Source: Rozella allomycis CSF55 (taxonomy: Eukaryota). Taken from it: a DNA stretch of 64,000 nt. Of the stretch, positions 1 to 64,000 are shown piece by piece. The DNA lies in the NCBI GenBank assembly GCA_000442015.1, contig KE560848.1, positions 157,389 to 221,388 on the forward strand, written 5' to 3'. Every line of letters starts with the position of its first letter. The first letter of the stretch is position 1. The translations under genes were made by a program, and so were the position numbers. The notes under the pieces were generated by a model. It was not told the DNA's origin. It saw only the letters and a program-made list of their open reading frames with translations, and did no database searches.

Positions 1-1020
1 TAAACAGCGTTTTGAAACACTTCATAAGCTTTTGTGTAATTCTTTTGAGCCATGTACGCCCTTCCTAGCAAATACAGTACTTGCCCATCGTTCGGCTTTA
101 ATTCAAGACATCGATTTAAAAGATGCACTGCGATTTCAAAATTTTGATACTTGGAAGGCTGTTGAAGTAACCAGCCAAGTTGCTGTAGGCACTTTACATT
201 TTTGGAATTTTCCAAAAGCAATTTGTCGTAAACTTCTTTAGCAGAAGCAATCTAATTTAATAAAACAATAAATTTTACGTCGCCTGAACATTCATAAACA
301 TGTCCAATTTCAAATAGAATATCTGATTCCGTCATTGACTTTGGCCTGTTAGTCAGCACGTATCTCAAACACTTTTAAACACATTAAATAAAACATACTT
401 CAACGCTAGTTTCAAATTTCTTTTGATGTTTATACAACAATCCTAATCTGAAATAAATGTCATTTGCTTTTTCAAATCTTGGATCCATTTTTAAAACAGC
501 ATTGTATGCCTCTTCCGCATGCTCATAAGATGAATATCGATCGTATAATCTTGCTATGCCGTACCACATGTTTGGATCCTATTTCAATCTTTATATTTTG
601 GTTACCCTGGGGTTGCTTAGATTATAGAGTGCCTGCTGGTACGCAGAGTATGACTTTTGTAATTCATCTGTCATTAAATAACAATACGCTAAATTTGCCC
701 ACGTTTCCCCATTATGTGCCTCGATATTGATCGCTCTTTGGTAGTATTCCGCAGCCTATACTAGACACGGATCATCTATACCTTTGAATATGATTCTTTG
801 TTTTTATAGAATACCGCGAGTTGTTTTAAGGCTTGTATAGAGTATGGATTATGTCTTAGGGCATATTCATACGCTTGAAATGACCTATCCGATTCATTTA
901 AGAGATCAGACAAGGCGCCTATTTTAAAACGTAGAAAAAAATACCTATTTGTATCCAGGTCTGTTCAGTAAGAGATGCAAGCTTCTGAGAAGATGCCATC
1001 ACGCTTGAAGAAGCAGTCAT
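1..1020 (-). CDS. CYC8: Cyc8/Ssn6 TPR corepressor (3' end runs off the window; multi-exon)
   Basis: Spliced translation MTASSS...QTWIQIG...AAEYYQRAINIE...DPNMWYGIARLYDRY...IYFRLGLLYKHQ has Ssn6-type TPRs; 26-27 nt introns. Confidence 0.85.
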
Positions 1021-1092
1021 TAAAAACAGGGGTAGGAATCAACTAAAAACAAAATAAAAGCACGAGGTAATAAAATTTAATATTTATTTTCT

Positions 1093-2707
1093 TTATTGTC
1101 CAAGCTCAAAAATATTAACCTTAATTAAACAAAAAATTAAAATTTACAGTGTGTCTGCTAGTTGACGCCGCCACCCTGTTGCATTTTGCATTCCAACTTA
1201 CTTCGAAAATACCGCCATCGCAAAGAAAACTCTTTATTAGCTTTCCATCCTATCTTAAAAATTAAAATTTAATACTTTTGTTGACCAAATATTGAGGTGC
1301 TTGTCAAAAGAACCGCTAGCCAAATATTTGCCATCTGGAGAATACGCGATGGAATAAATTGGTTCTCTATGGCTATTTAAAGTATAAAGGCAACGTTTGG
1401 TGGAAACATCCCAAACCTTAACTGTGGCGTCAAATGATGCAGTCGAAACAATGTTGTCATCCTTTGGACTCCATCGCAGAGTATAAATTTCACGATTGTG
1501 TTCTGAAAATGTTTCTATACAAGATGAATTTTCCGGCCTCCAAATCTTTCAAGAAAAAAATAAAAAAATACTTTGGCGGTTTTATCGTCTGAACAAGAAG
1601 CAAGAAGAGATCCATCGTTATTCCATCTCACAGTGTTAACTTCACTCTAATGATAAAGTAAATAATCACAAAATACCAAATGGCCATTAAATATTTGTTT
1701 TGGGTTCGTTGAATCTATTGAATACACGTGGATTGATTTATCCGCTGAACAAGAAGCAAAAGTGGAGGTATCTTTCCAGTCAACGTCTAAGGTAGCCCCT
1801 GGTCAAATTTGCAAAACAGAAATTACCCGAATGATTTGAAAAAGTTTGAATTATTTGTCCAGAATGACTATCCCAAACAATTGAGGTTTTATCTGCGCAG
1901 CCCGAGAGCAACAAAGTTGAATCTTTATTCCAGCGCAACGAAAATACAGGGCCGTTGTGTTTCCTTAGGCTATGAAGCTCTACGCCCTCATCAGACCATA
2001 CTTTTATTGTTCCATCGTACGAACCTGTCGCTAATCGTGTGCCATCATGGCTCCAATCTAATGACGTCATATCATTCGCTTCTTTTCCTTCATTTTGCTT
2101 CAAAACTGATAATTCTTCATATTTATTATCAATCGACCAAATCCTACTCGTGCTGTCGCCTGACCTATAATAAATATCCAATGTTGATTTTACCCAGTGG
2201 CAATAATATTTTTTGATGGATGCCATGAGCAAAGAAATACCTTTTAAATTTGTATTATTTATATACCTCTGCTGAATGCCCACTGAGAGTTAGTGGCTTG
2301 TCATTATTTTCACCATTTTCGACAACGTCATCTATTCAATTTTAGGTAACTTTTTACCTATTTGCATTGTGTTATCTTCTTGACATACATGTGGCTGTAA
2401 TAAAGAAAAAGGCTGGTGGCATCGTTTCTCACTACCGTTCTTTCTTTCAGAGAATAAACTATTACTTCGTTAAAGTGAGTTTCAACTTCGGTATACAACA
2501 GTGCTTTCTGTAATAGTGTTACTAGAGCACCAGTTGCTACTTGAACATCTCCCTTTAGGCGCGAAAAGAGGTGACTCTCATGTGCAAGCGAAAATGACGA
2601 GTGTAAAAAACCTAAATCACTCTATAAATCCCGATCTATGTACCTGATTCTTGTAAATACCTATATACAAGAAAATTAACTTCGTCGCTCGTAATGCTGG
2701 ACGGCAT
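1093..2707 (-). CDS. SIF2: TBL1/Sif2 LisH-WD40 protein
   Basis: N-terminal LisH MPSSITSDEVNFLVYRYLQES|GFLHSSF; WD repeats SLDWSHDGTRLATGSYDG, HNGPVFSLRWN; about 9 micro-introns. Confidence 0.9.
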
Positions 2708-2760
2708 AAGAGCTAAAATGAATTGTGAAATTTACTATTTCACCCTGGACAATTCCGAAT

Positions 2761-5173
2761 ATGGAGTTGAAGTATGCAAAATCCAACGATTTAGATAACT
2801 ATCTTTATTTTTGCATGTATTATTCCCTTTATTTGAATTTTTAGTTATGGGAAAGGTACTGCAACGGTTACCTTTATGAGAAAGAGCAAGTCAGGAATAA
2901 CCAAAATTGTCAAATTGTATTAAATAGTTAAAGTTATTACAGGAATGAATGGGCATATTTGCCAATAAAACTAAATCAAATTGATCCTTCTTGTAAATTG
3001 AAAATAGAGCCTAAAGACGCAAACTTGATTTACTATTGCAATTTATTCGAACAAAACATAATTCTAAAAACAGGCAAACACATTCTAGGAAGAGAATGTT
3101 CTGCAATCAGCGAGGTTGACATTGTATAATCATGTTATTAGAAATTGAAAATGTATGAAAGAAACGAGTTGACGAAAGATGAATGGCTCGACTCTCTGGT
3201 ATTCCCAGAAATATATAAAATTGTACACGTCCAAGCACGAGAAGGCGAATTGGAAATAGACTTTCCCTTGTATGAAGTTCCTATCCTTTATGAACAACGA
3301 CAAATAGTAAATTTTAGTAATTGGAATATAAAGAAATACCCGTGCATGAAAATTGATGACCTTGTGGATAATGTTGTTGAAGCTAAACATAAAAAGCTAG
3401 CTCGTGGTGGAATTGAACGTTTCGGACCATTTGACCGCGACTTGATTCCAAACGCAAAGATAAGAAATGAATTGATGGTAATAAATAAAATGCTTTTTAA
3501 AAGAAAATTATTAATTATCCCCTCATTCAAGATTTGGATGAACATGAGCAAAACCTTATTTGGCGATTTAGATATTTTCTTAAGAAAAATAAACAAGCCA
3601 TGCCCAAGTTTTTAAAGTGCGTTATATGGAAGGATCATTTGGAGGTGAAACAAGCATTAGAATTAATGAGAATGTGGGATCCGATTGACATGGAGGATTT
3701 ACTTGAATTGTTCAGCAGCAGAATATCTGCAGTCAGAAATTATGCAGTTGAACAATTATCAAGATTTAATGATGAAGAATTAGAATTGTTTTTGCCGCAA
3801 TTGGTTCAAGCAATGAAATTTGAGTCCGAAGATGAAATAAAATCCAATCAACTCGTTCATTATTTCATTCAACGAGCTGCGATTAATTTAAGAATTTCTA
3901 ATTATTTATTTTGGGCTTTGAAATCAGGAGGTCAAAATAAATATTTCAGGTCAGTTTTGGCATACCTTATTATAAACTTGACACAACATGAAGAAGGCCG
4001 ATTCCATTGCGATATTCTTGAAAGACAATCAAAATTAATTTTGCAATTAAATAATTTAGTTTCAAAGATAAAATCCATTAGGTTAGTTAGGGTCAAAAAA
4101 GTAAAGTTTAGTTGTCAATTTCAAAAAAGGTTGAATGGCTTAGAAGTTATATTGAAGATCCTGCAAATGAATTGAATAATTTTAAGCCGATACCTTTTCC
4201 ATTAGACCCAAACTTTTTAATAAATGGCATTAATCATGGTACAAATAAAAATCTTTGAATGTATAGAAACCGCCTCTATATTCAAATCAAGTTTGGCACC
4301 GTTGATGCTGGAATTTAAGACTGTTAGCGGGTATAGATATCCAGTAATGTTCAAATTGGGTGATGATTTACGTCAAGATCAGCTTGTTGTTCAATTAATT
4401 CATTTGATGGACAGAATATTGAAAAATGAAAACTTGGATTTAAAATTTACTGTTTATAAAGTATTGTCGACGGGTGACAGGGAAGGAATGATGGAATTCA
4501 TTCCCTCCAAGACTTTGGCTAACATTCTCGCTGAATACAATGGAAATTTACAAAACTACTTGAAATCGCTTCATCCCTGCGATGATCCCGAAACATTCAA
4601 TATTGAACCAACCATTCTTGAAACTTATATAAAATCTTGTGGTATTTTTTCATTTTGATCTTTACAAAGCTGGATACTGTATTGTTACTTATTTACTAGG
4701 GGTTGGCGATAGACATTTAGAGAATTTGCTCTTGACTAGCCAAGGAAATTTATTTCATGTTGATTTTGGGTTTATATTGGGAAAAGATCCAAAGCCATTT
4801 CCACCGCCGATGAAATTGTGTAAGGAAATGGTAGAGGCAATGGGCGGACAATCATCTTTTCATTACGTCCAATTTAAATCTTATTGCTATCTGGCATTCA
4901 GCATTTTACGAAAACGCTCAAACTTGATTTTAAATATTTTCAACTTGATGCTAGATTCGGGCATTCAGGACATTTCACTGGACAAGGAATTTATACTTGA
5001 AAGAGTAATATAGAGATTAAAACTAATACTAGCTGCATGAAAAATTTCGATTGGATCTTTCAGAAGAGGAAGCCATGAATTTTATTGAGAATACCATTCA
5101 AGAGAGTGTCAAAGCATTATTTCCTCAAATGATGGAAAAAATTCATCAATGGGCTCAATATTGGCGCAGGTAA
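2761..5173 (+). CDS. VPS34: Class III phosphatidylinositol 3-kinase
   Basis: [47 protein letters not shown]-terminal HQWAQYWRR. Confidence 0.95.
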
Positions 5174-5622
5174 ACAAGGGCCGCCATGCTGGACGTGGAG
5201 GGTTTTAAAAATATGAACTTCTAATTTCAATAAAGTTACATTTTGCCTATCTGATATTGCTTATCCAATTCAATCGAACTTACAATACATCATTTTTTAA
5301 ATAGATACAATTAATTTATTAATTGTATTTATAAAGGATGAGGGATCCACATCGATCATGATCTTTTCAGACATATCAGAATGAACCTCCTTATCGAAAC
5401 CTATCGGCTATCAATTTTATTTGCAACTAATAAAAAATCCTTGCAGTGTTTCTCTCTTTATCGTATTCTTGACACGTTATCAGCAATGTCGCCAGACTTG
5501 GAAAAGCTGGTTACAAGTTACTTAATTTATTTTTTTAAATATTTAAAAATGTTAATTTAATTACGTTTATAGATCATCTATCTCAATGTTTCATCCCAGT
5601 AAGGGAAATTTCCAATATTGTC

Positions 5623-7559
5623 ATGCCAGAGGGAGAAGCAATTTTAGGAACATCAACAGAAGAACAAAAAACATCTTTAGTGAATGCTTTTTCAAGTGAA
5701 AATGTTGAAACGAGTCAACAAGCCTTGAACGGGCCTAGTCAATCGGGATACCCAGAATCTCAACAAAACAAGCAAATTGCCCAAGAATTTATTTTTCTCA
5801 TGGAAAAAAGTCAGCATGTATTTATTGCCTTAAAGTAAAATGCTGTGTAAAAATCAATAAGGGATTTACCGCCAACTGCCACACCGAAGCAATGGCAGCC
5901 ATTCTTTCAAAGAGCGTTTGAAATATTTACCAGAGTAAAAAGATAAAATTTAACTTAAAAGTTATGGAAATATCAGCAAGAACATAGGTAACTTGATGGG
6001 TACACTAGGATAGAACCATCTTGGAACAAAAGGAATACTATGGGATTAAACGATGGGAGATTGGTGAGATAGCATCTAAAATCGGGCAACTTTATTATCA
6101 TTACTAGTAAAAGTGTTTTTAATGAAATAAAAGCCTCCGAACAAGCGAAACAAGCTACCTTTTAGAAGCTAGTGTTTTCTACGAAGCAATTAGAGATAGG
6201 GCTTACTTTAAAGAGGCATTTGATACAAACAAGTAAGTGCCTACTTTTTAAATGTTAAAAGCCCGCAATTAGTCTTAAAAAAGATGAGATATTATGCTCG
6301 ATTTTTGGTCATTTCGTTATTGTTAAATAAAAGAGAGTTTGCCAAGGTGCTGCTTGATGAATTGGATCAGCACGTTAAAGATTACATTGGCGTTTTTAAG
6401 CCATCCGATTCACAAGAATGGAATGAAATTCTAAAGGAAGTGGTGCAATTTTTGGACGTAAATAAACTTTTGAAGCTTAAAAGGCTGATAAAAATGTCGT
6501 TCCTGTGGATTATGAAGGTGCCTACCTTCCTGTGGAGACCCGCTTAGCTAACATTGAAACAAATGAGAAAGGCTTAAAATTGACTCATTCAATTATTGTT
6601 GGAAATTATCCTTCTCAAGTAACATTGAAACCATTAAGCGATAGATTAAATTCTCAGAGTTGTCGTTGGATATGTTTCGGATGCTTCAAGCTATAGAAAG
6701 GCAACCAAAAATGCGATCAGAAGATAAATCATTGAAAAGGTTTAATCCCACCAAGCACTTACTCTACCGTCCATCATTCAGCACACTATTCCAATATATG
6801 GCTAATTGTTTCAAGGTAGACATTTAATATTGATTTATTAGGATATTTCTGACAATGGAGTATTACTTTTGTATTTTTCAGGGGAGGGGACAGTTAGTGA
6901 AAATTCAGAAACGAACCTTGGCGGGATTTCTACATCCACTAAAAAAGATCAAGTGAAATCAATTAAAGAGTGCCTCCATTTAACTGATATTGTTCCGTTT
7001 ACGAGGAAACCATTGGTGTTAATTGCTGACAGCAATGTAAGTAACGCCTACTCATCGTTTACTTCACCTTTTGACAGTCCCACTCTATTCTTATTATCCC
7101 CAACCAAAGTCAGTGAGCACTTGAAAGATCCATCCGTCTCTGGAAATTTGTTCACTCTATTTTTATTAAACCCAATTTTGGCTATTTGCATGGTTTGCAA
7201 CATTTCTGAAATACAGGCGGACATTTGGGCCAAAGCAAAAGAAGAAATACAAAATTCTGAAATTTCTATAATCAATGCCCTGAAAGAATCAAATGACATA
7301 CGTAATTCGCAATATGGTTTATGATGTAGACAATAACATTAAAGTGTTTTTAAACGATGAATTTCTTTCAAGAATAATATCTCGGTTTGTCTTCTCCAAA
7401 GTACTTCTTTCATTGTCTTCAAAATTCAATGGTGATCCATGCTTATTACCAAATTCAGTTCCCCACATTCCTGATTCTTTCTACTCTGGGATAATTGGAA
7501 CGGTAAAATCGCTTCTCATAATCATGAACGTCGCTGATCAATTTCAAATGCCTCAATAA
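5623..7559 (+). CDS. SCAI: SCAI-family protein
   Basis: Spliced LWKYQQEHR...YGIKRWEIGEIASKIGQLYYHYYLRTSETSYL...KKMRYYARF, NPTKHLLYRPS, PFTRKPLVLIADS. Confidence 0.85.
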
Positions 7560-7708
7560 ATCGTTTTGTTAAATAAGAAATGCTGTAAATTTGAGTTGAC
7601 TGATAATCCCAACGATTTTAACCAGGGTCATTCATCCCCTTGTCTCCGTTAAGGCAATATCAATGTAATCTCAAAAGTATAAATTTCATAATTTAGATTT
7701 ATTCATTT

Positions 7709-9578
7709 TTATCTTTCAATGATTTGAGTTACAAATCCAATTATTTTAACGTTCCCATCTCTGAATAATAAACGAGATCCTTTGGTGACATATTCAGGGG
7801 ATACTGAAAATTTAAAATTGACTGTAGCTCGATCCCCCTTGTTGATGCCAATCGGAGTGGTAAGCTTCAACGAAGAACCTGACCTTGATTTCTTTAGAGA
7901 TACCTCTTTATCTCTTTCTGTGCTCATTATTTTGACCACTTCTTTCAATGTGGCTGCCTGCTTCACCGCGCCAATGTGTAGGAATCCTTTATGGTTTGGA
8001 AAAATAGTTTTCCTTGACGATAAAACAGAAACTTCAGCTTCTATCTCAAAAAATGATTTAAATGGCGAAAGTTTTGGATCGCTGCTGACAATAATCATCC
8101 CCTTACGCACTACACTTCTTTCAACACCGAATATTGCGAGTGAACCAGATTCATCTTCCTTTAATAAGTTAACGGAAACCCTTTGGCAATGAATGGAATT
8201 GATCTTAATTGGTCTATAATCCCCCTTTCTGTCTGGACCAATGTAGAATGTTCTTTGATCATTTGCATTAATAAATCCCTTATTCAATTTTCCTGCAACG
8301 ACAATTCCAATTTGATAAATCTCAAATATGTCTTCAATAAGAAATTCAACTTCATGCGGGCTTGTATTTAAAGCTAATTGCTCATTCTTTGGAAGATTAA
8401 ATAATAATTTCTGCAAAATTTCCAATCCTTTATGCGTGGAGTCAGTACAGGAGACAGGGACAATGGGGATTACCGACAAGGACGCGGTAGGCTCTAATTG
8501 GTTCAAATTTTCTACCAAACTTATTTTAAATTTTATTGATTCTGCAAATCTTTCGATTTTAGATAAAATTCTCAACAAGTTCTCGTCATCAACAAGATCA
8601 ACTTTAGTCAAAGCCACAATTATTGGAATGTGAAAAATTCTTGACATTTCAAAGTGCTAAAACATAGTATGACAAAAGATTTACTTCTTTTGTTAGATCG
8701 CTGAGATTTTCGCTTAAAGCTGAAATTACAACTAATGCGTAATCCGGTTTACATTGCATGAAACCACTTAACGTTGACCTAACGTATTTCTCATGCCCCG
8801 CCAGATCAATTAAAGACACGACCTTTACAGACTCCTTTAAAATGTCTCCCCACATCTTTCTTGATATTTCATCGTCGCCAAAACCAAAAATGTCTTCAGA
8901 CTTTTGTCTCGTTTTCTGGTTTACAATATTCCCTGACTCATCGAATCCGAGAACTTCGTATGTCATAGATGAAGTCCTCCCAGTTAATATTTCATGCCTA
9001 TGTCGCAACATGTTCAATCTCGCCTTTCCTCTCCCATCATCTAACTCTCCCTGAGAAAATACGCCAATTAATGTTGATTTGCCCACCCTTGTATCTCCAA
9101 GCACCGCAATTCTAGTTTCTACAATATGCAAATGTTCAGCAAGTTTTTGCCTAATCCAAACTTCTGCTATATAATTATTGGATTTCTGAATCTGAATCTC
9201 TCGCACTGTTACAATCGTAGCATGAACTCTCTTGCAAACTCTGCCCAAAGTTCTCAAGGAAACTTTTAAATCCTCTTTGGAAAGTCCAACGCATGAACCA
9301 TCATCCTCAACCCTACATGGCGAGAATAATCAAATATTACCCAATTTCGTAAAATGCGTTTCCTGTTCCGGTTAATCTCCAATTCATTTGAGTAGCTAGC
9401 TCTTCAATACGCTCTTCTGATAGATTTTTAAGCTTATACTCTCTACAATCAAAATACGTTTTACTTTGTATTCTATATTGTCCTTTTCTACTTCCGGTGG
9501 AAGGCTAAATTTTGTGGGCAAATAAATATCTTTGTAGTCATGAAAAAACCCAACTTGGTTAACATTCTCCATGGACAC
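7709..9578 (-). CDS. GTPBP2: GTPBP1/GTPBP2 translational GTPase
   Basis: LPPEVEKDNIEYK, G1 GDTRVGKST, RHRHEILTGRTSS, G3 DLAGHEKY, G4 TKVD; introns 9439-9464 and two 28-nt introns. Confidence 0.9.
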
Positions 9579-9678
9579 GGAATAAGATGCTAAGTAAAGA
9601 AACTATTGCAAGGGCTATAATTAATTATCCATAAAGCAATTTGATTAATTAAATAAATATAAAAAGTGATTTGTATTT

Positions 9679-10356
9679 TTATTTATTTTTATCTTCGTCC
9701 TCCAATTTTTGGATTTGCCACAACACCTTTTCCTTCTCTTGAGCAGGGACAATGCATTCGTGGCTTAATTTCTTTTCATGGCAATAATAGACATGTTTAT
9801 ACCAAATATTCAATTTGTCTTGTCTCCCTCTCCTGTTAACAAGAACAAAATTTTCACACTCGTCACACTTTGCTACAACTCTGCTGTCCTGCAGCACATA
9901 AACTTTATCTGGTCGTTTGAGGAATTGCTTAGACGAGCCTGAAACTCCATGCTGAGAAAGCATGTGTTGCCAGTAAGATCCATTCCTAAGATCTTTCCAT
10001 TCGTCCTTTTTACAATACCTACATTTCCCTTCACGAATCCCAACTTTAGACACTCTGATATATTCAGGGCGATAATGATCATTAACATCGCATCTTTCTT
10101 TGCTTATTTTATATGGCATTGAATGCGACAAACTGTTTGGTTTATGATCTTTAAACTTTGAAACATATGTTTGACTAATGTTAGCTAGATCCATAATGTT
10201 TGCAAACGTATTGTAGTTAAAACTGTCAATTTCCTGTCCGGTCTTCTTCTTTAAAGTAGCATTAGTGCCAGACTTAAAAGTAAGTAAAATTTTGGCGGCA
10301 ATACTCTCTTCACTTTCGAGAAAATCTTTTAGGGAGTCTTGATTATCCGTCTTCAT
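9679..10356 (-). CDS. Rua1 C-terminal-like (DUF4451-type) Cys/His putative transcription regulator
   Basis: Intronless ORF with YRPEYIR...REGKCRYC...W..LRNGSYWQHM..QHGVS...CDEC...WYKH...CH; probable ATG at 10356. Confidence 0.6.
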   Translation of the reverse strand: MKTDNQDSLKDFLESEESIAAKILLTFKSGTNATLKKKTGQEIDSFNYNTFANIMDLANISQTYVSKFKDHKPNSLSHSMPYKISKERCDVNDHYRPEYIRVSKVGIREGKCRYCKKDEWKDLRNGSYWQHMLSQHGVSGSSKQFLKRPDKVYVLQDSRVVAKCDECENFVLVNRRGRQDKLNIWYKHVYYCHEKKLSHECIVPAQEKEKVLWQIQKLEDEDKNK

Positions 10357-10451
10357 AATGCAAGAAAGATACTTCGGGCAGATATCGATATGTGCTATTA
10401 ATAACCTGAATGAGCATGGATCTATACAAAGATAGGGAACAAGAAATTTCA

Positions 10452-11701
10452 ATGTTGGTTAGTGTGGGCCAATGTGGGGCTCAGGTACTAAATGAAATCA
10501 AGTAAGCGTTCATATTACGGAACACAGTGAATTTATAAAAATAGAAAAAAATATAGCAATTGATACCGAGAAAAAGGTTAATTATTAAACTTTGACTTTA
10601 AATTGAGGTATTATGTAGAATAGGAAAAAGGAATCCTAAAATATATACTTATACTATGAGAAGGAGCGGAAGTGCAAGTTGCTGGGCATTGGGTTACAGT
10701 TCCGAATCCAAATCAATAAATAATGTGAATGAAACAATTCGAAGATCACTGGAGAAAAATCCGGGAGAATCTTTGAATTTTGTATTATCTGTTGGCGGAG
10801 GTACAGGATCTGGGGTGACATGTGCAATATTAGAGAAAATAAGAGAAGAAATTGATGTAAACACTCCTACAACAGCCATATTAATATTCCCATTTAACTC
10901 TGGGGATAATCCATTGCAATATTATAATGCAATTTTATCGTTATCAATAATCTACAAGTAAAATATGAGTTAATTGGAAAAAAATTGATATTCAGATATA
11001 ATCATTCCGTCGTTTAATGATGATGGTATTAGTTGCGCGCCCAGTTCATCAGGAGCGGGATTGTATAAAGAAATTAATCGTAATCTAGCCACTAAAATTA
11101 TTGGCAATTTCGGAAGCGAGCTCGATACTTGGCCATCCATTTGCCAAGTTTGCCCTGACGAACGTCTTAAATTCATGTCTTTGGGTTCATCATTAAGCAA
11201 TAAGCATTCTAGTTTTGAGTAAAATACTCATTTTGATAATATCGGTCTACAATAGGAGAGGAATGTCGAAAATGTTTCTGTACTTTTCCACAACAAGGAA
11301 TGTTTGAAAATAATCTAAAGTATTTATCAGTATCTTGTTATTATAGATCATCAGGAATTCTTGTCACTATAAGGAGAATGACTGGAGCGTTACCAGACAT
11401 TAGGATCCCGAAAGTGACTTGGCGGGATGACGTCACATCCCAAGTTACAAGTGAGTCACTTCAATTTTTTAAAAAAGAAAATGATCAAAATATAAAAAGA
11501 TCTGTTAATATTGCCTACAACGATCCTTGGGCTTCCAAAAAGGTACAACCAATTTTGCAAAAGGCGGAACAATTGAGAAACAATAATGCATATTGGCATT
11601 GGTATCAGAGGTATTATGGTGAGGACATTGATGAAGTATTTAAAGCTTCATGCGAATCAGTTAAAAAGATCATACACGATTATTCCAATTTATCCAAATA
11701 A
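10452..11701 (+). CDS. Divergent tubulin, zeta/eta-like (delta-related), 4 introns
   Basis: MLVSVGQCGAQV, IAIDTEKKV, GSASCWALGY, SVGGGTGSG, GDNPLQYYNAIL, VCPDERLKF, AYWHWYQRY. Confidence 0.75.
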
Positions 11702-11811
11702 AAGTTAAACCCGGCTTATAATAGTTTTAAGTTTCACATTAACAAATCAGAATGCGTCAATGACTTAGGATACCATAACTTATTCAAAAGAATCTTTTCG
11801 TCAAAAAAAAA

Positions 11812-11883
11812 TTCCGCATCGGGGAATCGAACCCCGGCCTTTGCGGTGAAAGCGCAAAATCCTAGCCACTAGACCAATGCGGA
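11812..11883 (-). tRNA. tRNA-Glu(TTC)
   Basis: Cloverleaf TCCGCAT...TTGCG-CT-TTC-AC-CGCAA...GGTTCGATTCCC; oligo-T terminator follows. Confidence 0.95.
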
Positions 11884-11884
11884 T

Positions 11885-11948
11885 ATACCAAAACTCATAA
11901 GAAACATTCTTTTGAAATACTAAAACTCATAAGAAACATTCTTTGCAA
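11885..11948. repeat. Two imperfect 32-bp tandem copies upstream of tRNA-Glu
   Basis: ataccaaaactcataagaaacattcttttgaa / atactaaaactcataagaaacattctttgcaa. Confidence 0.85.
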
Positions 11949-11981
11949 ATAAATTCGTGAAGAATGCGAAATTTTGTTTTA

Positions 11982-13342
11982 TTAATATAACAAATTAGAG
12001 AACCCATATCTTACAGACAACCCAAACAAGCAAGCAAATATTTGAAGAAATATCATCAACTTTGCCAAATCTCTTTCACTCAAGGATCCAAACCATATCA
12101 AACATGAATTTAGAATAGTAAAATTGCTTATTATCACTCTTTCTTCATTAGCAGCTTTTTTGAGGTCAATCAAACCCAGCGCTCTTAAAATTTTTATGCA
12201 TATTAATCCAATTATATTGACTTCACTTAAATCAAATTCAGCGAATGAGTTTTCCAACTTTCCAGATGTGACATTTAGATTTGGCATCCTATGCCTCGGA
12301 CAAGGAACCATTTTAAAAAGTTGAGGAACAGAGAAGACAAAATTAAATATTTGCGGTAAAAAGAAGAGCATCATCGTTTTGCTAAAATGACCAAGAATAC
12401 CAACCACAGCAAATGTCATTCCAGCGAAATAGCAGTACGTATCTCCGACAAAAACTTTGGCTGGATACCTGTTTAAAATCGTTCTAATATTTACCAATTA
12501 TATTTCAGAAGCGTTAATGACAGTGTAGTAAATGGTATTAGCATGTAAAGAGAAAAATAGTTATTTTCACATAATTGAGGGCTAATATTAAGCATTATTT
12601 GGATTATATTGTGCAACATGATAAATATTGCTATGACCACACTTTGTCCAACTTCTAGCCCATTTATCCCAGCGAGAATATTAATGGAGTTTGTGCAAAA
12701 TATGGCTAAAAGCCCCATGTAAATGTAATAAAAAAGCCCTTTGAATGCTTCCTTATGCATTTACCTAAATCAATGTAATTTCCAAAGTATTCGCGAAANT
12801 AGCCCTTTCAATTATTCCTTATGCATTTACCTAAATCAATGTAATTTCCAAAGTATTCGCGAAAGGGAATAGGAACTGTCACATATGTTATACCCTCATT
12901 TACAAAATAGACAAGCAGTAAAGGCAATGATGCAACAGCAGGCAAGAAAACTTTGTCTCTCCATCGTAAATCTAGAACATCATCAACAAATCCTAGTAGT
13001 ATCATGCAGCATATTGATAGTAGAGCACTGAGATAAGATACCAACTTTTAAGTACTAAAATAAATATTATACTGTCGAATGATTTGCCTTTCCTAAATAG
13101 TTGATAGGAATAAATAAAGTCAATACGATCAAATATAGTCCAGCAACATAAACACCTAAGCTTTCAGGTCTGTAACAATCACTTTAATAAGATTACAACA
13201 TAGGTTTATCCTTTTTTAACAAGTCTCTTCCGGATTGTCCAGCTTTAAAAAGCATCTTGGACACTTTTAGTAAGGATTTACTGCAAATTATTGAGCAAAT
13301 AATAGCGAGTATGATATTTGTAAAAAATATCCAATCTATCAT
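11982..13342 (-). CDS. ALG7: UDP-GlcNAc:dolichyl-phosphate GlcNAc-1-P transferase
   Basis: [56 protein letters not shown]; internal duplication at an N (12735-12864). Confidence 0.95.
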
Positions 13343-13370
13343 GAAACAATAATACGCCACACTTTAGTAA

Positions 13371-14294
13371 ATGACTTGGGAAGCCAGAGATTCACCTAAT
13401 GTATTAGTTCTATTTGATGTCGACGGTACATTAACACCTGCAAGGAAAGTACCATCTGAATTTCTCGCTAACTCTAGACGATATCACCTGAAATGAAGGA
13501 ATTGCTACAGGAGCTTCGTAAGAAAGTAGTTATAGGTTTTGTGGGTGGATCTGATATTGACAAACAAAAGGAACAACTTGGAGATGATGGTATTGATAAA
13601 TTTTATCTATTTCTTCAGTTATTGAATCATTTGACTATGCATTTAGTGAGAATGGGTTAACAGCTTACAAAAGTGGACAAAAACTTGAATCACAAGTAAG
13701 GTTTTAGCTAGTACTGATAAAGAGTTTCATTTCATATCTTGGAGAAGAAAGATACAAAAGGCTAGCCAATTTCATATTGAGATACATTGCTGATTTAGAC
13801 ATCCCAAAAAAGCGGTAACTTTTACATTTATTTAACACAAAAGTGGCACCTTTATTGAATTCAGAAACGGGATGATTAATGTTTCTCCTATAGGACGCAA
13901 TTGTTCGTAACTTTCAATGAATAAAATAAAGTAGATATGAAGAAAGACTTGAATTTGAAAAATATGATCAGGTAAGTTTAATTTTAAATAATATTAGGAA
14001 CACTTGATAAGAAAGACAATGGTTGAATGTTTGAAAAATGAATTTTCAGATTATGATTTGACTTTTTCAATTGGCGGGCAAATTTCTTTTGATGTATTTC
14101 CAACTGGTTGGGATAAAACCTTTTGTCTGCGTCATATTAAAAATGAATGCTTTGATGAAATTCATTTCTTTGGAGACAAGACTCACAAAGGAGGAAATGA
14201 TTATGAAATTTATTCACATCCCAGCGTCAAAGGACATTCAGTCAAATCTCCTGACGAAACAATGCAAATCTTAAAATCTTTATTCTTTAAATAA
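13371..14294 (+). CDS. SEC53: Phosphomannomutase
   Basis: [68 protein letters not shown]; 6 introns of 26-29 nt. Confidence 0.95.
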
Positions 14295-14308
14295 AATAAA
14301 CCTTAAAT

Positions 14309-15124
14309 TTATTCTTTGAAAATAATACAAAAATTGTTGGCATTTGTGGAGCGTTTCATTTCGACTTTCTTACAGACGGAAACTTTGGGAGTTTCTGTAA
14401 TCATATCTGGATCATGATGGAACAATCCGCACCAAATCCCGGTTTTTGGTGGATTGGATGAGCCCTCTTTTAACAATCTCTGGTATCGACTGTATTCGTC
14501 AATTAATTTACATTTAAGAGTATTTTTCATGATTTCATTTATAAAGTGATCATAAGTCAAATATCGAGAATTCCACAAAGTGGCGGTGGGCAAAACAATT
14601 AAAATCAACGATTGACCTTGTAACAAGGAAGTTGCTTTTTTTAGCATTTTCCCTCTTAGTATTGGGCACCCTATAAAATTTATCACCAGAGAAAGACAGA
14701 TGATATCAAACGTTTCTGTAGATTCTAAAAGCAGAAAATCTTCTTGTTGAATTCCTGAATCTCTTGGATTTAAGTCAATGTATTTGACAGAAGCGATATT
14801 TTTTTGTGTGATATTTTCGTAAGTTTTTGAAGAGAGTGAGCCCACGTCTAAAATATTGAGATTTAAAGCAGCATAATCTTTCATTATAATATTGCTCAAC
14901 CATTCTGCTGGAAATTTAAAACTTTTGATTTTCGTTGAAGCAGTTTGATAAGCGGGTAAAATGCTGGTGTTGGTTTTAGTGTTGTCTGACTTTGAGTTTG
15001 AGTATTCTTCCTTGTTTAGTGCATGTAGCAAACTGATTTTTGCTCTTTTTGATTTTTTGTTATTCAGTATCGTTTCTGATCTCAGATTCTTTGTTAGCAC
15101 TTTCTTTAACTTTTTCTTCTTCAT
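14309..15124 (-). CDS. BMT2: 25S rRNA adenine-N1 methyltransferase Bmt2-like
   Basis: LDVGSLS, IDLNP, IQQEDFL, FDIICLSLVINF...RGKML; likely start MKKKK at 15124. Confidence 0.8.
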   Translation of the reverse strand: MKKKKLKKVLTKNLRSETILNNKKSKRAKISLLHALNKEEYSNSKSDNTKTNTSILPAYQTASTKIKSFKFPAEWLSNIIMKDYAALNLNILDVGSLSSKTYENITQKNIASVKYIDLNPRDSGIQQEDFLLLESTETFDIICLSLVINFIGCPILRGKMLKKATSLLQGQSLILIVLPTATLWNSRYLTYDHFINEIMKNTLKCKLIDEYSRYQRLLKEGSSNPPKTGIWCGLFHHDPDMITETPKVSVCKKVEMKRSTNANNFCIIFKE

Positions 15125-15347
15125 AGTTAAGTGTGGCTGGACGGCACAAAAATTTGAATACCTATTCAACTTGAAGATAATTAATCTTTCAACTTTCATT
15201 TCAAAAAAATTCTTTATTGTCTATGATTTTTTACCAAGAAAAAAGGTGCAAAAACTAATTTGAAGCATGCAAATGAAAAACCAAGCAGTACAAAAATTGA
15301 CAACCAGGGCAAATTCATCTCTCTTTTTTAAAAAGAGGATAATGTGA

Positions 15348-15929
15348 TCAATTGATTCTGAAAAACTTAATTTCGATCCAAGTTTGACTGAATATTCACC
15401 TAGATCTATAAAAAAATCATTAATTCACCTAGATCTTTAAAAATCAAATAAAATGTTATAATCATTATCATCTTTTTAAAACTATAAAGTTGATTACTTT
15501 GATGATGTTTTGGGATAGATATAAACTTTTCCAAAATTGAGAAGGGGAATTGAAAGTGTTTAATGAGTGAGTTTTCCAATGAATAAAGCATCGATAAAAT
15601 AGGATGCACAAGAGCAGAGCCTGGATAATTGTTGCGACTGTTAGATGATCTGAAAGTGCATCTATGAGGGCTAATTTAAGAGAATTGAAGTAAATTTGCA
15701 CGATATTTGAAGATTGAAATTCCCTAGTATAGAATGTGATAATGATACAACAGAGTAAATCTAGGAAACAAGAACAAGTGGTAAAAAATAAAAACATTAG
15801 AAACGGAATGAGCCACACCTTTAATTAACGAATTGAAACGTTAAAGAAACCAATTGTAAAGATAAATATTTTCTATAATGAGATCAATTTAAATTTAAAA
15901 ATAAATATGATTCTACATTGCTTACCCAT
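15348..15929 (-). CDS. Small multipass membrane protein, TMEM138-like (5' exons uncertain)
   Basis: Hydrophobic segments plus FIHWKTHSLNTF...LYLSQNII...FYLIFKDLGEYSVKLG resemble the TMEM138 C-terminal pattern. Confidence 0.4.
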
Positions 15930-16037
15930 GCTCAATTCTATAAAAGAAATGAAATTTATTGATGGAATTGAAGGCTCAAATAATAGGAAAAACAAACACA
16001 ATAAAAGAGAACAGAAAACATTTTTAGAAAACAAACT

Positions 16038-18947
16038 TTAATCATCATTATTTCCTGCGAGTCTCCTTTTGCAGACACTGGAGATTGTAGACAAGACGCT
16101 CTTTAATCTAGAAGGGCCACTTGAAGGCTTTAAAGCACTTTTGAAAGAAGAGAAAAAGAGTTACTCTAAATAACGATCCATGAAATTTTGTTTTTCGGTT
16201 GATGAGAATGAATCAGCGGGCAGATTGTTTATAAAAGAAAAGAATAATTGATTGACTGAATTGGAATCCATTTCAACCAATGAGCGTAAAAGTGAAGCGA
16301 ATGAAGAAATTACGTCATTTGGGAAATTTGAAATCAAACCTTTAAAGCAGCAAGATAAAATTGTTGGAACTTTTTGGGCAACGATTGAACGCAGCGATTG
16401 TGAAGCCTTTTCATTCTTTGCTGATCTAAGAATTGTTTTATAGAGAGAGAAGATTGCTTTTAAGCTTGTGTCATCGCGTGTGCCCAGGCCACCTAAACTG
16501 AAAGAAATCCAAATATCAATTAATTCAGCGTTATTTAACAGTGAAGGGAAGGCGTCGAGTGAAGATTCAATGAGATCCAAATATTCCTGAAAAACTAGAA
16601 TTAATTATGAAATTTCAGAAATTACTATCAGGAAAATCGATGAAAGAATTTTGATTATTTTGAAACAAATCGTGAGTTATTTTGCCTTGTAATGAATGAT
16701 TAAATAAATTACTTAGAGAAAATATCATTTCTTCCAATTCTTTTACTTTATTTCCTTGCTGATCGTTGATGTTTCTGACAAGAACAGAGCCAATCCATAG
16801 ATATGAACAATGAGGATACTTTGAATAGCCATTGAGAATGAATTGAATCGTTGGAGATAAAAGCGGCAAAAAATATTCTGAAAATTGCGAAATTGAATGC
16901 CTGAGAAATCTGCAAAGCATGTCCACAACGTCATGATTTTTAAGATAAACGTTTTGAATAGACAAAAAGACATTCCAGAAAGAGAAAATAAAATCAAATA
17001 AAACTTTTGAACAATTTGACTCTCTTTTAACATATTTGACAAAGCAAGTTAAGCGATCAAGAGACGCTGCGATTGCATTAACAGAATTTTCATTGTTGGG
17101 ATTTGTTAAAGAGTTTTCAATGGATTTAGAAATTGTTTTAAAAATTTCTGGCCAATAAATGTTTATTTCTTCACTGAATTCATTCATTAAATACGCCAAC
17201 GCCTCTGTGACTTCATGGATGTCAGAAGTGTAAGAGTCATAAAATCTCACAAAAACATTTAAAAATTGTGGAATAAATGGTTTTATATGCATCGCACACG
17301 AATGCGCAATGTATTTCATGGCTAAACATGAAGCTGAAAACGTTTCTTCAGAGTCTAAGCCACCAAATATAGTTTCGAGTTGAAAAGGCAAAAACTGTGG
17401 ATGATGGGCAGTCCAATCAGAAAATCTACTAAACACAAGAATAGACGCATATTTTAATTTGGGGTGGGGCGGGAGTCGTGGCAGAAATTCCATAATCGCT
17501 GGCATCATCTCTGACTCATCACTGTGCACCTTTTGGCCCATCGCACGGAATGCAAAAATACAAGCCTCAATCTGTTGCCAAGCCACATTCTCTCCCAAAT
17601 TCAAACGTGCAACAAGATCAGACAAACAATGGAAAACAATTTTTAATGCCATGGATTCTCCAAGCACAAGACAACAATCTTTCAATGTGTCCCCAATTTC
17701 ATGTCTAAACGATCTAAAACTGTCCCTCTCTGCGGCTGTCATTTGACTTGAATCGTTTGGGTATTCTAAATTCTTTATTGTAACCCCAACAAGCCGCGAA
17801 TAACATGGAATAAACTGCTCCACTTTATCATTAGTGTTTCTGACCAACTGCTGCGACAATTGATACCAAAAATTAAAACTCAATTCTATAACCTCAAAAT
17901 TCTTAAACGAACACGCCGCTAAAATTCCATTCGTTATGCACGAAAAGTAATTCGCATCAGCCACAATCAGATCCAAATAAGCTTCTCCCGCCTCAACAAA
18001 CAATCTACACAAGATTTTCAACTCGTCTTCTTCTTCATTAGAAATAAATTGCTCAAATAATGGATAAAGCGACTCTAAACAATCATGAATCTTTTCTATA
18101 ATCCTCTTGTACTTTGTAGCGTCTTGCGTCACTATGAAAATTTCTTCAAGTAAATTGGCGCCAAGCTCAAAACACTCTTTGCTCTTCACAGCATCAAACG
18201 CCACTTGCAACAACACTTCATTGCTCTCCAACAATGTTTCATCAATCTTTGAATATCTAATCCAATTCTGAAGGCAATTCAAAATCGAATTTCTAACTTC
18301 AACATTCGCACCTTTCTTTCATTCATCTTAATCTTACTCGAATACATCCCTAACAATAAATTAATAACATGGGTCGATTTTTTATTAATCAACACATCAG
18401 TGCGTCCATCTAAAACACTTCCATCCACTGACGTTCGGCTTCGTGCATCAATACACTCCTCGGGTAACACAGACAAGTATTGCAAAAATATTTGCATCGT
18501 CTCTTCTTTACACAATATATTCTCCATATCAACCAATGGATCTTGCCAGTCCACCATCTGAATCGACAAGGATGATAATGCAAGCGACAACTGCGTTATC
18601 AGTGGCTTGTTATTGTCCTTGTAAAGAAAAATTAATTTTAAAATAGATTCTCTCAACGATTCAAGTGATTCCTTGGGTAATTGAAGCAAATCAAAAGTAA
18701 TCTATATCAACAAACACCCTCTCTTGCCTTTTTTCTTAATGTCTGGGCCGCAAATAATAAAGGCTCTGGGCCATATGAATTATTACTCAATATCATATCA
18801 ACAATCGTCCACGCGTTTTTCTACTAAAATAATACACACAATACTTACAGTGGTCTGGAAAGACTCTAGCCATTTGTTTGCCTTTCTTTTTTCAGAATTA
18901 TCACTAGAAAAATAGAGCACCTGTAATGCTTCCAGCACTTTTTCCAT
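16038..18947 (-). CDS. MTR10: Transportin-SR/Mtr10 importin-beta
   Basis: ANKWLESFQ, FAAQTLRKK|ITFDL, SFNFWYQL, FRSFRHEIGDTLKDCC, WQQIEACIFAFRAM. Confidence 0.9.
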
Positions 18948-19246
18948 TTTCAAGGGTTACAACAGGTGAAATTTCCAAAGTTATCATTCAAGTATTTTAT
19001 TTTCATTTATAGGGGAAATAACTAATAGGAATTAATAATATAATATTGAAAATAAAGGCTGAAGACTATGTTTTATTGCTAGCAAAGAATTTATTAGAAT
19101 TACACGGCTCGGAGTGGGGATTTGGGCAAAATTGGTTTCATTTCATTTTCACCTTTTAATCATTAAAGATTCATTGATTAAATCAATTCGATCATTTACT
19201 TGCAAAATTTCACAGAATAAACTTCTAAAATCAGAAATACGGCATA

Positions 19247-19948
19247 ATGCTCAACCGATATTGCAATATTCGAAAAACATCACTTTATTTATCAAGACTA
19301 TTGTCGGTTTCAATTGAAACAACCCCAAACTTAAACTCTCTAAAGTTTATGGTTGGAAAACCCGTTTCATCGACTTCACAGGAATATAACAATCACAATG
19401 AAGCACGAAACTCACCTCTAGCAAAATCAATATTTGATATAAAAGGAACTGCATCGGTATTCATTGGACCAACCTTTGTAACGTACGTGTCTTGATTCTG
19501 ATTTACTAGTGTAACCAAAACAGATCTTGTTCAATGGGATGAAATTAAACAAAAAGTTTCAGACACAATTGAAACTTATTTTAATCAGAATCAGAAAATT
19601 GAAACGCCAGTGGATAAAACCCCCTATAGTGATGATCATCATGATGACGACCCGGAAGTCATATTAATGATAAAAGAATTACTGGATTCCAGAATCAGAC
19701 CTGTTATTCAAGATGATGGAGGCGATGTTCAATTTCATGGTTACAAAAATGGAGTTGTCAAATTGAAACTTCAGGGTGCTTGTAGAACATGTTCCAGTAG
19801 CACGATTACATTAAAAAGTGGTATTGAAAATATGCTTAAACATTACATCCCTGAAATCGATTCGGTTGAACAAGTTATGGACGAAACTGATATGATTTCA
19901 GAGAGCGAATTTAAAAAGCTTGAATCAAACCTTGAAAATAATAAATAA
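19247..19948 (+). CDS. NFU1: Mitochondrial Fe-S carrier Nfu1
   Basis: TTPNLNSLKF; IRPVIQDDGGDV...LQGACRTCSSSTITLKSGIENMLKHYIPE. Confidence 0.95.
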
Positions 19949-20053
19949 ACACGGGTTTAAAAGAGAATCTTCTTAAACCCTAATTGATGAATTTTCACCC
20001 TGGAAACTGAAAATTTCCCTAACTTCACTTAATTAGTGGCTAGGCCATCAATA

Positions 20054-20599
20054 ATGTACTCTTTCCTATTTCTCCTTTTCATCGCCGTGTATTCAGTCTC
20101 TGCCGAGTCTACCATTAATTGGAATGCTGCTATTGAATATGCCCAAAGAAATCCTCTCGAAATAAGAGGCATTGAGAACTGCGGGAGAGACAATGACGTT
20201 TTCGAGTTACAAGATGTCATCATTAACCCAGATCCACCTAAAGTTGGCTCTTCATTAAACATCACCGTCGTTGGGAACTTGAAAAGCGTGATTGATCAAG
20301 GAAGCTATGTCAAGGTACGTGTTAGATACGGCCTTATTACCGTAACGATTCAAGTTTTATTCTATTAGGTTGTAAATACCAAGATTGATTTGTGTAAAGA
20401 AATAAGCGATTATCCCGAACTTCCTCAATGCCCCGTTCAGCCAGGCAGAATTGCAATATCTGAAGTGACAGACATGCCAGATGTAAATTGCTATTTTTCA
20501 TATAATTAGGCTCCAAAAGGCTTCTACCGTGCTGATATCAGTGGATTTACTGCCTCAAACGCGCAAATATTTTGTGTGGTTTACAAATTTAAGCTTTAA
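20054..20599 (+). CDS. NPC2: ML-domain (NPC2-like) lipid-transfer protein with signal peptide
   Basis: Signal peptide; NCG...INPDPPKVG...V.YGLIT...DLC...CPV.PG...IFC; two 27-nt introns. Confidence 0.8.
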
Positions 20600-20621
20600 A
20601 TAAATCCTTTTGAGCAATAAT

Positions 20622-21444
20622 TTATTTGAGTGGTTTTAGACCAAGCTTAGCTCTCAATGCGTTGGTCTCTTCAATTGAAAGACTTTCTTTATCTTTCGTC
20701 TGAACAGAGTCGTCAGAAACAGGTAAATTCAGCTTCAATCTTTTCTTTGTCGAGTTTCCTTCATCGGAAAAATCTGATTCATTTGAATTTCTTTCATTAT
20801 CAAGTTCATCTTGAAGTAAACTGGTGCGAAAATTTAACTGACCTGTTTCCGCCAATACATGGCGTTTAACTATTCTCGGTAAAATAGTATCAAATGTTCT
20901 TTCTTGGGTCAACAGCTCATCAACAAACTCATCCATGTGTATAATTGTGTAGGATCTATCTATTTATACGGCTTCTTGTAACATTACCTTTGTTCCTTAA
21001 TCTTAACTTTCGATAATCCGCCAGCAACGGTTCTAATTCTCTATATATTTCCAAACCACTTCCAACAAGCCTCAAATAGAATACACCCAAGGCCCTAACA
21101 TACCTAAGTAATAGATTTCATATGTTGATACTTGTAATCGCCGTTCCTCACAAATTCGAACACTATGTCCTTTGTAGGTGCGAGTTGGAGCATTTTCAAA
21201 ACTAAGCATAAAAAAGGCGTTGGAATGTTTGTTCCAAAAAGGCCGCCAATATGATCTAATTTTACAGCCTTGTCAACTAATGTCTCGACTATTATAAACT
21301 ATGATTTTTCATACTGTTTAAACCAAAACAATTTTCTTTCCAATATTGCGACTCATATATCCTTGTTCTTGTTATTTTTTCAATCAAAAATTGAGGATCT
21401 ACACCATGCACTTGAAAAGCGTCAACTGCCGTTCTATTCGCCAT
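20622..21444 (-). CDS. PRP38: Pre-mRNA splicing factor 38
   Basis: MANRTAVDAFQVHGVDPQFLIEKITRTRIYESQYWKENCFGL; DYRKLR; HMDEFVDELL. Confidence 0.92.
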
Positions 21445-21474
21445 TTCAGAAATATACAGTTAGAATTTTGGGGC

Positions 21475-22033
21475 ATGGACTTAACCAGCAGAAGACTTCT
21501 AAAAGAGTATAAAGAATACTACAGTGGTGCACTTCCAGAAGAAATTGTAAAATTGCAACCGATCTCTCCTGATAATTTAATGGAATGGTTAGCTGAGTTA
21601 AAAGGACCAAAACACTCTCCTTATTCCGGTATGGTCTAAGAGATAAAATCAATGAAGAAGGGGTTTTTAGTCTTAAAATCAATTTGAAGAATGACTATCC
21701 AATGAGCCCACCAGATATCAAATTTTTAACACCTATTTGCCATCCAAATATCAAATTTTCTGTAATATCGAAAGTTTTCGCTAATTAGAATGGTGAAATT
21801 TGTCTAGACGTATTGTCAAACACATGGTCCCCTGCGTGGTCTCTAAAATCTCTTTGTCTGGCTATTCATCTTTTAATGGCAAACCCAGAAGACAGTAGTC
21901 CACTAAACTGCGATGCCGGTAAACTCTTTTGACACTATTGAAAGGCAATCTTTTGCGAAGAGGAGATTTAATTGGCTATAATTCATTAGTGTCGATGTAT
22001 GTAAAAATGTATGCAGTAAAACTAAAAAATTAA
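21475..22033 (+). CDS. PEX4: Ubiquitin-conjugating E2, Pex4-like
   Basis: HPNIKFSNGEICLDVL, WSPAWSL, SPLNCDAGNLLRRGDLIGYNSL. Confidence 0.75.
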
Positions 22034-22053
22034 ATTTCTATTTTATTGAAAAA

Positions 22054-22362
22054 CTATTTTGCAGCTTTAGTGCTTTCTACTTTGAGGTCATACAGTTGAA
22101 CGATTTGATCGCCCGACAATTTTGTCAATGTTTCTGGATCAATCTTTTTTCCAATATTGGATTTAGCCGGATTGTTAAGCTGTTCGTCCAAAATATCCGC
22201 GTATTTTCCCCATTCTTTTACAAATTCATCTACAAACTTCTTATTAGAATTTCTATGCCTATGAACCTCTTCTTTCACATAAAGATCGCCCAGCAGCCTC
22301 ATTTCAGAAGGTAGTTGTTTATGCAAACGTAATATACGACGATAAAGACTAACCCGTTCCAT
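22054..22362 (-). CDS. SDH7: SDH assembly factor 3 (Acn9/Sdh7, LYR family)
   Basis: LYRRILRLHKQLPSEMRLLGDLYVKEEVHRHR...QIVQLYDL. Confidence 0.85.
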   Translation of the reverse strand: MERVSLYRRILRLHKQLPSEMRLLGDLYVKEEVHRHRNSNKKFVDEFVKEWGKYADILDEQLNNPAKSNIGKKIDPETLTKLSGDQIVQLYDLKVESTKAAK

Positions 22363-22440
22363 ATTTCAATATTCAAAATTCAGATATTGTAATCTCCCTC
22401 CACATTATTTTTCATTCTAGAAGAAACTACGAATTTTCTA

Positions 22441-23210
22441 ATGAAGGCTGTGATTTTTTATTGTGATGGATTAATAATAGGTAAAAAAAATTACCTCTAC
22501 TTTTTAAGATACTGAGTCTGTTTATACTAATGTATTCCAAACTGTACTCAACCGATACCAGAAAACATTTGACTGGGAGTTAAAATCAAAAATGATGGGA
22601 ATGAGGACATTGGAAGCGACAAACTTGTTGATAAAAACTTTGAATATTCCCATGTCCGCTGAAGAATGGATAAATGAAACGGAATCCATGTTGGTAACAC
22701 CATCTTTTGACTTTTTCAAGGTCGAGCAATTTAAATCGTGCAAGCTAATGCCCGGAGCAGCAAAAATCATAAGACACTTGAAGAGGAATAATATCCCAAT
22801 AGCCGTCGCAACAAGTTCGAGGTCCATTTCTTTTGATGCGAAAATCACGCTACACCAAGATCTTTTCTCATTGTTTGATGTTATCATAAAAGGCGATGAC
22901 CATAGAGTAAAAAACGGGAAACCACATCCTGATATATTTTTAACTGCGTTCAATGAGCTTGGCAAATTGTTCCCAAATATGACAAATGGTGTAAATGAAG
23001 CATTAGTCTTTGAAGACGCTGTTAATGGTGTAGATGTAATGTTGTTCTAATTTATTTAACAAGGCTGCCCTCGCTGCTGGAATGAAAGTAGTTTGGATTC
23101 CCGACGAAAGATTCGATGTAACCAAACACAACGAAAATGAAGCCGTCACGATATTGAAATCACTAGAAGAATTTAATCCTGAATATTTTAGTTTGCCTCC
23201 TTTTCAATAA
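22441..23210 (+). CDS. HAD-family pseudouridine-5'-phosphatase-like protein (motif I Asp reads Tyr)
   Basis: VIFYCDGLII|DTE, IAVATSS, GKPHPDIFL, LVFEDAVNGV, AAGMKVVWIPD. Confidence 0.85.
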
Positions 23211-23244
23211 ACTTAATTACATTGTAAATATTCAGCCACATTCA

Positions 23245-24192
23245 ATGACCATTTCCACAATAGTGAGGAGAAATAAGTTTATAGAATTTATCAAGAAACT
23301 TCAAAGAGATATCGTTTCAAATGTCAATAGTGTAGACAGTGCCCACTTTACTGAGGATGAATGGACTAGGTCAGGAGGCGGCCAAGGCATTTCATGTGTG
23401 CTTCAGGACGGCAATGTCTTTGAAAAAGCTGGAGTAAATATCTCTATTGTAGAAAGCACATTAAGCAATGCGGCTATACAGCAAATGAGAAGCCGGGGAA
23501 GATTGTTGAATAGTGGGACAACAAATTTGCCTTTCTTTGCTTGTGGAATAAGTTTAGTGATTCACCCCAAAAGTCCAAAAATTCCTACAGTTCATATGAA
23601 TTATCGTTATTTTGAAGTGACGGATGCAACCGGGCGAAGTATATTTTGGTTTGGTGGAGGGTCAGATTTGACCCCCATGTATTTAGATAAAGATGATGCG
23701 ATCCATTTTCATGAAATACTGAAAAAGGCTTGTGATATTCATAACGAGACATACTATCCTAAATTTAAGAAATGGTGCGATGAATATTTTTACATTCCCC
23801 ACAGAAAAGAGCATAGAGGTATCGGTGGAATTTTCTTTGATGATTTGGATGAATCTATGGTTTCATGGGATTCTGGCTTTGAATTTGTCAAGTCTTGTGG
23901 GGAAGCATTTATTCCATCATACTTTCCCATTGTGGAAAAACATTTGAATGAACCATTTAATGAAAAGAATAAACTTTGGCAGCAAATAAGAAGGGGAAGA
24001 TACGTGGAGTTTAATTTGGTTTATGATCGAGGCACAAAGTTTGGATTGGCTACCCCTGAAGGGCGCATTGAAAGTATATTGATGTCTCTTCCACTTACAT
24101 CTCGTTGGGAATATTGCCATCAGCCAGAAAAAGACAGCGAAGAAGAAAAACTTTTATTAGTCCTGCAGCAGCCTGTCGAATGGATAGAATAG
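23245..24192 (+). CDS. HEM13: Oxygen-dependent coproporphyrinogen III oxidase
   Basis: FEKAGVNIS, HMNYRYF, WFGGGSDLTP, RGRYVEFNLVYDRGTKFGL; intronless. Confidence 0.97.
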   Translation: MTISTIVRRNKFIEFIKKLQRDIVSNVNSVDSAHFTEDEWTRSGGGQGISCVLQDGNVFEKAGVNISIVESTLSNAAIQQMRSRGRLLNSGTTNLPFFACGISLVIHPKSPKIPTVHMNYRYFEVTDATGRSIFWFGGGSDLTPMYLDKDDAIHFHEILKKACDIHNETYYPKFKKWCDEYFYIPHRKEHRGIGGIFFDDLDESMVSWDSGFEFVKSCGEAFIPSYFPIVEKHLNEPFNEKNKLWQQIRRGRYVEFNLVYDRGTKFGLATPEGRIESILMSLPLTSRWEYCHQPEKDSEEEKLLLVLQQPVEWIE

Positions 24193-24216
24193 ATTAATAA
24201 AAAATACTTAAACATT

Positions 24217-25739
24217 TTATTTAAACGAAGTGTGTTTAACTATGGCTCGATTTTTGCATTTTTGAGAACACGCGATTCTTGAAAAAGGAATTGGAATAGA
24301 CCTTTGATCAACTTTAATTTTCAAAATGATTTTCATTGGCTTGTGCACAAAGCATTTGCAACAAATGTGGCATACGTTCAGTTCTTTAAAATGCATTTTA
24401 CTCAAATAATTCAAATCCATTGAACTGTCTAACAATTCTTGGACACCTCTCGGCTCCAGCGTTTTCGCCACACTACTGGCTGCCAACTTTGCAAGGGAAT
24501 TATGAAGCGAATTGAAATTTTCACCTTTCAGTTTTAGAGGATTTCCTTGTATTTGCCAATCAGATATTGGTAATTGTAGTAAGCCATAGTCAATATGTTC
24601 AATTAAGTTTTCTGAACAATAAAAGTGGCGCAGACTCGACTTGACAGATGAGAAGCTGTTTAGATTCCAAGACTCGGGGACTTTTATTTCTTTTATTTTA
24701 TTGTTTCTAATATTCAGATACATTAATTTTGGTAGTAAAAATGTTTCTTCTGGTAAAATACACAAAGAGTTTGATGAAACATCAATTTTTTCTAATCCAA
24801 TCATACTCTTAATCCATGAATCTAAGACTTCAAGTTCATTACTATTAAAAACCACAAAAAATATTACTCAAAGACGGGAAGTATTTTAAGAGACGTCAAT
24901 TTTGATAAATCAGGCAATACTTGTAGCATATTATTGCTTAAACCAAGCTCCTCGACTTTACAAAGATTTGATATTTCTACTGGAAGACTCTTTAAACGAT
25001 TTCGACTTTTATTCAAATATCGAAATCTATTACCTTAAATTTAACCATTGAAGATTTGTGCAGTGCCCAATTTCTCGAGGAATTTCTTCAATTTGATTTT
25101 CGCTCAAATCCAGTTTGGTCAAGAGTTTCAAGTTTTTTATTTCCTTCGGTATCACCCTTATTTGGTTCCCGAATAATCCAAGTTTGTACAAACTGTTTAA
25201 CCTGGTAATACACAATGGAAAGTCTCGCAATAAACAATCGCTTATACCCAAGCTCGTTAAGCTTTCTAAATCTCCAAAAGAATCAGGGACTTCACTTAAG
25301 GGGTTGTGGGTGATGTCAAACCAAGTCAAGTCTTTTAATAAGCCGATTGAAGAAGGTAAAATAGTGATTCGATTTGAACCGCATCCCAATCTTTTTAGCT
25401 TCAATAAACCTCCTTGTATTTCAGGTAGCTCTGTCAATCCTAATTATGTGATAAATACTGTTTAATACTGTTGGAGGAAACATCTAACCAATGAATCTCT
25501 CGTTTCACTTCCAATAAAGATTGGGGAAATTCAGTAATACCCATGTTAGCAATATCAACGGAGACTGGTTCAAAAGTTTTTACCGCTTTCTTTGATCGCA
25601 ACGGGCGCGTAGCTCTGTGTATAGGATCCATTGAATCGTCTGTAAAGTCAGATATAACTCTAGCTTCATATTGCGATGAATATGCATGATTTAATCCATT
25701 TAATTCTTCGTCACCTAAAGCACTTTGAATATTCCCCAT
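24217..25739 (-). CDS. Leucine-rich repeat protein with C-terminal Cys cluster
   Basis: Many LxxLxLxxNxLxxLP repeats; MGNIQS start; SLAKLAASSV and CHIC...CSQKC tail. Confidence 0.8.
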
Positions 25740-26016
25740 TGCTTTATTATCTTCCAATGTAATATTTTCCGAGCATCGCAATTAAATTCACAGTAATAAA
25801 TTGTTTTTTGTCTTTAACTAATTCACGAAATAGTCAGCAAAAAATATATATCGCAGATTTCTTATTTCTGTCATCTAAATATGTAAAGTAAAATGGGGAA
25901 TCATAACTCTACCATCAAACATGACATTTGCATTACGAGGACAAAACGGATTTTAAAGCAAGTTAAGGCTTTGAACCTGAAACCTGAACCTTATCTATTC
26001 TGGAAACTTTGGAATA

Positions 26017-26616
26017 ATGGAGAGTAATGATCCTCCGGATTATATAACTATCGTCGACGAAAAAACAAGCAAAAGAAGTTTTATTTGTCCTATATGTCAA
26101 GTTTCATTCCTTAGATCTAGCCATGCTAGACGACACATATTATCTATCCATTTCCCTGAAAAGCAACATGTTTGTAATATCTGCAATAGAAAATTCGCAC
26201 GAGCAGACAATTTACGGCAGCATTCAAAGATACATGAAGAGAATTTCGTCCCGAAAAAAGTTAAACGGAACGTTGAATGCACTCTTTGTGGTAAACACTT
26301 CCCCACGCCCTCTCACGTGATAAGGCATATGCGGATACACACAGGTGAAAAACCATTCGAGTGCGGTATTTGCAAAAAGCGATTTACAAGGAAAGATAAT
26401 CTCAATCAACACGAAAAAATTCATTTTCGAGATAATCCAAGGTCACATTTTTCTAAGGAGCTTGAAATTGCGCTTTCGGCTACTCATTCTGACCCATTGC
26501 CTTTATCCAGTCATCAAAGTGATATGCATCCGGAACACTTAAAGACAGCGATGTGGAGCCAACAAGTGTTAAGCTCAGACAAAGAGTCCACTGTTTATAA
26601 TATTTTTGATGTTTAA
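26017..26616 (+). CDS. C2H2 zinc-finger transcription factor (4 fingers)
   Basis: Four CxxC..H..H fingers with HTGEKPFEC linker. Confidence 0.9.
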   Translation: MESNDPPDYITIVDEKTSKRSFICPICQVSFLRSSHARRHILSIHFPEKQHVCNICNRKFARADNLRQHSKIHEENFVPKKVKRNVECTLCGKHFPTPSHVIRHMRIHTGEKPFECGICKKRFTRKDNLNQHEKIHFRDNPRSHFSKELEIALSATHSDPLPLSSHQSDMHPEHLKTAMWSQQVLSSDKESTVYNIFDV

Positions 26617-26631
26617 ATTAAATAAATTTAT

Positions 26632-27216
26632 TTATAGGATTTTTTTCTTGATTGCATTTACATCGTAGGGAATGAACTTTAGTTCCTTTTTCCTATTCTT
26701 ATACTTTATTGGTACATTTCGAGGAATCTTTTCAATTTCAAAATCGGAACTAACTGGGGCACCTGAATAGGACTTTCTTCTTGAGTAGTACATATTTTTG
26801 TTGCACTTGGCGGGCTTCGAATTGTGGGACTTGGAAGGCAAAAAGGGTGGGGGAAGTTGCAATGACTGTTGTGAAAAATTAAAAGACATAAGCATAGGCT
26901 CTTCAAAAGAACGTGTCTCGTCGGACATTATAGAACTAGCGGAACCTTCCCTAGTCAATGTAGGGGTAGATCTTGGGGATATTAGAAAGGAACTATTCAG
27001 TTTCTCTAAAGCATTAAAGGGTTCTGAAAGTTCAGGACAGGAAGAGCGTCGTATTTGGATGTGCATATCATCCGATTTTGAATTAATGGACAACGGTGAA
27101 ACAGCAGGTGGAGTCATTAACATTGGAAACGCATCTTGAATAGGAGATTGTCCTTTTTCTTGTGCAATGGACACCGAGGCAAGGAGGTATAACGGGTTGA
27201 GGTCTACGGTGTTCAT
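26632..27216 (-). CDS. Ser/Pro-rich hypothetical protein
   Basis: 194-aa ORF with AATAAA-like end; no family recognised. Confidence 0.6.
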   Translation of the reverse strand: MNTVDLNPLYLLASVSIAQEKGQSPIQDAFPMLMTPPAVSPLSINSKSDDMHIQIRRSSCPELSEPFNALEKLNSSFLISPRSTPTLTREGSASSIMSDETRSFEEPMLMSFNFSQQSLQLPPPFLPSKSHNSKPAKCNKNMYYSRRKSYSGAPVSSDFEIEKIPRNVPIKYKNRKKELKFIPYDVNAIKKKIL

Positions 27217-27438
27217 TACTGCTTAATTGATTGGTATTGTTACCAAGCCACTAACATATTTGCCTCTTTAGGATCCTTGACAGCGGAGTTATAATAGTAA
27301 TAGAAGAATAAAGTTGGACAGATATGTGTAAAAAAATTAACTTTTATGCATAATCTAAACAATTAATCATGGAAATGCTTAATATCATTTCATATCTTAC
27401 AATAAGCCACAATTGTGGACGAAAAATAGAATAAAGGA

Positions 27439-28401
27439 ATGGAAAATCTCCCTAAAAAAATCACCACTTCGTTGGTCTGTGAGGCCCCCTTTATAATACC
27501 AGATGTAATAAAAAACAGCGCGTGTCTTGTGGGAGTTGACGAAGCAGGCCGAGGTAAATTAATTTAGAGTATCAAATAATAGGACCTGTGTTAGGTAAAA
27601 TTTCTAGACAAAGTTTATAGGTCCTATGGTCTATTCCGTATTCGTTTGTGCCTTGGATGAGGAAGAAAGCTTGAAGCAACAGCCATTTGCAGACTCCAAG
27701 ACTCTTTCTGAAAAAGAAAGAGATGATATTTACAACAACTGTGTAGAAAATGAGTCATCAAAATTCTGGTGGGTTGTTAAAGTCTTAACACCCCAAGACA
27801 TTTCAAACTCCATGCTTCGAAGGTCCAAATATAATTTAAACGAATTATCGCATGATACAGTAATAGAATTATTTCGATATTTAATATCAAAAGGGATCAA
27901 TGTTAAAAAAGTAAAATTTTAATGTTCAATATACTGAAGGCATTTGTTGACACCGTTGGTGGTCCGGAATCGTACGAAAAGAAACTTTCATCATTTTTTC
28001 CAAACATTAAAATAACGGTTTCAAAAAAAGCTGATAGCATTTATCCCATTGTTTCAGGCGCTTCCATCGTAGCTAAAGTTACCAGGGATTACGTTCTTAA
28101 AAATTGGGTTATGAGAGAAAAAACACAAGTTTCGGACTTGTATGGAAGTGGCTATCCCGGGGACCCTAAAACCATTCAGTGGCTTCACGATTCAATGAAC
28201 CCTCTCTTTGGATTTCCGGATATTATTAGATTCAGCTGGGCAACGACCGCGAAATTATTGGATGAAAAATGCATCAAGGTTGAATGGCCACCCATTGAAG
28301 AGAATGAACCAAAAAAGAAAAAAGTGAAATCCACTGTGGTACAAATGGAAAAGTCTTATGAAGATCCCTTTCATGAATTTCTTGGTCTTTCCTTTACATA
28401 A
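27439..28401 (+). CDS. RNH201: Ribonuclease H2 catalytic subunit A
   Basis: GVDEAGRGPVLGPMV, DSKTL, FVDTVG, KADSIYPIVSGASIVAKVTRD, GSGYPGDP. Confidence 0.95.
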
Positions 28402-28429
28402 ATTTATTCAAAACTCTTTATTTGCTTTT

Positions 28430-29008
28430 TTACTCTTCATCATCTGTAAAATCATCAAAGTCGTCTTCATCTAAGCCATCCAATGACGTTTTCTTTTGAA
28501 ATTTTTCAACTAATTCTTTAAGTTCTTCTTCTGAAGTTATTTTTTCTTTCTGTCGCAAGAAAGACCTTTTGTCCCGCTCTTTTAATGAACATTCGAAATT
28601 TAGGGGAATCACGCTATCTTCTTCAAGTCTTTATTATACAAATAATATGTTTTACAATTCATTTTGCTCAAATCTCTCTAAACATTTGGCACAGATCTCT
28701 AGTTTAATCGAGCAATCTAGACATGCGACATGGTATGCCTCTTTCACTTTCTTCTCTTCACATTTAACACTACTAGAAGAAATAATTTATATATACCATT
28801 TCTTTGGAACACTCAAAGGCTTATATTTTCTATACTGCTTTCTCCACTCAATGATTTCACGACATCTTTCACAAACACCTTGCACCGGCAAGTTCAATAT
28901 TATTTTTGTAAGTTTACTGTTCCTGTTATGCTTAAATGCCGTAGTGTTTTTGTGCCTCTGAGACTTTTTCGAGTTATCTCCTTTCCGTGTAGAAATTTTT
29001 TCTACCAT
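28430..29008 (-). CDS. C9orf85/DUF2039-like Cys-rich protein
   Basis: QRHKNTTAFKHN...GVCERCREIIEWRKQYRKYKPL...AYHVAC..C. Confidence 0.8.
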
Positions 29009-29101
29009 ACCACAATACAAGGGTTAAAAAAATAACAAATTCAGATAAAATAATATATTTAAATAAATTGTTGCTCAATGCATTTTATAAGAGGTTAAAA
29101 A

Positions 29102-29112
29102 TTCCCGCCAAA
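29102..29112 (+). promoter_or_regulatory. E2F-consensus-like site TTCCCGCCAAA
   Basis: Exact sequence 4 nt before ATG 29117 in an otherwise AT-rich spacer. Confidence 0.4.
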
Positions 29113-29116
29113 TTTT

Positions 29117-30170
29117 ATGAAAAATACAAGAAAAAATGGCCAAAGCTCACTCTTTAATTTTGTAACGTAAAGACGTGAAAACATTATGATAGACCGAAGG
29201 ATAATATTTCGTACACATCAATGTCAAATTCATATAAACGAAATGTGTAAATCTTCTTGATTTTTAATAAAAAAGGCAAGAAGACGTATCCAATGATTTA
29301 ATAGAAAATATAATATCCGACTCTGAAGATGATGATCATGTATCAATGTTGAGCAGCTTGTTCAGCGCCTCTAAAAAGCTCAAACGAAAGAATCTTATCG
29401 TTTCTTCAAGCCCCGTGCGTGATATTCTTAAAGAAACATTGCAGTCGTCATCTAAAACGAATATACCTTTGGTGGACTTGTCAAATGATTTTTCAGACCA
29501 AGAAGAAATGACTCTTATTGACAAACCGATAAATTTAATGGATGATAATAAAGAAAACCACCAAAGTGAGTCCACTCCAACTTTAAGATTTATGAATGAA
29601 GCCATTCCTGAGAGTGATAATTTATCAGAAATTATCATTAAAAGTCCTATTCTTGGTCCCGAGTCTGTTATTCCGGGAACAGAACCTAATTTTTATGAGC
29701 GTAATTCTAGTCCGATACGTGGAGACGCCCACGAATTGAATTTCAAGACCCAAGGAATAGATACAACTCAAATTGATGAGTCTACGAAATTTTCTCTTTT
29801 AGATGAAGAAGATGAAGATAAAACACAAATCCCTCCAACTGATTACACACAAGAAGATAAACACGAATGCCCTTACTTTATAGAATCATGTACACAAGAC
29901 GATTATTATACAAGTTACTACCAAAAAGAAGAACCTTTATCACCCTTGCGAAGTTTTACTTCAGTGTCAACAATTCTCAATAACCCCCAAAGGTTTAGGG
30001 AATTGTCCTACATTTGCGGCCGTTTATCAAAAACAAAAGAATGTGAAGCAATCGATGCCGACGAATTTGTAAAAGAAGTGAACAAAAAAGCTTCTAGAGC
30101 ACAAAACTTCAAGGGTGGCAACAGTGGATGGAAAAAAAGACCCTTTAACAAGTTTAGAAAAAGAAAGTAG
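29117..30170 (+). CDS. Hypothetical acidic, disordered protein with basic C-terminal NLS-like tail
   Basis: MKNTRKNGQSSLFNF joined through 26- and 29-nt introns to the 274-aa ORF ending KKRPFNKFRKRK. Confidence 0.65.
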
Positions 30171-30312
30171 AATCCCGCAAAATAATTCAATTAAATACAA
30201 ATTATATATATATGAACAAATAAATGCATTAAAGTTTGTATCTTTTAATTTAGATTTAATCAATTACCGATGCTTCAACCTTCCAATGTCCCTGGTAAAT
30301 GGTAAATGGCAT

Positions 30313-31598
30313 CATGTCTAAACATTTCCCCTCTTCTTCTTCAATGTCTTTCTACATTAAGAAGACGAAATCTTTATATGTTTCTCTGATATGCCTTTAC
30401 CTTTCAATAAGCATCCTTCTCCTTACTAATTATAGTAATAACGAACCATATACTTCAAATGTGAAAATCCAGTCTCGAGAATGCAAAGTTCTCAATAATA
30501 CTATAATCCCTCAGCATTCATGTAATTGGAATGTGCTTGTTGAATCCGATGGCGATTTGTACAGATTCGATGACAATATCTGNATTTATAAATCGAAATA
30601 CTTTTATTTGCATATTATACGGCAATAATGTCTACATTGCAAATGAGTTTTATCAACGAATTCAGATCAAGTAATTTTGTATTTCTACTTTTAAAGATTG
30701 ATTTACGCTGGTTTGATACCTCTGCTTTTTCTTATATTGGCTTTAACGTCTATGCATTACTTTTTATGCTCTTTGTTTCCCATAATCTATTCGAAAAGAA
30801 TGTTCCACCATACTAAATGCAGAAATTGTTTATCAGATATTATAACAAATGCCGTAACCACGAATTATTATTCTTCGTATCACCTTGATTGCTTCTTGAG
30901 TGAAGTAGACCTTGCTGAGCATGATGTTAGCCAGCGTAAGCTATGTTTTTAGTCTGCCTTTAGTCATTGAATATTTTATCGCTAATGGGGAAACTTTGGA
31001 AGATGAAGTAACTATAATTTTAAGGTTAGAAAACAACATTATAACAATCAAGCCAAAAGAAATGACGATACAAGTGCAGAGCTGGCCATTGCACACATTT
31101 AAACCTCTTGAGTTTTCAAAATGGTTATTAATATTTAATTCATTATTTATTTGCATTAAGCCCATCTTTTTCACTATTCATCAGCTTTCAATATTTTTAG
31201 TTCCATTGATGTTTTACCTTTTCTTCTATATATATCAATGGAATAGAAAATTAGAGTGCATTTTTCAATTTCAAGGCAATGATCGCAACTCCTCCAAGAC
31301 GATTTTCCAGTCATCCAAGTTTCCAGCCCTTGTTTCGGATCAGAGAAAATCTGATAATAATACTACCACTTGGTTTTTCAGAAGAAGACAAGATTCATGT
31401 TTTAGCAATCTCATTTATTTGGATGTATTTTATGAAAATAGATGGCAATTGGTGGCTTCATCGTTCTCATTTTATTCTTTATCTTTAGTGGAGCATTTGA
31501 CATTAGTCATGTTGAAGTTAAGTGAAAATTGTGAATCTTACAAATATCTCTTGAATAGTCACTCTTTTCCCGAAATAAATGACGTTGAATTTGTTTAA
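30313..31598 (+). CDS. Hypothetical multipass membrane protein (N at 30583; exon structure uncertain)
   Basis: Hydrophobic segments in successive ORFs linked by GT-AG micro-introns. Confidence 0.45.
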
Positions 31599-31627
31599 AT
31601 TTCTCACTTAGATTTTGATTTTTCGTT

Positions 31628-32062
31628 ATGCAAGAAGAGCTTCAGACTATTGTTTCTTCATATCAAGACCTTCAAAAGGGTTCCTTATTTCTTGAATTTA
31701 AATTTAGAGTCAAATAAAGCGATTTCTACGAGAGAAAAACTGGAAGCGCAACTAAGAGAAAATGAAGCCGTTTTGGCAGTATGAATTTTAAGTAATTTAC
31801 ACCAGGAATTAAAGTTGATCAAAGATGGGAATAAAGTTTTTAAAATTGTCGGACCAGTTTTGATTGATCAGGAGCTGGATGAGGCGAAAACGACCATTTC
31901 TAAAAGATTAGAATTTATTAACAAAGAAATCAAAAGAGCTGAAGGCGTTATTAAAACTGTGCAAAAGAAACAACAAGATACAGCTGCTAAGGTAAGGCGA
32001 TGTCTTCAAAAGAATAGTTAATGGAATTACAAAAGAAACAGCAACAAGGAAGTCAAAAGTAA
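31628..32062 (+). CDS. YKE2: Prefoldin subunit 6
   Basis: KLEAQLRENEAV..EL...VFKIVGPVLIDQELDEAKTTISKRLEFI. Confidence 0.9.
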
Positions 32063-32079
32063 TGTAAAAATAAATCTAT

Positions 32080-32764
32080 TTATGTACTTTCCAATAACTT
32101 TTGCCGTTCTATAACCATTTGATCGAATTTAATGAGGTATGTTGTCCGATTAGGGAACCCTTCAATGGGGACTGTATGGGCACTAACTTTACAAGGCTAA
32201 TTATGAATCAATAGAACGTTTTTACAAAATTAGCTCCTTCCAAAATAGATTCAATAATTCCAGCCATGATAGCTCCACAATTTAATTGATGCAAGTCTTT
32301 GGGCATAGAAATAAATCTATGAGTCCAGGGATCATTGTCGGTGATCATATCTATTGTCTAAGCATAAACCACAATACATTCGTCTTCATTTTCTGTACTT
32401 TTTTCCAGTGAATCCGCCGGTTTACCACTTAGGCTCTTCCAGATCAGCGTATTTATAAATGACAATAGTGGTATAATCCTGTTTTCTCTTCTAATGGTGA
32501 GTTTATCTCGCCAGTAGAAAATTTCAATGTACCTGATACCAATATTTTTGCCAAAGTTATTCAAACTAATGAGTTACGACAAATATTTATACCGTTTTTC
32601 GAAATCTTGAATGCCACTTACACGTTTCTGAACATACTGAACCATTTCAGAAAATAGAAACGCGTACGATGAAAGATTCACCTCTTAAAAATTAATACGC
32701 TGATTACTTCATTCTTGCTTGTTTTATTGATAGGCCTTTCCAACAATTTAAGACTTCTGTCCAT
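32080..32764 (-). CDS. TRS31: TRAPP subunit Trs31/TRAPPC5
   Basis: [51 protein letters not shown]. Confidence 0.92.
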
Positions 32765-32798
32765 CAATGAATAGGAACAAACCAAGCCCCACATTTCC

Positions 32799-33233
32799 AT
32801 GTCATCAATTAGTCCTGTCAGGTTAGCACAACTTCATGCTTTGAGATGCAAAGTCCGACAAGAAATTAATTGGCAAGAGTTAAATCCTAATGGTATTAGA
32901 ACAGGAGAAAGATTTATTTGTCGAAATTTGCTGGGGAGGTATGTTAATCATTTTCATCCAGCGTATGCACCGCATGCTAATAAAAATTTCAAAAATGTAT
33001 GGATGAATTACTCGCCACCGGAAGAGGACTTATTGCCAGAAGAAAACGTTGCATTGGCAAAGAGGAAACTGGCAGAGACTGATTACACAAATTTACCTCA
33101 CGATTTACATCAAATAGTCAAACTTAATAGGGAAAGAAGGTTTGAATTAAGAGGAAAAGGGATTTTTCGATTTCCCGTAGGTAATTGATACCATCTGACT
33201 TGTAAAATAGGTGAAAAGAGAAAAAAGAAATAA
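32799..33233 (+). CDS. RSM27: Mitochondrial ribosomal small subunit mS33/Rsm27-like
   Basis: RL..L.C.V....LNPNGIRTGERF..RNL.G..V..F.P and late RGKG. Confidence 0.6.
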
Positions 33234-33305
33234 AAACTGATTTCATAAATGTTATTGTTTGATTGAAAAAGAAATAAAATTAAAATCATAAATTGTTCTC
33301 GTTTA

Positions 33306-34553
33306 TTAGTACCCTTGATTAGCCCATTGTGCCGCGGCTGCTTGTTGTTGAATATTCCAGGCCACAGCATGATAATCAGCATAGTAACTGTTTGGATCAT
33401 AACTCCCAATGGCATCATCGCCACCGTAAGGCATAAGAGTTGGATCCCATTGAATCGGTTGAGACATCTGATGCCAGGGGGCTTGGCTTGTTTGATTTTG
33501 AGAAATGTTAATGACTTGCTTTTCCTCTTCTTTAGTTCCCAACTCATTTAAAAATGACGCATATTCACGGTCTATTTGTTGACTCTTTTGAATGTACTGT
33601 GGATCATTTCTATGAACGCAATCCTTGGACAGGTGTCCGACGCTGCCACATATGCGACAAGCCACATTGCCGGCGACGGTACTTCTTTCTGGACATTCAA
33701 AACGACGGTGCCCGGCCATTCCACAATTGGAACAAACAATATCATTCTCAGCTTCACGTGCTCCACCATTGATAATAGCCAATTTTCTAAGCTGAATCTT
33801 TTTCAACTCTGTGTCTCCAACAGACGCAGACGAAGAAATAATTCTTAGAACCATTTTAGCGGCCTTTGCCACCTTATCTTCAGTATCCGCAGTTATGTAA
33901 CAATGTAAATCATCGTCGTCATCATCTTCAGGGCGAACTTTGCCTGAATATTAGAAATTTTATTATCAAACCTTCTTTGTGAGATCCTTTTCCTCTAATG
34001 GATAGTTTAGCACCACTGGCATTTTCCATGTCCTTCAACGTGGTACCTCTTGGTCCAATCAGTAATCCAATAAAATTTATTTCAGGATAATCTTTAGCAG
34101 GAATATAAATGCGATCAGAGCTATTTAATGGGCAAAAGATGTAATACCTGACTCCTTTTCTATCCTGGTTAAATTCAGGGTGATTTCTAACTGCGTCATC
34201 AACAAGTTTTCTTCTTTCAGTTTCCAATTTTTGCCTTTGTCTTGCTTCTCTAGTGTTTATGCGTCTTCCGTGTTCATCAAAAACTGGTTCCGGTGAAGGT
34301 GAACGTGCACGAATATGTGGCAGTTCCCTAGTTCTAAGCTTGTGCTGTATTTCCCTTTTAAAAAATAATATATAAAGTACTCCATTCTGTAAAAGAAACA
34401 ATACGCTTCTAGTTGCGACTTTGTCAAATTTGTTGGTAAAATGGTTGGATACTTGTCAAAAAGAGTACTCTTTTCAAGAATAAACTTGTTTTTTCGTTTT
34501 CTACTCTTTGTTTCTTCCACTGGTTGGTCTTCAAATCTTCTTCTTCTTTGCAT
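33306..34553 (-). CDS. MSL5: Branchpoint-bridging protein SF1/BBP
   Basis: RSPSPEP, NTREAR, KH domain YPEINFIGLLIGPRGTTLK, two CCHC knuckles. Confidence 0.95.
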
Positions 34554-34679
34554 CGTTCGTGAAATTTCCCCAAATGGGCAGCAAGAGTTTTTATAACTTA
34601 AACAACAACTTGGATGTATAAGAGAATAAAAAATAAAAATAAAATTATACCCGCTTAAAGGTTTATGTTAAATTTTTAT

Positions 34680-36070
34680 TTATGCATGCTTTGATTCTAA
34701 CGCGTCAGGGTGAGACGGAAAAATAATTTCCAACAATTTTTGCTTCATATTTGCAATATTGTCACGTTCGGGACTGTTAAAGAATTATTGAAAGTGTTAC
34801 TGATAATGATTGAACTGAAAATTGTTATCTCCTACAGGGTGAAAAAAATGAGGTTGGTATTCAACATCTTCGGCTTCTCTTAACTTGCGCTGTTCTCTTT
34901 GGACGTTTTCTATTAAAGTTTTCTCATTGGTGGCTGCGTCGTAATCCTTTCTCAATAGAGACGAAGTGACTTTGCTCCAAAGTCTATTATCTAATTTAAA
35001 GAAAGAGCATTTACCTTCTTGATTCGTTTTCTGATTGTTTTTCTTCATCTTGGACGATTTTAGGTTGAATCCTGCTTTCCGCGGAACTGAAAAATATTTC
35101 CTTGGAAATTTCAGTTTTCCCTTCCATCTTGTGAAGATAAATGACGTCAGTCCATTTTCCGCTTATTTGATAAATAACTTTTCCTTCTTTATTTTTAATT
35201 TTCCCCTGAATAGCATTGTGAGATCCAGAGAAAAACCCCTGTGATTTTTGACGCGTAAATTTACTTTTGTTTTAAACTCAATCTCACAGCAGAGTCCAGT
35301 GGCTTCGCATTTGATCGTCGCATTGTCCCCAAGTTCCATGCTCATAGTCCCAAAAAGAATGCCCCTAGCATACATGTTCGGCATTGTAATCACATAAACT
35401 TCATTGGGTATATTTCCAAAGTAAATATAGGATTCCCCATTCATCAAACTAGCCGCCTATAAAGACATCAATCATGAACATACTGAATTCCCTAAAAATT
35501 TAGATTTTGGTTTAACATTTCCAGTTATTACTAAATTCCTATCCGGGTTCGCGTAAAAGTAGGTTGAAACTGGCGGATGATGAGAGCACTGCTCGGCTAA
35601 ATAAAACGCACTGCTTCCGTCTTCCAACTTGTATTTGCATCGAAAAATTTCCCCCAAAACGGGATTGTACGGCTTTTTAACACCCTTTGAGAATATGTGT
35701 GCATTGGACTTACCTTTTTTTATTAGTACAAAAATATCTCACCTTTGGCCTAATATGCCATCCAGATAGAAAATAACGAACAACTTGGATAAATCTTTGT
35801 ATCGGATCTTGCTCAACCGATGTGCTTAACAATACCCACACATAATATTTACTTTAACAAGAATTCAGGATGTGACATAAAATCTGTTATACGCTCTAGC
35901 ATTGATCGTGGCTCTAGGATAAATACAGGCAATGTAACACGATGCAAATCCATCCCTTTGCTCAATTGCGATATAATACCAAGCAGAATGCTTTTTGGCT
36001 CATCATCTAAAACTTCGTCGATACTCTTAAAAGATTCCGATGCAGTATCGTTTTCTTTACCAGAAGACAT
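34680..36070 (-). CDS. OSH6: Oxysterol-binding protein homolog, Osh6/Osh7 type
   Basis: DLHRVTLPVFILEPRSMLER, SGWHIRPK|GVKKPYNPVLGE, EQCSHHPP, KSKFLGNS, ARGILFG. Confidence 0.9.
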
Positions 36071-36176
36071 TTCTAACCGTCGTGGCGTAGTAACAGAGTG
36101 CAATTCAACAAAAACGAAGATGAAAAATAAAGTGTTAATAGAGATCAATATTAAATTTTTATTCATATCATATTTC

Positions 36177-37148
36177 TTACCAAAAGTGGAAACTAGCCTT
36201 TTCTGTTTCACTTTCGTCCTTGTACCCGGAATCAACAACCTTGGGGAAAGCGCAATTAGGGAATGAAAGCGTTCTTGGTATTGTGCTCACATTAGGATAT
36301 TCTTTTTTATTTTTTTGCGCAAGCTTCATTTCAGATCTTGAGCGCTTCAAGTTTGGATCTGGAGTTAATGTTTTCAATCCAGCGAAATCACGATTTCTTT
36401 TTTTAATTACATCTGATTTCAAATGCGACGGCCTGTGGCGCCCATGGAGTTTAAAATATAGTCCGCATGCATTGCAATACTGAGCACCATCCAATTTCCT
36501 CCACAGCGGAGTTTTATCAGTCTGGCAGTTTTGACAAACAACTACAAGCTTATGTTCAAGAGGCCTTTGCTCTGTTAATTGTAAATGAATGTTATGGATA
36601 GGAAAAAATGGATCGTTATCTCTTATAGCATTTGGGGGTGACTGGAAGTCTGGTTCTACCAATCGTGCTTTTTCTAATGAAATTGGTGGAATGTCGAAAT
36701 CAATTGGATATTCAATATCACATTTGTTATCTGAAACCTTGTCCAAGCAAATCATGTCCATCCATAGATTCTCATTGTCAAATATGGGCTTTTTACTTTC
36801 AACTGGAAATGATTTTTCCGACAATTTCCCTTTTCCTTTCTGAGTTTTTTCAATTACTATTGGCTCAGGCTTCATGATTGTTATAGGCGTCTTTTCTATT
36901 AGTGCAACCTTCTCCGCACATATGTCACTGAGAGATCGTTTGCTGTTATCTTTGTAATACCATAAACGCCAAGACAGGTTTTCGAAACGGCTTCCATCTG
37001 GCAAGTGATGCTTCACTTTGGTAAATACTTTCCAAGACTCTGACAAATCTTCTATTGAGTTGAAGGAACGAAAAGAATCGAATCCTTGTATGGTCAAGGT
37101 GACTGGAGACATGATCTGGGGAAGAGATAAGACAAGGGGTTTAGACAT
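36177..37148 (-). CDS. AreA/Gat1-type GATA factor with DUF1752 N-terminal domain
   Basis: WKVFTKVK..LPDGSRFENLSWRLW; CQNC-x16-CNAC GLYFKLHG..RP..LKSDVIKKRNR. Confidence 0.85.
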   Translation of the reverse strand: MSKPLVLSLPQIMSPVTLTIQGFDSFRSFNSIEDLSESWKVFTKVKHHLPDGSRFENLSWRLWYYKDNSKRSLSDICAEKVALIEKTPITIMKPEPIVIEKTQKGKGKLSEKSFPVESKKPIFDNENLWMDMICLDKVSDNKCDIEYPIDFDIPPISLEKARLVEPDFQSPPNAIRDNDPFFPIHNIHLQLTEQRPLEHKLVVVCQNCQTDKTPLWRKLDGAQYCNACGLYFKLHGRHRPSHLKSDVIKKRNRDFAGLKTLTPDPNLKRSRSEMKLAQKNKKEYPNVSTIPRTLSFPNCAFPKVVDSGYKDESETEKASFHFW

Positions 37149-37204
37149 GGTGTTTGGGTCATGTGAAATAAACACTAAAAATTGTTATTAATGTATACAA
37201 GAAT

Positions 37205-40014
37205 TTATTTTGGTGAAAAAACAATATCCACTACCTGCTGTAGTCTTTCGTAGTCTTTATGCATGGTATCATCTATTGTGTCTAGTTTTTTATCTCTGTT
37301 TTGCATATTCTTCAATTGATCTTGACTCTTTTCGGACAAGGTGCGATCTACTTTTTGATTCATTCTTTCAAATTCCAAACGTAATTTCTTTTCTGCAAAG
37401 AGGTCTTTACGAAGTTGATCCAGTTTTTCTTCTAGAAGTGTTTTTAATCTGATTGTTTCTTCTAATTCCTTGCGAACTAAATCTAAATCGTTGGCTATAA
37501 TATTGTTGGCCTCTCTAAACTGGGCGTTGGAATTCGAAAGTTTCTTAATTTCCTCTTTTAGATCTGAAACTTTGTTTGAAAGTGTGTTGACCAGGTTCTC
37601 TCTGGCCTGTGACAGCAATTTATGATCTTTTTCCATAGCCGCTTTCGAAGTTTGCGATTGATTATAAAGATCAGTCACTTGATCTAAGCCCGATTGTAGT
37701 TCATTATTTTGTTTGATCAAGTTATTCTTTTCCTTGACAAGTTCTTCTCTTTGGATTGAAAGATTATGAAAGTCCATTCTCAATTTCTTGAAATCCAATT
37801 CAGTTTCGTTATTTTGAAGAGTCAAGTTATCATGCTGTAAGATAAGATTTAAATGTGTTTCATTCAATGCTTGATGCTGATTGGTTAATTCTGCATGCTG
37901 GGCACGTAACTCTGATTGATCTGATCTCAAACGTGAAATAGTTTCCTCCAGGCCTTTAATTTTATTGGTAGAGGTATTTTGATAGTCTTTATATTCCAAA
38001 TGCAATGCATTATATTCTTCTTTTTTCTCTTTCAGCTCTTGACGTACATCATACACATGTTTGGTCAGGGCAATTTTATCATTTGTAAGTCCAGTCTTGA
38101 CCTCATTGAGTCTGTCTACTTCATTCTTAAAAGTCAGCTTCAGTTCTGTGTAATCTCGTTTGAATCTTTCTATTTCAACTAACAGCATTCTATTCTGTGA
38201 CATTTCCCTGTCCAATGCTGTTTGAGCTTCATTTAATTGCGACATCGCTTTTTCTCTCTTTTCTTGGTGAATCAAGGCATCATTTTCGGCTATTCTAACT
38301 TTTTCTTCAAGATCGATGATAATTTTATCATTATTCACAGCTTCATTTCTTCTTACTTCGTGAAGCTCCCTTACAGTGGAATCCAATAGATCATGCCGCT
38401 GAGTCATTTCTTTCAATGAAACTTTTAATCGAGCATTTTCAGAGGTAAACTTTTGAATTGTCGCGTCGTCTTCCTTTTTTACACTTTGAAGGATTGCAAT
38501 TTGTTTTCGAAGGTCATGAATTTGTACTTCGCTTTGTGAAAAACTTGTTTTGAATGACTCTGTATTATCGTTTAATTTCTTTTCTAATTCCTCTATTTTT
38601 GCCTTATCCAACAACTGCTTATCCATAAACTTTTGTATTTCAGTTTGTATTTGAAACAAATCTTGATGCAGCTGTTCATTTTCTTGATTATATTCATCTT
38701 TTTGAGAGTTAGACATGTTTAAATTTGCTACCAATAGCTCCATTTCCTCTTCAATCCCTTTCAATTTTTTCTGTGTTGCATTCGATTTTTCCATCACGTC
38801 ATTGTATTCTTTGGTCAATCGCTCCAAATTTCTTTGCAAAATGTTATTCCGTTGCTCCGCTTGTTCATTTCCTATTTCCGCTTGTCTTGCCATTGATGCT
38901 ATCTTTTCGTTTAGCTTTATGTAATCTTTCAATGAATCATGAAGCTTTGTTCTTGTATCCACAACTTGCTTCTCCAAATCTTTTATTTGATTTTCTTTCT
39001 GCATAACTTCCCTTTCCTTATCACCTATAACATTCCTCAGCTAAATAATGATCCATATTTCCATCTTACGTCTTTCTTTTCCGCTTCGGCATGGATTAGA
39101 CACGCCATTAATACTGACATTTCTTTTTTTAAAGTTCTGATGTCATGTTGGAGCAGACTTGCTTCCTTTTCTTGCCATTCCTCGGCTTTTATATAGTACT
39201 GCATGGATTTCGACAAGGCTTTACGAAGCTTCCTCACGTTTTCGACCTCCTTTTGTTCTGATTCTGTCTTTTCAAGAAGCATTTCTCTCAATCTTCCAAT
39301 TTCAGATGACTTTAATTGCAAAACATGCTTGTAAAGGTTCCCAGAAAAGGTTTCTTCGTGCGCTTGAAGTGAGCCAATGTTGTTTTCTGATAAATTAGCC
39401 TGCTCGAATACACTCTTTATAGTATCGATTTGATGCTTTTCGATGATTTTAGTCAACTTCCTAGCTCTTAAATCTCTTGCAATTTTTTCTCCTGGATCGG
39501 TATAGAATAGATTTTTGGGCTCGACTGGATCCTTTAAAAGCTCAAAAAAGGGCGGATGATTTTTACGCTTAGCATCAGACACTTCATCAATATCATTTGG
39601 ACTTGGAAGTTCTTTGCTCTGACTTTCCAAACAATGAGAATAGACATGCATCAATTCCTTTTGACAAGACTCGCAAACAATCTCAGAATAGTTGGATGTT
39701 AAAGATTTATGTTTCAAATGTAGTGTTCCTTGAATGTGGGTTTCATTTAGTTTATTTTCTTTAATAACTGGAAGTGCTCTATCTTTAACAGAAACTCCGC
39801 CATCAGGGGCGCTTCCCACTTTATGAAATTCATTGGTAATATTGTTAACTAAGGGTTCAAGCAAGACACCGTTCATGCTCTTTCTGGGTCTTTTACTCAT
39901 TCCATCCTGTGACGTTAACGAGTCCGCTTTACTACTTTTTGGGAAAAAATCTGGAGAATTGGTTGGTTTGGTCTGAAAATTAAGTGAGCCTTGTGGTACT
40001 TTCAATTCCGACAT
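37205..40014 (-). CDS. Long coiled-coil protein (about 920 aa), function unknown
   Basis: Two ORFs joined by a 29-nt intron; heptad-rich E/K/L/Q sequence. Confidence 0.75.
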
Positions 40015-40191
40015 TTTCGTTGCAGCAAAATTTGAGGTTGTCAAGGGACAGTAAAGGTAGAAATTATTTGTAATCCATGGATTTATTAAAAAATGTTTAT
40101 CAATGGCTTGACTTTAAGTGAATAATCGAGTAACTAGAATCCTCGTTTCAAATTGAAAAGATCTCTTAATCAAAATTAGGAAAAATCTGAA

Positions 40192-43100
40192 ATGGCGGAA
40201 AATCAACAACAGCGTGATGAAGAGAGTAATACACCGCAAACAAAGGATAACATTCCGAAAATAGGATACTTTGAACTGTATCGTTATGCTAGTTCTTTTG
40301 AAAAGACTATGATATTGGTTGGTATTCTATTTTCTTTTGCAAGTGGTACAATTTGCTGTATTGATAAATATTAGGATCATCTCTACCAATAATGACAAAA
40401 TTATTTGGAGGCATAATAAAAGTGTTTGGAACGTATGAAATGACTAGAAACAAGGACCAATTCAATAATGATGTCATTGTTTACTGTATCTATTTTGTGA
40501 TCCTTGGAGGTGCCAGTTTTGTTGTATCCTATTTATCAATGGTGCTTACATAATCATGAATTAATTAAGGCTGTTTTCATGTACACTGGGGAGAGACAAG
40601 TCCGCAGAATAAGAGAGAAATACTTTTCATCATTGTTGCAACAAGAAGTTGGTTGGTTTGACAAGCAAAACTCTGGAGAACTGGCAAGTCGTCTAAGCGG
40701 GTATCCGAATCTTATTAATTACAAATTAGTGACTTACAACTGATACAAGACGGTATATCTGAAAAAGTATCGATTGTTTTGGCATCAATGGCAACTTTTG
40801 TTGGCGGATTCATTGTGGCTTTTACCGAAGGTTAATTTTTTAACTTTTGTAAATATTAAGGTTGGCAATTGACATTAATCTTGTGTTGTGTCTTACCATT
40901 AATGGGCTTGACTGGCGCGATTATGGCAAAGTTTCTCTCTAAAGCTACTACTAATACACAGGACGCATTTGGAAAAGCAAGCGCTTTGGCTGAGGAGGTA
41001 TTTTCAGCTATTCGAACAGTTACATCATTTAATGGTCAAACAAGTGAAGTCAAAAGATATGACGCATGTTTGAATGAAGCTTTGAAACATAAAACGAAGC
41101 AGGCGAATATACAGGGGGTTGGGGTCGGCTTTATAACTTTATTTCTATTTTCGACCTATTCGCTTGCATTTTGGTATGGGAGCCAGCTCATTGAAAAGGG
41201 CGAATATGATGGAGGAAAGTTTATAACTGTATTTTTTGCCTTTATGATGGGTGCATTTTCAATTGGTAATGTGGCGCCTAACTTTGGAGCGTTTGGTTCT
41301 GCGCAAGGGGCTGCCTATAGAATATTTCAAGTTTTGGAACGAAAGCCTTTGATTGAAAAAAAGAAAGGCAAAGATTTGGAACAAGTTAAAGGTGAAATTG
41401 AATTTAGAAATGTTAAATTCAATTATCCAACAAGGCCTGAAGTTTCCATTTTGAAGGGAGTGAATTTGAAGATTAAACCAGGGCAAACCGTAGCTCTTGT
41501 AGGTAGTAGTGGATCTGGTAAAAAAATGTTTTGATTGATATAGGGAAATCAACGATGGTTCAACTAGTTCAAAGGTTTTATGATCCAATGGAGGGTCAAA
41601 TTTTGATTGATGGCCAAGATTTGAGGGATGTGAATTTGGAGTCCTTTCGCAGACATGTTGGCATTGTGAGTCAAGAGCCAATTCTGTTTAGAAATTCTAT
41701 AAAGAATAACATTGGCTTGGGGAAAATGAATTCATCGACGAAAGAGATAGAAGAGGCTGCATTACAAGCAAACGCTCTTGATTTTATTAATAAACTTCCA
41801 AAGGGATTTGATACCCTTGTTGGTGAAAGAGGCAGTTTAATGTCTGGCGGACAAAAGCAACGTATTGCCATCGCCCGTGCATTAATAAAAAACCCTTCAA
41901 TTTTACTGTTAGATGAGGCTACATCTGCACTTGATTCTGTTTCAGAAAAGGTTGTTCAATCAGCTCTTGATGGAGCTTCAAAAGGTAGAACGACCCTGGT
42001 AGTGGCTCATCGCTTATCAACGATTAAGAATGCAGATTTGATTGTAGTGATGCAACAAGGAGAGATTATAGAAACTGGCACTCATGAAGAATTGATAAAT
42101 AAAAAGGGCAAATATTATGAACTAGTAGAGGCACAATCGCTGCAGCAAGGGGATCAAGTTGCTACTGAAGCTGAAGAAATTATGCATTTAAAAGAGGAAG
42201 AAGAAACCAGACAAAGTTTAATAAAGCAAAAGGAAGAAGAAAAAGTTAAAGTTGAAAATAAAAAAGGGGATATTTGGAGGGTTTATAAAATGGCACTATC
42301 TGAATGGCATTTATTGTTAGTAGGGTTATTGGGGTCTATGGTATTGGGATCTATAATGCCCTTGTTTGGATTTGTTTTTGCAGAGATTTTAACAGTTTTC
42401 TTTTCATCTGACATGGTGAAACTTCGTAAAGATGCAGATTTTTGGTCTTTGATGTTTCTTTTGATAGCGATAGCATCATTCTTGGCGAATTACTTTAAAA
42501 TGGCGTTGTTTGATATTGCAGGGAATAGATTGACGTTGAGGATTAGATCGATGAGTTTTAAAGCCATGTTGAGTCAGAACATTGGATGGTTTGATGAAGA
42601 TAAGCATGCGACTGGAATTTTGACGTCCAAATTGAGTACAGAGGCTGAGTCGATCCAGGGTCTGACTGGAAGTTTTCTTGGAACGATTTTGCAGCTTGTT
42701 GCAACGATTGTTATTGGATTTATTATAGCATTTTCAAATAGTTGGCAACTAACTTTGGTTATTTTGTCGTGTCTTCCCCTTGTATCACTTGGCGGGTACC
42801 TTCAAGTGCGGGTGTTGAAAGGGTTTGATTCTAAAGCAAAGGCAATGTATGAAGATGCGAGTCAAGTGGCTACAGAAGCATTGGAGAACATTAGAACTGT
42901 GATTTCATTGTCCAGAGAAGGATATTTTGAACATGAATATCAAAGTGGATTGCAAGTCCCTTACAAGGTTGGTGTGACGAGAGCGTTCACGAGTAGTTTA
43001 GGACATGGGTTTGCACAATCAATTCAATTCTTTGCTTACACGTTGGCGTATTATTATGGATCGAGATTGATGATTGATGGAACGATTGATTTTTCAAATT

Positions 43101-44059
43101 TCAACAAAGTGGTGAACGCTGTAATGTTTACTGCTGCTTCTCTTGGCCAAATTGGATCTTTTGCACCAAATGCTTCCAAAGCTAAAATTGCCGCTGCAGA
43201 CATTTTTGAGATTATTGATAGAAAACCTTCAATTGACAATTCTGGAACAACAAACTTAGATAACCCTCAAGGCACAGCAGAGGTGAACAACGTCATTTTC
43301 AAATATCCCACAAGGCCTGATCAAATAATTTTAAATGGAATAAATCTTTCTGTGAAACAAGGACAAACCGTTGCTTTAGTTGGGGCTTCTGGGTGTGGAA
43401 AATCAACAATCATTCAACTGCTGGAAAGATTTTATGATCCTTTGGCTGGAAGTGTTTCTGTTGATGGAAATGATTTGAAATCTTTAAATTTATCTTCATT
43501 GAGAACTTGCATCTCATTGGTCAGTCAAGAAGTACGAAATTTCTCAATCTAAAAATAGCCTTTGCTTTTTGCTCGAACTTTAAGAGAAAATATATCTTAT
43601 GGGAAACAAGACGCGTCCATTGAAGAAATTAAAGATGCCGCAAAAGCTGCCAACATTGCAGACTTTATTGAATCTCTTCCTGATAAATATGAAACCCAGG
43701 CAGGTGAAAAAGGCACTCAATTAAGTGGCGGTCAAAAACAAAGAATTGCTATAGCACGTGCAGTAATGATTTTTATTGAAGTAAACTTCTAGTTGATCAG
43801 ACACCCTAAATTACTTTTGCTTGATGAGGCAACAAGCGCATTGGATACAGAATCTGAAAAAGTTGTTCAAGAGGCTCTGGACAACGCTTCCAAGGGTAGA
43901 ACTACAATTGTTATTGCTCATCGTCTTAGCACAATTCAAAACGCTGATGTCATTTATGTCTTCAAAGATGGATTGATTTTGGAAAAGGGTACTCATAGCC
44001 AACTTTTAGCCAACAAGTCGCTCTACTATGAGTTAGTCCAACAACAATCACTCAAATAA
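40192..44059 (+). CDS. MDR1: Full-length ABCB/MDR1 P-glycoprotein transporter
   Basis: Two TMD-NBD halves: [28 protein letters not shown] and [17 protein letters not shown]. Confidence 0.95.
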
Positions 44060-44179
44060 ATTTGATTTCTAATAATGTCTTACCTATTAATCATTGATCT
44101 CTAAACAATCATTGGTCATTAACATTTGTTTCAATTCTTGTCATTTTATTTCAGAAATTTCAGAAATTAACGAAAACAA

Positions 44180-46768
44180 ATGTTCCCCTTTTTGGCTCCT
44201 AAACATCAGAGACGAGTGAACGATGTTTATCCAACTCATCCTGGAGAAGAAGGAGCGGTTACTTCTAAACTGAGTCGTCTGACTTATTATATCAACGCCC
44301 GCCCCGTTAAACTCACAAAAGTTGTCAAATATTTAGAAACAAAGGTTCAACACGATCTTGACAAGGAGAGATCTGGGTAAAATAGAATTATTTATAAAAT
44401 AGGTATAATAAAGTGAGTCTTGAAATTATCGAAGCTCTTCTTCACAGTTGTGGATCCCTGTCAAAGGCTTTTGCTGCACCATCGTTGAGAATAATTAAAA
44501 CTCTTATTGAAAATGGAGATGAATCGCTATTCAATAGAACAACTTCTACTGTAAACAACAATCATTTGAATCAATAGTTTATCATGCTGTTAGATCATAT
44601 TAATGCACAAATGTTTGTAACAGATGCTGATTTTATAAATGCATTTAATAATTTGGTGGTCGATTTTACTAGAATGAGCGTAGTTGAGAAACCTGAGCCA
44701 AGCATTCAGTCACAGTAGAAATAGATATAAATTATAACTCAGAATCAGATTCACAGCTCTTTCTGCTATAAAGTCAATTTTACAAATAGAAAATGCTAGT
44801 AATGCAGAGTATATGAAGCACGTTGAATGTGCAATTCCTTCTATTCTATTTCACATGAAGCCTAGTCAACCTAAAAGGTAGCTTGCCTTTAATTTAATAA
44901 AAGATCGCGATCTATTAGCTCTCATTCTGAACATAAAAGGACGTCAATCTACAATGAGGTTGTTACTGAAGAAGGGATTGACAAATTGGCTTTACAATGT
45001 TTAGAAATTATTATAAAAAAGAATCAATCCATAAATCATGTTCTGAATACGATTTTCCAATATTTTGAAAAGTCTCAATGGACCCCTGCAGCTTTCCCAT
45101 TGAATGTAATGAAAATTGTAATTCAAAACTGCAAAGTAAAAAATAATCAAAAAAATGATAGTCTGTTTATTCAATTCTTATATATTTATTCAAAGTGATG
45201 TCAAATCCACAATATTCACTCAGCGTCCAATGCTCAATTTTGGACTTTTTAAAAATCACGCTCCATTCTTCAAATTCTAGTTTAGATTTTTCTCTTTTTG
45301 AAATTTCTAAAAAATTGTTAAAATTGGCTAAAAAAAGTTTAATCTCTAATCTACCCACAAATCCGGTTGATCTATTTTTAGAATCCGTGATTTCGGTTTT
45401 TCGTAAATTTCAATTTTGAATTCAAATAGAAAATTTAATAGAAAGAGAAGAATATTCTCAACAAAAAATAGATTTATTGATTCTCTTGTTAAATCAGATT
45501 CCATATTCACCTTCAAATAAGACTCCCATTCCTGATGACCAAAGCACGTCTTCAAATGCCATCGTGTTGAACCAAGAGCAGCGACTAAAATTTAGAATTT
45601 TCTGCTCAAAAGCGTTAAAAATAATTTCAACTTTTGAGATTCATTCTGCCTCGTTAAATCAACTTGCTTTATTGTTGGATTCTTATTCTCCCATTATTTT
45701 AGACTTTTATAACGTAAACATTGAGATTAAAGAAAATACTTTAATTTCTTTAAAAAACGTTCTTTCTTTTAACCTCTTCTCTTCGTATCCGGTATTAACA
45801 ATCAAATTACTTTTTATTAGCTATTCAAAACATTATTCTTTACAAAAACACGACACATATTCTTTTGTTTTCTATTGAATTTTAATAATGATTTAAATCT
45901 TTTTCAATTGATTAAAGATTGTTTCCTCATCTTGTTGGACTCTGACAATAGCTTGGAGCATGATGGAAGACTCTTGTCTCTGCTAAATAATTTGCTGGTA
46001 AACTTGCATAGATAATTTAAAAGAAATGCAATGATGATTACAAGGTTACCTTGATTGAAATACTTTCATTGATGGTACTACTTGAGGTAGCTCAAAAGTA
46101 TGACTCTCAAAGCCTAAAAGATCTGATTACAAAAGAAATCGAAACACGAAAACACGACAAGAAATGGATCGACTTTTTTCCTCCAATTTCGAAAACTGAA
46201 AGACCCTCACTTGATTTATTAACAATGACCAAAACTCATTTGCCTCAAATTGATAAATATCTTTTTGAATATGATGGAGAGGCAGAAATTCAACGTAAAT
46301 TATTGTCTTTTCTATCTTAGAATGCTTGGCTTCAAACCCACTACCCATGTCCACAAGACCGTCATCATCTAGTCGCAGCATCAATCTTTCATTTACATCT
46401 AGGAAAAAGCAAAGCTCTTCAACAGTTATGTCTGACTCTGCTTCATGTATTAGTGTTAAAGATCTAAAAGATGCCATGAGTATTAATATTATTTTTTAAC
46501 CTAAACTTAGCTATGGGTAAAAGGAATGAATTTACTCAAAGTGCAATGCAAGAATCGCATTTCAAATATCACAAAGTAATCACTAAAAATCCCAGCTTTT
46601 ATGCTGCTTCAATGTCTAATTTAGGATTGGTAACTTTTATTTTCTTCTTTAAGACAGAAAAAAGACAAGGACCAAATATTTCATGCATTTCTGGATGCCA
46701 ACGATCTTGACGACAAACAACTCATAGATGAAATAGAAAGGTTACGGATAGAACATCAATCTAATTAA
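44180..46768 (+). CDS. EFR3: EFR3 plasma-membrane PI4K scaffold
   Basis: KHQRRVNDVYP...SKLSRLTYYINARPVKLTKVVKYLE...GYNKVSLEI; late SVKDLKDAM. Confidence 0.8.
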
Positions 46769-46869
46769 TAACAAAATAAAATTTTGCACTATTTGTACAA
46801 TAATTTCAATATCTTTGAATTGCTTCTATTTGACATGATTAATGCTTTGACGCAAAAATGCAAAAAAAA

Positions 46870-46941
46870 TGCCTTCAGGGAGGATTGAACACCCGACCTC
46901 ATGTTTACAAGACATGCGCTCTACCACTGAGCTATGAAGGC
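46870..46941 (-). tRNA. tRNA-Thr(TGT)
   Basis: GCCTTCA...CATGT-CT-TGT-AA-ACATG...GTTCAATCC; T8 terminator. Confidence 0.95.
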
Positions 46942-47021
46942 TTGACTTAGTGAAGCAAATACTATTTATATTGATATAGCTAACTTTTGATCTTTCCTGT
47001 TTTAACAATTTTGATTTTTCC

Positions 47022-48119
47022 ATGAAAGCGCTTAGCATAATTTCCGGGTCATCTCATCCCCAACTAGCGGATAAAATATGCAGCAAACTGGGAACAGAAA
47101 AATGCAAAGTTGTTCTTAATAAGTTCTGCAACAGCGAAACTAACATTGAAATTTGTGACAGTGTAAGAGATATGGATGTGTATATCATCCAAACAAGTTC
47201 CAACCTTGTAAACAAAAATTTCATGGAGCTCGCGATATTAATACATGCATGTAAAATGGCATCGGCTCAAAAGGTTCAAAAAATTAATGTTGTTACCCAA
47301 GGTCACAGTAATATTGCCATGCTCCTTTTATCAAAAACAAGTCGATGATCCTTGGAACCGACTGAACGGAGTACCCCTTTCTGAATACCAAAAAGAAATG
47401 TTGGCCAATCTACAATACAGTAAAGAAAGTTACAAACTTTGGGCATCGAGGTCAGGAAAGTTGGTTGCTAATATACTTTCGGTAGCCGGTAAGCGATGAC
47501 CGCCATGTGTAACAAGGGGCCGATCATTTAATAACACTAGATCTGCATGAACCGCAATTTCAAGGGTTTTTCGATATCCCAGTGGACAATTTACACTCCC
47601 ACAATCTGGTTTGTCTGTGCATTAAAGAAAATATCGAAAATTATGGCGAAAGCGTAATTGTTTCGCCAGACGCTGGTGGAACAAAAAGGTAACCTTCTTA
47701 AAGGTATTAAATTGAGGGCTTCAATTATATCAGCTAAATTAGGAATCGAATTTGCAATGATACATAGAGAAAAGAAAGCTAACATTTTAATCGGAGATGT
47801 CGCCCAAAGGGAATGTATATTGATAGATGATCTTGCGGATTCTTCTAATACAATAGTTATGGCCTCGTATCTTTTAAAAGAGAAAGGTGCATCAAAAATA
47901 TATGCTGTAATAACCCACGGGATTTTTTCTGGCGATGCACTACAAAAAATTGCGGCAAGCCCACTTGACGTGGTGTATGTAAGTGATTCAATTCCTCAAG
48001 ATGTTCATATGCAACAATGTCCCAAAATTAAACGTTTTGAAGTCGCCCAGTTATTTGCAGAGGCCATAAGGAGGAATCATAACGGTGAATCAGTTTCAAT
48101 GTTATTTGACGATCAATAA
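47022..48119 (+). CDS. PRS5: Ribose-phosphate pyrophosphokinase, fungal Prs5-like
   Basis: [60 protein letters not shown]. Confidence 0.75.
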
Positions 48120-48204
48120 ATAAAAATCAGTGGATTTATTTCAAATCTAAAAAGATCTAATTCTAAATTTTACATCTGCTAAATCAGGTGGCTTGTGACA
48201 GTGA

Positions 48205-49239
48205 ATGAAGATTTTAGTAGATTATAGATTTTTCAACGGATTTCACCCGACACAAAGAGATATATTTGATATTCTTGGCGACGCGAAAATATATCTACAA
48301 AATATCACTGAAGTTTACATCTACCATGACCAGGCCTCTTCCTCGAGCTTTGAGAATAGAGACGATCAGAAATTCTTTGTTGATATGTTTCATATCTTTG
48401 GGTCTTTTAGCGATGCTGTAGCTTTATGCATTAGATTTTGCCGTCAAGGAGATTTTTGCATCTTATCAAACGATGCTCAGTTTTTGACTATATTAAACGA
48501 GATTAAGAAAGGCACTAATAATTTTATAGTTTTCATATCAAATAAGACATATTATACTGGATTGATTCGTGGGCATGTAGTCAACAAATTCTATAATGGC
48601 AGTCTGTCGACAGAAATGCTCGTTACTGTCGAGCCCACTAAAGAAGATGGAGAAAAAATAGTTGAAAACGCTGAAAGAATGAATGATACTGTAAAGAAGA
48701 CTGACAATATTAAAGAGGAAGAGAAAAGGGAGGGGTCTCATTCTCCATTTCAAATGTTCAAGAATTTCACAATTCATGAAAATCAAGACGATAAAAATTC
48801 AGGATTTGAATACAGAAGATTTGATTTCATTTTGGTTTACACTTTTGTGCATAAGAATAAATTTGGCTTTAATCCTAGGTCATGTGTTTGTGGGCCCATG
48901 GGAAAATATTTAAAGGGACGAAAAGTTGGGGAATTAATTGGCGAATACATTAATCTTAAATATTTAGAAGAGCGTGAAGACAGATCATTAAGATTAGGAA
49001 GAAAATTGAGAGCATTGTTACCATTTGTTTCTGAACTCTGTATCGTTTACAAAGATGTTGAAGAGGTCAATGAGGAAAGATTGACTGCTGCGTTTGAAGA
49101 TTTCGATTTTACCATTATTCAATTAAAAGATTCCAAAGAGTTTATCGTAAAGTTAAAGAATTTAGGTTTAATTGAATATTGTCGTGCCTCGATGATGTTT
49201 AAAGGCAAGTCCTTTTTGGAAAAGAATGTAGACAAATAA
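48205..49239 (+). CDS. Intronless protein with putative degenerate NYN/PIN-like N-terminal domain
   Basis: KILVDY...SDAVAL...CILSNDAQFLTILNEIKK...FIVF resembles the NYN pattern (VD..N / AD / ISGD.DF..L..L). Confidence 0.5.
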   Translation: MKILVDYRFFNGFHPTQRDIFDILGDAKIYLQNITEVYIYHDQASSSSFENRDDQKFFVDMFHIFGSFSDAVALCIRFCRQGDFCILSNDAQFLTILNEIKKGTNNFIVFISNKTYYTGLIRGHVVNKFYNGSLSTEMLVTVEPTKEDGEKIVENAERMNDTVKKTDNIKEEEKREGSHSPFQMFKNFTIHENQDDKNSGFEYRRFDFILVYTFVHKNKFGFNPRSCVCGPMGKYLKGRKVGELIGEYINLKYLEEREDRSLRLGRKLRALLPFVSELCIVYKDVEEVNEERLTAAFEDFDFTIIQLKDSKEFIVKLKNLGLIEYCRASMMFKGKSFLEKNVDK

Positions 49240-49377
49240 AGCGGCCTATTTTATGCAATATATTTGTTTAATCATTAAAGTTTAGTTCCCTTAACTTCTT
49301 TAACTTAATCCGGATATTTTACGTGTATATTAATATGAGTATATAAAAATATCTATTTTGCACTTTATTGATGACTT

Positions 49378-52300
49378 TTAGCCCTTCTTTGAGAGGAAAG
49401 GGATAGAGCCGAATTGTGCCAATGGCGGCAACTTGTCATTCTATAATAACAGCAAATAAAAAATTTTACCTTGGCGATAATGGGCTTCGTTTTGAATATT
49501 TTGTTGTAATTCTCTTCTCTATTTGAGAGTTCTAGCTTTACAAAATCCAATTCGCTCTATTCACAATCAATTTATGTATTACTTTTAAAAGAACAATTTG
49601 TTTCTTTTTGAAATCGCAATCATTTTTTAATTGATTGATCAAAGTTATGTCTTTTTCTCTTGGTGGCCTTGAATCAAACTTTTGCTTCCACTCCTGAACT
49701 TGATCCTGTAGTATCGATATCTTTGTGTTGAGATCATGTTGAGATTTCGAAAAATCTTTAATTAAGCTTTCAAGATCAGATTTGTGTTGCAGATTTATTT
49801 CATGCAAAGATTTCTCGAGCACATTTTTATGATCTGCTTCTAATTTATCTAAATTTTCTCGATATTCTATTGTTAAATTAGCAACTTTCTTTTCCATCTC
49901 TTCAATTGAAGAGGTTCGATTTACAAGTTGGTGATTTAATTGTTGGTTTTCATTCTTTATAAATTAAATATATAAAATTTACAAGCAGGTCTTTTATTTT
50001 AGAATTAAGATCTCTTGATTTTTGTTCAAGTTCTTTTTGCGATAAAATCAATCGATTTTCGATTTCTGTTAAGCTTTTTTCATACTTGGATATTTCCATA
50101 TTCTTTTCGTTTAACTCTTTTAGATTCTCACTTTTCAGTTCTTCAATTTGACGTTTTAATTGATTGACTTGCATTAAAGTCTCTTCTTTGTAGACATTGT
50201 TCTGCTATAAATTAAATATTAAATTTACTTTATTCATTTGAGTAATTTTCAATTCTTTTAATTCAGTTTCCAAAGAAATTATTCTGCTTTCGTATTCTGA
50301 CTGAATTTCCTCTTGCTTCTTTGTAAATTCTTTAAACCTTTGATTCTCAGACCCTAAAATTTTATTAATTTCATTTTGATTTTCTTTTTGAAGGTCATTT
50401 TTTATTCTTTCAATTTCAATTTTGTGATTTTCTAATGCCGCTTTGTAATTTTCCAATTCATTCAAATTGACTTTATGGAGTGATTCTATCTCTTTTTTTA
50501 ATCTTTCGATTTCCATATCTTTTTCTAGTATAAATTTATTTTCATTTTTCATCTTGTCTATCAATTCTTTATTAATTGATTCAACTTTGTCGAGTTTTGT
50601 GGCATACAATTGAGAATCTAATTCAAGTTTAATGATTTGGTCCTTTTAAAATAAAAATTAAAAATTACATCCAGAGTTTGCTTTATTAATTTAAAATTAT
50701 CCTCCAAGTCTTTTCTTTCCTGTTTAAATTTAAAACTCCTGATAGTTGAAAAAAGTTTATGAAATTTACATTTCAGTTTCAATCACATTTCTTTGATTTA
50801 GCAATGAATGAAAACTTTCTTCTTTCACTTTCTTAATTTCAATTTCATTTTTCTTTTCTGATTTGAGTAAATTATCGTTGAGAATCTACAATTGACAAGT
50901 ACCATTACCTTTACATTTAATTCACTCTTTAATTGCATGATTTCATTTTTCTTTTCATCCAATTCTTTATTTTTTTCATTAATTTCCTCTATTAATTTAT
51001 TTATTTTATTTTCTTTGAAAATATATCCTGTATCCCTATCCTTTATTTCTTGAATCAAGTTTATTATTCTATCATTTAAATTTTGTTCTTTTTGTTTAAA
51101 TTCTCTAGTTAATTCATCTTCTCTTTCCTTTGAATTTAGTTCGTTCTCTCTTTGCCTTTTTTCCCAATCCTTCTCCCGATTTTCTCTTTCTTGTTTAAAT
51201 TGAACTTCTAATTCAAAATATAAATTCTGGTATTGTTTAATTTCATTATCTTTTGAATTTAATACTTGTTGAAGTTTATCTTCAGACTCTATTAATAGCT
51301 CCCTTGATAATGTGGCTTCTTCTTCAATTCTATGTGAATTTCTAATTAACTCTTGTTTTTCACTGGAATATTCATCTATCGTTTTTTGTTTCTCAAATAA
51401 ATCATTTATTAAAGATTGCTTCTCACTCACCACTTTATTTAAATCCAACTTTACATTTTCATGTAATAAATTCAATTCTTCAATTTTAAATTTATATTCT
51501 TTATTCAATTCTTTCAAAGAGTCTGTCAATTTATTTTCTTTTAACAATTTTTCGTTCAGGCTTTTATTTGTTGCCTTGACTTCGATATTTTCATTTTCAA
51601 TGTTTCTATTTGTCACCCCAGTTATAATTTACTTGATCTTTATTTCTTGCTCTTGAAATGATGCTTCAAGCATTTCAAGATCTCTTTTTGTCATATTCAG
51701 TTCTTTTTCTATTTTTTTAATCTCTTTTTCCTTATTCTCTAACATTTCTTCATTCTGTCTTTTCTTTATTTCTAATTTCTTGTTCTTTTCATTTAAGCCG
51801 TTCAATTGGTTCTGGACGGATGCAAACTCGTCTTCTATTTTCATTATCTTTCCATTTAAGATTTTATTATCTTCTTCAATCTTCTTTTTTTCAATCAAAA
51901 CCTTTTTAATCTCCGTCTTCATCATTTCCTTGTCATGTTCGAAACTTGTTTTATTCTTGAAAATCGTGTCTGTTGCTTCCTTTAATCTTTCTTTCATTTT
52001 TTGAATCTCTTCTACGTTTCTCTCCTTTGATGTTAACAATTCTTCTTCGTAGTCTCTTTTCTTTTGCTCAAAGTCCCTTTAAATGCTGACATACCATTTT
52101 ACAAATGCAGTTGAATTATTTTATCGGCAAATTCTTTCTTTATTTCTTCTTCTTTAGCCTCAAATTGCATCTTTATCAAATCAATATTCTTCTTCATTTC
52201 CTCCTTTGTTTTATCCAATCCAATTTTAAACGTCTATTATCATCATTAACATATTTTACTTTTAAATTTTCACTCTCAACCTTTTTCTTTTCCAGTTCTT

Positions 52301-52738
52301 CCTTTATCTCTTTACATTTCAATGTTTGTTTTTGTAATTGTTGCTCAAATTTGCATTTCAAAGCCTCAATCTCAACTCTGTGCTTTTCCTTCTCTAATAA
52401 ATTTTGTTTCTCTAAATCACTAATATTCATCTTTTCCTTAGTAATTAAACCCCTTACCTACATAAGATTCAAAACAGTTTTAACACCTTTAATAGATCAA
52501 CACTCTTTAGATGATTCTCTTGATTAATTTTAAATTTATCTTCTTGTTCAGATATATACATTTCGTTCAACTCGTTTTTATTGTTTAAAACGTATATAAC
52601 TTTTGTCAGCTGTGCTACCTTTTTAGACAGCTTATACAAAATATCCCCATAAAATGGGTGAAGATTTGGTCGGTTCGTAAATCCCTGTCTTTCATCAAAC
52701 ACAATTTGTGGTAGGTCAAATGAAAATTGTTGTCGCAT
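49378..52738 (-). CDS. FAM184: FAM184-family coiled-coil protein
   Basis: N-terminal KLSKKVAQLTKVIYVLNNKNE; C-terminal SRPPREKD...KLELSNREENYNKIF. Confidence 0.8.
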
Positions 52739-52825
52739 CGTTGCTAGCTAAGTTTTCAATTTCATACAAAACAAATAGTCTTCAAATACCTAGTTTTCAA
52801 TTTGATACAAAATAAAACTTTAAAG

Positions 52826-52897
52826 TGCCCATACCCGGAATCGAACCGGGATATTAGCGGCCACAACGCTACGTACTAACCGTTATACTATATGAGC
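52826..52897 (-). tRNA. tRNA-His(GTG)
   Basis: GCTCATA...TAGCG-TT-GTG-GC-CGCTA...GGTTCGATTCC...TATGGGC-A. Confidence 0.95.
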
Positions 52898-53028
52898 CGA
52901 GGGATTTTGAAAATGTAAATTTATACCTATTCCAACGTATCTGATGATCTTGATTAGGTGTTTTCACCATTCTGAAATCAAATTTTGATTTGCACAATTT
53001 CTTACAAATTGTTGTTGTTTTCAATTTT

Positions 53029-55148
53029 ATGTCTGCTTCGTGGAAAACCTTACTGATTCCTCCATTAGAAAAGGTTGAACACGTAATTAAATTGCCACAT
53101 GGCGCATCGTATAGTGATCCCTATAACTGGTTGCGTGACGACAATAAATCGAATTTGTCAATTCGTAAGCTTCTTGAGGTTCAAAATGAATACACCCAAA
53201 ATGTTATATCAAGAACAGGAATTAAGGATATCGAAGTAATAGTATAGCCTAATGTCAATAGCATGTTATTATTCAAAAAACTGAAGAAAGAAAGGCGAGT
53301 ACCAGTTTCTGGACTATACCATCATGGAATGTTGGTGATTACGCATATTACTTTGATAAAGAAACAGGAGAAAATTTATTAAGACAGAAGGATGGAGTGG
53401 AAGAATTGATTTTGCAGACCAGTGAATTTGAAGGAGATTTAGGGCACGTTGAAGTCCACCCTGACAATACATTTGTCGCATTTGTAGTTGACAATAAAGG
53501 CGATGAAAAATATACATTACAAATTAAAGTTCTGAAAAATAATACGATTTTGCCCTTTAAAGCACCAGTTAGTTCCAACGAACGAATTGTGCAATGTATG
53601 AAATGGATTAATAATGGAAAAGAATTGGCATTTATATATGGCGAAGATGCTAGAAGCTGCAGGCTGTACAAACTTGAGGATCAAACAGACATTGAAATAT
53701 ATGTAGAAAAAGATGTTTCATTTGCGTTAAACTTGGAAACCACAACAGATTCCCTGTATGTTTACTTAACTAGCCAGAGTTCGTCGTCTAATCAAGTTTT
53801 CATATTTGAAATGAATGGACTGATTCCTGTGTTTGAAAGAGATGAATACACAGAATGCACTGTAGAGCATCACCACGGATACTTTTATCTTAATTATCAT
53901 GATAAAAATTGTTTAAATTCCAAAATAGTTAAAGTCGAGAAGAATTTTGTTGGCGACAAAAGCAAATGGGAAACTGTTATTGCCTGTAGGGAGGACACGA
54001 TGATAATGTCGATGAATGTGTTAAAGGATTTTTTAATTTTGGTAACAATGAAGGACTGTGACAAACAAATTGAGGTTTACGAAATTATAGATGGAAAAAT
54101 AGTTGTTGAAAGCGGCCATAAAATTTGTTTTCCTTTTAATGAAGTCATTTACACCTTTTTCTTTGACAAGAGATTAGATTTTAATCGGCCATCATTTTCA
54201 GTAAACTACATGTCCTATATTACTCCACCTTGCATAATTGAGTATAATTTAGTTTCTAAACACTGGGATATCAAATCCAAATCAAATTTGCAAAACTTTG
54301 ACCCCAATGAATATCAATCTGAAAGAGTGTTTGCAAAATCACACGATGGAAAACAAATCCCAATATCTATGGTGTACAAAAAATGTTTTAAGACAAGGCC
54401 TATGCCTCTTTTACTGTAAATATGTTATGTCTATGATTTTAGATTTGGCTATGGTGCATATTGGTCTGCTCAACAACCCTGGTTTCTAGCATCTAGAATC
54501 TGTCTTTTAGATGCCGGCTTCATATTCGCTACTGCTCATGTTCGGGGTGGAACTGAAAAAGGAAGGCAGTGGGCCATTGACGGACAAAAGCTCAAAAAAA
54601 TTAATTCATTCCTGGATTATATTTCATGTGCAGAACATTTAATTGATATAGAGTATGCTTGCAGGAATAAGATTACAGGATGGGGAAGATCTGCAGGTGG
54701 GACATTAATAGCAGGTGTTATGAAAATGAGGCCCGATCTTTTTCGAGCAATTGTATTGGATGTTCCTTTTGCTGATGTGATTACTTCATTATCTGATTCT
54801 ACTATACCCTGGTCTGAATATGAGAGGAACGAATGGGGCAATCCTAATATCAAAGCAGAATATGATGTTATGAAAGAGTACAGTCCAATGAATGATATGA
54901 AAAAGGCCGTGTATCCTCACATTTTTATTGGTGCTGCTTGGAATGATGCCAGGGTACCATACTGGGAACCAGTAAAATTGTTGGCGTTGCTGAGAGAATC
55001 TCAAATGGACAAAGAGAAAGTTTCTCTTTTGTTAACAGATTTTGAAGGAGGCCATTATTCATTGTGGGCCAATGGACAAATCCCACTCCGATGGGCTTTC
55101 TTGATCTGGGCTGTTGACGGAGACAATAAAAACTTATCAAATTTATGA
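53029..55148 (+). CDS. Oligopeptidase B / protease II (S9A)
   Basis: DPYNWLRD, GYGAY, HVRGG, GRSAGG, DARVPYWEP, GGH. Confidence 0.9.
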
Positions 55149-55166
55149 AATTTAAATTTTCTTGCT

Positions 55167-57751
55167 TTATTTATTTAACATTTTTTCAATGATAGATATG
55201 GCATGATCAAGTGGAATGTGTTCAGTAATCCAACGTCTAGGTGCCACACTCAAGGCATGTTTTTGATCAATTTGAACATCGAGAATGTTAGAGTCATGGG
55301 CGCCTGGGCTAAACCCGATTCGAATGGAATATTCAAAGCCCGAAGTGTTGGATTTAAATCTTTCGTAAACTTCAAATGTTATTTGTGTCAAATAATCCAA
55401 TTCATCCCAATTTCCAATACTACATTCAAGACCGCCAAACCTAACAATATTCAATAAAGCGTGAACGTGAGATTCTTTGGTAAAGTAGAGGCGCGTACAA
55501 GGGTCAGTGGCGTGAATTTTAGCTTCATTTAAATCATCCAAAATTTGAGCGAGTAAGCGATTGGCAATAATTTTTCCAATTTCGACCTTTTCTTCTGGGA
55601 ACAAACCGAATTCTTGTGGCGCAATAAAATCAAAAAGAATTTTAGCTTTTCTTATCAAATCAGCCAGGGCGGCCTTTTCATTTGGGCAATTTTGATTTTT
55701 CACGAAAATTCTTTCAAAGAATTCACGATGGTGCAAAGCGTCATATTTCAAAGAATCGTAAAGTTCAGACACTTTAGAAGGATCAAAGTTATTAATTTCC
55801 ACGTCACAAAAGTCTTTGAATAGTTTTTCCCAACGTTCTTTGAACAAAATGGAGCTTTCAGCACAACACCAACGATGGGACAGAGAATCCACGTCCAAAG
55901 TATCAAAATTAGATCTCATGACTTGTCTCAAGTCCTTTAAAGTGATGAAAACTTCGTCCAGAGTAACTCTAGGGTTTTTGAATTCGGGATGAACGTTGAG
56001 GAATTGGACATTCTCAGGGATCTCATTTGATAATAAAATAGATAATAATCTCTTTTTAACTTTATCTAGCTTCTCCTTTGCATCAAAATTGTCGTCCAGC
56101 ATTTCTTTTTTGATTGAAAGAAAGTCATCAGGGAGCTCAGCCACAAACATTAACGCTTTTGAAAAAATATCCGCAGTGGCCATGACTCTTCTTTCAGAAC
56201 TTGTGTAAACTTTAACATCATCAATCATTTTTCTATTCATTAATAATAAATCTTTTCGAAGGTTTTCACCAAAATCCTTTGAATGATGACGACCTGCATG
56301 GGTGAATTCTCCTCCCCATTTGACAATCAGTTGGGCCTTTTCAATTTCTCTTGATTTTGAGTAGGAAGGTTTAATTTGAACTTTTGTTCCCGGGCTCTTC
56401 TTTTTCTTTGATAAAATTTCCATTAATTGAAGCAACTTTGATTTCTCTTCAATGCCCAGCGACAAGGAAGCTTCAGCAGCCTTTTCAATTCTCTCCAAGC
56501 CATCGGGGTTTCTTATCATCGTTTCTTCCTTTCCCTTTACAATTAAATCAAGAAATGGCGCACTGGAAACATTAAATTTCATCTTTTGTTTAGGCGTTCT
56601 ATCAGCATGACGAAATATCGAAATGAAGCTTTTCAATTTCCATTGATTTTCATTCAAGGGTTCCTTCAATATCGTCGTTCGTCTTTTCCGAGCAATCTTT
56701 AAAAATGTTTGGCTCATAATTTTTGCACACATATCATAATAATTGTCATTCCCTTTAACAAAAGACCATCCATTAACGTCAATAACCATCGACTTCGACC
56801 CACATCGGACAAGGTCAAAGCCACAAATGGTCTGGCCAAATGCCATACTCACCCTACGTGCCAATTCTTGCTCTTCTTCACTCAAATCAGTTAAATGCCT
56901 AACCTCTTTCCCATCAGTATTCCTCCTAACAATCCCATCCACGACAGGCGATTTTCTTGTTTCTGCGTGGGCATAATATGGGCCTATCGTGTAGACTTTA
57001 ATATCTTCGGCTTTTTCAACATCAATAAACGTTTCATATATAAAAGATCCCTCCTTTCGGATTTCCCACTCATCGGGAAAAAATTCACTAGACTTGTTTC
57101 CAACTTTTCTAAACAGTTTTCGAACACCACCGCCCATGCTCTCAGGATAATAAATATAAATATTATGATCTTCTCCATCCACTGGTTTCTCCACAAATGG
57201 TTTCTCCAATCTTTGTTTGCCAACCATTATGGTATCTTTATCAATTTGGATTACATTTTCACGAGAAAAATTCGTCATGTTTCCCAAGTCTATTCCTAGA
57301 TTTTTATTCAATTCTTCTATCACACCCTTGTAATACTTTGGTCCCTCATCCCTATTCACAATTATTCGCTTCGGCGTAGGCACATCAATTGCATCCAACA
57401 CTGACAAAACCCATCTATACTTTGTTACATCCGTTATTACCTTCTATCCCATAACAACTGTTGAAGTGGCAAATCATTAATACAGAAAGGTCTACGCAAT
57501 GCCACATACTCTATAGCCTTTTGTAATGGAAATCCCTTTGAAAAAAATGAAATTAAAAATTGACACTGGGGCCATTCTTCTATGGGATCATCAAGAATAG
57601 TCTTGTCGCCAAAAATAACAACCTCAAAGTCACTCGTAGCAGTTATACGGTCTAAAATATTTCTCATAGGCTTAGAACGGGCTTTTGTATCCATTGCACA
57701 TACCCCTATAATAAGCTTACGCAAAGACGAAGATCGACTATTTTCAGCCAT
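55167..57751 (-). CDS. VIP1: PP-InsP5 kinase/phosphatase Vip1 (PPIP5K)
   Basis: IGVCAMDTKARSKPM, AETRKSPVVDG, RHADRTPKQK, TRLYFTKESH. Confidence 0.97.
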
Positions 57752-57789
57752 AATTGGAAATTTACAAAACACACCCATAGAAATTGTTT

Positions 57790-58416
57790 TTATTCATCAT
57801 CACTTTCAATTAAATTTTGCTTTCTAATACCTCCATATTCAGAGTAGTCTTCATTTTCTTCAAATCTAATGACACCAGATTTTGCAATTCTTCTAGCAAG
57901 TGCAATTGTCTCAAAATCATCATTGTTTCCAATTTCTGCAAAACCAACAATTTGGTCTACAGGCTTTCGATCTTTTACAATGACAAGAGTCGGCAAGACT
58001 CGAACACCTAATCGTTCACAAAGAAATGGACTCTTTTCAGCGTCGATTTTCACAAATTTGGCCTCTAAATGGGCTTTTGACAAGGCCTCTAAATGTCTAT
58101 CAAGAATTTTGCATCTAAAGGTCGATGTTCTATAAAAGTGACAGACCAAGTCTTTTGATTTTTTCCCTTCCTCGAAAAAGGCCTTTTCACTGAGCAGCTC
58201 GCTATACGATCCATGACCTAAAGATCGCCAATGTGCTTTTTGAAGAGCTGCATTTTTCATTTGTTGGATGCGTTGTCTCCTGATAGACTCGAGGCTGTTT
58301 TCATCAGCATTTTCAAGCTCCCTGATTTTCTCATCTATTTGAGCTTCTACCACACTAGCAGCTTGTAATATGGACTCTTCCAGTGCCTGGGCGTACATAT
58401 CAGGCATCCCGTTCAT
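57790..58416 (-). CDS. PLP1: Phosducin-like protein, TXNDC9/Plp1 type
   Basis: GHGSYSEL, VCHFYRTSTFRCKILDRHL, IDAEKSPFLCERL.VRVLP. Confidence 0.9.
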   Translation of the reverse strand: MNGMPDMYAQALEESILQAASVVEAQIDEKIRELENADENSLESIRRQRIQQMKNAALQKAHWRSLGHGSYSELLSEKAFFEEGKKSKDLVCHFYRTSTFRCKILDRHLEALSKAHLEAKFVKIDAEKSPFLCERLGVRVLPTLVIVKDRKPVDQIVGFAEIGNNDDFETIALARRIAKSGVIRFEENEDYSEYGGIRKQNLIESDDE

Positions 58417-58521
58417 TGTATTTCTGAAAAATACAGAATCTATTTGGTGCCTTACAAAAGAATTAAATGAATTGGTTATATGAAAGTGAATGTAATATAT
58501 TTTTATTCCCTTATGACAATT

Positions 58522-61500
58522 TTATTTTAGAAGCAAAGAGATAACCACTGCGATAATAAAAGTAACGATACCATATAGAGCTCGACTAGATGTATTTGGT
58601 ATATCTGAAACTAAATTGTTTGGCGTTGCATTTTCTGCATTCTTTTTTTCAGAGCTAGAAGGTTTCGAAGTTGATTCGCTGGAAATGTTTATTGCACTCT
58701 TTGTCGATTTATCCTCTTGAGTAGTTTGAGTTTCACTATGTAATTACCACTAAAAATCGTTACACTGCGTCAGTTAAGTCGTAATCATAATACGATTCTT
58801 GTTTTGCTGCCTTTCCATGGTTGCTAATATTCTCTTCGCCATACGGCATTTCAGTTGGACGTTTAGTATTGGTAGTTTTTTTGCTCTTAGCATGTATTCC
58901 ATTGTTATCATAGATATCATGATCATGGTTTTTTGTGCACCGAAGAGTTTTGAAATCCTTCTCGTCCTCCTCATCATTTTGTTCGTTATTTTCGTCCTCA
59001 GCTTCATTATCATTATCACCGTCATTGTAGATATCTGCATCGTAGTCATCTAATGAATCTCTATCATTTTTGCTACCCTCGTTTTCACTTTTATTGTCTT
59101 CTGTCGNTATAATTATTGCCTTTACATGTTTTAGTATGAGTAATTGTAGTTTTAGCGCCATCTACTGTTACTATTGTGGTTTTTGTTGAAGTGACAGTGC
59201 TATTTTCAGCATCCTCGTTCTCGTCATCTTTTTCATTGTTGTTGTAGCCATCATTGTCATCATTTTCATCTTCTTCTTCGTCGTTTCCATCCTCGTTATC
59301 ATTTTTATCGTCTAACAAATTGAAATTTTATCGTTACAAGTTTTAGTGTGGGTAATGGTTNGTTCGGCGCAATTATGGTAATCGTCTAATAGAGAATTTT
59401 TATTATCTTTACATGTTTTAGTATGGGTAATTGTAGTTGTAGCGCCATCTACTGTTACTATTGTAGTTTTTGTTGAAGTGACAGTGCTATTTCCAGCATC
59501 TTCGTTCTCGTCATCTTTTTCATTGTTGTTGTAGCCATTATCGTCATCATTTTCATCTTCTTCTTCGTCGTTTCTATCCTCGTAATCATTGTTATCATCT
59601 AACAAATTGAAATTTTATCGTTACAAGTTTTAGTGTGGGTAATGGTTGTTGTAGTGCCACCAACCGTTACTATCAATGTTTTCGTTGAAGTGACAGTGCT
59701 ATCACCGCCCTCTTCTCCGTCATTTTTTTCATTCTCATCATTTCCATCTTCATCTTCGTCATTATCGTTGTCGTCAAAGTCAATATTTCCATCATCTAAC
59801 AAAATGTAATTTTATCTTTACATATTTGTGTGTCATCGCTGACGTCATCTTCTTCATTGCTATCGTTGTGGAAGTCATCATTNCTAACAAAATCTAGCTT
59901 GATCTTTACATATTTGTGTGCGTGTAATAGTCGTTGTAGTGCCATCCATAGTTAATATTTTAGTTATCGTTGATGTGACAGTATTATCACTTGCATCTTC
60001 GCTGCCATCATCTTCTTCATTGTTATCGTTGTAGAAGCTATCATTGTCATCATCTAACAAAATTTAATATTATGTATACATGCCTTCGTGCGAATAATTG
60101 TCCTTGTAGTACCATCTAGGGTCACCATTGTAGTCATCGTTGATGTAACATTATTATCACCTGAATCATCGCTGACGTCATCTTCTTCATTGCTATCGTT
60201 GTAGAAGTCATCATTGTCATCATTTCCATCTTCCTCCTTGTCGTTATTGTCCTCGTCATCACTATTATCTTCAGCATTGTCATCATCTAACAAAATTCTA
60301 TATGAACGTTACAATTTTTGGTGCGAGTTATTGTCGTTGTAGTACCTTCATAGTTAGTTTTAGTTTTTGTCAAGGTAACGTTATTATCATTATTTTTGGA
60401 AGTTGTACTACTTTGTGGTGATCTTGAAGTGCTGCTGGTAGTGCCGGTTTTTGATTCAGCAAACGTGTTTTCAACTACATTTTCGTTTTCATCATTCTCA
60501 TTCTCATCTTCGTCGTTGTAGTAGTCTTTTTCATCCGTCCCATCTTCGCCTTCCTCATTATCGCTGCTTTCATTGTCATTATCAATATCATACTCATCAT
60601 TTATATCGCCTAACAAAATATAGTTCAATATTTACGANAACCGCCATCTTCTTCGTCATTTTTTTCATTCTCATCACTTCCATCTTCATCTTTGTCATTA
60701 ACGTTGTCGTCATAGTCATCATTGCCATCATCTAACAAAATCTAGTTTTATCTTTACATATTTGTGTGCGTGTAATAGTCATTGTAGTGCCATCTACAGT
60801 TAATATTTTAGTTATCGTTGAAGTGACAGTATTATCACTTGCATCTTCGCTGTCGTCATTTTCGTCATTGTTATCGTTGTAGAAACTATCATTGTCATCA
60901 TCTAACAAAATTTAATATTATCTTTACATGTCTTCGTGCGAGTAATTGTCCTTGTAGTACCATCTAGGGTCACCATTGTAGTTATCGTTGATGTAACATT
61001 ATTATCGCCTGCATCATCGCTGACGTCATCTTCTTCATTGTTATCGTTATAGAAGCCATCATTGTCATCATTTCCACCTTCCTCGTTGTCTTTATTGTCA
61101 TCGTCATCACTATTATATTGAGCATTGTCATCATCTAACAAAAATTAGTTTTGCCTTTACAAGTTTTAGTATGAGTTATTGTCGTTGCAGTACCTTCATA
61201 ATTAGTTTTAGTTTTTGTTAAGGTATCATTATTGTCATTATCTTTGGAAGTTGTACTACTTTGTGTTGATCTTGAAGTGCTGCTGATAGTGCTGGTTTTT
61301 GAGTCCGTAAACGTGTTATCAACTAAATCTTCATTTTCATCATTCTCAATCTCATCTTCGTCGCTGTAGTAATCTTTTCCATCCGTTCCATCTTCGTCGT
61401 CCTCATTATCGCTGCTTTCCTCGTCATTATCAATGTCATACTCATCATTTATATCGCCTAACAAAATATAGTTCAATATTTACGAGTGTGAGTAGCTGTT

Positions 61501-62304
61501 GTTGTAGCATCACTTTCGTTAACAGTGTTAGTACTTGTGGAGGAATGGGTAAAGTTTTCATCATGTGTCGAAGAGTTTGTGGACGTTATTGACGCGGAAT
61601 TATTCTCCGATTTTGTCGAACTGAATGTATTTGAAGAGTTCGAAGTTGTTGTATTTTCTTCGCTTTCATCATGATTATCTTCCTCATCATTATAATGATC
61701 TTTTCATATTCAAAGTGATGATTAAGATACCATGAGAGCTGTCATTTGAATGTTTGTTCTTTTCATCACATTCCTCCGTTTCCCCGTCCTTGTGGAATCT
61801 AAAATTCTTTTGGAAGTTGAAGTTGAATGAATGCCTTTGTTTTTCATCACATTCGACAGTTTCGCCATCTTGGTGTTTTCTAAAACCCGTTTTAAAAATT
61901 TTTTGTATATTTTGCGCCAAACTATCATGAGAACTCTCTGTGTTTTCTAAAACATTGCAAAATATTGATTACTAGAATGAAAAACATTATTGCTTCCTGT
62001 AAATCTGTGCTTATTAGTCTCATCGCATTCTTGAGTTTCCCCATCTACATGATTTCGAAAAGTGTTGCCTATGTTGTTCCAATCGTTCGTAACACGGTTT
62101 TGCCCATTAAAGTTACCCCCTTGGCTTTGTATCGGTTTTCTTTGAATCCCTCCTGAATTCATCGAGTTTGAATTATATGCTGAACCCTTTGAATTGTTGT
62201 CTGTAAATCCAATTTACAAATACCTTACCTGTGTTACAAGTGCCACAGCTTAAGGCAGTATCGATTAGAAAAAATATCAAGCAAATTAAGGTTCTTGAAT
62301 ACAT
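58522..62304 (-). CDS. Secreted, probably GPI-anchored Asp/Asn/Thr-rich repetitive surface protein with many cassette exons
   Basis: Signal peptide MYSRTLICLIFFLIDTALS; C-terminal ...PNTSSRALYGIVTFIIAVVISLLLK*; repeated exons separated by about 26-nt GTA...TTGTTAG introns; four Ns inside. Confidence 0.75.
59100..61483 (-). repeat. Tandem exon-intron cassette array with an approximately 850-bp higher-order duplication
   Basis: 60054-60636 closely matches 60902-61483; 59125-59311 closely matches 59413-59598. Confidence 0.85.
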
Positions 62305-62357
62305 TGATAAAACAACCGAAGGAGATTTATTTAACGGAGAATATCGTTAGTTACAAC

Positions 62358-63567
62358 TTAGCGCCCTCTGTTTTTGATAAAAATTGAAGTTAGATTCCCA
62401 AGTATTCCTTTGTCATATATGTTTTCAATATCTTTAACTGTATATACGGTCCTTAAGGATGATTCACTACTCATCGTTTTCAAAGGAATTTGAATAGATT
62501 TCCCTGATTTCAAATGAACGTCTACATCTGACCATTTAAATGATTCATTGGTTGTGATACCTCTACATATCATTTGTAAATGATAGATTGTAAAAACACA
62601 TACGACGACCGATACCAGTAATGTAAATAAGAATATCATAAGTAAAGCGGGTTCTTTTGGAGTTAATGACTAAATTTTTTTAGAAGAATTATTACAATAT
62701 ACTTTTCATAAAAGTGTAATGGTCTATATTCTCCTTTTCCTGACATGATCAACCATGAGCCAATATCGATCTGAGTCCATATGGACTTTATTATGCAATT
62801 GCAAGAGAAACAGACGTAAATGCAGCTGATAGTTAAAAAAATCAGGTATGCTATAAAGTAGATATGGTTATTCATTCCCACGCAATTGTTTATCCATGCG
62901 CAATGATGATCATGAAGAGATATACATGAATCGCACAATGAACAATGTTTTGAACGAGCAGGTCTTATGTAGAGCAAATTAAATGATGTACTTTGGAAAC
63001 AAGCAAGTCCTGCATTCATTATCAGGGAAATACAAAACATAATCAAATTCGAACATTTCAAGCATTTTTCTGTGGTTCTGATGGGTAATTATTCCTGGGT
63101 CTGTAGTGCTGGCTTTATAGAATGACCATAGGCATGCTACCACGACAAAAGGTAAGATAACACTATAAGTTGTGTGCGATCAGATTCGTACTATGTTTGG
63201 AGGCTACCAAAGTGAATATTAGGCAAATATTTTTTTGCCGGAATGTAAAATAGGCAGAGTGTTCCCAAATACAATATAAGAAATGTTATCTCTATAGAAT
63301 TACATATCTAAATACTTGTAACAATGGATGTTTCTTATTAAATAGATACAAAACTGTATCTTTAGTTAATACGGCAATCTTTTGACCTCCCAATTTTTGC
63401 AAGAGTATGCTTTTAAGATCTCATGAATTATATTACAATAAAAGATTAAAAATTTCTTCTGTTATGAAATGATGGAATTTTCCTATTAAAGAATTTGGAT
63501 ACGATGGGCCAAATAACAAGGCTATAATTAGAACTGTGAAACCAAGAACCAAAAAGAAAAGTATCAT
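62358..63567 (-). CDS. SWF1: DHHC palmitoyltransferase, Swf1/ZDHHC4 type
   Basis: LFGPS..NSLIGKFH, HPLLQ, KPARSKHCSLC...HDHHCAWINNCVG, TTNESFKW, NIYDKG. Confidence 0.88.
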
Positions 63568-63707
63568 TGAAAATTTAGGAATAGAAAACTAGAATTTACA
63601 AAACAAATATTAAGAAATGAATAAATGTAATGAATGCTTTAAGGTTAATTCATTTTTTAGAAATATGTATTATTTGGTTAAAAGCCAAACTTAGCCACAT
63701 TTTCTTC

Positions 63708-64000
63708 ATGGACGGATTAACACCATCACAATATATTCCCAATGAAGAAGAAGGAGAAATCCGGTGTGTTTGTGAAATTATGGATGATGATGGATTTACT
63801 ATTCAATGTGACAAGTGTGGAGTTTGGCAACACACTATTTGTATGGGAATAGCCAAAGAAGAGGTTCCTGATACATACTTTTGTGAAAAGTGTGAACCAA
63901 GAGCAGTAGACGTAGAAGTAAGAGGATTTTCGACGCTATAATGTAGTTGGCGAAGAAAATGCAGCAAGAGAGGTTATCGTTACTTCCAAATAGTAGCAGT
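63708..64000 (+). CDS. SET3: PHD-finger protein, Set3/MLL5-like N-terminus (truncated by window)
   Basis: IRCVCEIMDDDGFTIQCDKCGVWQHTICM...YFCEKCEPR. Confidence 0.7.

What the first reader, a model, noticed from the sequence alone, without database searches (positions are those of the whole stretch)
35685..35742. Two abutting 29-nt introns with a zero-length exon (recursive micro-intron splicing) in OSH6/7
Seen (minus strand): ...TGG CAT ATT AGG CCA AAG | GTGAGATATTTTTGTACTAATAAAAAAAG | GTAAGTCCAATGCACACATATTCTCAAAG | GGT GTT AAA AAG CCG. The family motif WHIxPK-GVKKPYNP needs all 58 nt removed, twice the local intron size. The span divides exactly into two 29-nt GT-AG units at an internal AG|GTAAGT, and the first unit has TACTAAT. 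Removing only one unit frameshifts. Known: recursive AG|GT ratchet points are described in very long animal introns, and fungal stwintrons are nested rather than serial. Inference: a length-restricted spliceosome removes longer introns in about 29-nt steps, which could also serve as a regulatory or NMD checkpoint.
Basis: partly seen in the sequence, partly recalled or inferred. Interest (0 to 1): 0.85.

Follow-up and report, generated by a model that had tools for sequence, protein, structure and literature searches.

The report
Two abutting tiny introns in OSH6
In a fungus whose introns are almost all 23-34 bases long, one 58-base gap in a lipid-transfer gene looks like two ordinary 29-base introns placed end to end with no exon between them, but no RNA data were available to show that they are cut out one after the other.

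Summary
On the minus strand, 35742-35685 (58 nt) must be removed to join WHIRPK to GVKKPYNP. This junction is contiguous in 119 of 120 homologues. The span divides at AG|GTAAGT into 29 + 29 nt.

It is not an assembly artefact: DNA contigs from three runs bridge it with no indel.

My own gene finder predicts 120 introns in the window. Of these, 113 are 23-34 nt (mode 26). Every longer call dissolved on inspection, and this is the only zero-length exon.

Both halves have donor and acceptor scores inside the range of real introns. A random 58-nt intron gets such a central site in 1% of simulations, and 0.06% at the observed strength. In 35.6 kb of predicted exon, only one GT..AG segment scores as well.

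A neighbouring RNase H2A gene has a 12-nt exon between 29- and 26-nt introns, so splice sites this close together are tolerated.

My best reading is two abutting introns removed serially (about 0.6). The rival is one-step removal of a 58-nt intron (about 0.33). No RNA run holds this locus, so the pathway is untested.

Recursive splicing across a zero-nucleotide exon has already been shown in fungi, in 336-375-nt introns. This would be a miniature variant.

The parts
34680..36070 (-). Osh6/7-ORP5/8-type oxysterol-binding-protein gene; 7 coding exons and 7 introns of 28, 29, 29, 27, 26, 31 and 27 nt; 398 aa in my model
   Evidence: Model from my Viterbi gene finder, with exon ends read by eye. 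Homologues of exon 3 carry PF01237. The best solved-structure matches to exon 3 are ORP8 and Osh6, E about 2e-17 to 3e-17, against 2e-8 or weaker for ORP3/1/2, Kes1 and OSBP1.
35743..35824 (-). Exon 2 (82 nt), ending ...GWHIRPK with the codon AAG
   Evidence: The motif runs straight into GVKKPYNP in the homologues.
35714..35742 (-). Unit 1: 29-nt GT-AG intron (GTGAGA ... TACTAAT ... AAAAAG)
   Evidence: Donor score 1.89 (41st percentile of 63 training introns) and acceptor 2.17 (76th percentile). Composition is typical of local introns (73rd percentile).
35722..35728 (-). TACTAAT branch-point-like heptamer in unit 1, with the branch A 9 nt before the unit's AG
   Evidence: Read. A motif of this kind (YTRAY) occurs in only 21 of 63 local introns, so it is a bonus rather than a requirement.
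35713..35714 (-). Zero-length exon: the AG of unit 1 directly abuts the GT of unit 2 (AAAAAG|GTAAGT)
   Evidence: This is the only zero-length exon among 120 predicted introns.
35685..35713 (-). Unit 2: 29-nt GT-AG intron (GTAAGT ... CTCAAAG)
   Evidence: Donor 1.89 and acceptor 1.18, both at the 41st percentile. The donor context is the same (AAG|GTAAGT) before and after removal of unit 1. Its composition is atypical (5th percentile, GC 0.38) but within range.
35484..35684 (-). Exon 3 (201 nt, 67 aa), starting GVKKPYNPVLGE and including the HHPP signature
27554..27620 (+). Comparator in the same window: RNase H2A gene with a 29-nt intron (27554-27582), a 12-nt micro-exon (27583-27594) and a 26-nt intron (27595-27620)
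   Evidence: Against chain 8yjz_H, exon 1 ends at residue 38 (weak match, E 1.3, collinear) and exon 3 starts at residue 44 (E 8e-18). The five missing residues equal 1 + 12 + 2 nt.

Best explanation
The 58 nt are two separate minimal spliceosomal introns of 29 nt each that abut with no exon between them. Each has its own GT donor, A/T-rich tail and AG acceptor at the spacing this organism uses for essentially all of its introns. Each is therefore recognised across the intron and removed in its own splicing reaction. If unit 1 goes first (the likely co-transcriptional order), exon 2 (…AAG) is ligated to GTAAGT. This regenerates an identical AAG|GTAAGT donor, from which unit 2 is then removed; that is recursive splicing at a zero-nucleotide exon. 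If unit 2 goes first, unit 1 keeps an intact acceptor (AAAAAG|GGT) and is removed as an ordinary intron. Either order gives the conserved WHIRPK-GVKKPYNP junction, and either half-spliced form is frameshifted. The intron position is ancient, so the pair probably descends from one ancestral intron at this site. Shown here: the anatomy, the reality of the DNA, the local length regime, the improbability by chance, and the tolerance of splice sites 12 nt apart. Inferred: that the two units are actually excised separately, and in what order.
For: The sequence and frame are as described. The junction is contiguous in homologues: 119 of 120 carry the motif. DNA contigs of X1, X2 and X4 bridge the site with 0 gaps there, and X1's 6 differences all lie elsewhere. 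Of 120 predicted introns, 113 are 23-34 nt (26 nt: 38; 27: 18; 28: 22; 29: 18), and this is the only zero-length exon. Each longer prediction dissolved on inspection. Site scores for both units fall at the 41st-76th percentile of 63 training introns, which excluded this pair. The chance of a central AG|GT is 3.0%; with decent sites it is 1.0%; at the observed strength or better it is 0.057%. Only 1 GT..AG segment of 23-34 nt in 35,607 nt of predicted exon scores as well as unit 2, whereas 19 of 63 real introns do. So a unit like this is unlikely to be ignored. A 12-nt micro-exon lies between 29- and 26-nt introns in RNase H2A. The 58 nt have no stable fold that could shorten them: -5 kcal/mol, z 0.01. 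There is precedent in fungi for zero-nucleotide-exon recursion (10.1101/224170; 10.1101/226894).
Against: There are no RNA data: no listed run holds the locus as RNA, and the one RNA run laid gave only short 90-95% pieces elsewhere. It is one case in one window. Unit 2 is compositionally atypical (5th percentile) and has no YTRAY motif, although 42 of 63 real introns lack one too. Unit 1's GTG donor is a minority form locally. My intron catalogue comes from an ad hoc predictor that penalised introns over 36 nt and cannot see UTR introns, so the absence of long introns is partly built in. The flat-prior run did propose long introns, and I rejected them by eye using protein motifs partly recalled from memory. 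Introns at the same position in other fungi are 47-330 nt and single: 11 loci, 0 with an internal AGGT. So a 58-nt single intron is ordinary for fungi at large. In the microsporidian E. cuniculi, a 76-nt intron is spliced far better than the tiny ones (PMC6349667, passages read). Tiny-intron spliceosomes therefore need not have an upper length limit.
Confidence: 0.6

Rival explanations
1. It is a single 58-nt intron removed in one step from the outer GTGAGA donor to the outer CAAAG acceptor. It would be a relic of normal fungal intron size that escaped the shrinkage seen elsewhere in this genome. The central AG|GTAAGT would then be a coincidence or an unused cryptic site.
For: Introns at the same position in 11 metagenomic fungal loci are single and 47-330 nt long, three of them 47-51 nt. 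A longer intron is spliced well in another tiny-intron relative of fungi (PMC6349667). Unit 2 has atypical composition and no clear branch motif. A weak 5-bp pairing between the two ends of the 58 nt appears in the predicted fold.
Against: At 58 nt it would be the only intron over 34 nt among about 113-120 in the window. The central site is expected in only 0.06-1% of random 58-nt introns. Equally intron-like segments are almost absent from exons, 1 in 35.6 kb, so the machinery would have to skip what looks like a standard intron. The end-to-end pairing is no better than in shuffles (z 0.01; 95 of 200 shuffles fold at least as well).
Confidence: 0.33
2. The tandem arrangement is a regulatory device. 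Incomplete removal of one unit yields frameshifted transcripts that are degraded, which tunes OSH6 output. This is the reader's checkpoint idea, and it is a subset of the two-intron reading.
For: Either half-spliced form is frameshifted and meets a premature stop (read). Lengths divisible by three are under-represented among local introns, 25 of 104. This pattern fits surveillance of retained introns; the link to surveillance is my own knowledge from other tiny-intron organisms.
Against: The same frameshift follows retention of any local intron whose length is not a multiple of three, so nothing is special about this pair. There are no expression data of any kind.
Confidence: 0.1
3. It is an assembly artefact, with two alternative alleles or reads concatenated.
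For: None was found.
Against: Contigs from three DNA runs of three different studies span 35685-35742 inside pieces of 4.4-10 kb with no gap there. X1 may be the source of the window. For X2 and X4, 8 substitutions each were not displayed, so a base change cannot be excluded, but an indel can. The two halves are unlike each other (alignment score -8).
Confidence: 0.01

Closest known systems
Recursive splicing at zero-nucleotide exons (ratchet points) in Drosophila long introns
   Same: A 3' splice site is directly juxtaposed to a 5' splice site (AG|GTAAGT). The donor is regenerated after the first ligation, and one annotated intron is removed in pieces. I saw the abstract start of 10.1101/006163 in the listing (196 zero-nucleotide-exon ratchet points) and the listing of the review PMC5126111. 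Details of Ubx are recalled.
   Different: Those host introns are very long. Here the whole span is 58 nt and each piece is 29 nt. The Drosophila cases are backed by RNA evidence, and this one is not. Here both orders of removal are possible, because unit 1 has its own complete signals.
Fungal zero-nucleotide-exon recursion: C. neoformans BOT1 (375 nt = 210 + 165) and the S. pombe SPNCRNA.445 intron (336 nt)
   Same: [quoted passage not shown] In both, an intron longer than the species norm is split into smaller ones (10.1101/224170, passages read; 10.1101/226894, passages read).
   Different: Those were shown by spliceosome profiling (junctions, branches, intermediates). Their pieces are 165-210 nt in genomes with larger typical introns. 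Here the pieces are at the genome's minimal modal size and there are no RNA data. The supplementary tables of both papers, which may list more cases, were not seen.
Stwintrons (spliceosomal twin introns) of filamentous fungi
   Same: Both are complex intervening sequences in fungal genes that need two consecutive splicing reactions (abstract starts of PMC8469720, PMC9024468 and PMC6616335, seen in the listing).
   Different: In a stwintron, an internal intron interrupts the donor, branch or acceptor element of the external intron, so the order is obligatory. Here all signals of both units are intact in the pre-mRNA, and the units are serial rather than nested.
Micro-exons flanked by tiny introns in the same genome (RNase H2A, 12-nt exon)
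   Same: Two minimal introns (29 and 26 nt) lie almost back to back and must both be removed to restore an invariant protein motif.
   Different: There, 12 nt of exon remain between the introns; in OSH6 none do.

Membership tests
Recursive splicing via a zero-nucleotide exon | A 3' splice site directly abuts a 5' splice site (AG|GT) inside a span that is wholly absent from the mRNA | tested here: met
   AAAAAG|GTAAGT at 35714/35713. All 58 nt must be absent.
Recursive splicing via a zero-nucleotide exon | A functional donor is regenerated when the upstream exon is ligated to the ratchet point | tested here: met
   Exon 2 ends in AAG, so the regenerated site is AAG|GTAAGT with the same score of 1.89 (41st percentile).
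Recursive splicing via a zero-nucleotide exon | Intermediate junction reads and separate lariats for each piece | not testable with these tools
   No RNA holder was listed. The one RNA run laid (X8) gave no contig on the gene.
Recursive splicing via a zero-nucleotide exon | The host intron is unusually long for the species | tested here: met
   58 nt against 23-34 nt for 113 of 120 predicted introns. In absolute terms it is tiny, unlike the animal cases.
Stwintron | An internal intron interrupts a donor, branch or acceptor element of an external intron, which forces a fixed order of excision | tested here: not met
   Both units carry uninterrupted GT...AG signals in the pre-mRNA, and the boundary lies between them.
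Ordinary single intron of this genome | Length within the local range of 23-34 nt | tested here: not met
   The span is 58 nt. Each half is 29 nt, a length shared by 18 of the 120 predicted introns, a count that includes the two halves.
Oxysterol-binding protein family, Osh6/7-ORP5/8 branch (host gene) | OSBP domain with the HHPP signature, and closest to Osh6/ORP8 among solved structures | tested here: met
   Homologues of exon 3 carry PF01237. ORP8 gives E 1.6e-17 and Osh6 about 3e-17, against 2e-8 or weaker for other ORPs.

The most novel reading that the evidence does not exclude
Intron length in this fungus is effectively quantised. The spliceosome pairs a donor and an acceptor only across about 23-34 nt, with almost no branch-site information. 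Any longer intervening sequence can then persist only as a chain of abutting minimal introns removed serially. On this reading the OSH6 pair is an ancestral fungal intron that was rescued by fission into two 29-nt units.
Probability: 0.2. Interest if true: 0.8.

Novelty: new variant of a known kind. Interest (0 to 1): 0.52.

Why it matters
If the two units are indeed removed separately, this would be by far the smallest recursive-splicing substrate described. It would also be the first in a genome with ultra-short introns. That would turn a long-standing question into a one-locus experiment: do spliceosomes adapted to tiny introns have an upper as well as a lower length limit, that is, do they measure length? 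It would also show a route, intron fission or end-to-end stacking, by which an old intron survives genome-wide intron miniaturisation. On the practical side, gene finders with a hard intron-length window will break such genes unless zero-length exons are allowed. My own predictor did so until they were allowed.

Tried and rejected
- **RNA:** no RNA holder was listed. Run X8 (RNA) gave only short 90-95% pieces elsewhere in the 20-kb stretch and nothing on the gene. This says nothing about expression.
- **Second tandem candidate, 21071-21131 (-), 28 + 33 nt with TTAG|GTATGT:** rejected. The 33 nt are coding sequence of a PRP38-like protein, and only the 28-nt intron is real.
- **A second '58-nt intron' at 4642-4699 (+), or 28 + 9-nt exon + 21:** rejected. 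Reading on after the 28-nt intron gives the conserved lipid-kinase catalytic-loop region of a Vps34-like protein (model; the alternative model's protein was printed; the motif comparison is from memory). A Pfam check failed because I gave an out-of-frame reference, and I did not repeat it.
- **Other long predicted introns dissolved:**
  - 74 nt at 5935-6008 becomes 27 + a 26-nt exon + 26.
  - 147, 111 or 44 nt near 18.7 kb becomes a 28-nt intron plus a 26-nt GC-AG intron.
  - 42 or 84 nt at 31.6 kb is a gene end followed by the start of the next gene.
  - 65-117 nt in the phosphomannomutase gene become six introns of 25-29 nt.
  - 101 and 114 nt lie in an N-containing repeat gene.
- **Structure-mediated shortening of the 58 nt:** none.
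- **Duplication or introner origin:** the units resemble neither each other nor other introns.
- **Close relatives for comparison:** the metagenome scan gave at most 69% identity over exon 3, and no tiny-intron relative was found.
- **Organism:** it was not identified beyond an early-diverging fungus. A literature search on a guessed lineage gave nothing usable.
- **Searches for prior description of abutting or tandem tiny introns:** no listed title or abstract start addresses abutting or tandem tiny introns in tiny-intron organisms. In one search's 12 listed rows 'recursive splicing' scores 0 occurrences. This is not proof that it is unpublished.
- **Rfam:** the only matches in the window are three tRNAs.

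Full report
**Observation.**
Exon 2 of an oxysterol-binding-protein gene ends ...TGG CAT ATT AGG CCA AAG at 35743. Two 29-nt stretches follow. The first begins GTGAGA, contains TACTAAT and ends AAAAAG (35742-35714). The second begins GTAAGT and ends CTCAAAG (35713-35685). Exon 3 then starts GGT GTT AAA AAG CCG at 35684.

The ATG is at 36070. The first two exons are 218 and 82 nt, so the gap is in phase 0. A 29-nt removal shifts the frame. Reading through both units meets a stop at the start of unit 2.

A search with exon 3 returned 120 listed homologues carrying PF01237, all of those with a source name being fungal. In 119 of the 120 the K[KR]P[YFL]NP motif was found. The 45 rows printed show the preceding ...SGWHI(K/R)PK running straight into GVKKPYNP. 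Two mis-modelled proteins and two truncated ones are the exceptions.

All 58 nt must therefore be absent from the mRNA.

**Is the DNA real?**
One sequencing-run search (after three unanswered tries) listed six DNA holders and no RNA holder. I laid X1 (possibly the source), X2, X4 and the RNA run X8 on 26001-46000.
- Single contigs of X1 (31365-37573), X2 (34482-38877) and X4 (27071-37177) cross the site.
- The only indel in any of them is an 11-nt insertion at the N at 30583.
- X1's six differences are all listed and lie elsewhere.
- For X2 and X4 no difference is listed inside 35685-35742, but eight of each contig's substitutions were not displayed.

The two halves are unlike each other. An assembler concatenation of alleles is therefore excluded.

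**The local intron regime.**
No genome is held, so I wrote a small Viterbi gene finder. It uses codon log-odds trained on long ORFs, splice-site matrices and GT/GC-AG introns, and it allows zero-length exons.

With a flat length prior it produced a tight cluster at 23-34 nt plus scattered long calls. With a penalty on introns over 36 nt, and matrices retrained on 63 introns that excluded the OSH pair, it predicted 120 introns. Of these, 113 are 23-34 nt (26 nt: 38; 27: 18; 28: 22; 29: 18). The rest are calls of 18, 19, 20, 21, 74, 101 and 114 nt.

I inspected every long or odd call:
- The 74-nt call is a 27-nt intron, a 26-nt exon and a 26-nt intron in a SCAI-like gene.
- The 101- and 114-nt calls lie in an N-containing tandem-repeat gene.
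- A '58-nt' call at 4642-4699 is a 28-nt intron followed by coding sequence of a Vps34-like kinase.
- A '61-nt' call with an internal TTAG|GTATGT at 21071-21131 is a 28-nt intron followed by PRP38 coding sequence.
- Long calls near 18.7 kb resolve into a 28-nt intron and a 26-nt GC-AG intron.
- The phosphomannomutase gene has six introns of 25-29 nt.

The protein motifs used in these judgements are partly from memory. The predictor's penalty favours short introns and it cannot see UTR introns. With those caveats, the OSH span is the only removal longer than 34 nt and the only zero-length exon in the window.

The branch site carries little information here. No position-specific signal appears upstream of the AG, and only 21 of 63 introns contain YTRAY. 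Length and the two ends must therefore do most of the work of recognition.

**Is the central site more than chance?**
- Unit 1 scores 1.89 (donor) and 2.17 (acceptor). Unit 2 scores 1.89 and 1.18. These fall at the 41st to 76th percentile of real introns.
- The unit 2 donor has the same AAG context before and after removal of unit 1. The unit 1 acceptor improves slightly after removal of unit 2.
- I simulated 200,000 58-nt introns with the real ends and a first-order Markov interior. A central AG|GT giving 23-35-nt halves arose in 3.0%. With both new sites at or above the 10th percentile it arose in 1.0%. At the observed strength or better it arose in 0.057%.
- Within 35,607 nt of predicted exon there are 1,033 GT..AG segments of 23-34 nt. 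Only one scores as well as unit 2, whereas 19 of 63 real introns do. This test is not fully independent, because the exons were defined with the same matrices.

By local criteria each half is an ordinary intron, and such objects are almost never left in exons.

**Supporting context.**
- In the RNase H2A gene of the same window, a 29-nt intron, a 12-nt exon and a 26-nt intron occupy 67 nt. Against chain 8yjz_H, exon 1 ends at residue 38 (weak but collinear match) and exon 3 begins at residue 44 (E 8e-18). The five residues between equal 1 + 12 + 2 nt. The machinery therefore handles two minimal introns whose sites are 12 nt apart, and zero is the limit of that series.
- The 58-nt RNA has no fold better than shuffles: -5 kcal/mol, z 0.01. 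Structure does not shorten it.
- Neither unit resembles the other or any other intron. I see no sign of duplication or of a mobile introner.
- Unit 2 is compositionally unusual (5th percentile, GC 0.38) but within range.

**Evolution.**
A metagenome scan with exon 3 gave 80 loci with at most 69% identity.
- In 42 the two motifs are contiguous; many of these are probably transcripts.
- In 11 a GT-AG intron of 47-330 nt sits at exactly this phase-0 position. None of the 11 contains an internal AGGT.
- In the remaining 27 the upstream motif was not found.

The position is therefore old and normally holds one intron. The tandem form is peculiar to this genome. Whether it arose by fission of the ancestral intron or by insertion of a second intron at the exon-intron boundary cannot be told.

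**Mechanism and rivals.**
The best-supported reading is two abutting introns, each recognised across about 29 nt and removed in its own reaction.
- Removal of unit 1 first regenerates AAG|GTAAGT. This is classical recursion.
- Removal of unit 2 first leaves unit 1 with an intact acceptor.
- Both orders give the conserved junction, and both intermediates are frameshifted.

I put this at about 0.6.

The main rival is one-step removal of a 58-nt relic intron, at about 0.33. Three things keep it alive. There are no RNA data. Single introns of 47-51 nt occupy the same position in other fungi. In E. cuniculi, a 76-nt intron is spliced far better than that organism's tiny introns (PMC6349667, passages). 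The last point argues that tiny-intron spliceosomes need not have an upper limit.

The regulatory or NMD idea has no specific support. Under-representation of lengths divisible by three (25 of 104) applies to all introns here.

**Comparison with what is known.**
- Zero-nucleotide-exon recursion is established in Drosophila long introns (abstract start of 10.1101/006163 in the listing; review PMC5126111 seen only as a listing).
[quoted passage not shown] S. pombe has two instances, including the 336-nt SPNCRNA.445 intron (10.1101/226894, passages).
- Stwintrons are nested and have an obligatory order (abstract starts). The present case fails that definition.
- My searches for abutting or tandem tiny introns, or for recursion in tiny-intron organisms, listed nothing relevant among the rows shown. 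The passages I read of a 2026 paper on the shortest animal introns do not mention it either (PMC13644364).
- The supplementary tables of the profiling papers were not seen.

**Verdict.**
It is best filed as a miniature variant of zero-nucleotide-exon recursive splicing, pending RNA evidence. The broader claim of a length-quantised spliceosome is attractive and testable, but here it rests on one locus.

Noticed in passing
whole window: This is a fungal genome (best ORP hits at 63-75% identity over exon 3, all named ones fungal) with ultra-short introns. 113 of 120 predicted introns are 23-34 nt with a mode of 26. The donor is GTAA/GTAT-like. There is almost no branch-point motif (YTRAY in 21 of 63). 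Lengths divisible by three are under-represented, 25 of 104.
   Followed up: partly
27554-27620 (+): A 12-nt micro-exon (27583-27594) in RNase H2A lies between 29- and 26-nt introns. It supplies part of the catalytic-site motif.
   Followed up: yes
18702-18727 (-): A 26-nt GC-AG intron (GCAAGA...ATATAG) lies in an importin/exportin-like gene. It is the only credible non-GT donor I saw (the protein-motif judgement is from memory).
   Followed up: partly
5935-6013 (+): A 26-nt exon (5962-5987) lies between a 27-nt and a 26-nt intron in a SCAI-like gene. A predictor with a flat length prior merges them into one 74-nt intron.
   Followed up: yes
58500-62200 (-): A large gene is built of tandemly repeated exon-intron units. 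Each repeat ends in a near-identical 26-nt intron (...TTTTGTTAG|ATGATG). The region contains four of the window's six N bases, so the gene models there are unreliable.
   Followed up: no
33306-34553 (-) and 20622-21444 (-): Two splicing-factor genes lie in the window. One is an SF1/branch-point-binding-protein-like gene (KH domain plus zinc knuckles) immediately downstream of OSH6. The other is a PRP38-like gene. The branch-site reader is therefore retained even though the branch motif is degenerate (the names come from motifs I recognised, not from a family search).
   Followed up: no
30583 (+): The N at 30583 corresponds to an 11-nt insertion in the contigs of runs X1 and X4, with four nearby substitutions. 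The window seems to be slightly collapsed there.
   Followed up: no
11812-11883, 46870-46941, 52825-52897 (all -): Three tRNA genes (Glu-TTC, Thr-TGT, His-GTG) are the only Rfam matches in the window. No snRNA gene is present.
   Followed up: yes
35685-35742 (-): The first bases of unit 1 (UGAGA) can pair with UCUCA near the end of unit 2. This would bring the outer splice sites together, but the fold is no better than in shuffled sequence.
   Followed up: yes

What the first reader, a model, noticed from the sequence alone, without database searches (positions are those of the whole stretch)
58522..62304. GPI-type surface protein assembled from duplicated symmetric exon cassettes
Seen: the apparent short ORFs (MLDD...FC*) are really exons. 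Each encodes a D/E/N-rich tract plus a Thr motif like VTSTxTxxVTVDGTTTTITHTKT, and is bounded by homologous, about 26-nt phase-1 introns (T|GTAAAG...TTTTGTTAG|AT). About a dozen units of types A-B-C-D-A'-B'-C'-D'-E-E' lie between a signal peptide and a hydrophobic GPI-like tail. Every cassette is phase 1-1, so skipping or unequal crossover keeps the frame. Inference: a variable-length adhesin or cyst/spore-wall protein, possibly Ca2+-binding and diversified by splicing or recombination. Ns at 59107, 59361, 59883 and 60637 make the copy number uncertain.
Basis: partly seen in the sequence, partly recalled or inferred. Interest (0 to 1): 0.7.

Follow-up and report, generated by a model that had tools for sequence, protein, structure and literature searches.

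The report
Modular acidic surface-protein gene, mis-scaffolded array
This is a real, many-exon gene for a secreted, very acidic, threonine-rich protein built from repeated "exon plus tiny intron" modules, but the number of modules printed in this assembly is not reliable and other samples carry a shorter version.

Summary
On the minus strand (62304..58522) 18 exons join into one reading frame through 17 GT..AG mini-introns: 12 of 17 are exactly 26 nt and 16 of 17 are phase 1. All nine full cassettes are homologous. Each encodes a D/E/N-rich tract that AlphaFold2 leaves disordered, plus a Thr-rich beta-hairpin with pLDDT 88-94. The only hydrophobic segments are an N-terminal signal-like one and one at the extreme C-terminus.

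The array as printed is a scaffold. All four Ns sit at homology breaks. At two of them, and at an unrelated N at 12799, an exactly 50-nt exact repeat abuts the N, which is a k-1 contig-overlap signature. Contigs of two other runs bridge a shorter in-frame form, A-B-C-D-E. All four runs put 116 other letters where the window has 59105-59361. The primed cassettes (about 91% identical) may be allelic arms rather than tandem copies.

No homologue or Pfam family was found. No RNA data were available. The function, a GPI-type surface coat or adhesin, is inferred only. The short form carries a 1-nt loss that would remove the tail. Earlier scan notes did not cover this gene.

The parts
58522..62304 (-). 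Whole coding gene as assembled: 18 exons, 17 mini-introns. The conceptual product is 1109 aa as printed in the window.
62245..62304 (-). Signal-peptide-like N-terminus: first 20 residues, with a hydrophobic core and small residues at -3/-1 before residue 20.
   Evidence: Kyte-Doolittle windows above 1.6 occur only at residues 1-9 and 1089-1095. The cleavage site is my reading; no SignalP was run.
61731..62200 (-). Exons 2-3: N/S/G-rich N-terminal region with three copies of the motif H.DGET.ECDE..[KR]H, at 62051-62007, 61875-61831 and 61794-61750.
   Evidence: motif at residues 76, 126, 153. No Pfam, Atlas, PDB or homologue match. AF2 on exon 3 alone gave mean pLDDT 47.5, so it is uninformative.
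61484..61699 (-). Exon 4: Ser/Thr-rich unique exon before the cassettes.
   Evidence: Run X2 has an in-frame 6-letter insertion behind 61546.
60639..61483 (-). Cassette set 1: intron 4, A (E5, 297 nt), B (E6, 207 nt), C (E7, 144 nt) and the 5' half of D (E8), each preceded by a 26-nt phase-1 intron.
   Evidence: Present in all four runs laid, and bridged in one 10,245-nt contig of X5.
59884..60637 (-). Cassette set 2: A' (E9), B' (E10), C' (E11) with their introns. It is a separate assembler contig lying between N60638 and N59883. It is about 91% identical to set 1.
   Evidence: Its first 50 nt (minus strand) are an exact repeat of 61485-61436. It is absent from X5 and X6. In X1 and X2 its depth is about 0.6-0.85 of the flank depth.
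59822..59883 (-). E12: a 62-nt chimeric exon (middle like B', end like C) that breaks the frame. It is probably an exon cut at the contig join N59883.
   Evidence: The E12-i12-E13 5' path is present in X1 (183-nt contig, depth 143) but nearly absent in X2 (bin depth 1.34).
59413..59795 (-). D' (E13, 171 nt), intron 13 and E (E14, 186 nt). The 3' half of E13 plus E14 are present in all four runs.
   Evidence: AF2 on E14 with alignment A1 gives a beta-hairpin at residues 41-49 and 52-60, with pLDDT block means 94, 93, 88.
59108..59360 (-). Separate contig between N59361 and N59107: 23 nt like the end of E13, intron 15, E' (E16) and the start of intron 16.
   Evidence: Its first 50 nt (minus strand) exactly repeat 59647-59598. 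The bin 59204-59337 has depth 44 in X1 and 43 in X2, against flanks of 171-288, and 0 in X5 and X6.
59104..59362 (-). Stretch where the window is wrong or incomplete. In all four runs a contig goes from 59362 through 116 other letters to 59104. The first 24 nt of 'E15' plus those 116 letters plus E17 stay in frame as one exon.
   Evidence: joint table. The frame arithmetic is my own: 24 + 116 - 2 = 138 = 46 codons.
58764..59097 (-). E17: acidic, non-repeated C-terminal region.
   Evidence: No homologue found. All four runs lack 3 letters at 59075.
58522..58735 (-). E18: Ser/Thr-rich stalk, a possible omega region (..PNTSS..), an 18-residue hydrophobic tail (58578-58525) and the stop codon.
   Evidence: In X5 and X6 one letter of the T7 run at 58643 is missing, which would end the frame 40 residues early, before the tail.

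Best explanation
This is a genuine, lineage-restricted gene of a tiny-intron eukaryote. Earlier notes of this scan name the organism as Rozella allomycis; I did not verify that independently.

The product enters the secretory pathway through an N-terminal signal. It is extremely acidic (pI about 4) and Thr/Ser/Asn-rich, so it is probably heavily glycosylated. It ends in a short hydrophobic tail of the kind that is exchanged for a GPI anchor.

Its body is a string of modules. Each module is one exon that encodes a disordered D/E/N linker followed by a Thr/Val/Ile beta-hairpin. Each is preceded by a 26-nt phase-1 intron. The modules arose by repeated duplication of an exon-plus-intron unit, so any gain or loss of a unit keeps the frame.

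The most likely role is a mucin-like coat or adhesion protein at the parasite surface or the host-parasite interface. This is inferred.

The exact array printed in the window is a scaffolding product of at least five contigs joined by single Ns. The shortest documented form has one set, A-B-C-D-E. The primed cassettes are either allelic arms of a non-haploid genome or extra copies in some haplotypes.
For: Shown:
- The spliced frame, with intron lengths and phases.
- Homology of all nine full cassettes.
- Coding constraint between the cassette sets: pooled pN/pS 0.53, with introns diverging (13 of 104) at about the synonymous rate of 0.136.
- The three indels inside E2, E4 and E17 seen in other runs have lengths 9, 6 and 3.
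- Composition: D+E 26%, N 13%, S+T 24%, pI 4.05, 24 N-X-S/T sequons, and only two hydrophobic segments, one at each end.
- AF2: the linker is low-confidence and the hairpin has pLDDT 88-94.
- Scaffold artefact: all 4 Ns lie at homology breaks. Exactly 50-nt exact repeats abut N60638, N59361 and the unrelated N12799, that is 3 of the window's 6 Ns.
- No laid contig is reported across any N.
- An X5 contig of 10,245 nt and an X6 contig of 939 nt join 60639 to 59702, skipping 936 letters. This makes one complete 171-nt D exon.
- Depths: in X2 set 1 is 105-106 and set 2 is 118-119, against flanks of 171-215. In X1 the two paths into the 3' half of D are 143 and 157, against 300 in total.

From the literature: R. 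allomycis is reported as non-haploid with heterozygous SNPs (PMC6784888, passages read).
Against: - No RNA evidence for any splice junction or for expression (one search lists no RNA holder).
- No SignalP or NetGPI run. The GPI reading is from sequence shape only.
- The X5 and X6 contigs carry a 1-nt shorter homopolymer in the last exon. It would truncate the protein before the tail. So either the anchor is dispensable or that allele is defective.
- Depth does not cleanly fit pure alleles. The two sets sum to about 1.2-1.4 times the flank depth in X1 and X2.
- X1 and X2 show no half-depth variants in the flanks. However, Logan contigs drop minor variants.
- The organism name rests on earlier AI notes. 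I checked only its consistency with 35% GC and 26-29 nt introns.
- The source organism's own proteins do not appear in the protein database. Paralogues in its own genome therefore could not be sought.
Confidence: 0.6

Rival explanations
1. The array is truly tandem as printed (A-B-C-D5'-A'-B'-C'-...-D'-E-E'). It would be an old duplication of an 848-bp four-cassette block and of a 287-bp E block. The shorter form in X5 and X6 would then be a deletion by unequal crossover between the two D units.
For: - The two sets differ by about 9% (67 of 746) with pN/pS 0.53, as expected of old paralogues.
- Both sets are present in X1 and X2, which differ from each other in flank letters.
- X1 and X2 have a contig going from intron 11 (59884) into a third, E8-like D start (60722 onward, with two changes at 60677 and 60680). 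So C' is followed by a D unit, as a repeat array predicts.
- The two E8-type variants sum to about 305 in X1, but only about 157 enters the 3' half of D. One E8-type unit therefore leads elsewhere.
Against: - No contig bridges any proposed tandem junction.
- The junctions coincide with Ns, and the pieces after N60638 and N59361 begin with exactly k-1 = 50 shared letters. That is set by the assembler, not by biology.
- Each set has roughly half to two-thirds of the flank depth instead of the full depth.
- E12 breaks the frame.
Confidence: 0.3
2. The protein is not GPI-anchored. It would be a soluble secreted acidic protein (for example a low-affinity Ca2+ buffer or a matrix or wall component), or a type-I membrane protein with a one-residue cytoplasmic tail.
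For: - The spacer between the candidate omega site and the hydrophobic stretch is short (my reading).
- The X5 and X6 allele would lack the tail altogether.
- 39% of residues are D, E or N.
Against: The tail lies at the extreme C-terminus, is 17-18 residues long and is preceded by small residues (N-T-S-S). There is no cytoplasmic domain. There is no EF-hand or other Ca2+-binding family match at E<=1.
Confidence: 0.2
3. The region is a decaying or non-functional repeat (a pseudogene) whose open frame is accidental.
For: - No homologues anywhere.
- A frame-breaking 62-nt exon.
- A frameshifting 1-nt loss in one allele.
Against: - Seventeen consecutive GT..AG introns keep one frame over 3.3 kb.
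- pN/pS is below 1.
- The exact 26-nt intron length is kept in diverged copies.
- The indels seen between runs in E2, E4 and E17 are multiples of 3.
- The frame break sits exactly at a contig join.
Confidence: 0.04

Closest known systems
Fungal GPI-anchored cell-surface adhesins with intragenic tandem repeats (Flo, Als and Epa families). Their general description is recalled. The reviews PMC8621652 and PMC6023314, and PMC8457840 on amyloid-type beta-sheet sequences in Flo11, were seen only as a search listing and abstracts.
   Same: N-terminal signal, a central Ser/Thr-rich repeat region, a C-terminal GPI-type tail, repeat number that differs between isolates, and short Thr/Val/Ile beta-prone segments.
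   Different: No sequence or Pfam relationship, and no PA14 or Ig-like N-terminal domain. Each repeat unit here carries its own spliceosomal mini-intron. The linkers are extremely acidic. The organism reportedly lacks a wall in its feeding stage (recalled).
Symmetric phase 1-1 exon modules of extracellular proteins (the exon-shuffling or exon-duplication class described for animals; recalled, no paper read)
   Same: Secreted protein; every module is flanked by phase-1 introns, so duplication, loss or skipping keeps the frame.
   Different: The introns are 26 nt, and the modules are only intragenic duplicates of one ancestral unit. There is no sign of shuffling between genes: tblastn of 10 exon peptides gave 74 hits, 0 of them outside the gene.
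Tandem arrays of duplicated mini-introns reported by earlier notes of this scan in the same genome (e1-7126704, e1-7126428)
   Same: Same genome, same 26-31-nt intron type, and tandem duplication of units that contain a whole intron.
   Different: Those arrays duplicate introns without any exon between them. Here the unit is an intron plus a 144-297-nt coding exon.
GPI-anchored Thr-rich mucins of parasitic protists (for example trypanosome mucins; recalled, no paper read)
   Same: Signal peptide, Thr-rich O-glycosylation-type core, GPI-type tail, a polymorphic lineage-specific gene, and a parasite surface coat as the presumed role.
   Different: No homology. The long D/E/N tracts and regular beta-hairpins are not features of those mucins.

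Membership tests
GPI-anchored proteins (general class) | N-terminal ER signal peptide | tested here: met
   A hydrophobic window is present at residues 1-9 onward, with a basic residue before it. No dedicated predictor was run.
GPI-anchored proteins (general class) | Hydrophobic stretch at the extreme C-terminus, preceded by a short polar spacer and a small-residue omega site, with no cytoplasmic domain | tested here: met
   The last 40 residues end in ..PNTSSRA, then a 17-residue hydrophobic run, then K. The choice of omega site is my reading. In the X5 and X6 allele a 1-nt loss removes this tail.
GPI-anchored proteins (general class) | Actual lipid anchor on the mature protein; GPI transamidase present in the organism | not testable with these tools
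   No whole genome is held.
Flo/Als/Epa-type fungal adhesins | Recognisable N-terminal ligand-binding domain (PA14/Flo5-like or Ig-like Als) | tested here: not met
   Pfam scan of 10 exon translations at E<=1 found no such family. The Atlas gave no usable hit for E2 or E3.
Flo/Als/Epa-type fungal adhesins | Ser/Thr-rich tandem repeats between the N-domain and the GPI signal, variable in number | tested here: met
   for the repeats. A shorter in-frame form exists in X5 and X6.
EF-hand or other defined Ca2+-binding families | Match to a Ca2+-binding domain profile | tested here: not met
   No EF-hand or related Pfam hit at E<=1 on any of the 10 exon translations. Low-affinity binding by acidic tracts remains untested.
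Symmetric 1-1 exon cassettes | Phase-1 intron on both sides and exon length divisible by 3 | tested here: met
   Met by 11 of 12 cassette exons. The exception, E12, abuts N59883.
Symmetric 1-1 exon cassettes | Splicing shown at the RNA level; alternative inclusion of cassettes | not testable with these tools
   No RNA holder was listed. All runs laid are DNA-type contigs that keep the introns.

The most novel reading that the evidence does not exclude
The locus is a hypervariable surface-coat gene in a non-haploid, largely clonal intracellular parasite. Exon-plus-mini-intron cassettes act as recombination modules. Several structural alleles coexist: a one-set form, a form whose cassette set is about 9% diverged, and a form with an extra partial cassette. 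An A7 homopolymer in the last exon toggles the protein between an anchored and a released form. Together these would give the parasite both length variation and anchor variation at the host interface.
Probability: 0.2. Interest if true: 0.6.

Novelty: new member of a known kind. Interest (0 to 1): 0.35.

Why it matters
If the product really coats the parasite, it is a candidate molecule of the host-parasite interface in a lineage close to the root of fungi and microsporidia, where almost no surface proteins are known. The locus also gives a clean example of a protein that grows by copying exon-plus-mini-intron units. On the practical side, single Ns in this assembly mark contig joins with k-1 overlaps and can create false tandem duplications. 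Repeat counts read from this assembly should therefore not be trusted without long reads.

Tried and rejected
- A regular-expression count of tiny-intron-like strings in the rest of the window showed no excess over shuffles. The pattern was too narrow, so I inspected ORF junctions directly instead.
- The whole genome is not held, so I could not search for paralogues or for GPI-pathway genes.
- The word-based homologue searches with exon 3 and exon 17 ('longer') found nothing.
- The profile of the nine cassettes against 1.84 billion representative proteins gave 1 protein at E=1e-4 (P0001, 493 aa). It shares only a 16-residue stretch in a different repeat, and I rejected it as a relative.
- The metagenome scan matched 138 pattern stretches. 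Two loci (L001, L002) passed tblastn. I read only L002: it is 47-48% GC and the match is a short DGAATTITHT-type segment in a bacterial-style ORF. I rejected both loci.
- The protein Atlas gave no usable hit for exon 2 or exon 3.
- The PDB sequence search gave only an E=0.65 chance hit.
- AF2 on exon 3 alone gave mean pLDDT 47.5, which is uninformative.
- The complex prediction with four copies of cassette E returned 'no answer'. It is reported here only.
- No RNA holder was listed among the sequencing runs.
- The neighbour-protein search meant to place the organism gave a best hit of 61% identity, unnamed. The window's own protein was not listed, so I could not confirm the taxon this way.
- Paper searches for Rozella introns and for a Rozella GPI or secreted protein inventory gave nothing usable.
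- Earlier-findings look-ups by words, by sequence and by place (near) returned nothing for this gene.
Full report
**What is in the sequence.**
- The region reads as a gene on the minus strand.
- Stop-to-stop ORFs are short and sit in shifting frames. They join into one frame if 17 GT..AG mini-introns are removed.
- My model has 18 exons, from the ATG at 62304 to the stop at 58524-58522.
- Intron lengths are 28, 26, 31, ten times 26 (i4-i13), 27, 26, 28 and 28. So 12 of 17 are exactly 26 nt.
- 16 of 17 introns are phase 1; the last is phase 2.
- For the last two introns I chose acceptors that differ from my first pass, which had given an in-frame stop. The chosen ones are a 28-nt intron ending ..CAGAAG and a 28-nt intron GTAACG..ACATAG, and they keep the frame.
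- Read unspliced, all 12 of the 26-nt introns stop the frame at or before their own acceptor TAG.
- Tiny introns are normal in this window. At 8 of 10 inspected junctions between adjacent long ORFs of other genes, a GT..AG candidate of 26-29 nt sits at the break (frames not checked).
- The uniform size is therefore a property of the genome. The sequence similarity among the cassette introns comes from duplication.

**The protein as assembled.**
- The conceptual product is 1109 aa, with pI 4.05, D+E 26%, N 13%, S+T 24% and 24 N-X-S/T sequons.
- It has only two hydrophobic segments. One is the first roughly 20 residues. The other is the last 18 residues, preceded by ..PNTSSRA.
- Exons 2-3 carry three copies of a motif, H.DGET.ECDE..[KR]H. 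Exon 4 is Ser/Thr-rich.
- Exons 5-16 are the cassettes. Exon 17 is acidic and unique. Exon 18 is a Ser/Thr stalk plus the tail.
- All nine full cassettes align with one another. Each has an acidic D/E/N tract with a conserved aromatic pair, then a Thr-rich motif ending ..DGTT.TIT[HR]TKT. The A type has a 27-residue Ser/Thr insert.
- AlphaFold2 on cassette E with that alignment leaves the acidic part at pLDDT 55-59. It folds residues 41-49 and 52-60 into a beta-hairpin, with pLDDT block means 94, 93 and 88.

**Evolution of the cassettes.**
- Set 1 (A, B, C plus introns) and set 2 (A', B', C') differ at 67 of 746 compared positions.
- Pooled pS is 0.136, pN is 0.072 and the ratio is 0.53. The introns differ at 13 of 104 positions and keep exactly 26 nt.
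- This is what coding sequence under relaxed purifying selection looks like. It argues against a dead repeat.
- E and E' differ at 10 of 184, and their upstream introns are identical. Tandem Repeats Finder reports period 287 with 94% matches.
- No similar exon lies elsewhere in the 64-kb window. tblastn of 10 exon peptides gave 74 hits, 0 of them outside the gene.

**The assembly problem.**
- All four Ns in the gene sit exactly where homology switches.
- On the minus strand, the sequence directly after N60638 and after N59361 begins with an exact repeat of exactly 50 nt, copied from 61485-61436 and 59647-59598.
- An unrelated N at 12799 has the same exactly-50-nt repeat next to it. So 3 of the window's 6 Ns show it.
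- I read this as the k-1 overlap of a k=51 de Bruijn assembly (inference). On that reading, the pieces between the Ns are separate contigs, or branch arms, that a scaffolder strung together.
- The 'junction' exons are then products of those joins. They are E8 (a D unit cut after its acidic half), E12 (62 nt, frame-breaking) and E15 (48 nt, chimeric).

**Independent contigs.** I laid Logan contigs of four runs from four studies. X1 and X2 carry organism label A. X5 and X6 carry label B, which the run table lists as the same species label.
- All contigs keep the introns, so they are DNA-type.
- (a) One 10,245-nt contig of X5 and a 939-nt contig of X6 join 60639 directly to 59702, skipping 936 letters. 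This removes intron 8, A', B', C', E12 and the 5' half of E13. It fuses E8 to the 3' half of E13 into one 171-nt D exon, in frame.
- (b) In all four runs a contig runs from 59362 through 116 other letters to 59104. The first 24 nt of 'E15', those 116 letters and E17 then form one in-frame exon. The window therefore lacks sequence at N59107.
- (c) X1 and X2 have a contig from intron 11 (59884) into an E8-like D start (60722 downward, two changes). So C' is followed by a D unit, not by E12 as printed.
- (d) The E12-i12-E13 5' path is present in X1 at depth 143 but nearly absent in X2 (1.34).
- (e) Depths. In X2 the flanks are 171-215, set 1 is 105-106 and set 2 is 118-119. In X1 the flanks are 278-288, A-B is 143, A' is 245 and C' is 170. 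In X1 the two ways into the 3' half of D are 143 and 157, out of 300.
- The two sets thus sum to roughly 1.2-1.4 times the flank. That is closer to alternatives (1x) than to tandem copies (2x), but it fits neither cleanly.
- (f) No contig is reported across any N.
- Ahrendt et al. 2018 (PMC6784888; passages read) report R. allomycis as non-haploid, with a triploid pattern and heterozygous SNPs. A figure legend in PMC10845963 calls it diploid.
- If the organism is that species, allelic arms merged in tandem are a natural explanation.
- I cannot exclude that some haplotypes do carry both sets in tandem.

**Variation that bears on function.**
- Indels between runs inside E2, E4 and E17 are 9, 6 and 3 letters long. 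Those downstream of the stop are 1, 1 and 8 letters.
- There is one exception in the last exon. X5 and X6 lack one letter of the T7 run at 58643. After applying the reported variants, the frame ends 40 residues early, before the hydrophobic tail.
- So the short allele would encode a secreted but unanchored product, or be defective, unless this is a homopolymer error shared by two runs.

**What it is related to.**
- Nothing detectable was found. There was no Pfam family at E<=1 on 10 exon translations.
- The word-based searches with exon 3 and exon 17 gave no hit.
- The profile search of 1.84 billion representatives gave one 16-residue chance match.
- The metagenome scan gave two chance matches in bacterial-type ORFs.
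- The Atlas and the PDB sequence search gave nothing.
- A control search with the neighbouring TXNDC9/phosducin-like gene found 163 relatives, but not the window's own protein.
- The source organism's proteome therefore seems to be missing from these databases. Paralogues within its genome remain untested.

**Mechanism (inferred).**
- Signal peptide, acidic Thr-rich modular body and C-terminal tail together give the architecture of a GPI-type, heavily glycosylated surface protein.
- Each module would contribute a flexible, negatively charged spacer and a short Thr/Val/Ile hairpin.
- By analogy with fungal adhesins, such hairpins could zip together, or with those of neighbouring molecules. This is a recalled analogy and was not tested. 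The complex prediction gave no answer (see Tried and rejected).
- Because every module is phase 1-1 and carries its own intron, recombination between modules changes length without breaking the frame. The in-frame short form in X5 and X6 is direct evidence that such forms exist.
- Diversification by alternative splicing has no support. It is also unlikely in a genome of 26-nt introns, where retention rather than skipping is expected, and retention here hits a stop.

**Verdict.**
- The gene is a lineage-specific member of a familiar kind, the repeat-bearing secreted or GPI-type surface glycoproteins. The modest twist is that the repeat unit includes a mini-intron.
- The copy number and the 'duplicated' layout in the window should not be taken at face value.
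- Earlier notes of this scan on the same genome describe tandem mini-intron arrays and name the organism. None covers this gene.

Noticed in passing
window 12749-12864: An N at 12799 is flanked by the same exactly-50-nt signature: 12749-12798 is repeated at 12815-12864. It is probably a false mini-duplication made at a contig join, far from this gene.
   Followed up: partly
window 59386-59412 (minus strand): Intron 14 is 27 nt (a multiple of 3) and has no stop in frame. It is the only intron here that is both a multiple of 3 and stop-free. Its retention would simply add 9 residues.
   Followed up: partly
window 59075: All four laid runs lack 3 letters that the window has here, inside exon 17. 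This is a likely small error or variant of the assembly.
   Followed up: no
window 57793-58416 (-), 62663-63088 (-), 55167-57443 (-), 40860-43552 (+), 53262-55148 (+), 16615-18318 (-): The neighbours are ordinary eukaryotic housekeeping genes: TXNDC9/phosducin-like, DHHC palmitoyltransferase, a histidine-phosphatase plus ATP-grasp (VIP1-like) protein, an ABC transporter, prolyl oligopeptidase, and transportin-3/importin-13. The locus is therefore not in an obvious gene-family cluster.
   Followed up: partly
window 36000-40100 (minus strand): Two long adjacent ORFs (37205-39040 and 39037-40113) lie in a stretch with strongly negative AT skew (-0.15 to -0.27), like the finding. The 611-aa ORF has no Pfam family.
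   Followed up: no
window 50001-52000: A low-GC island (25.5% against about 35%) with GC skew -0.31 and AT skew -0.34. It holds a 267-aa ORF on the minus strand (50825-51628).
   Followed up: no
window 61546 and 62120: In-frame length variants occur in the non-repeated exons. Run X2 has 6 extra letters in exon 4. Runs X5 and X6 have 9 extra letters in exon 2.
   Followed up: no
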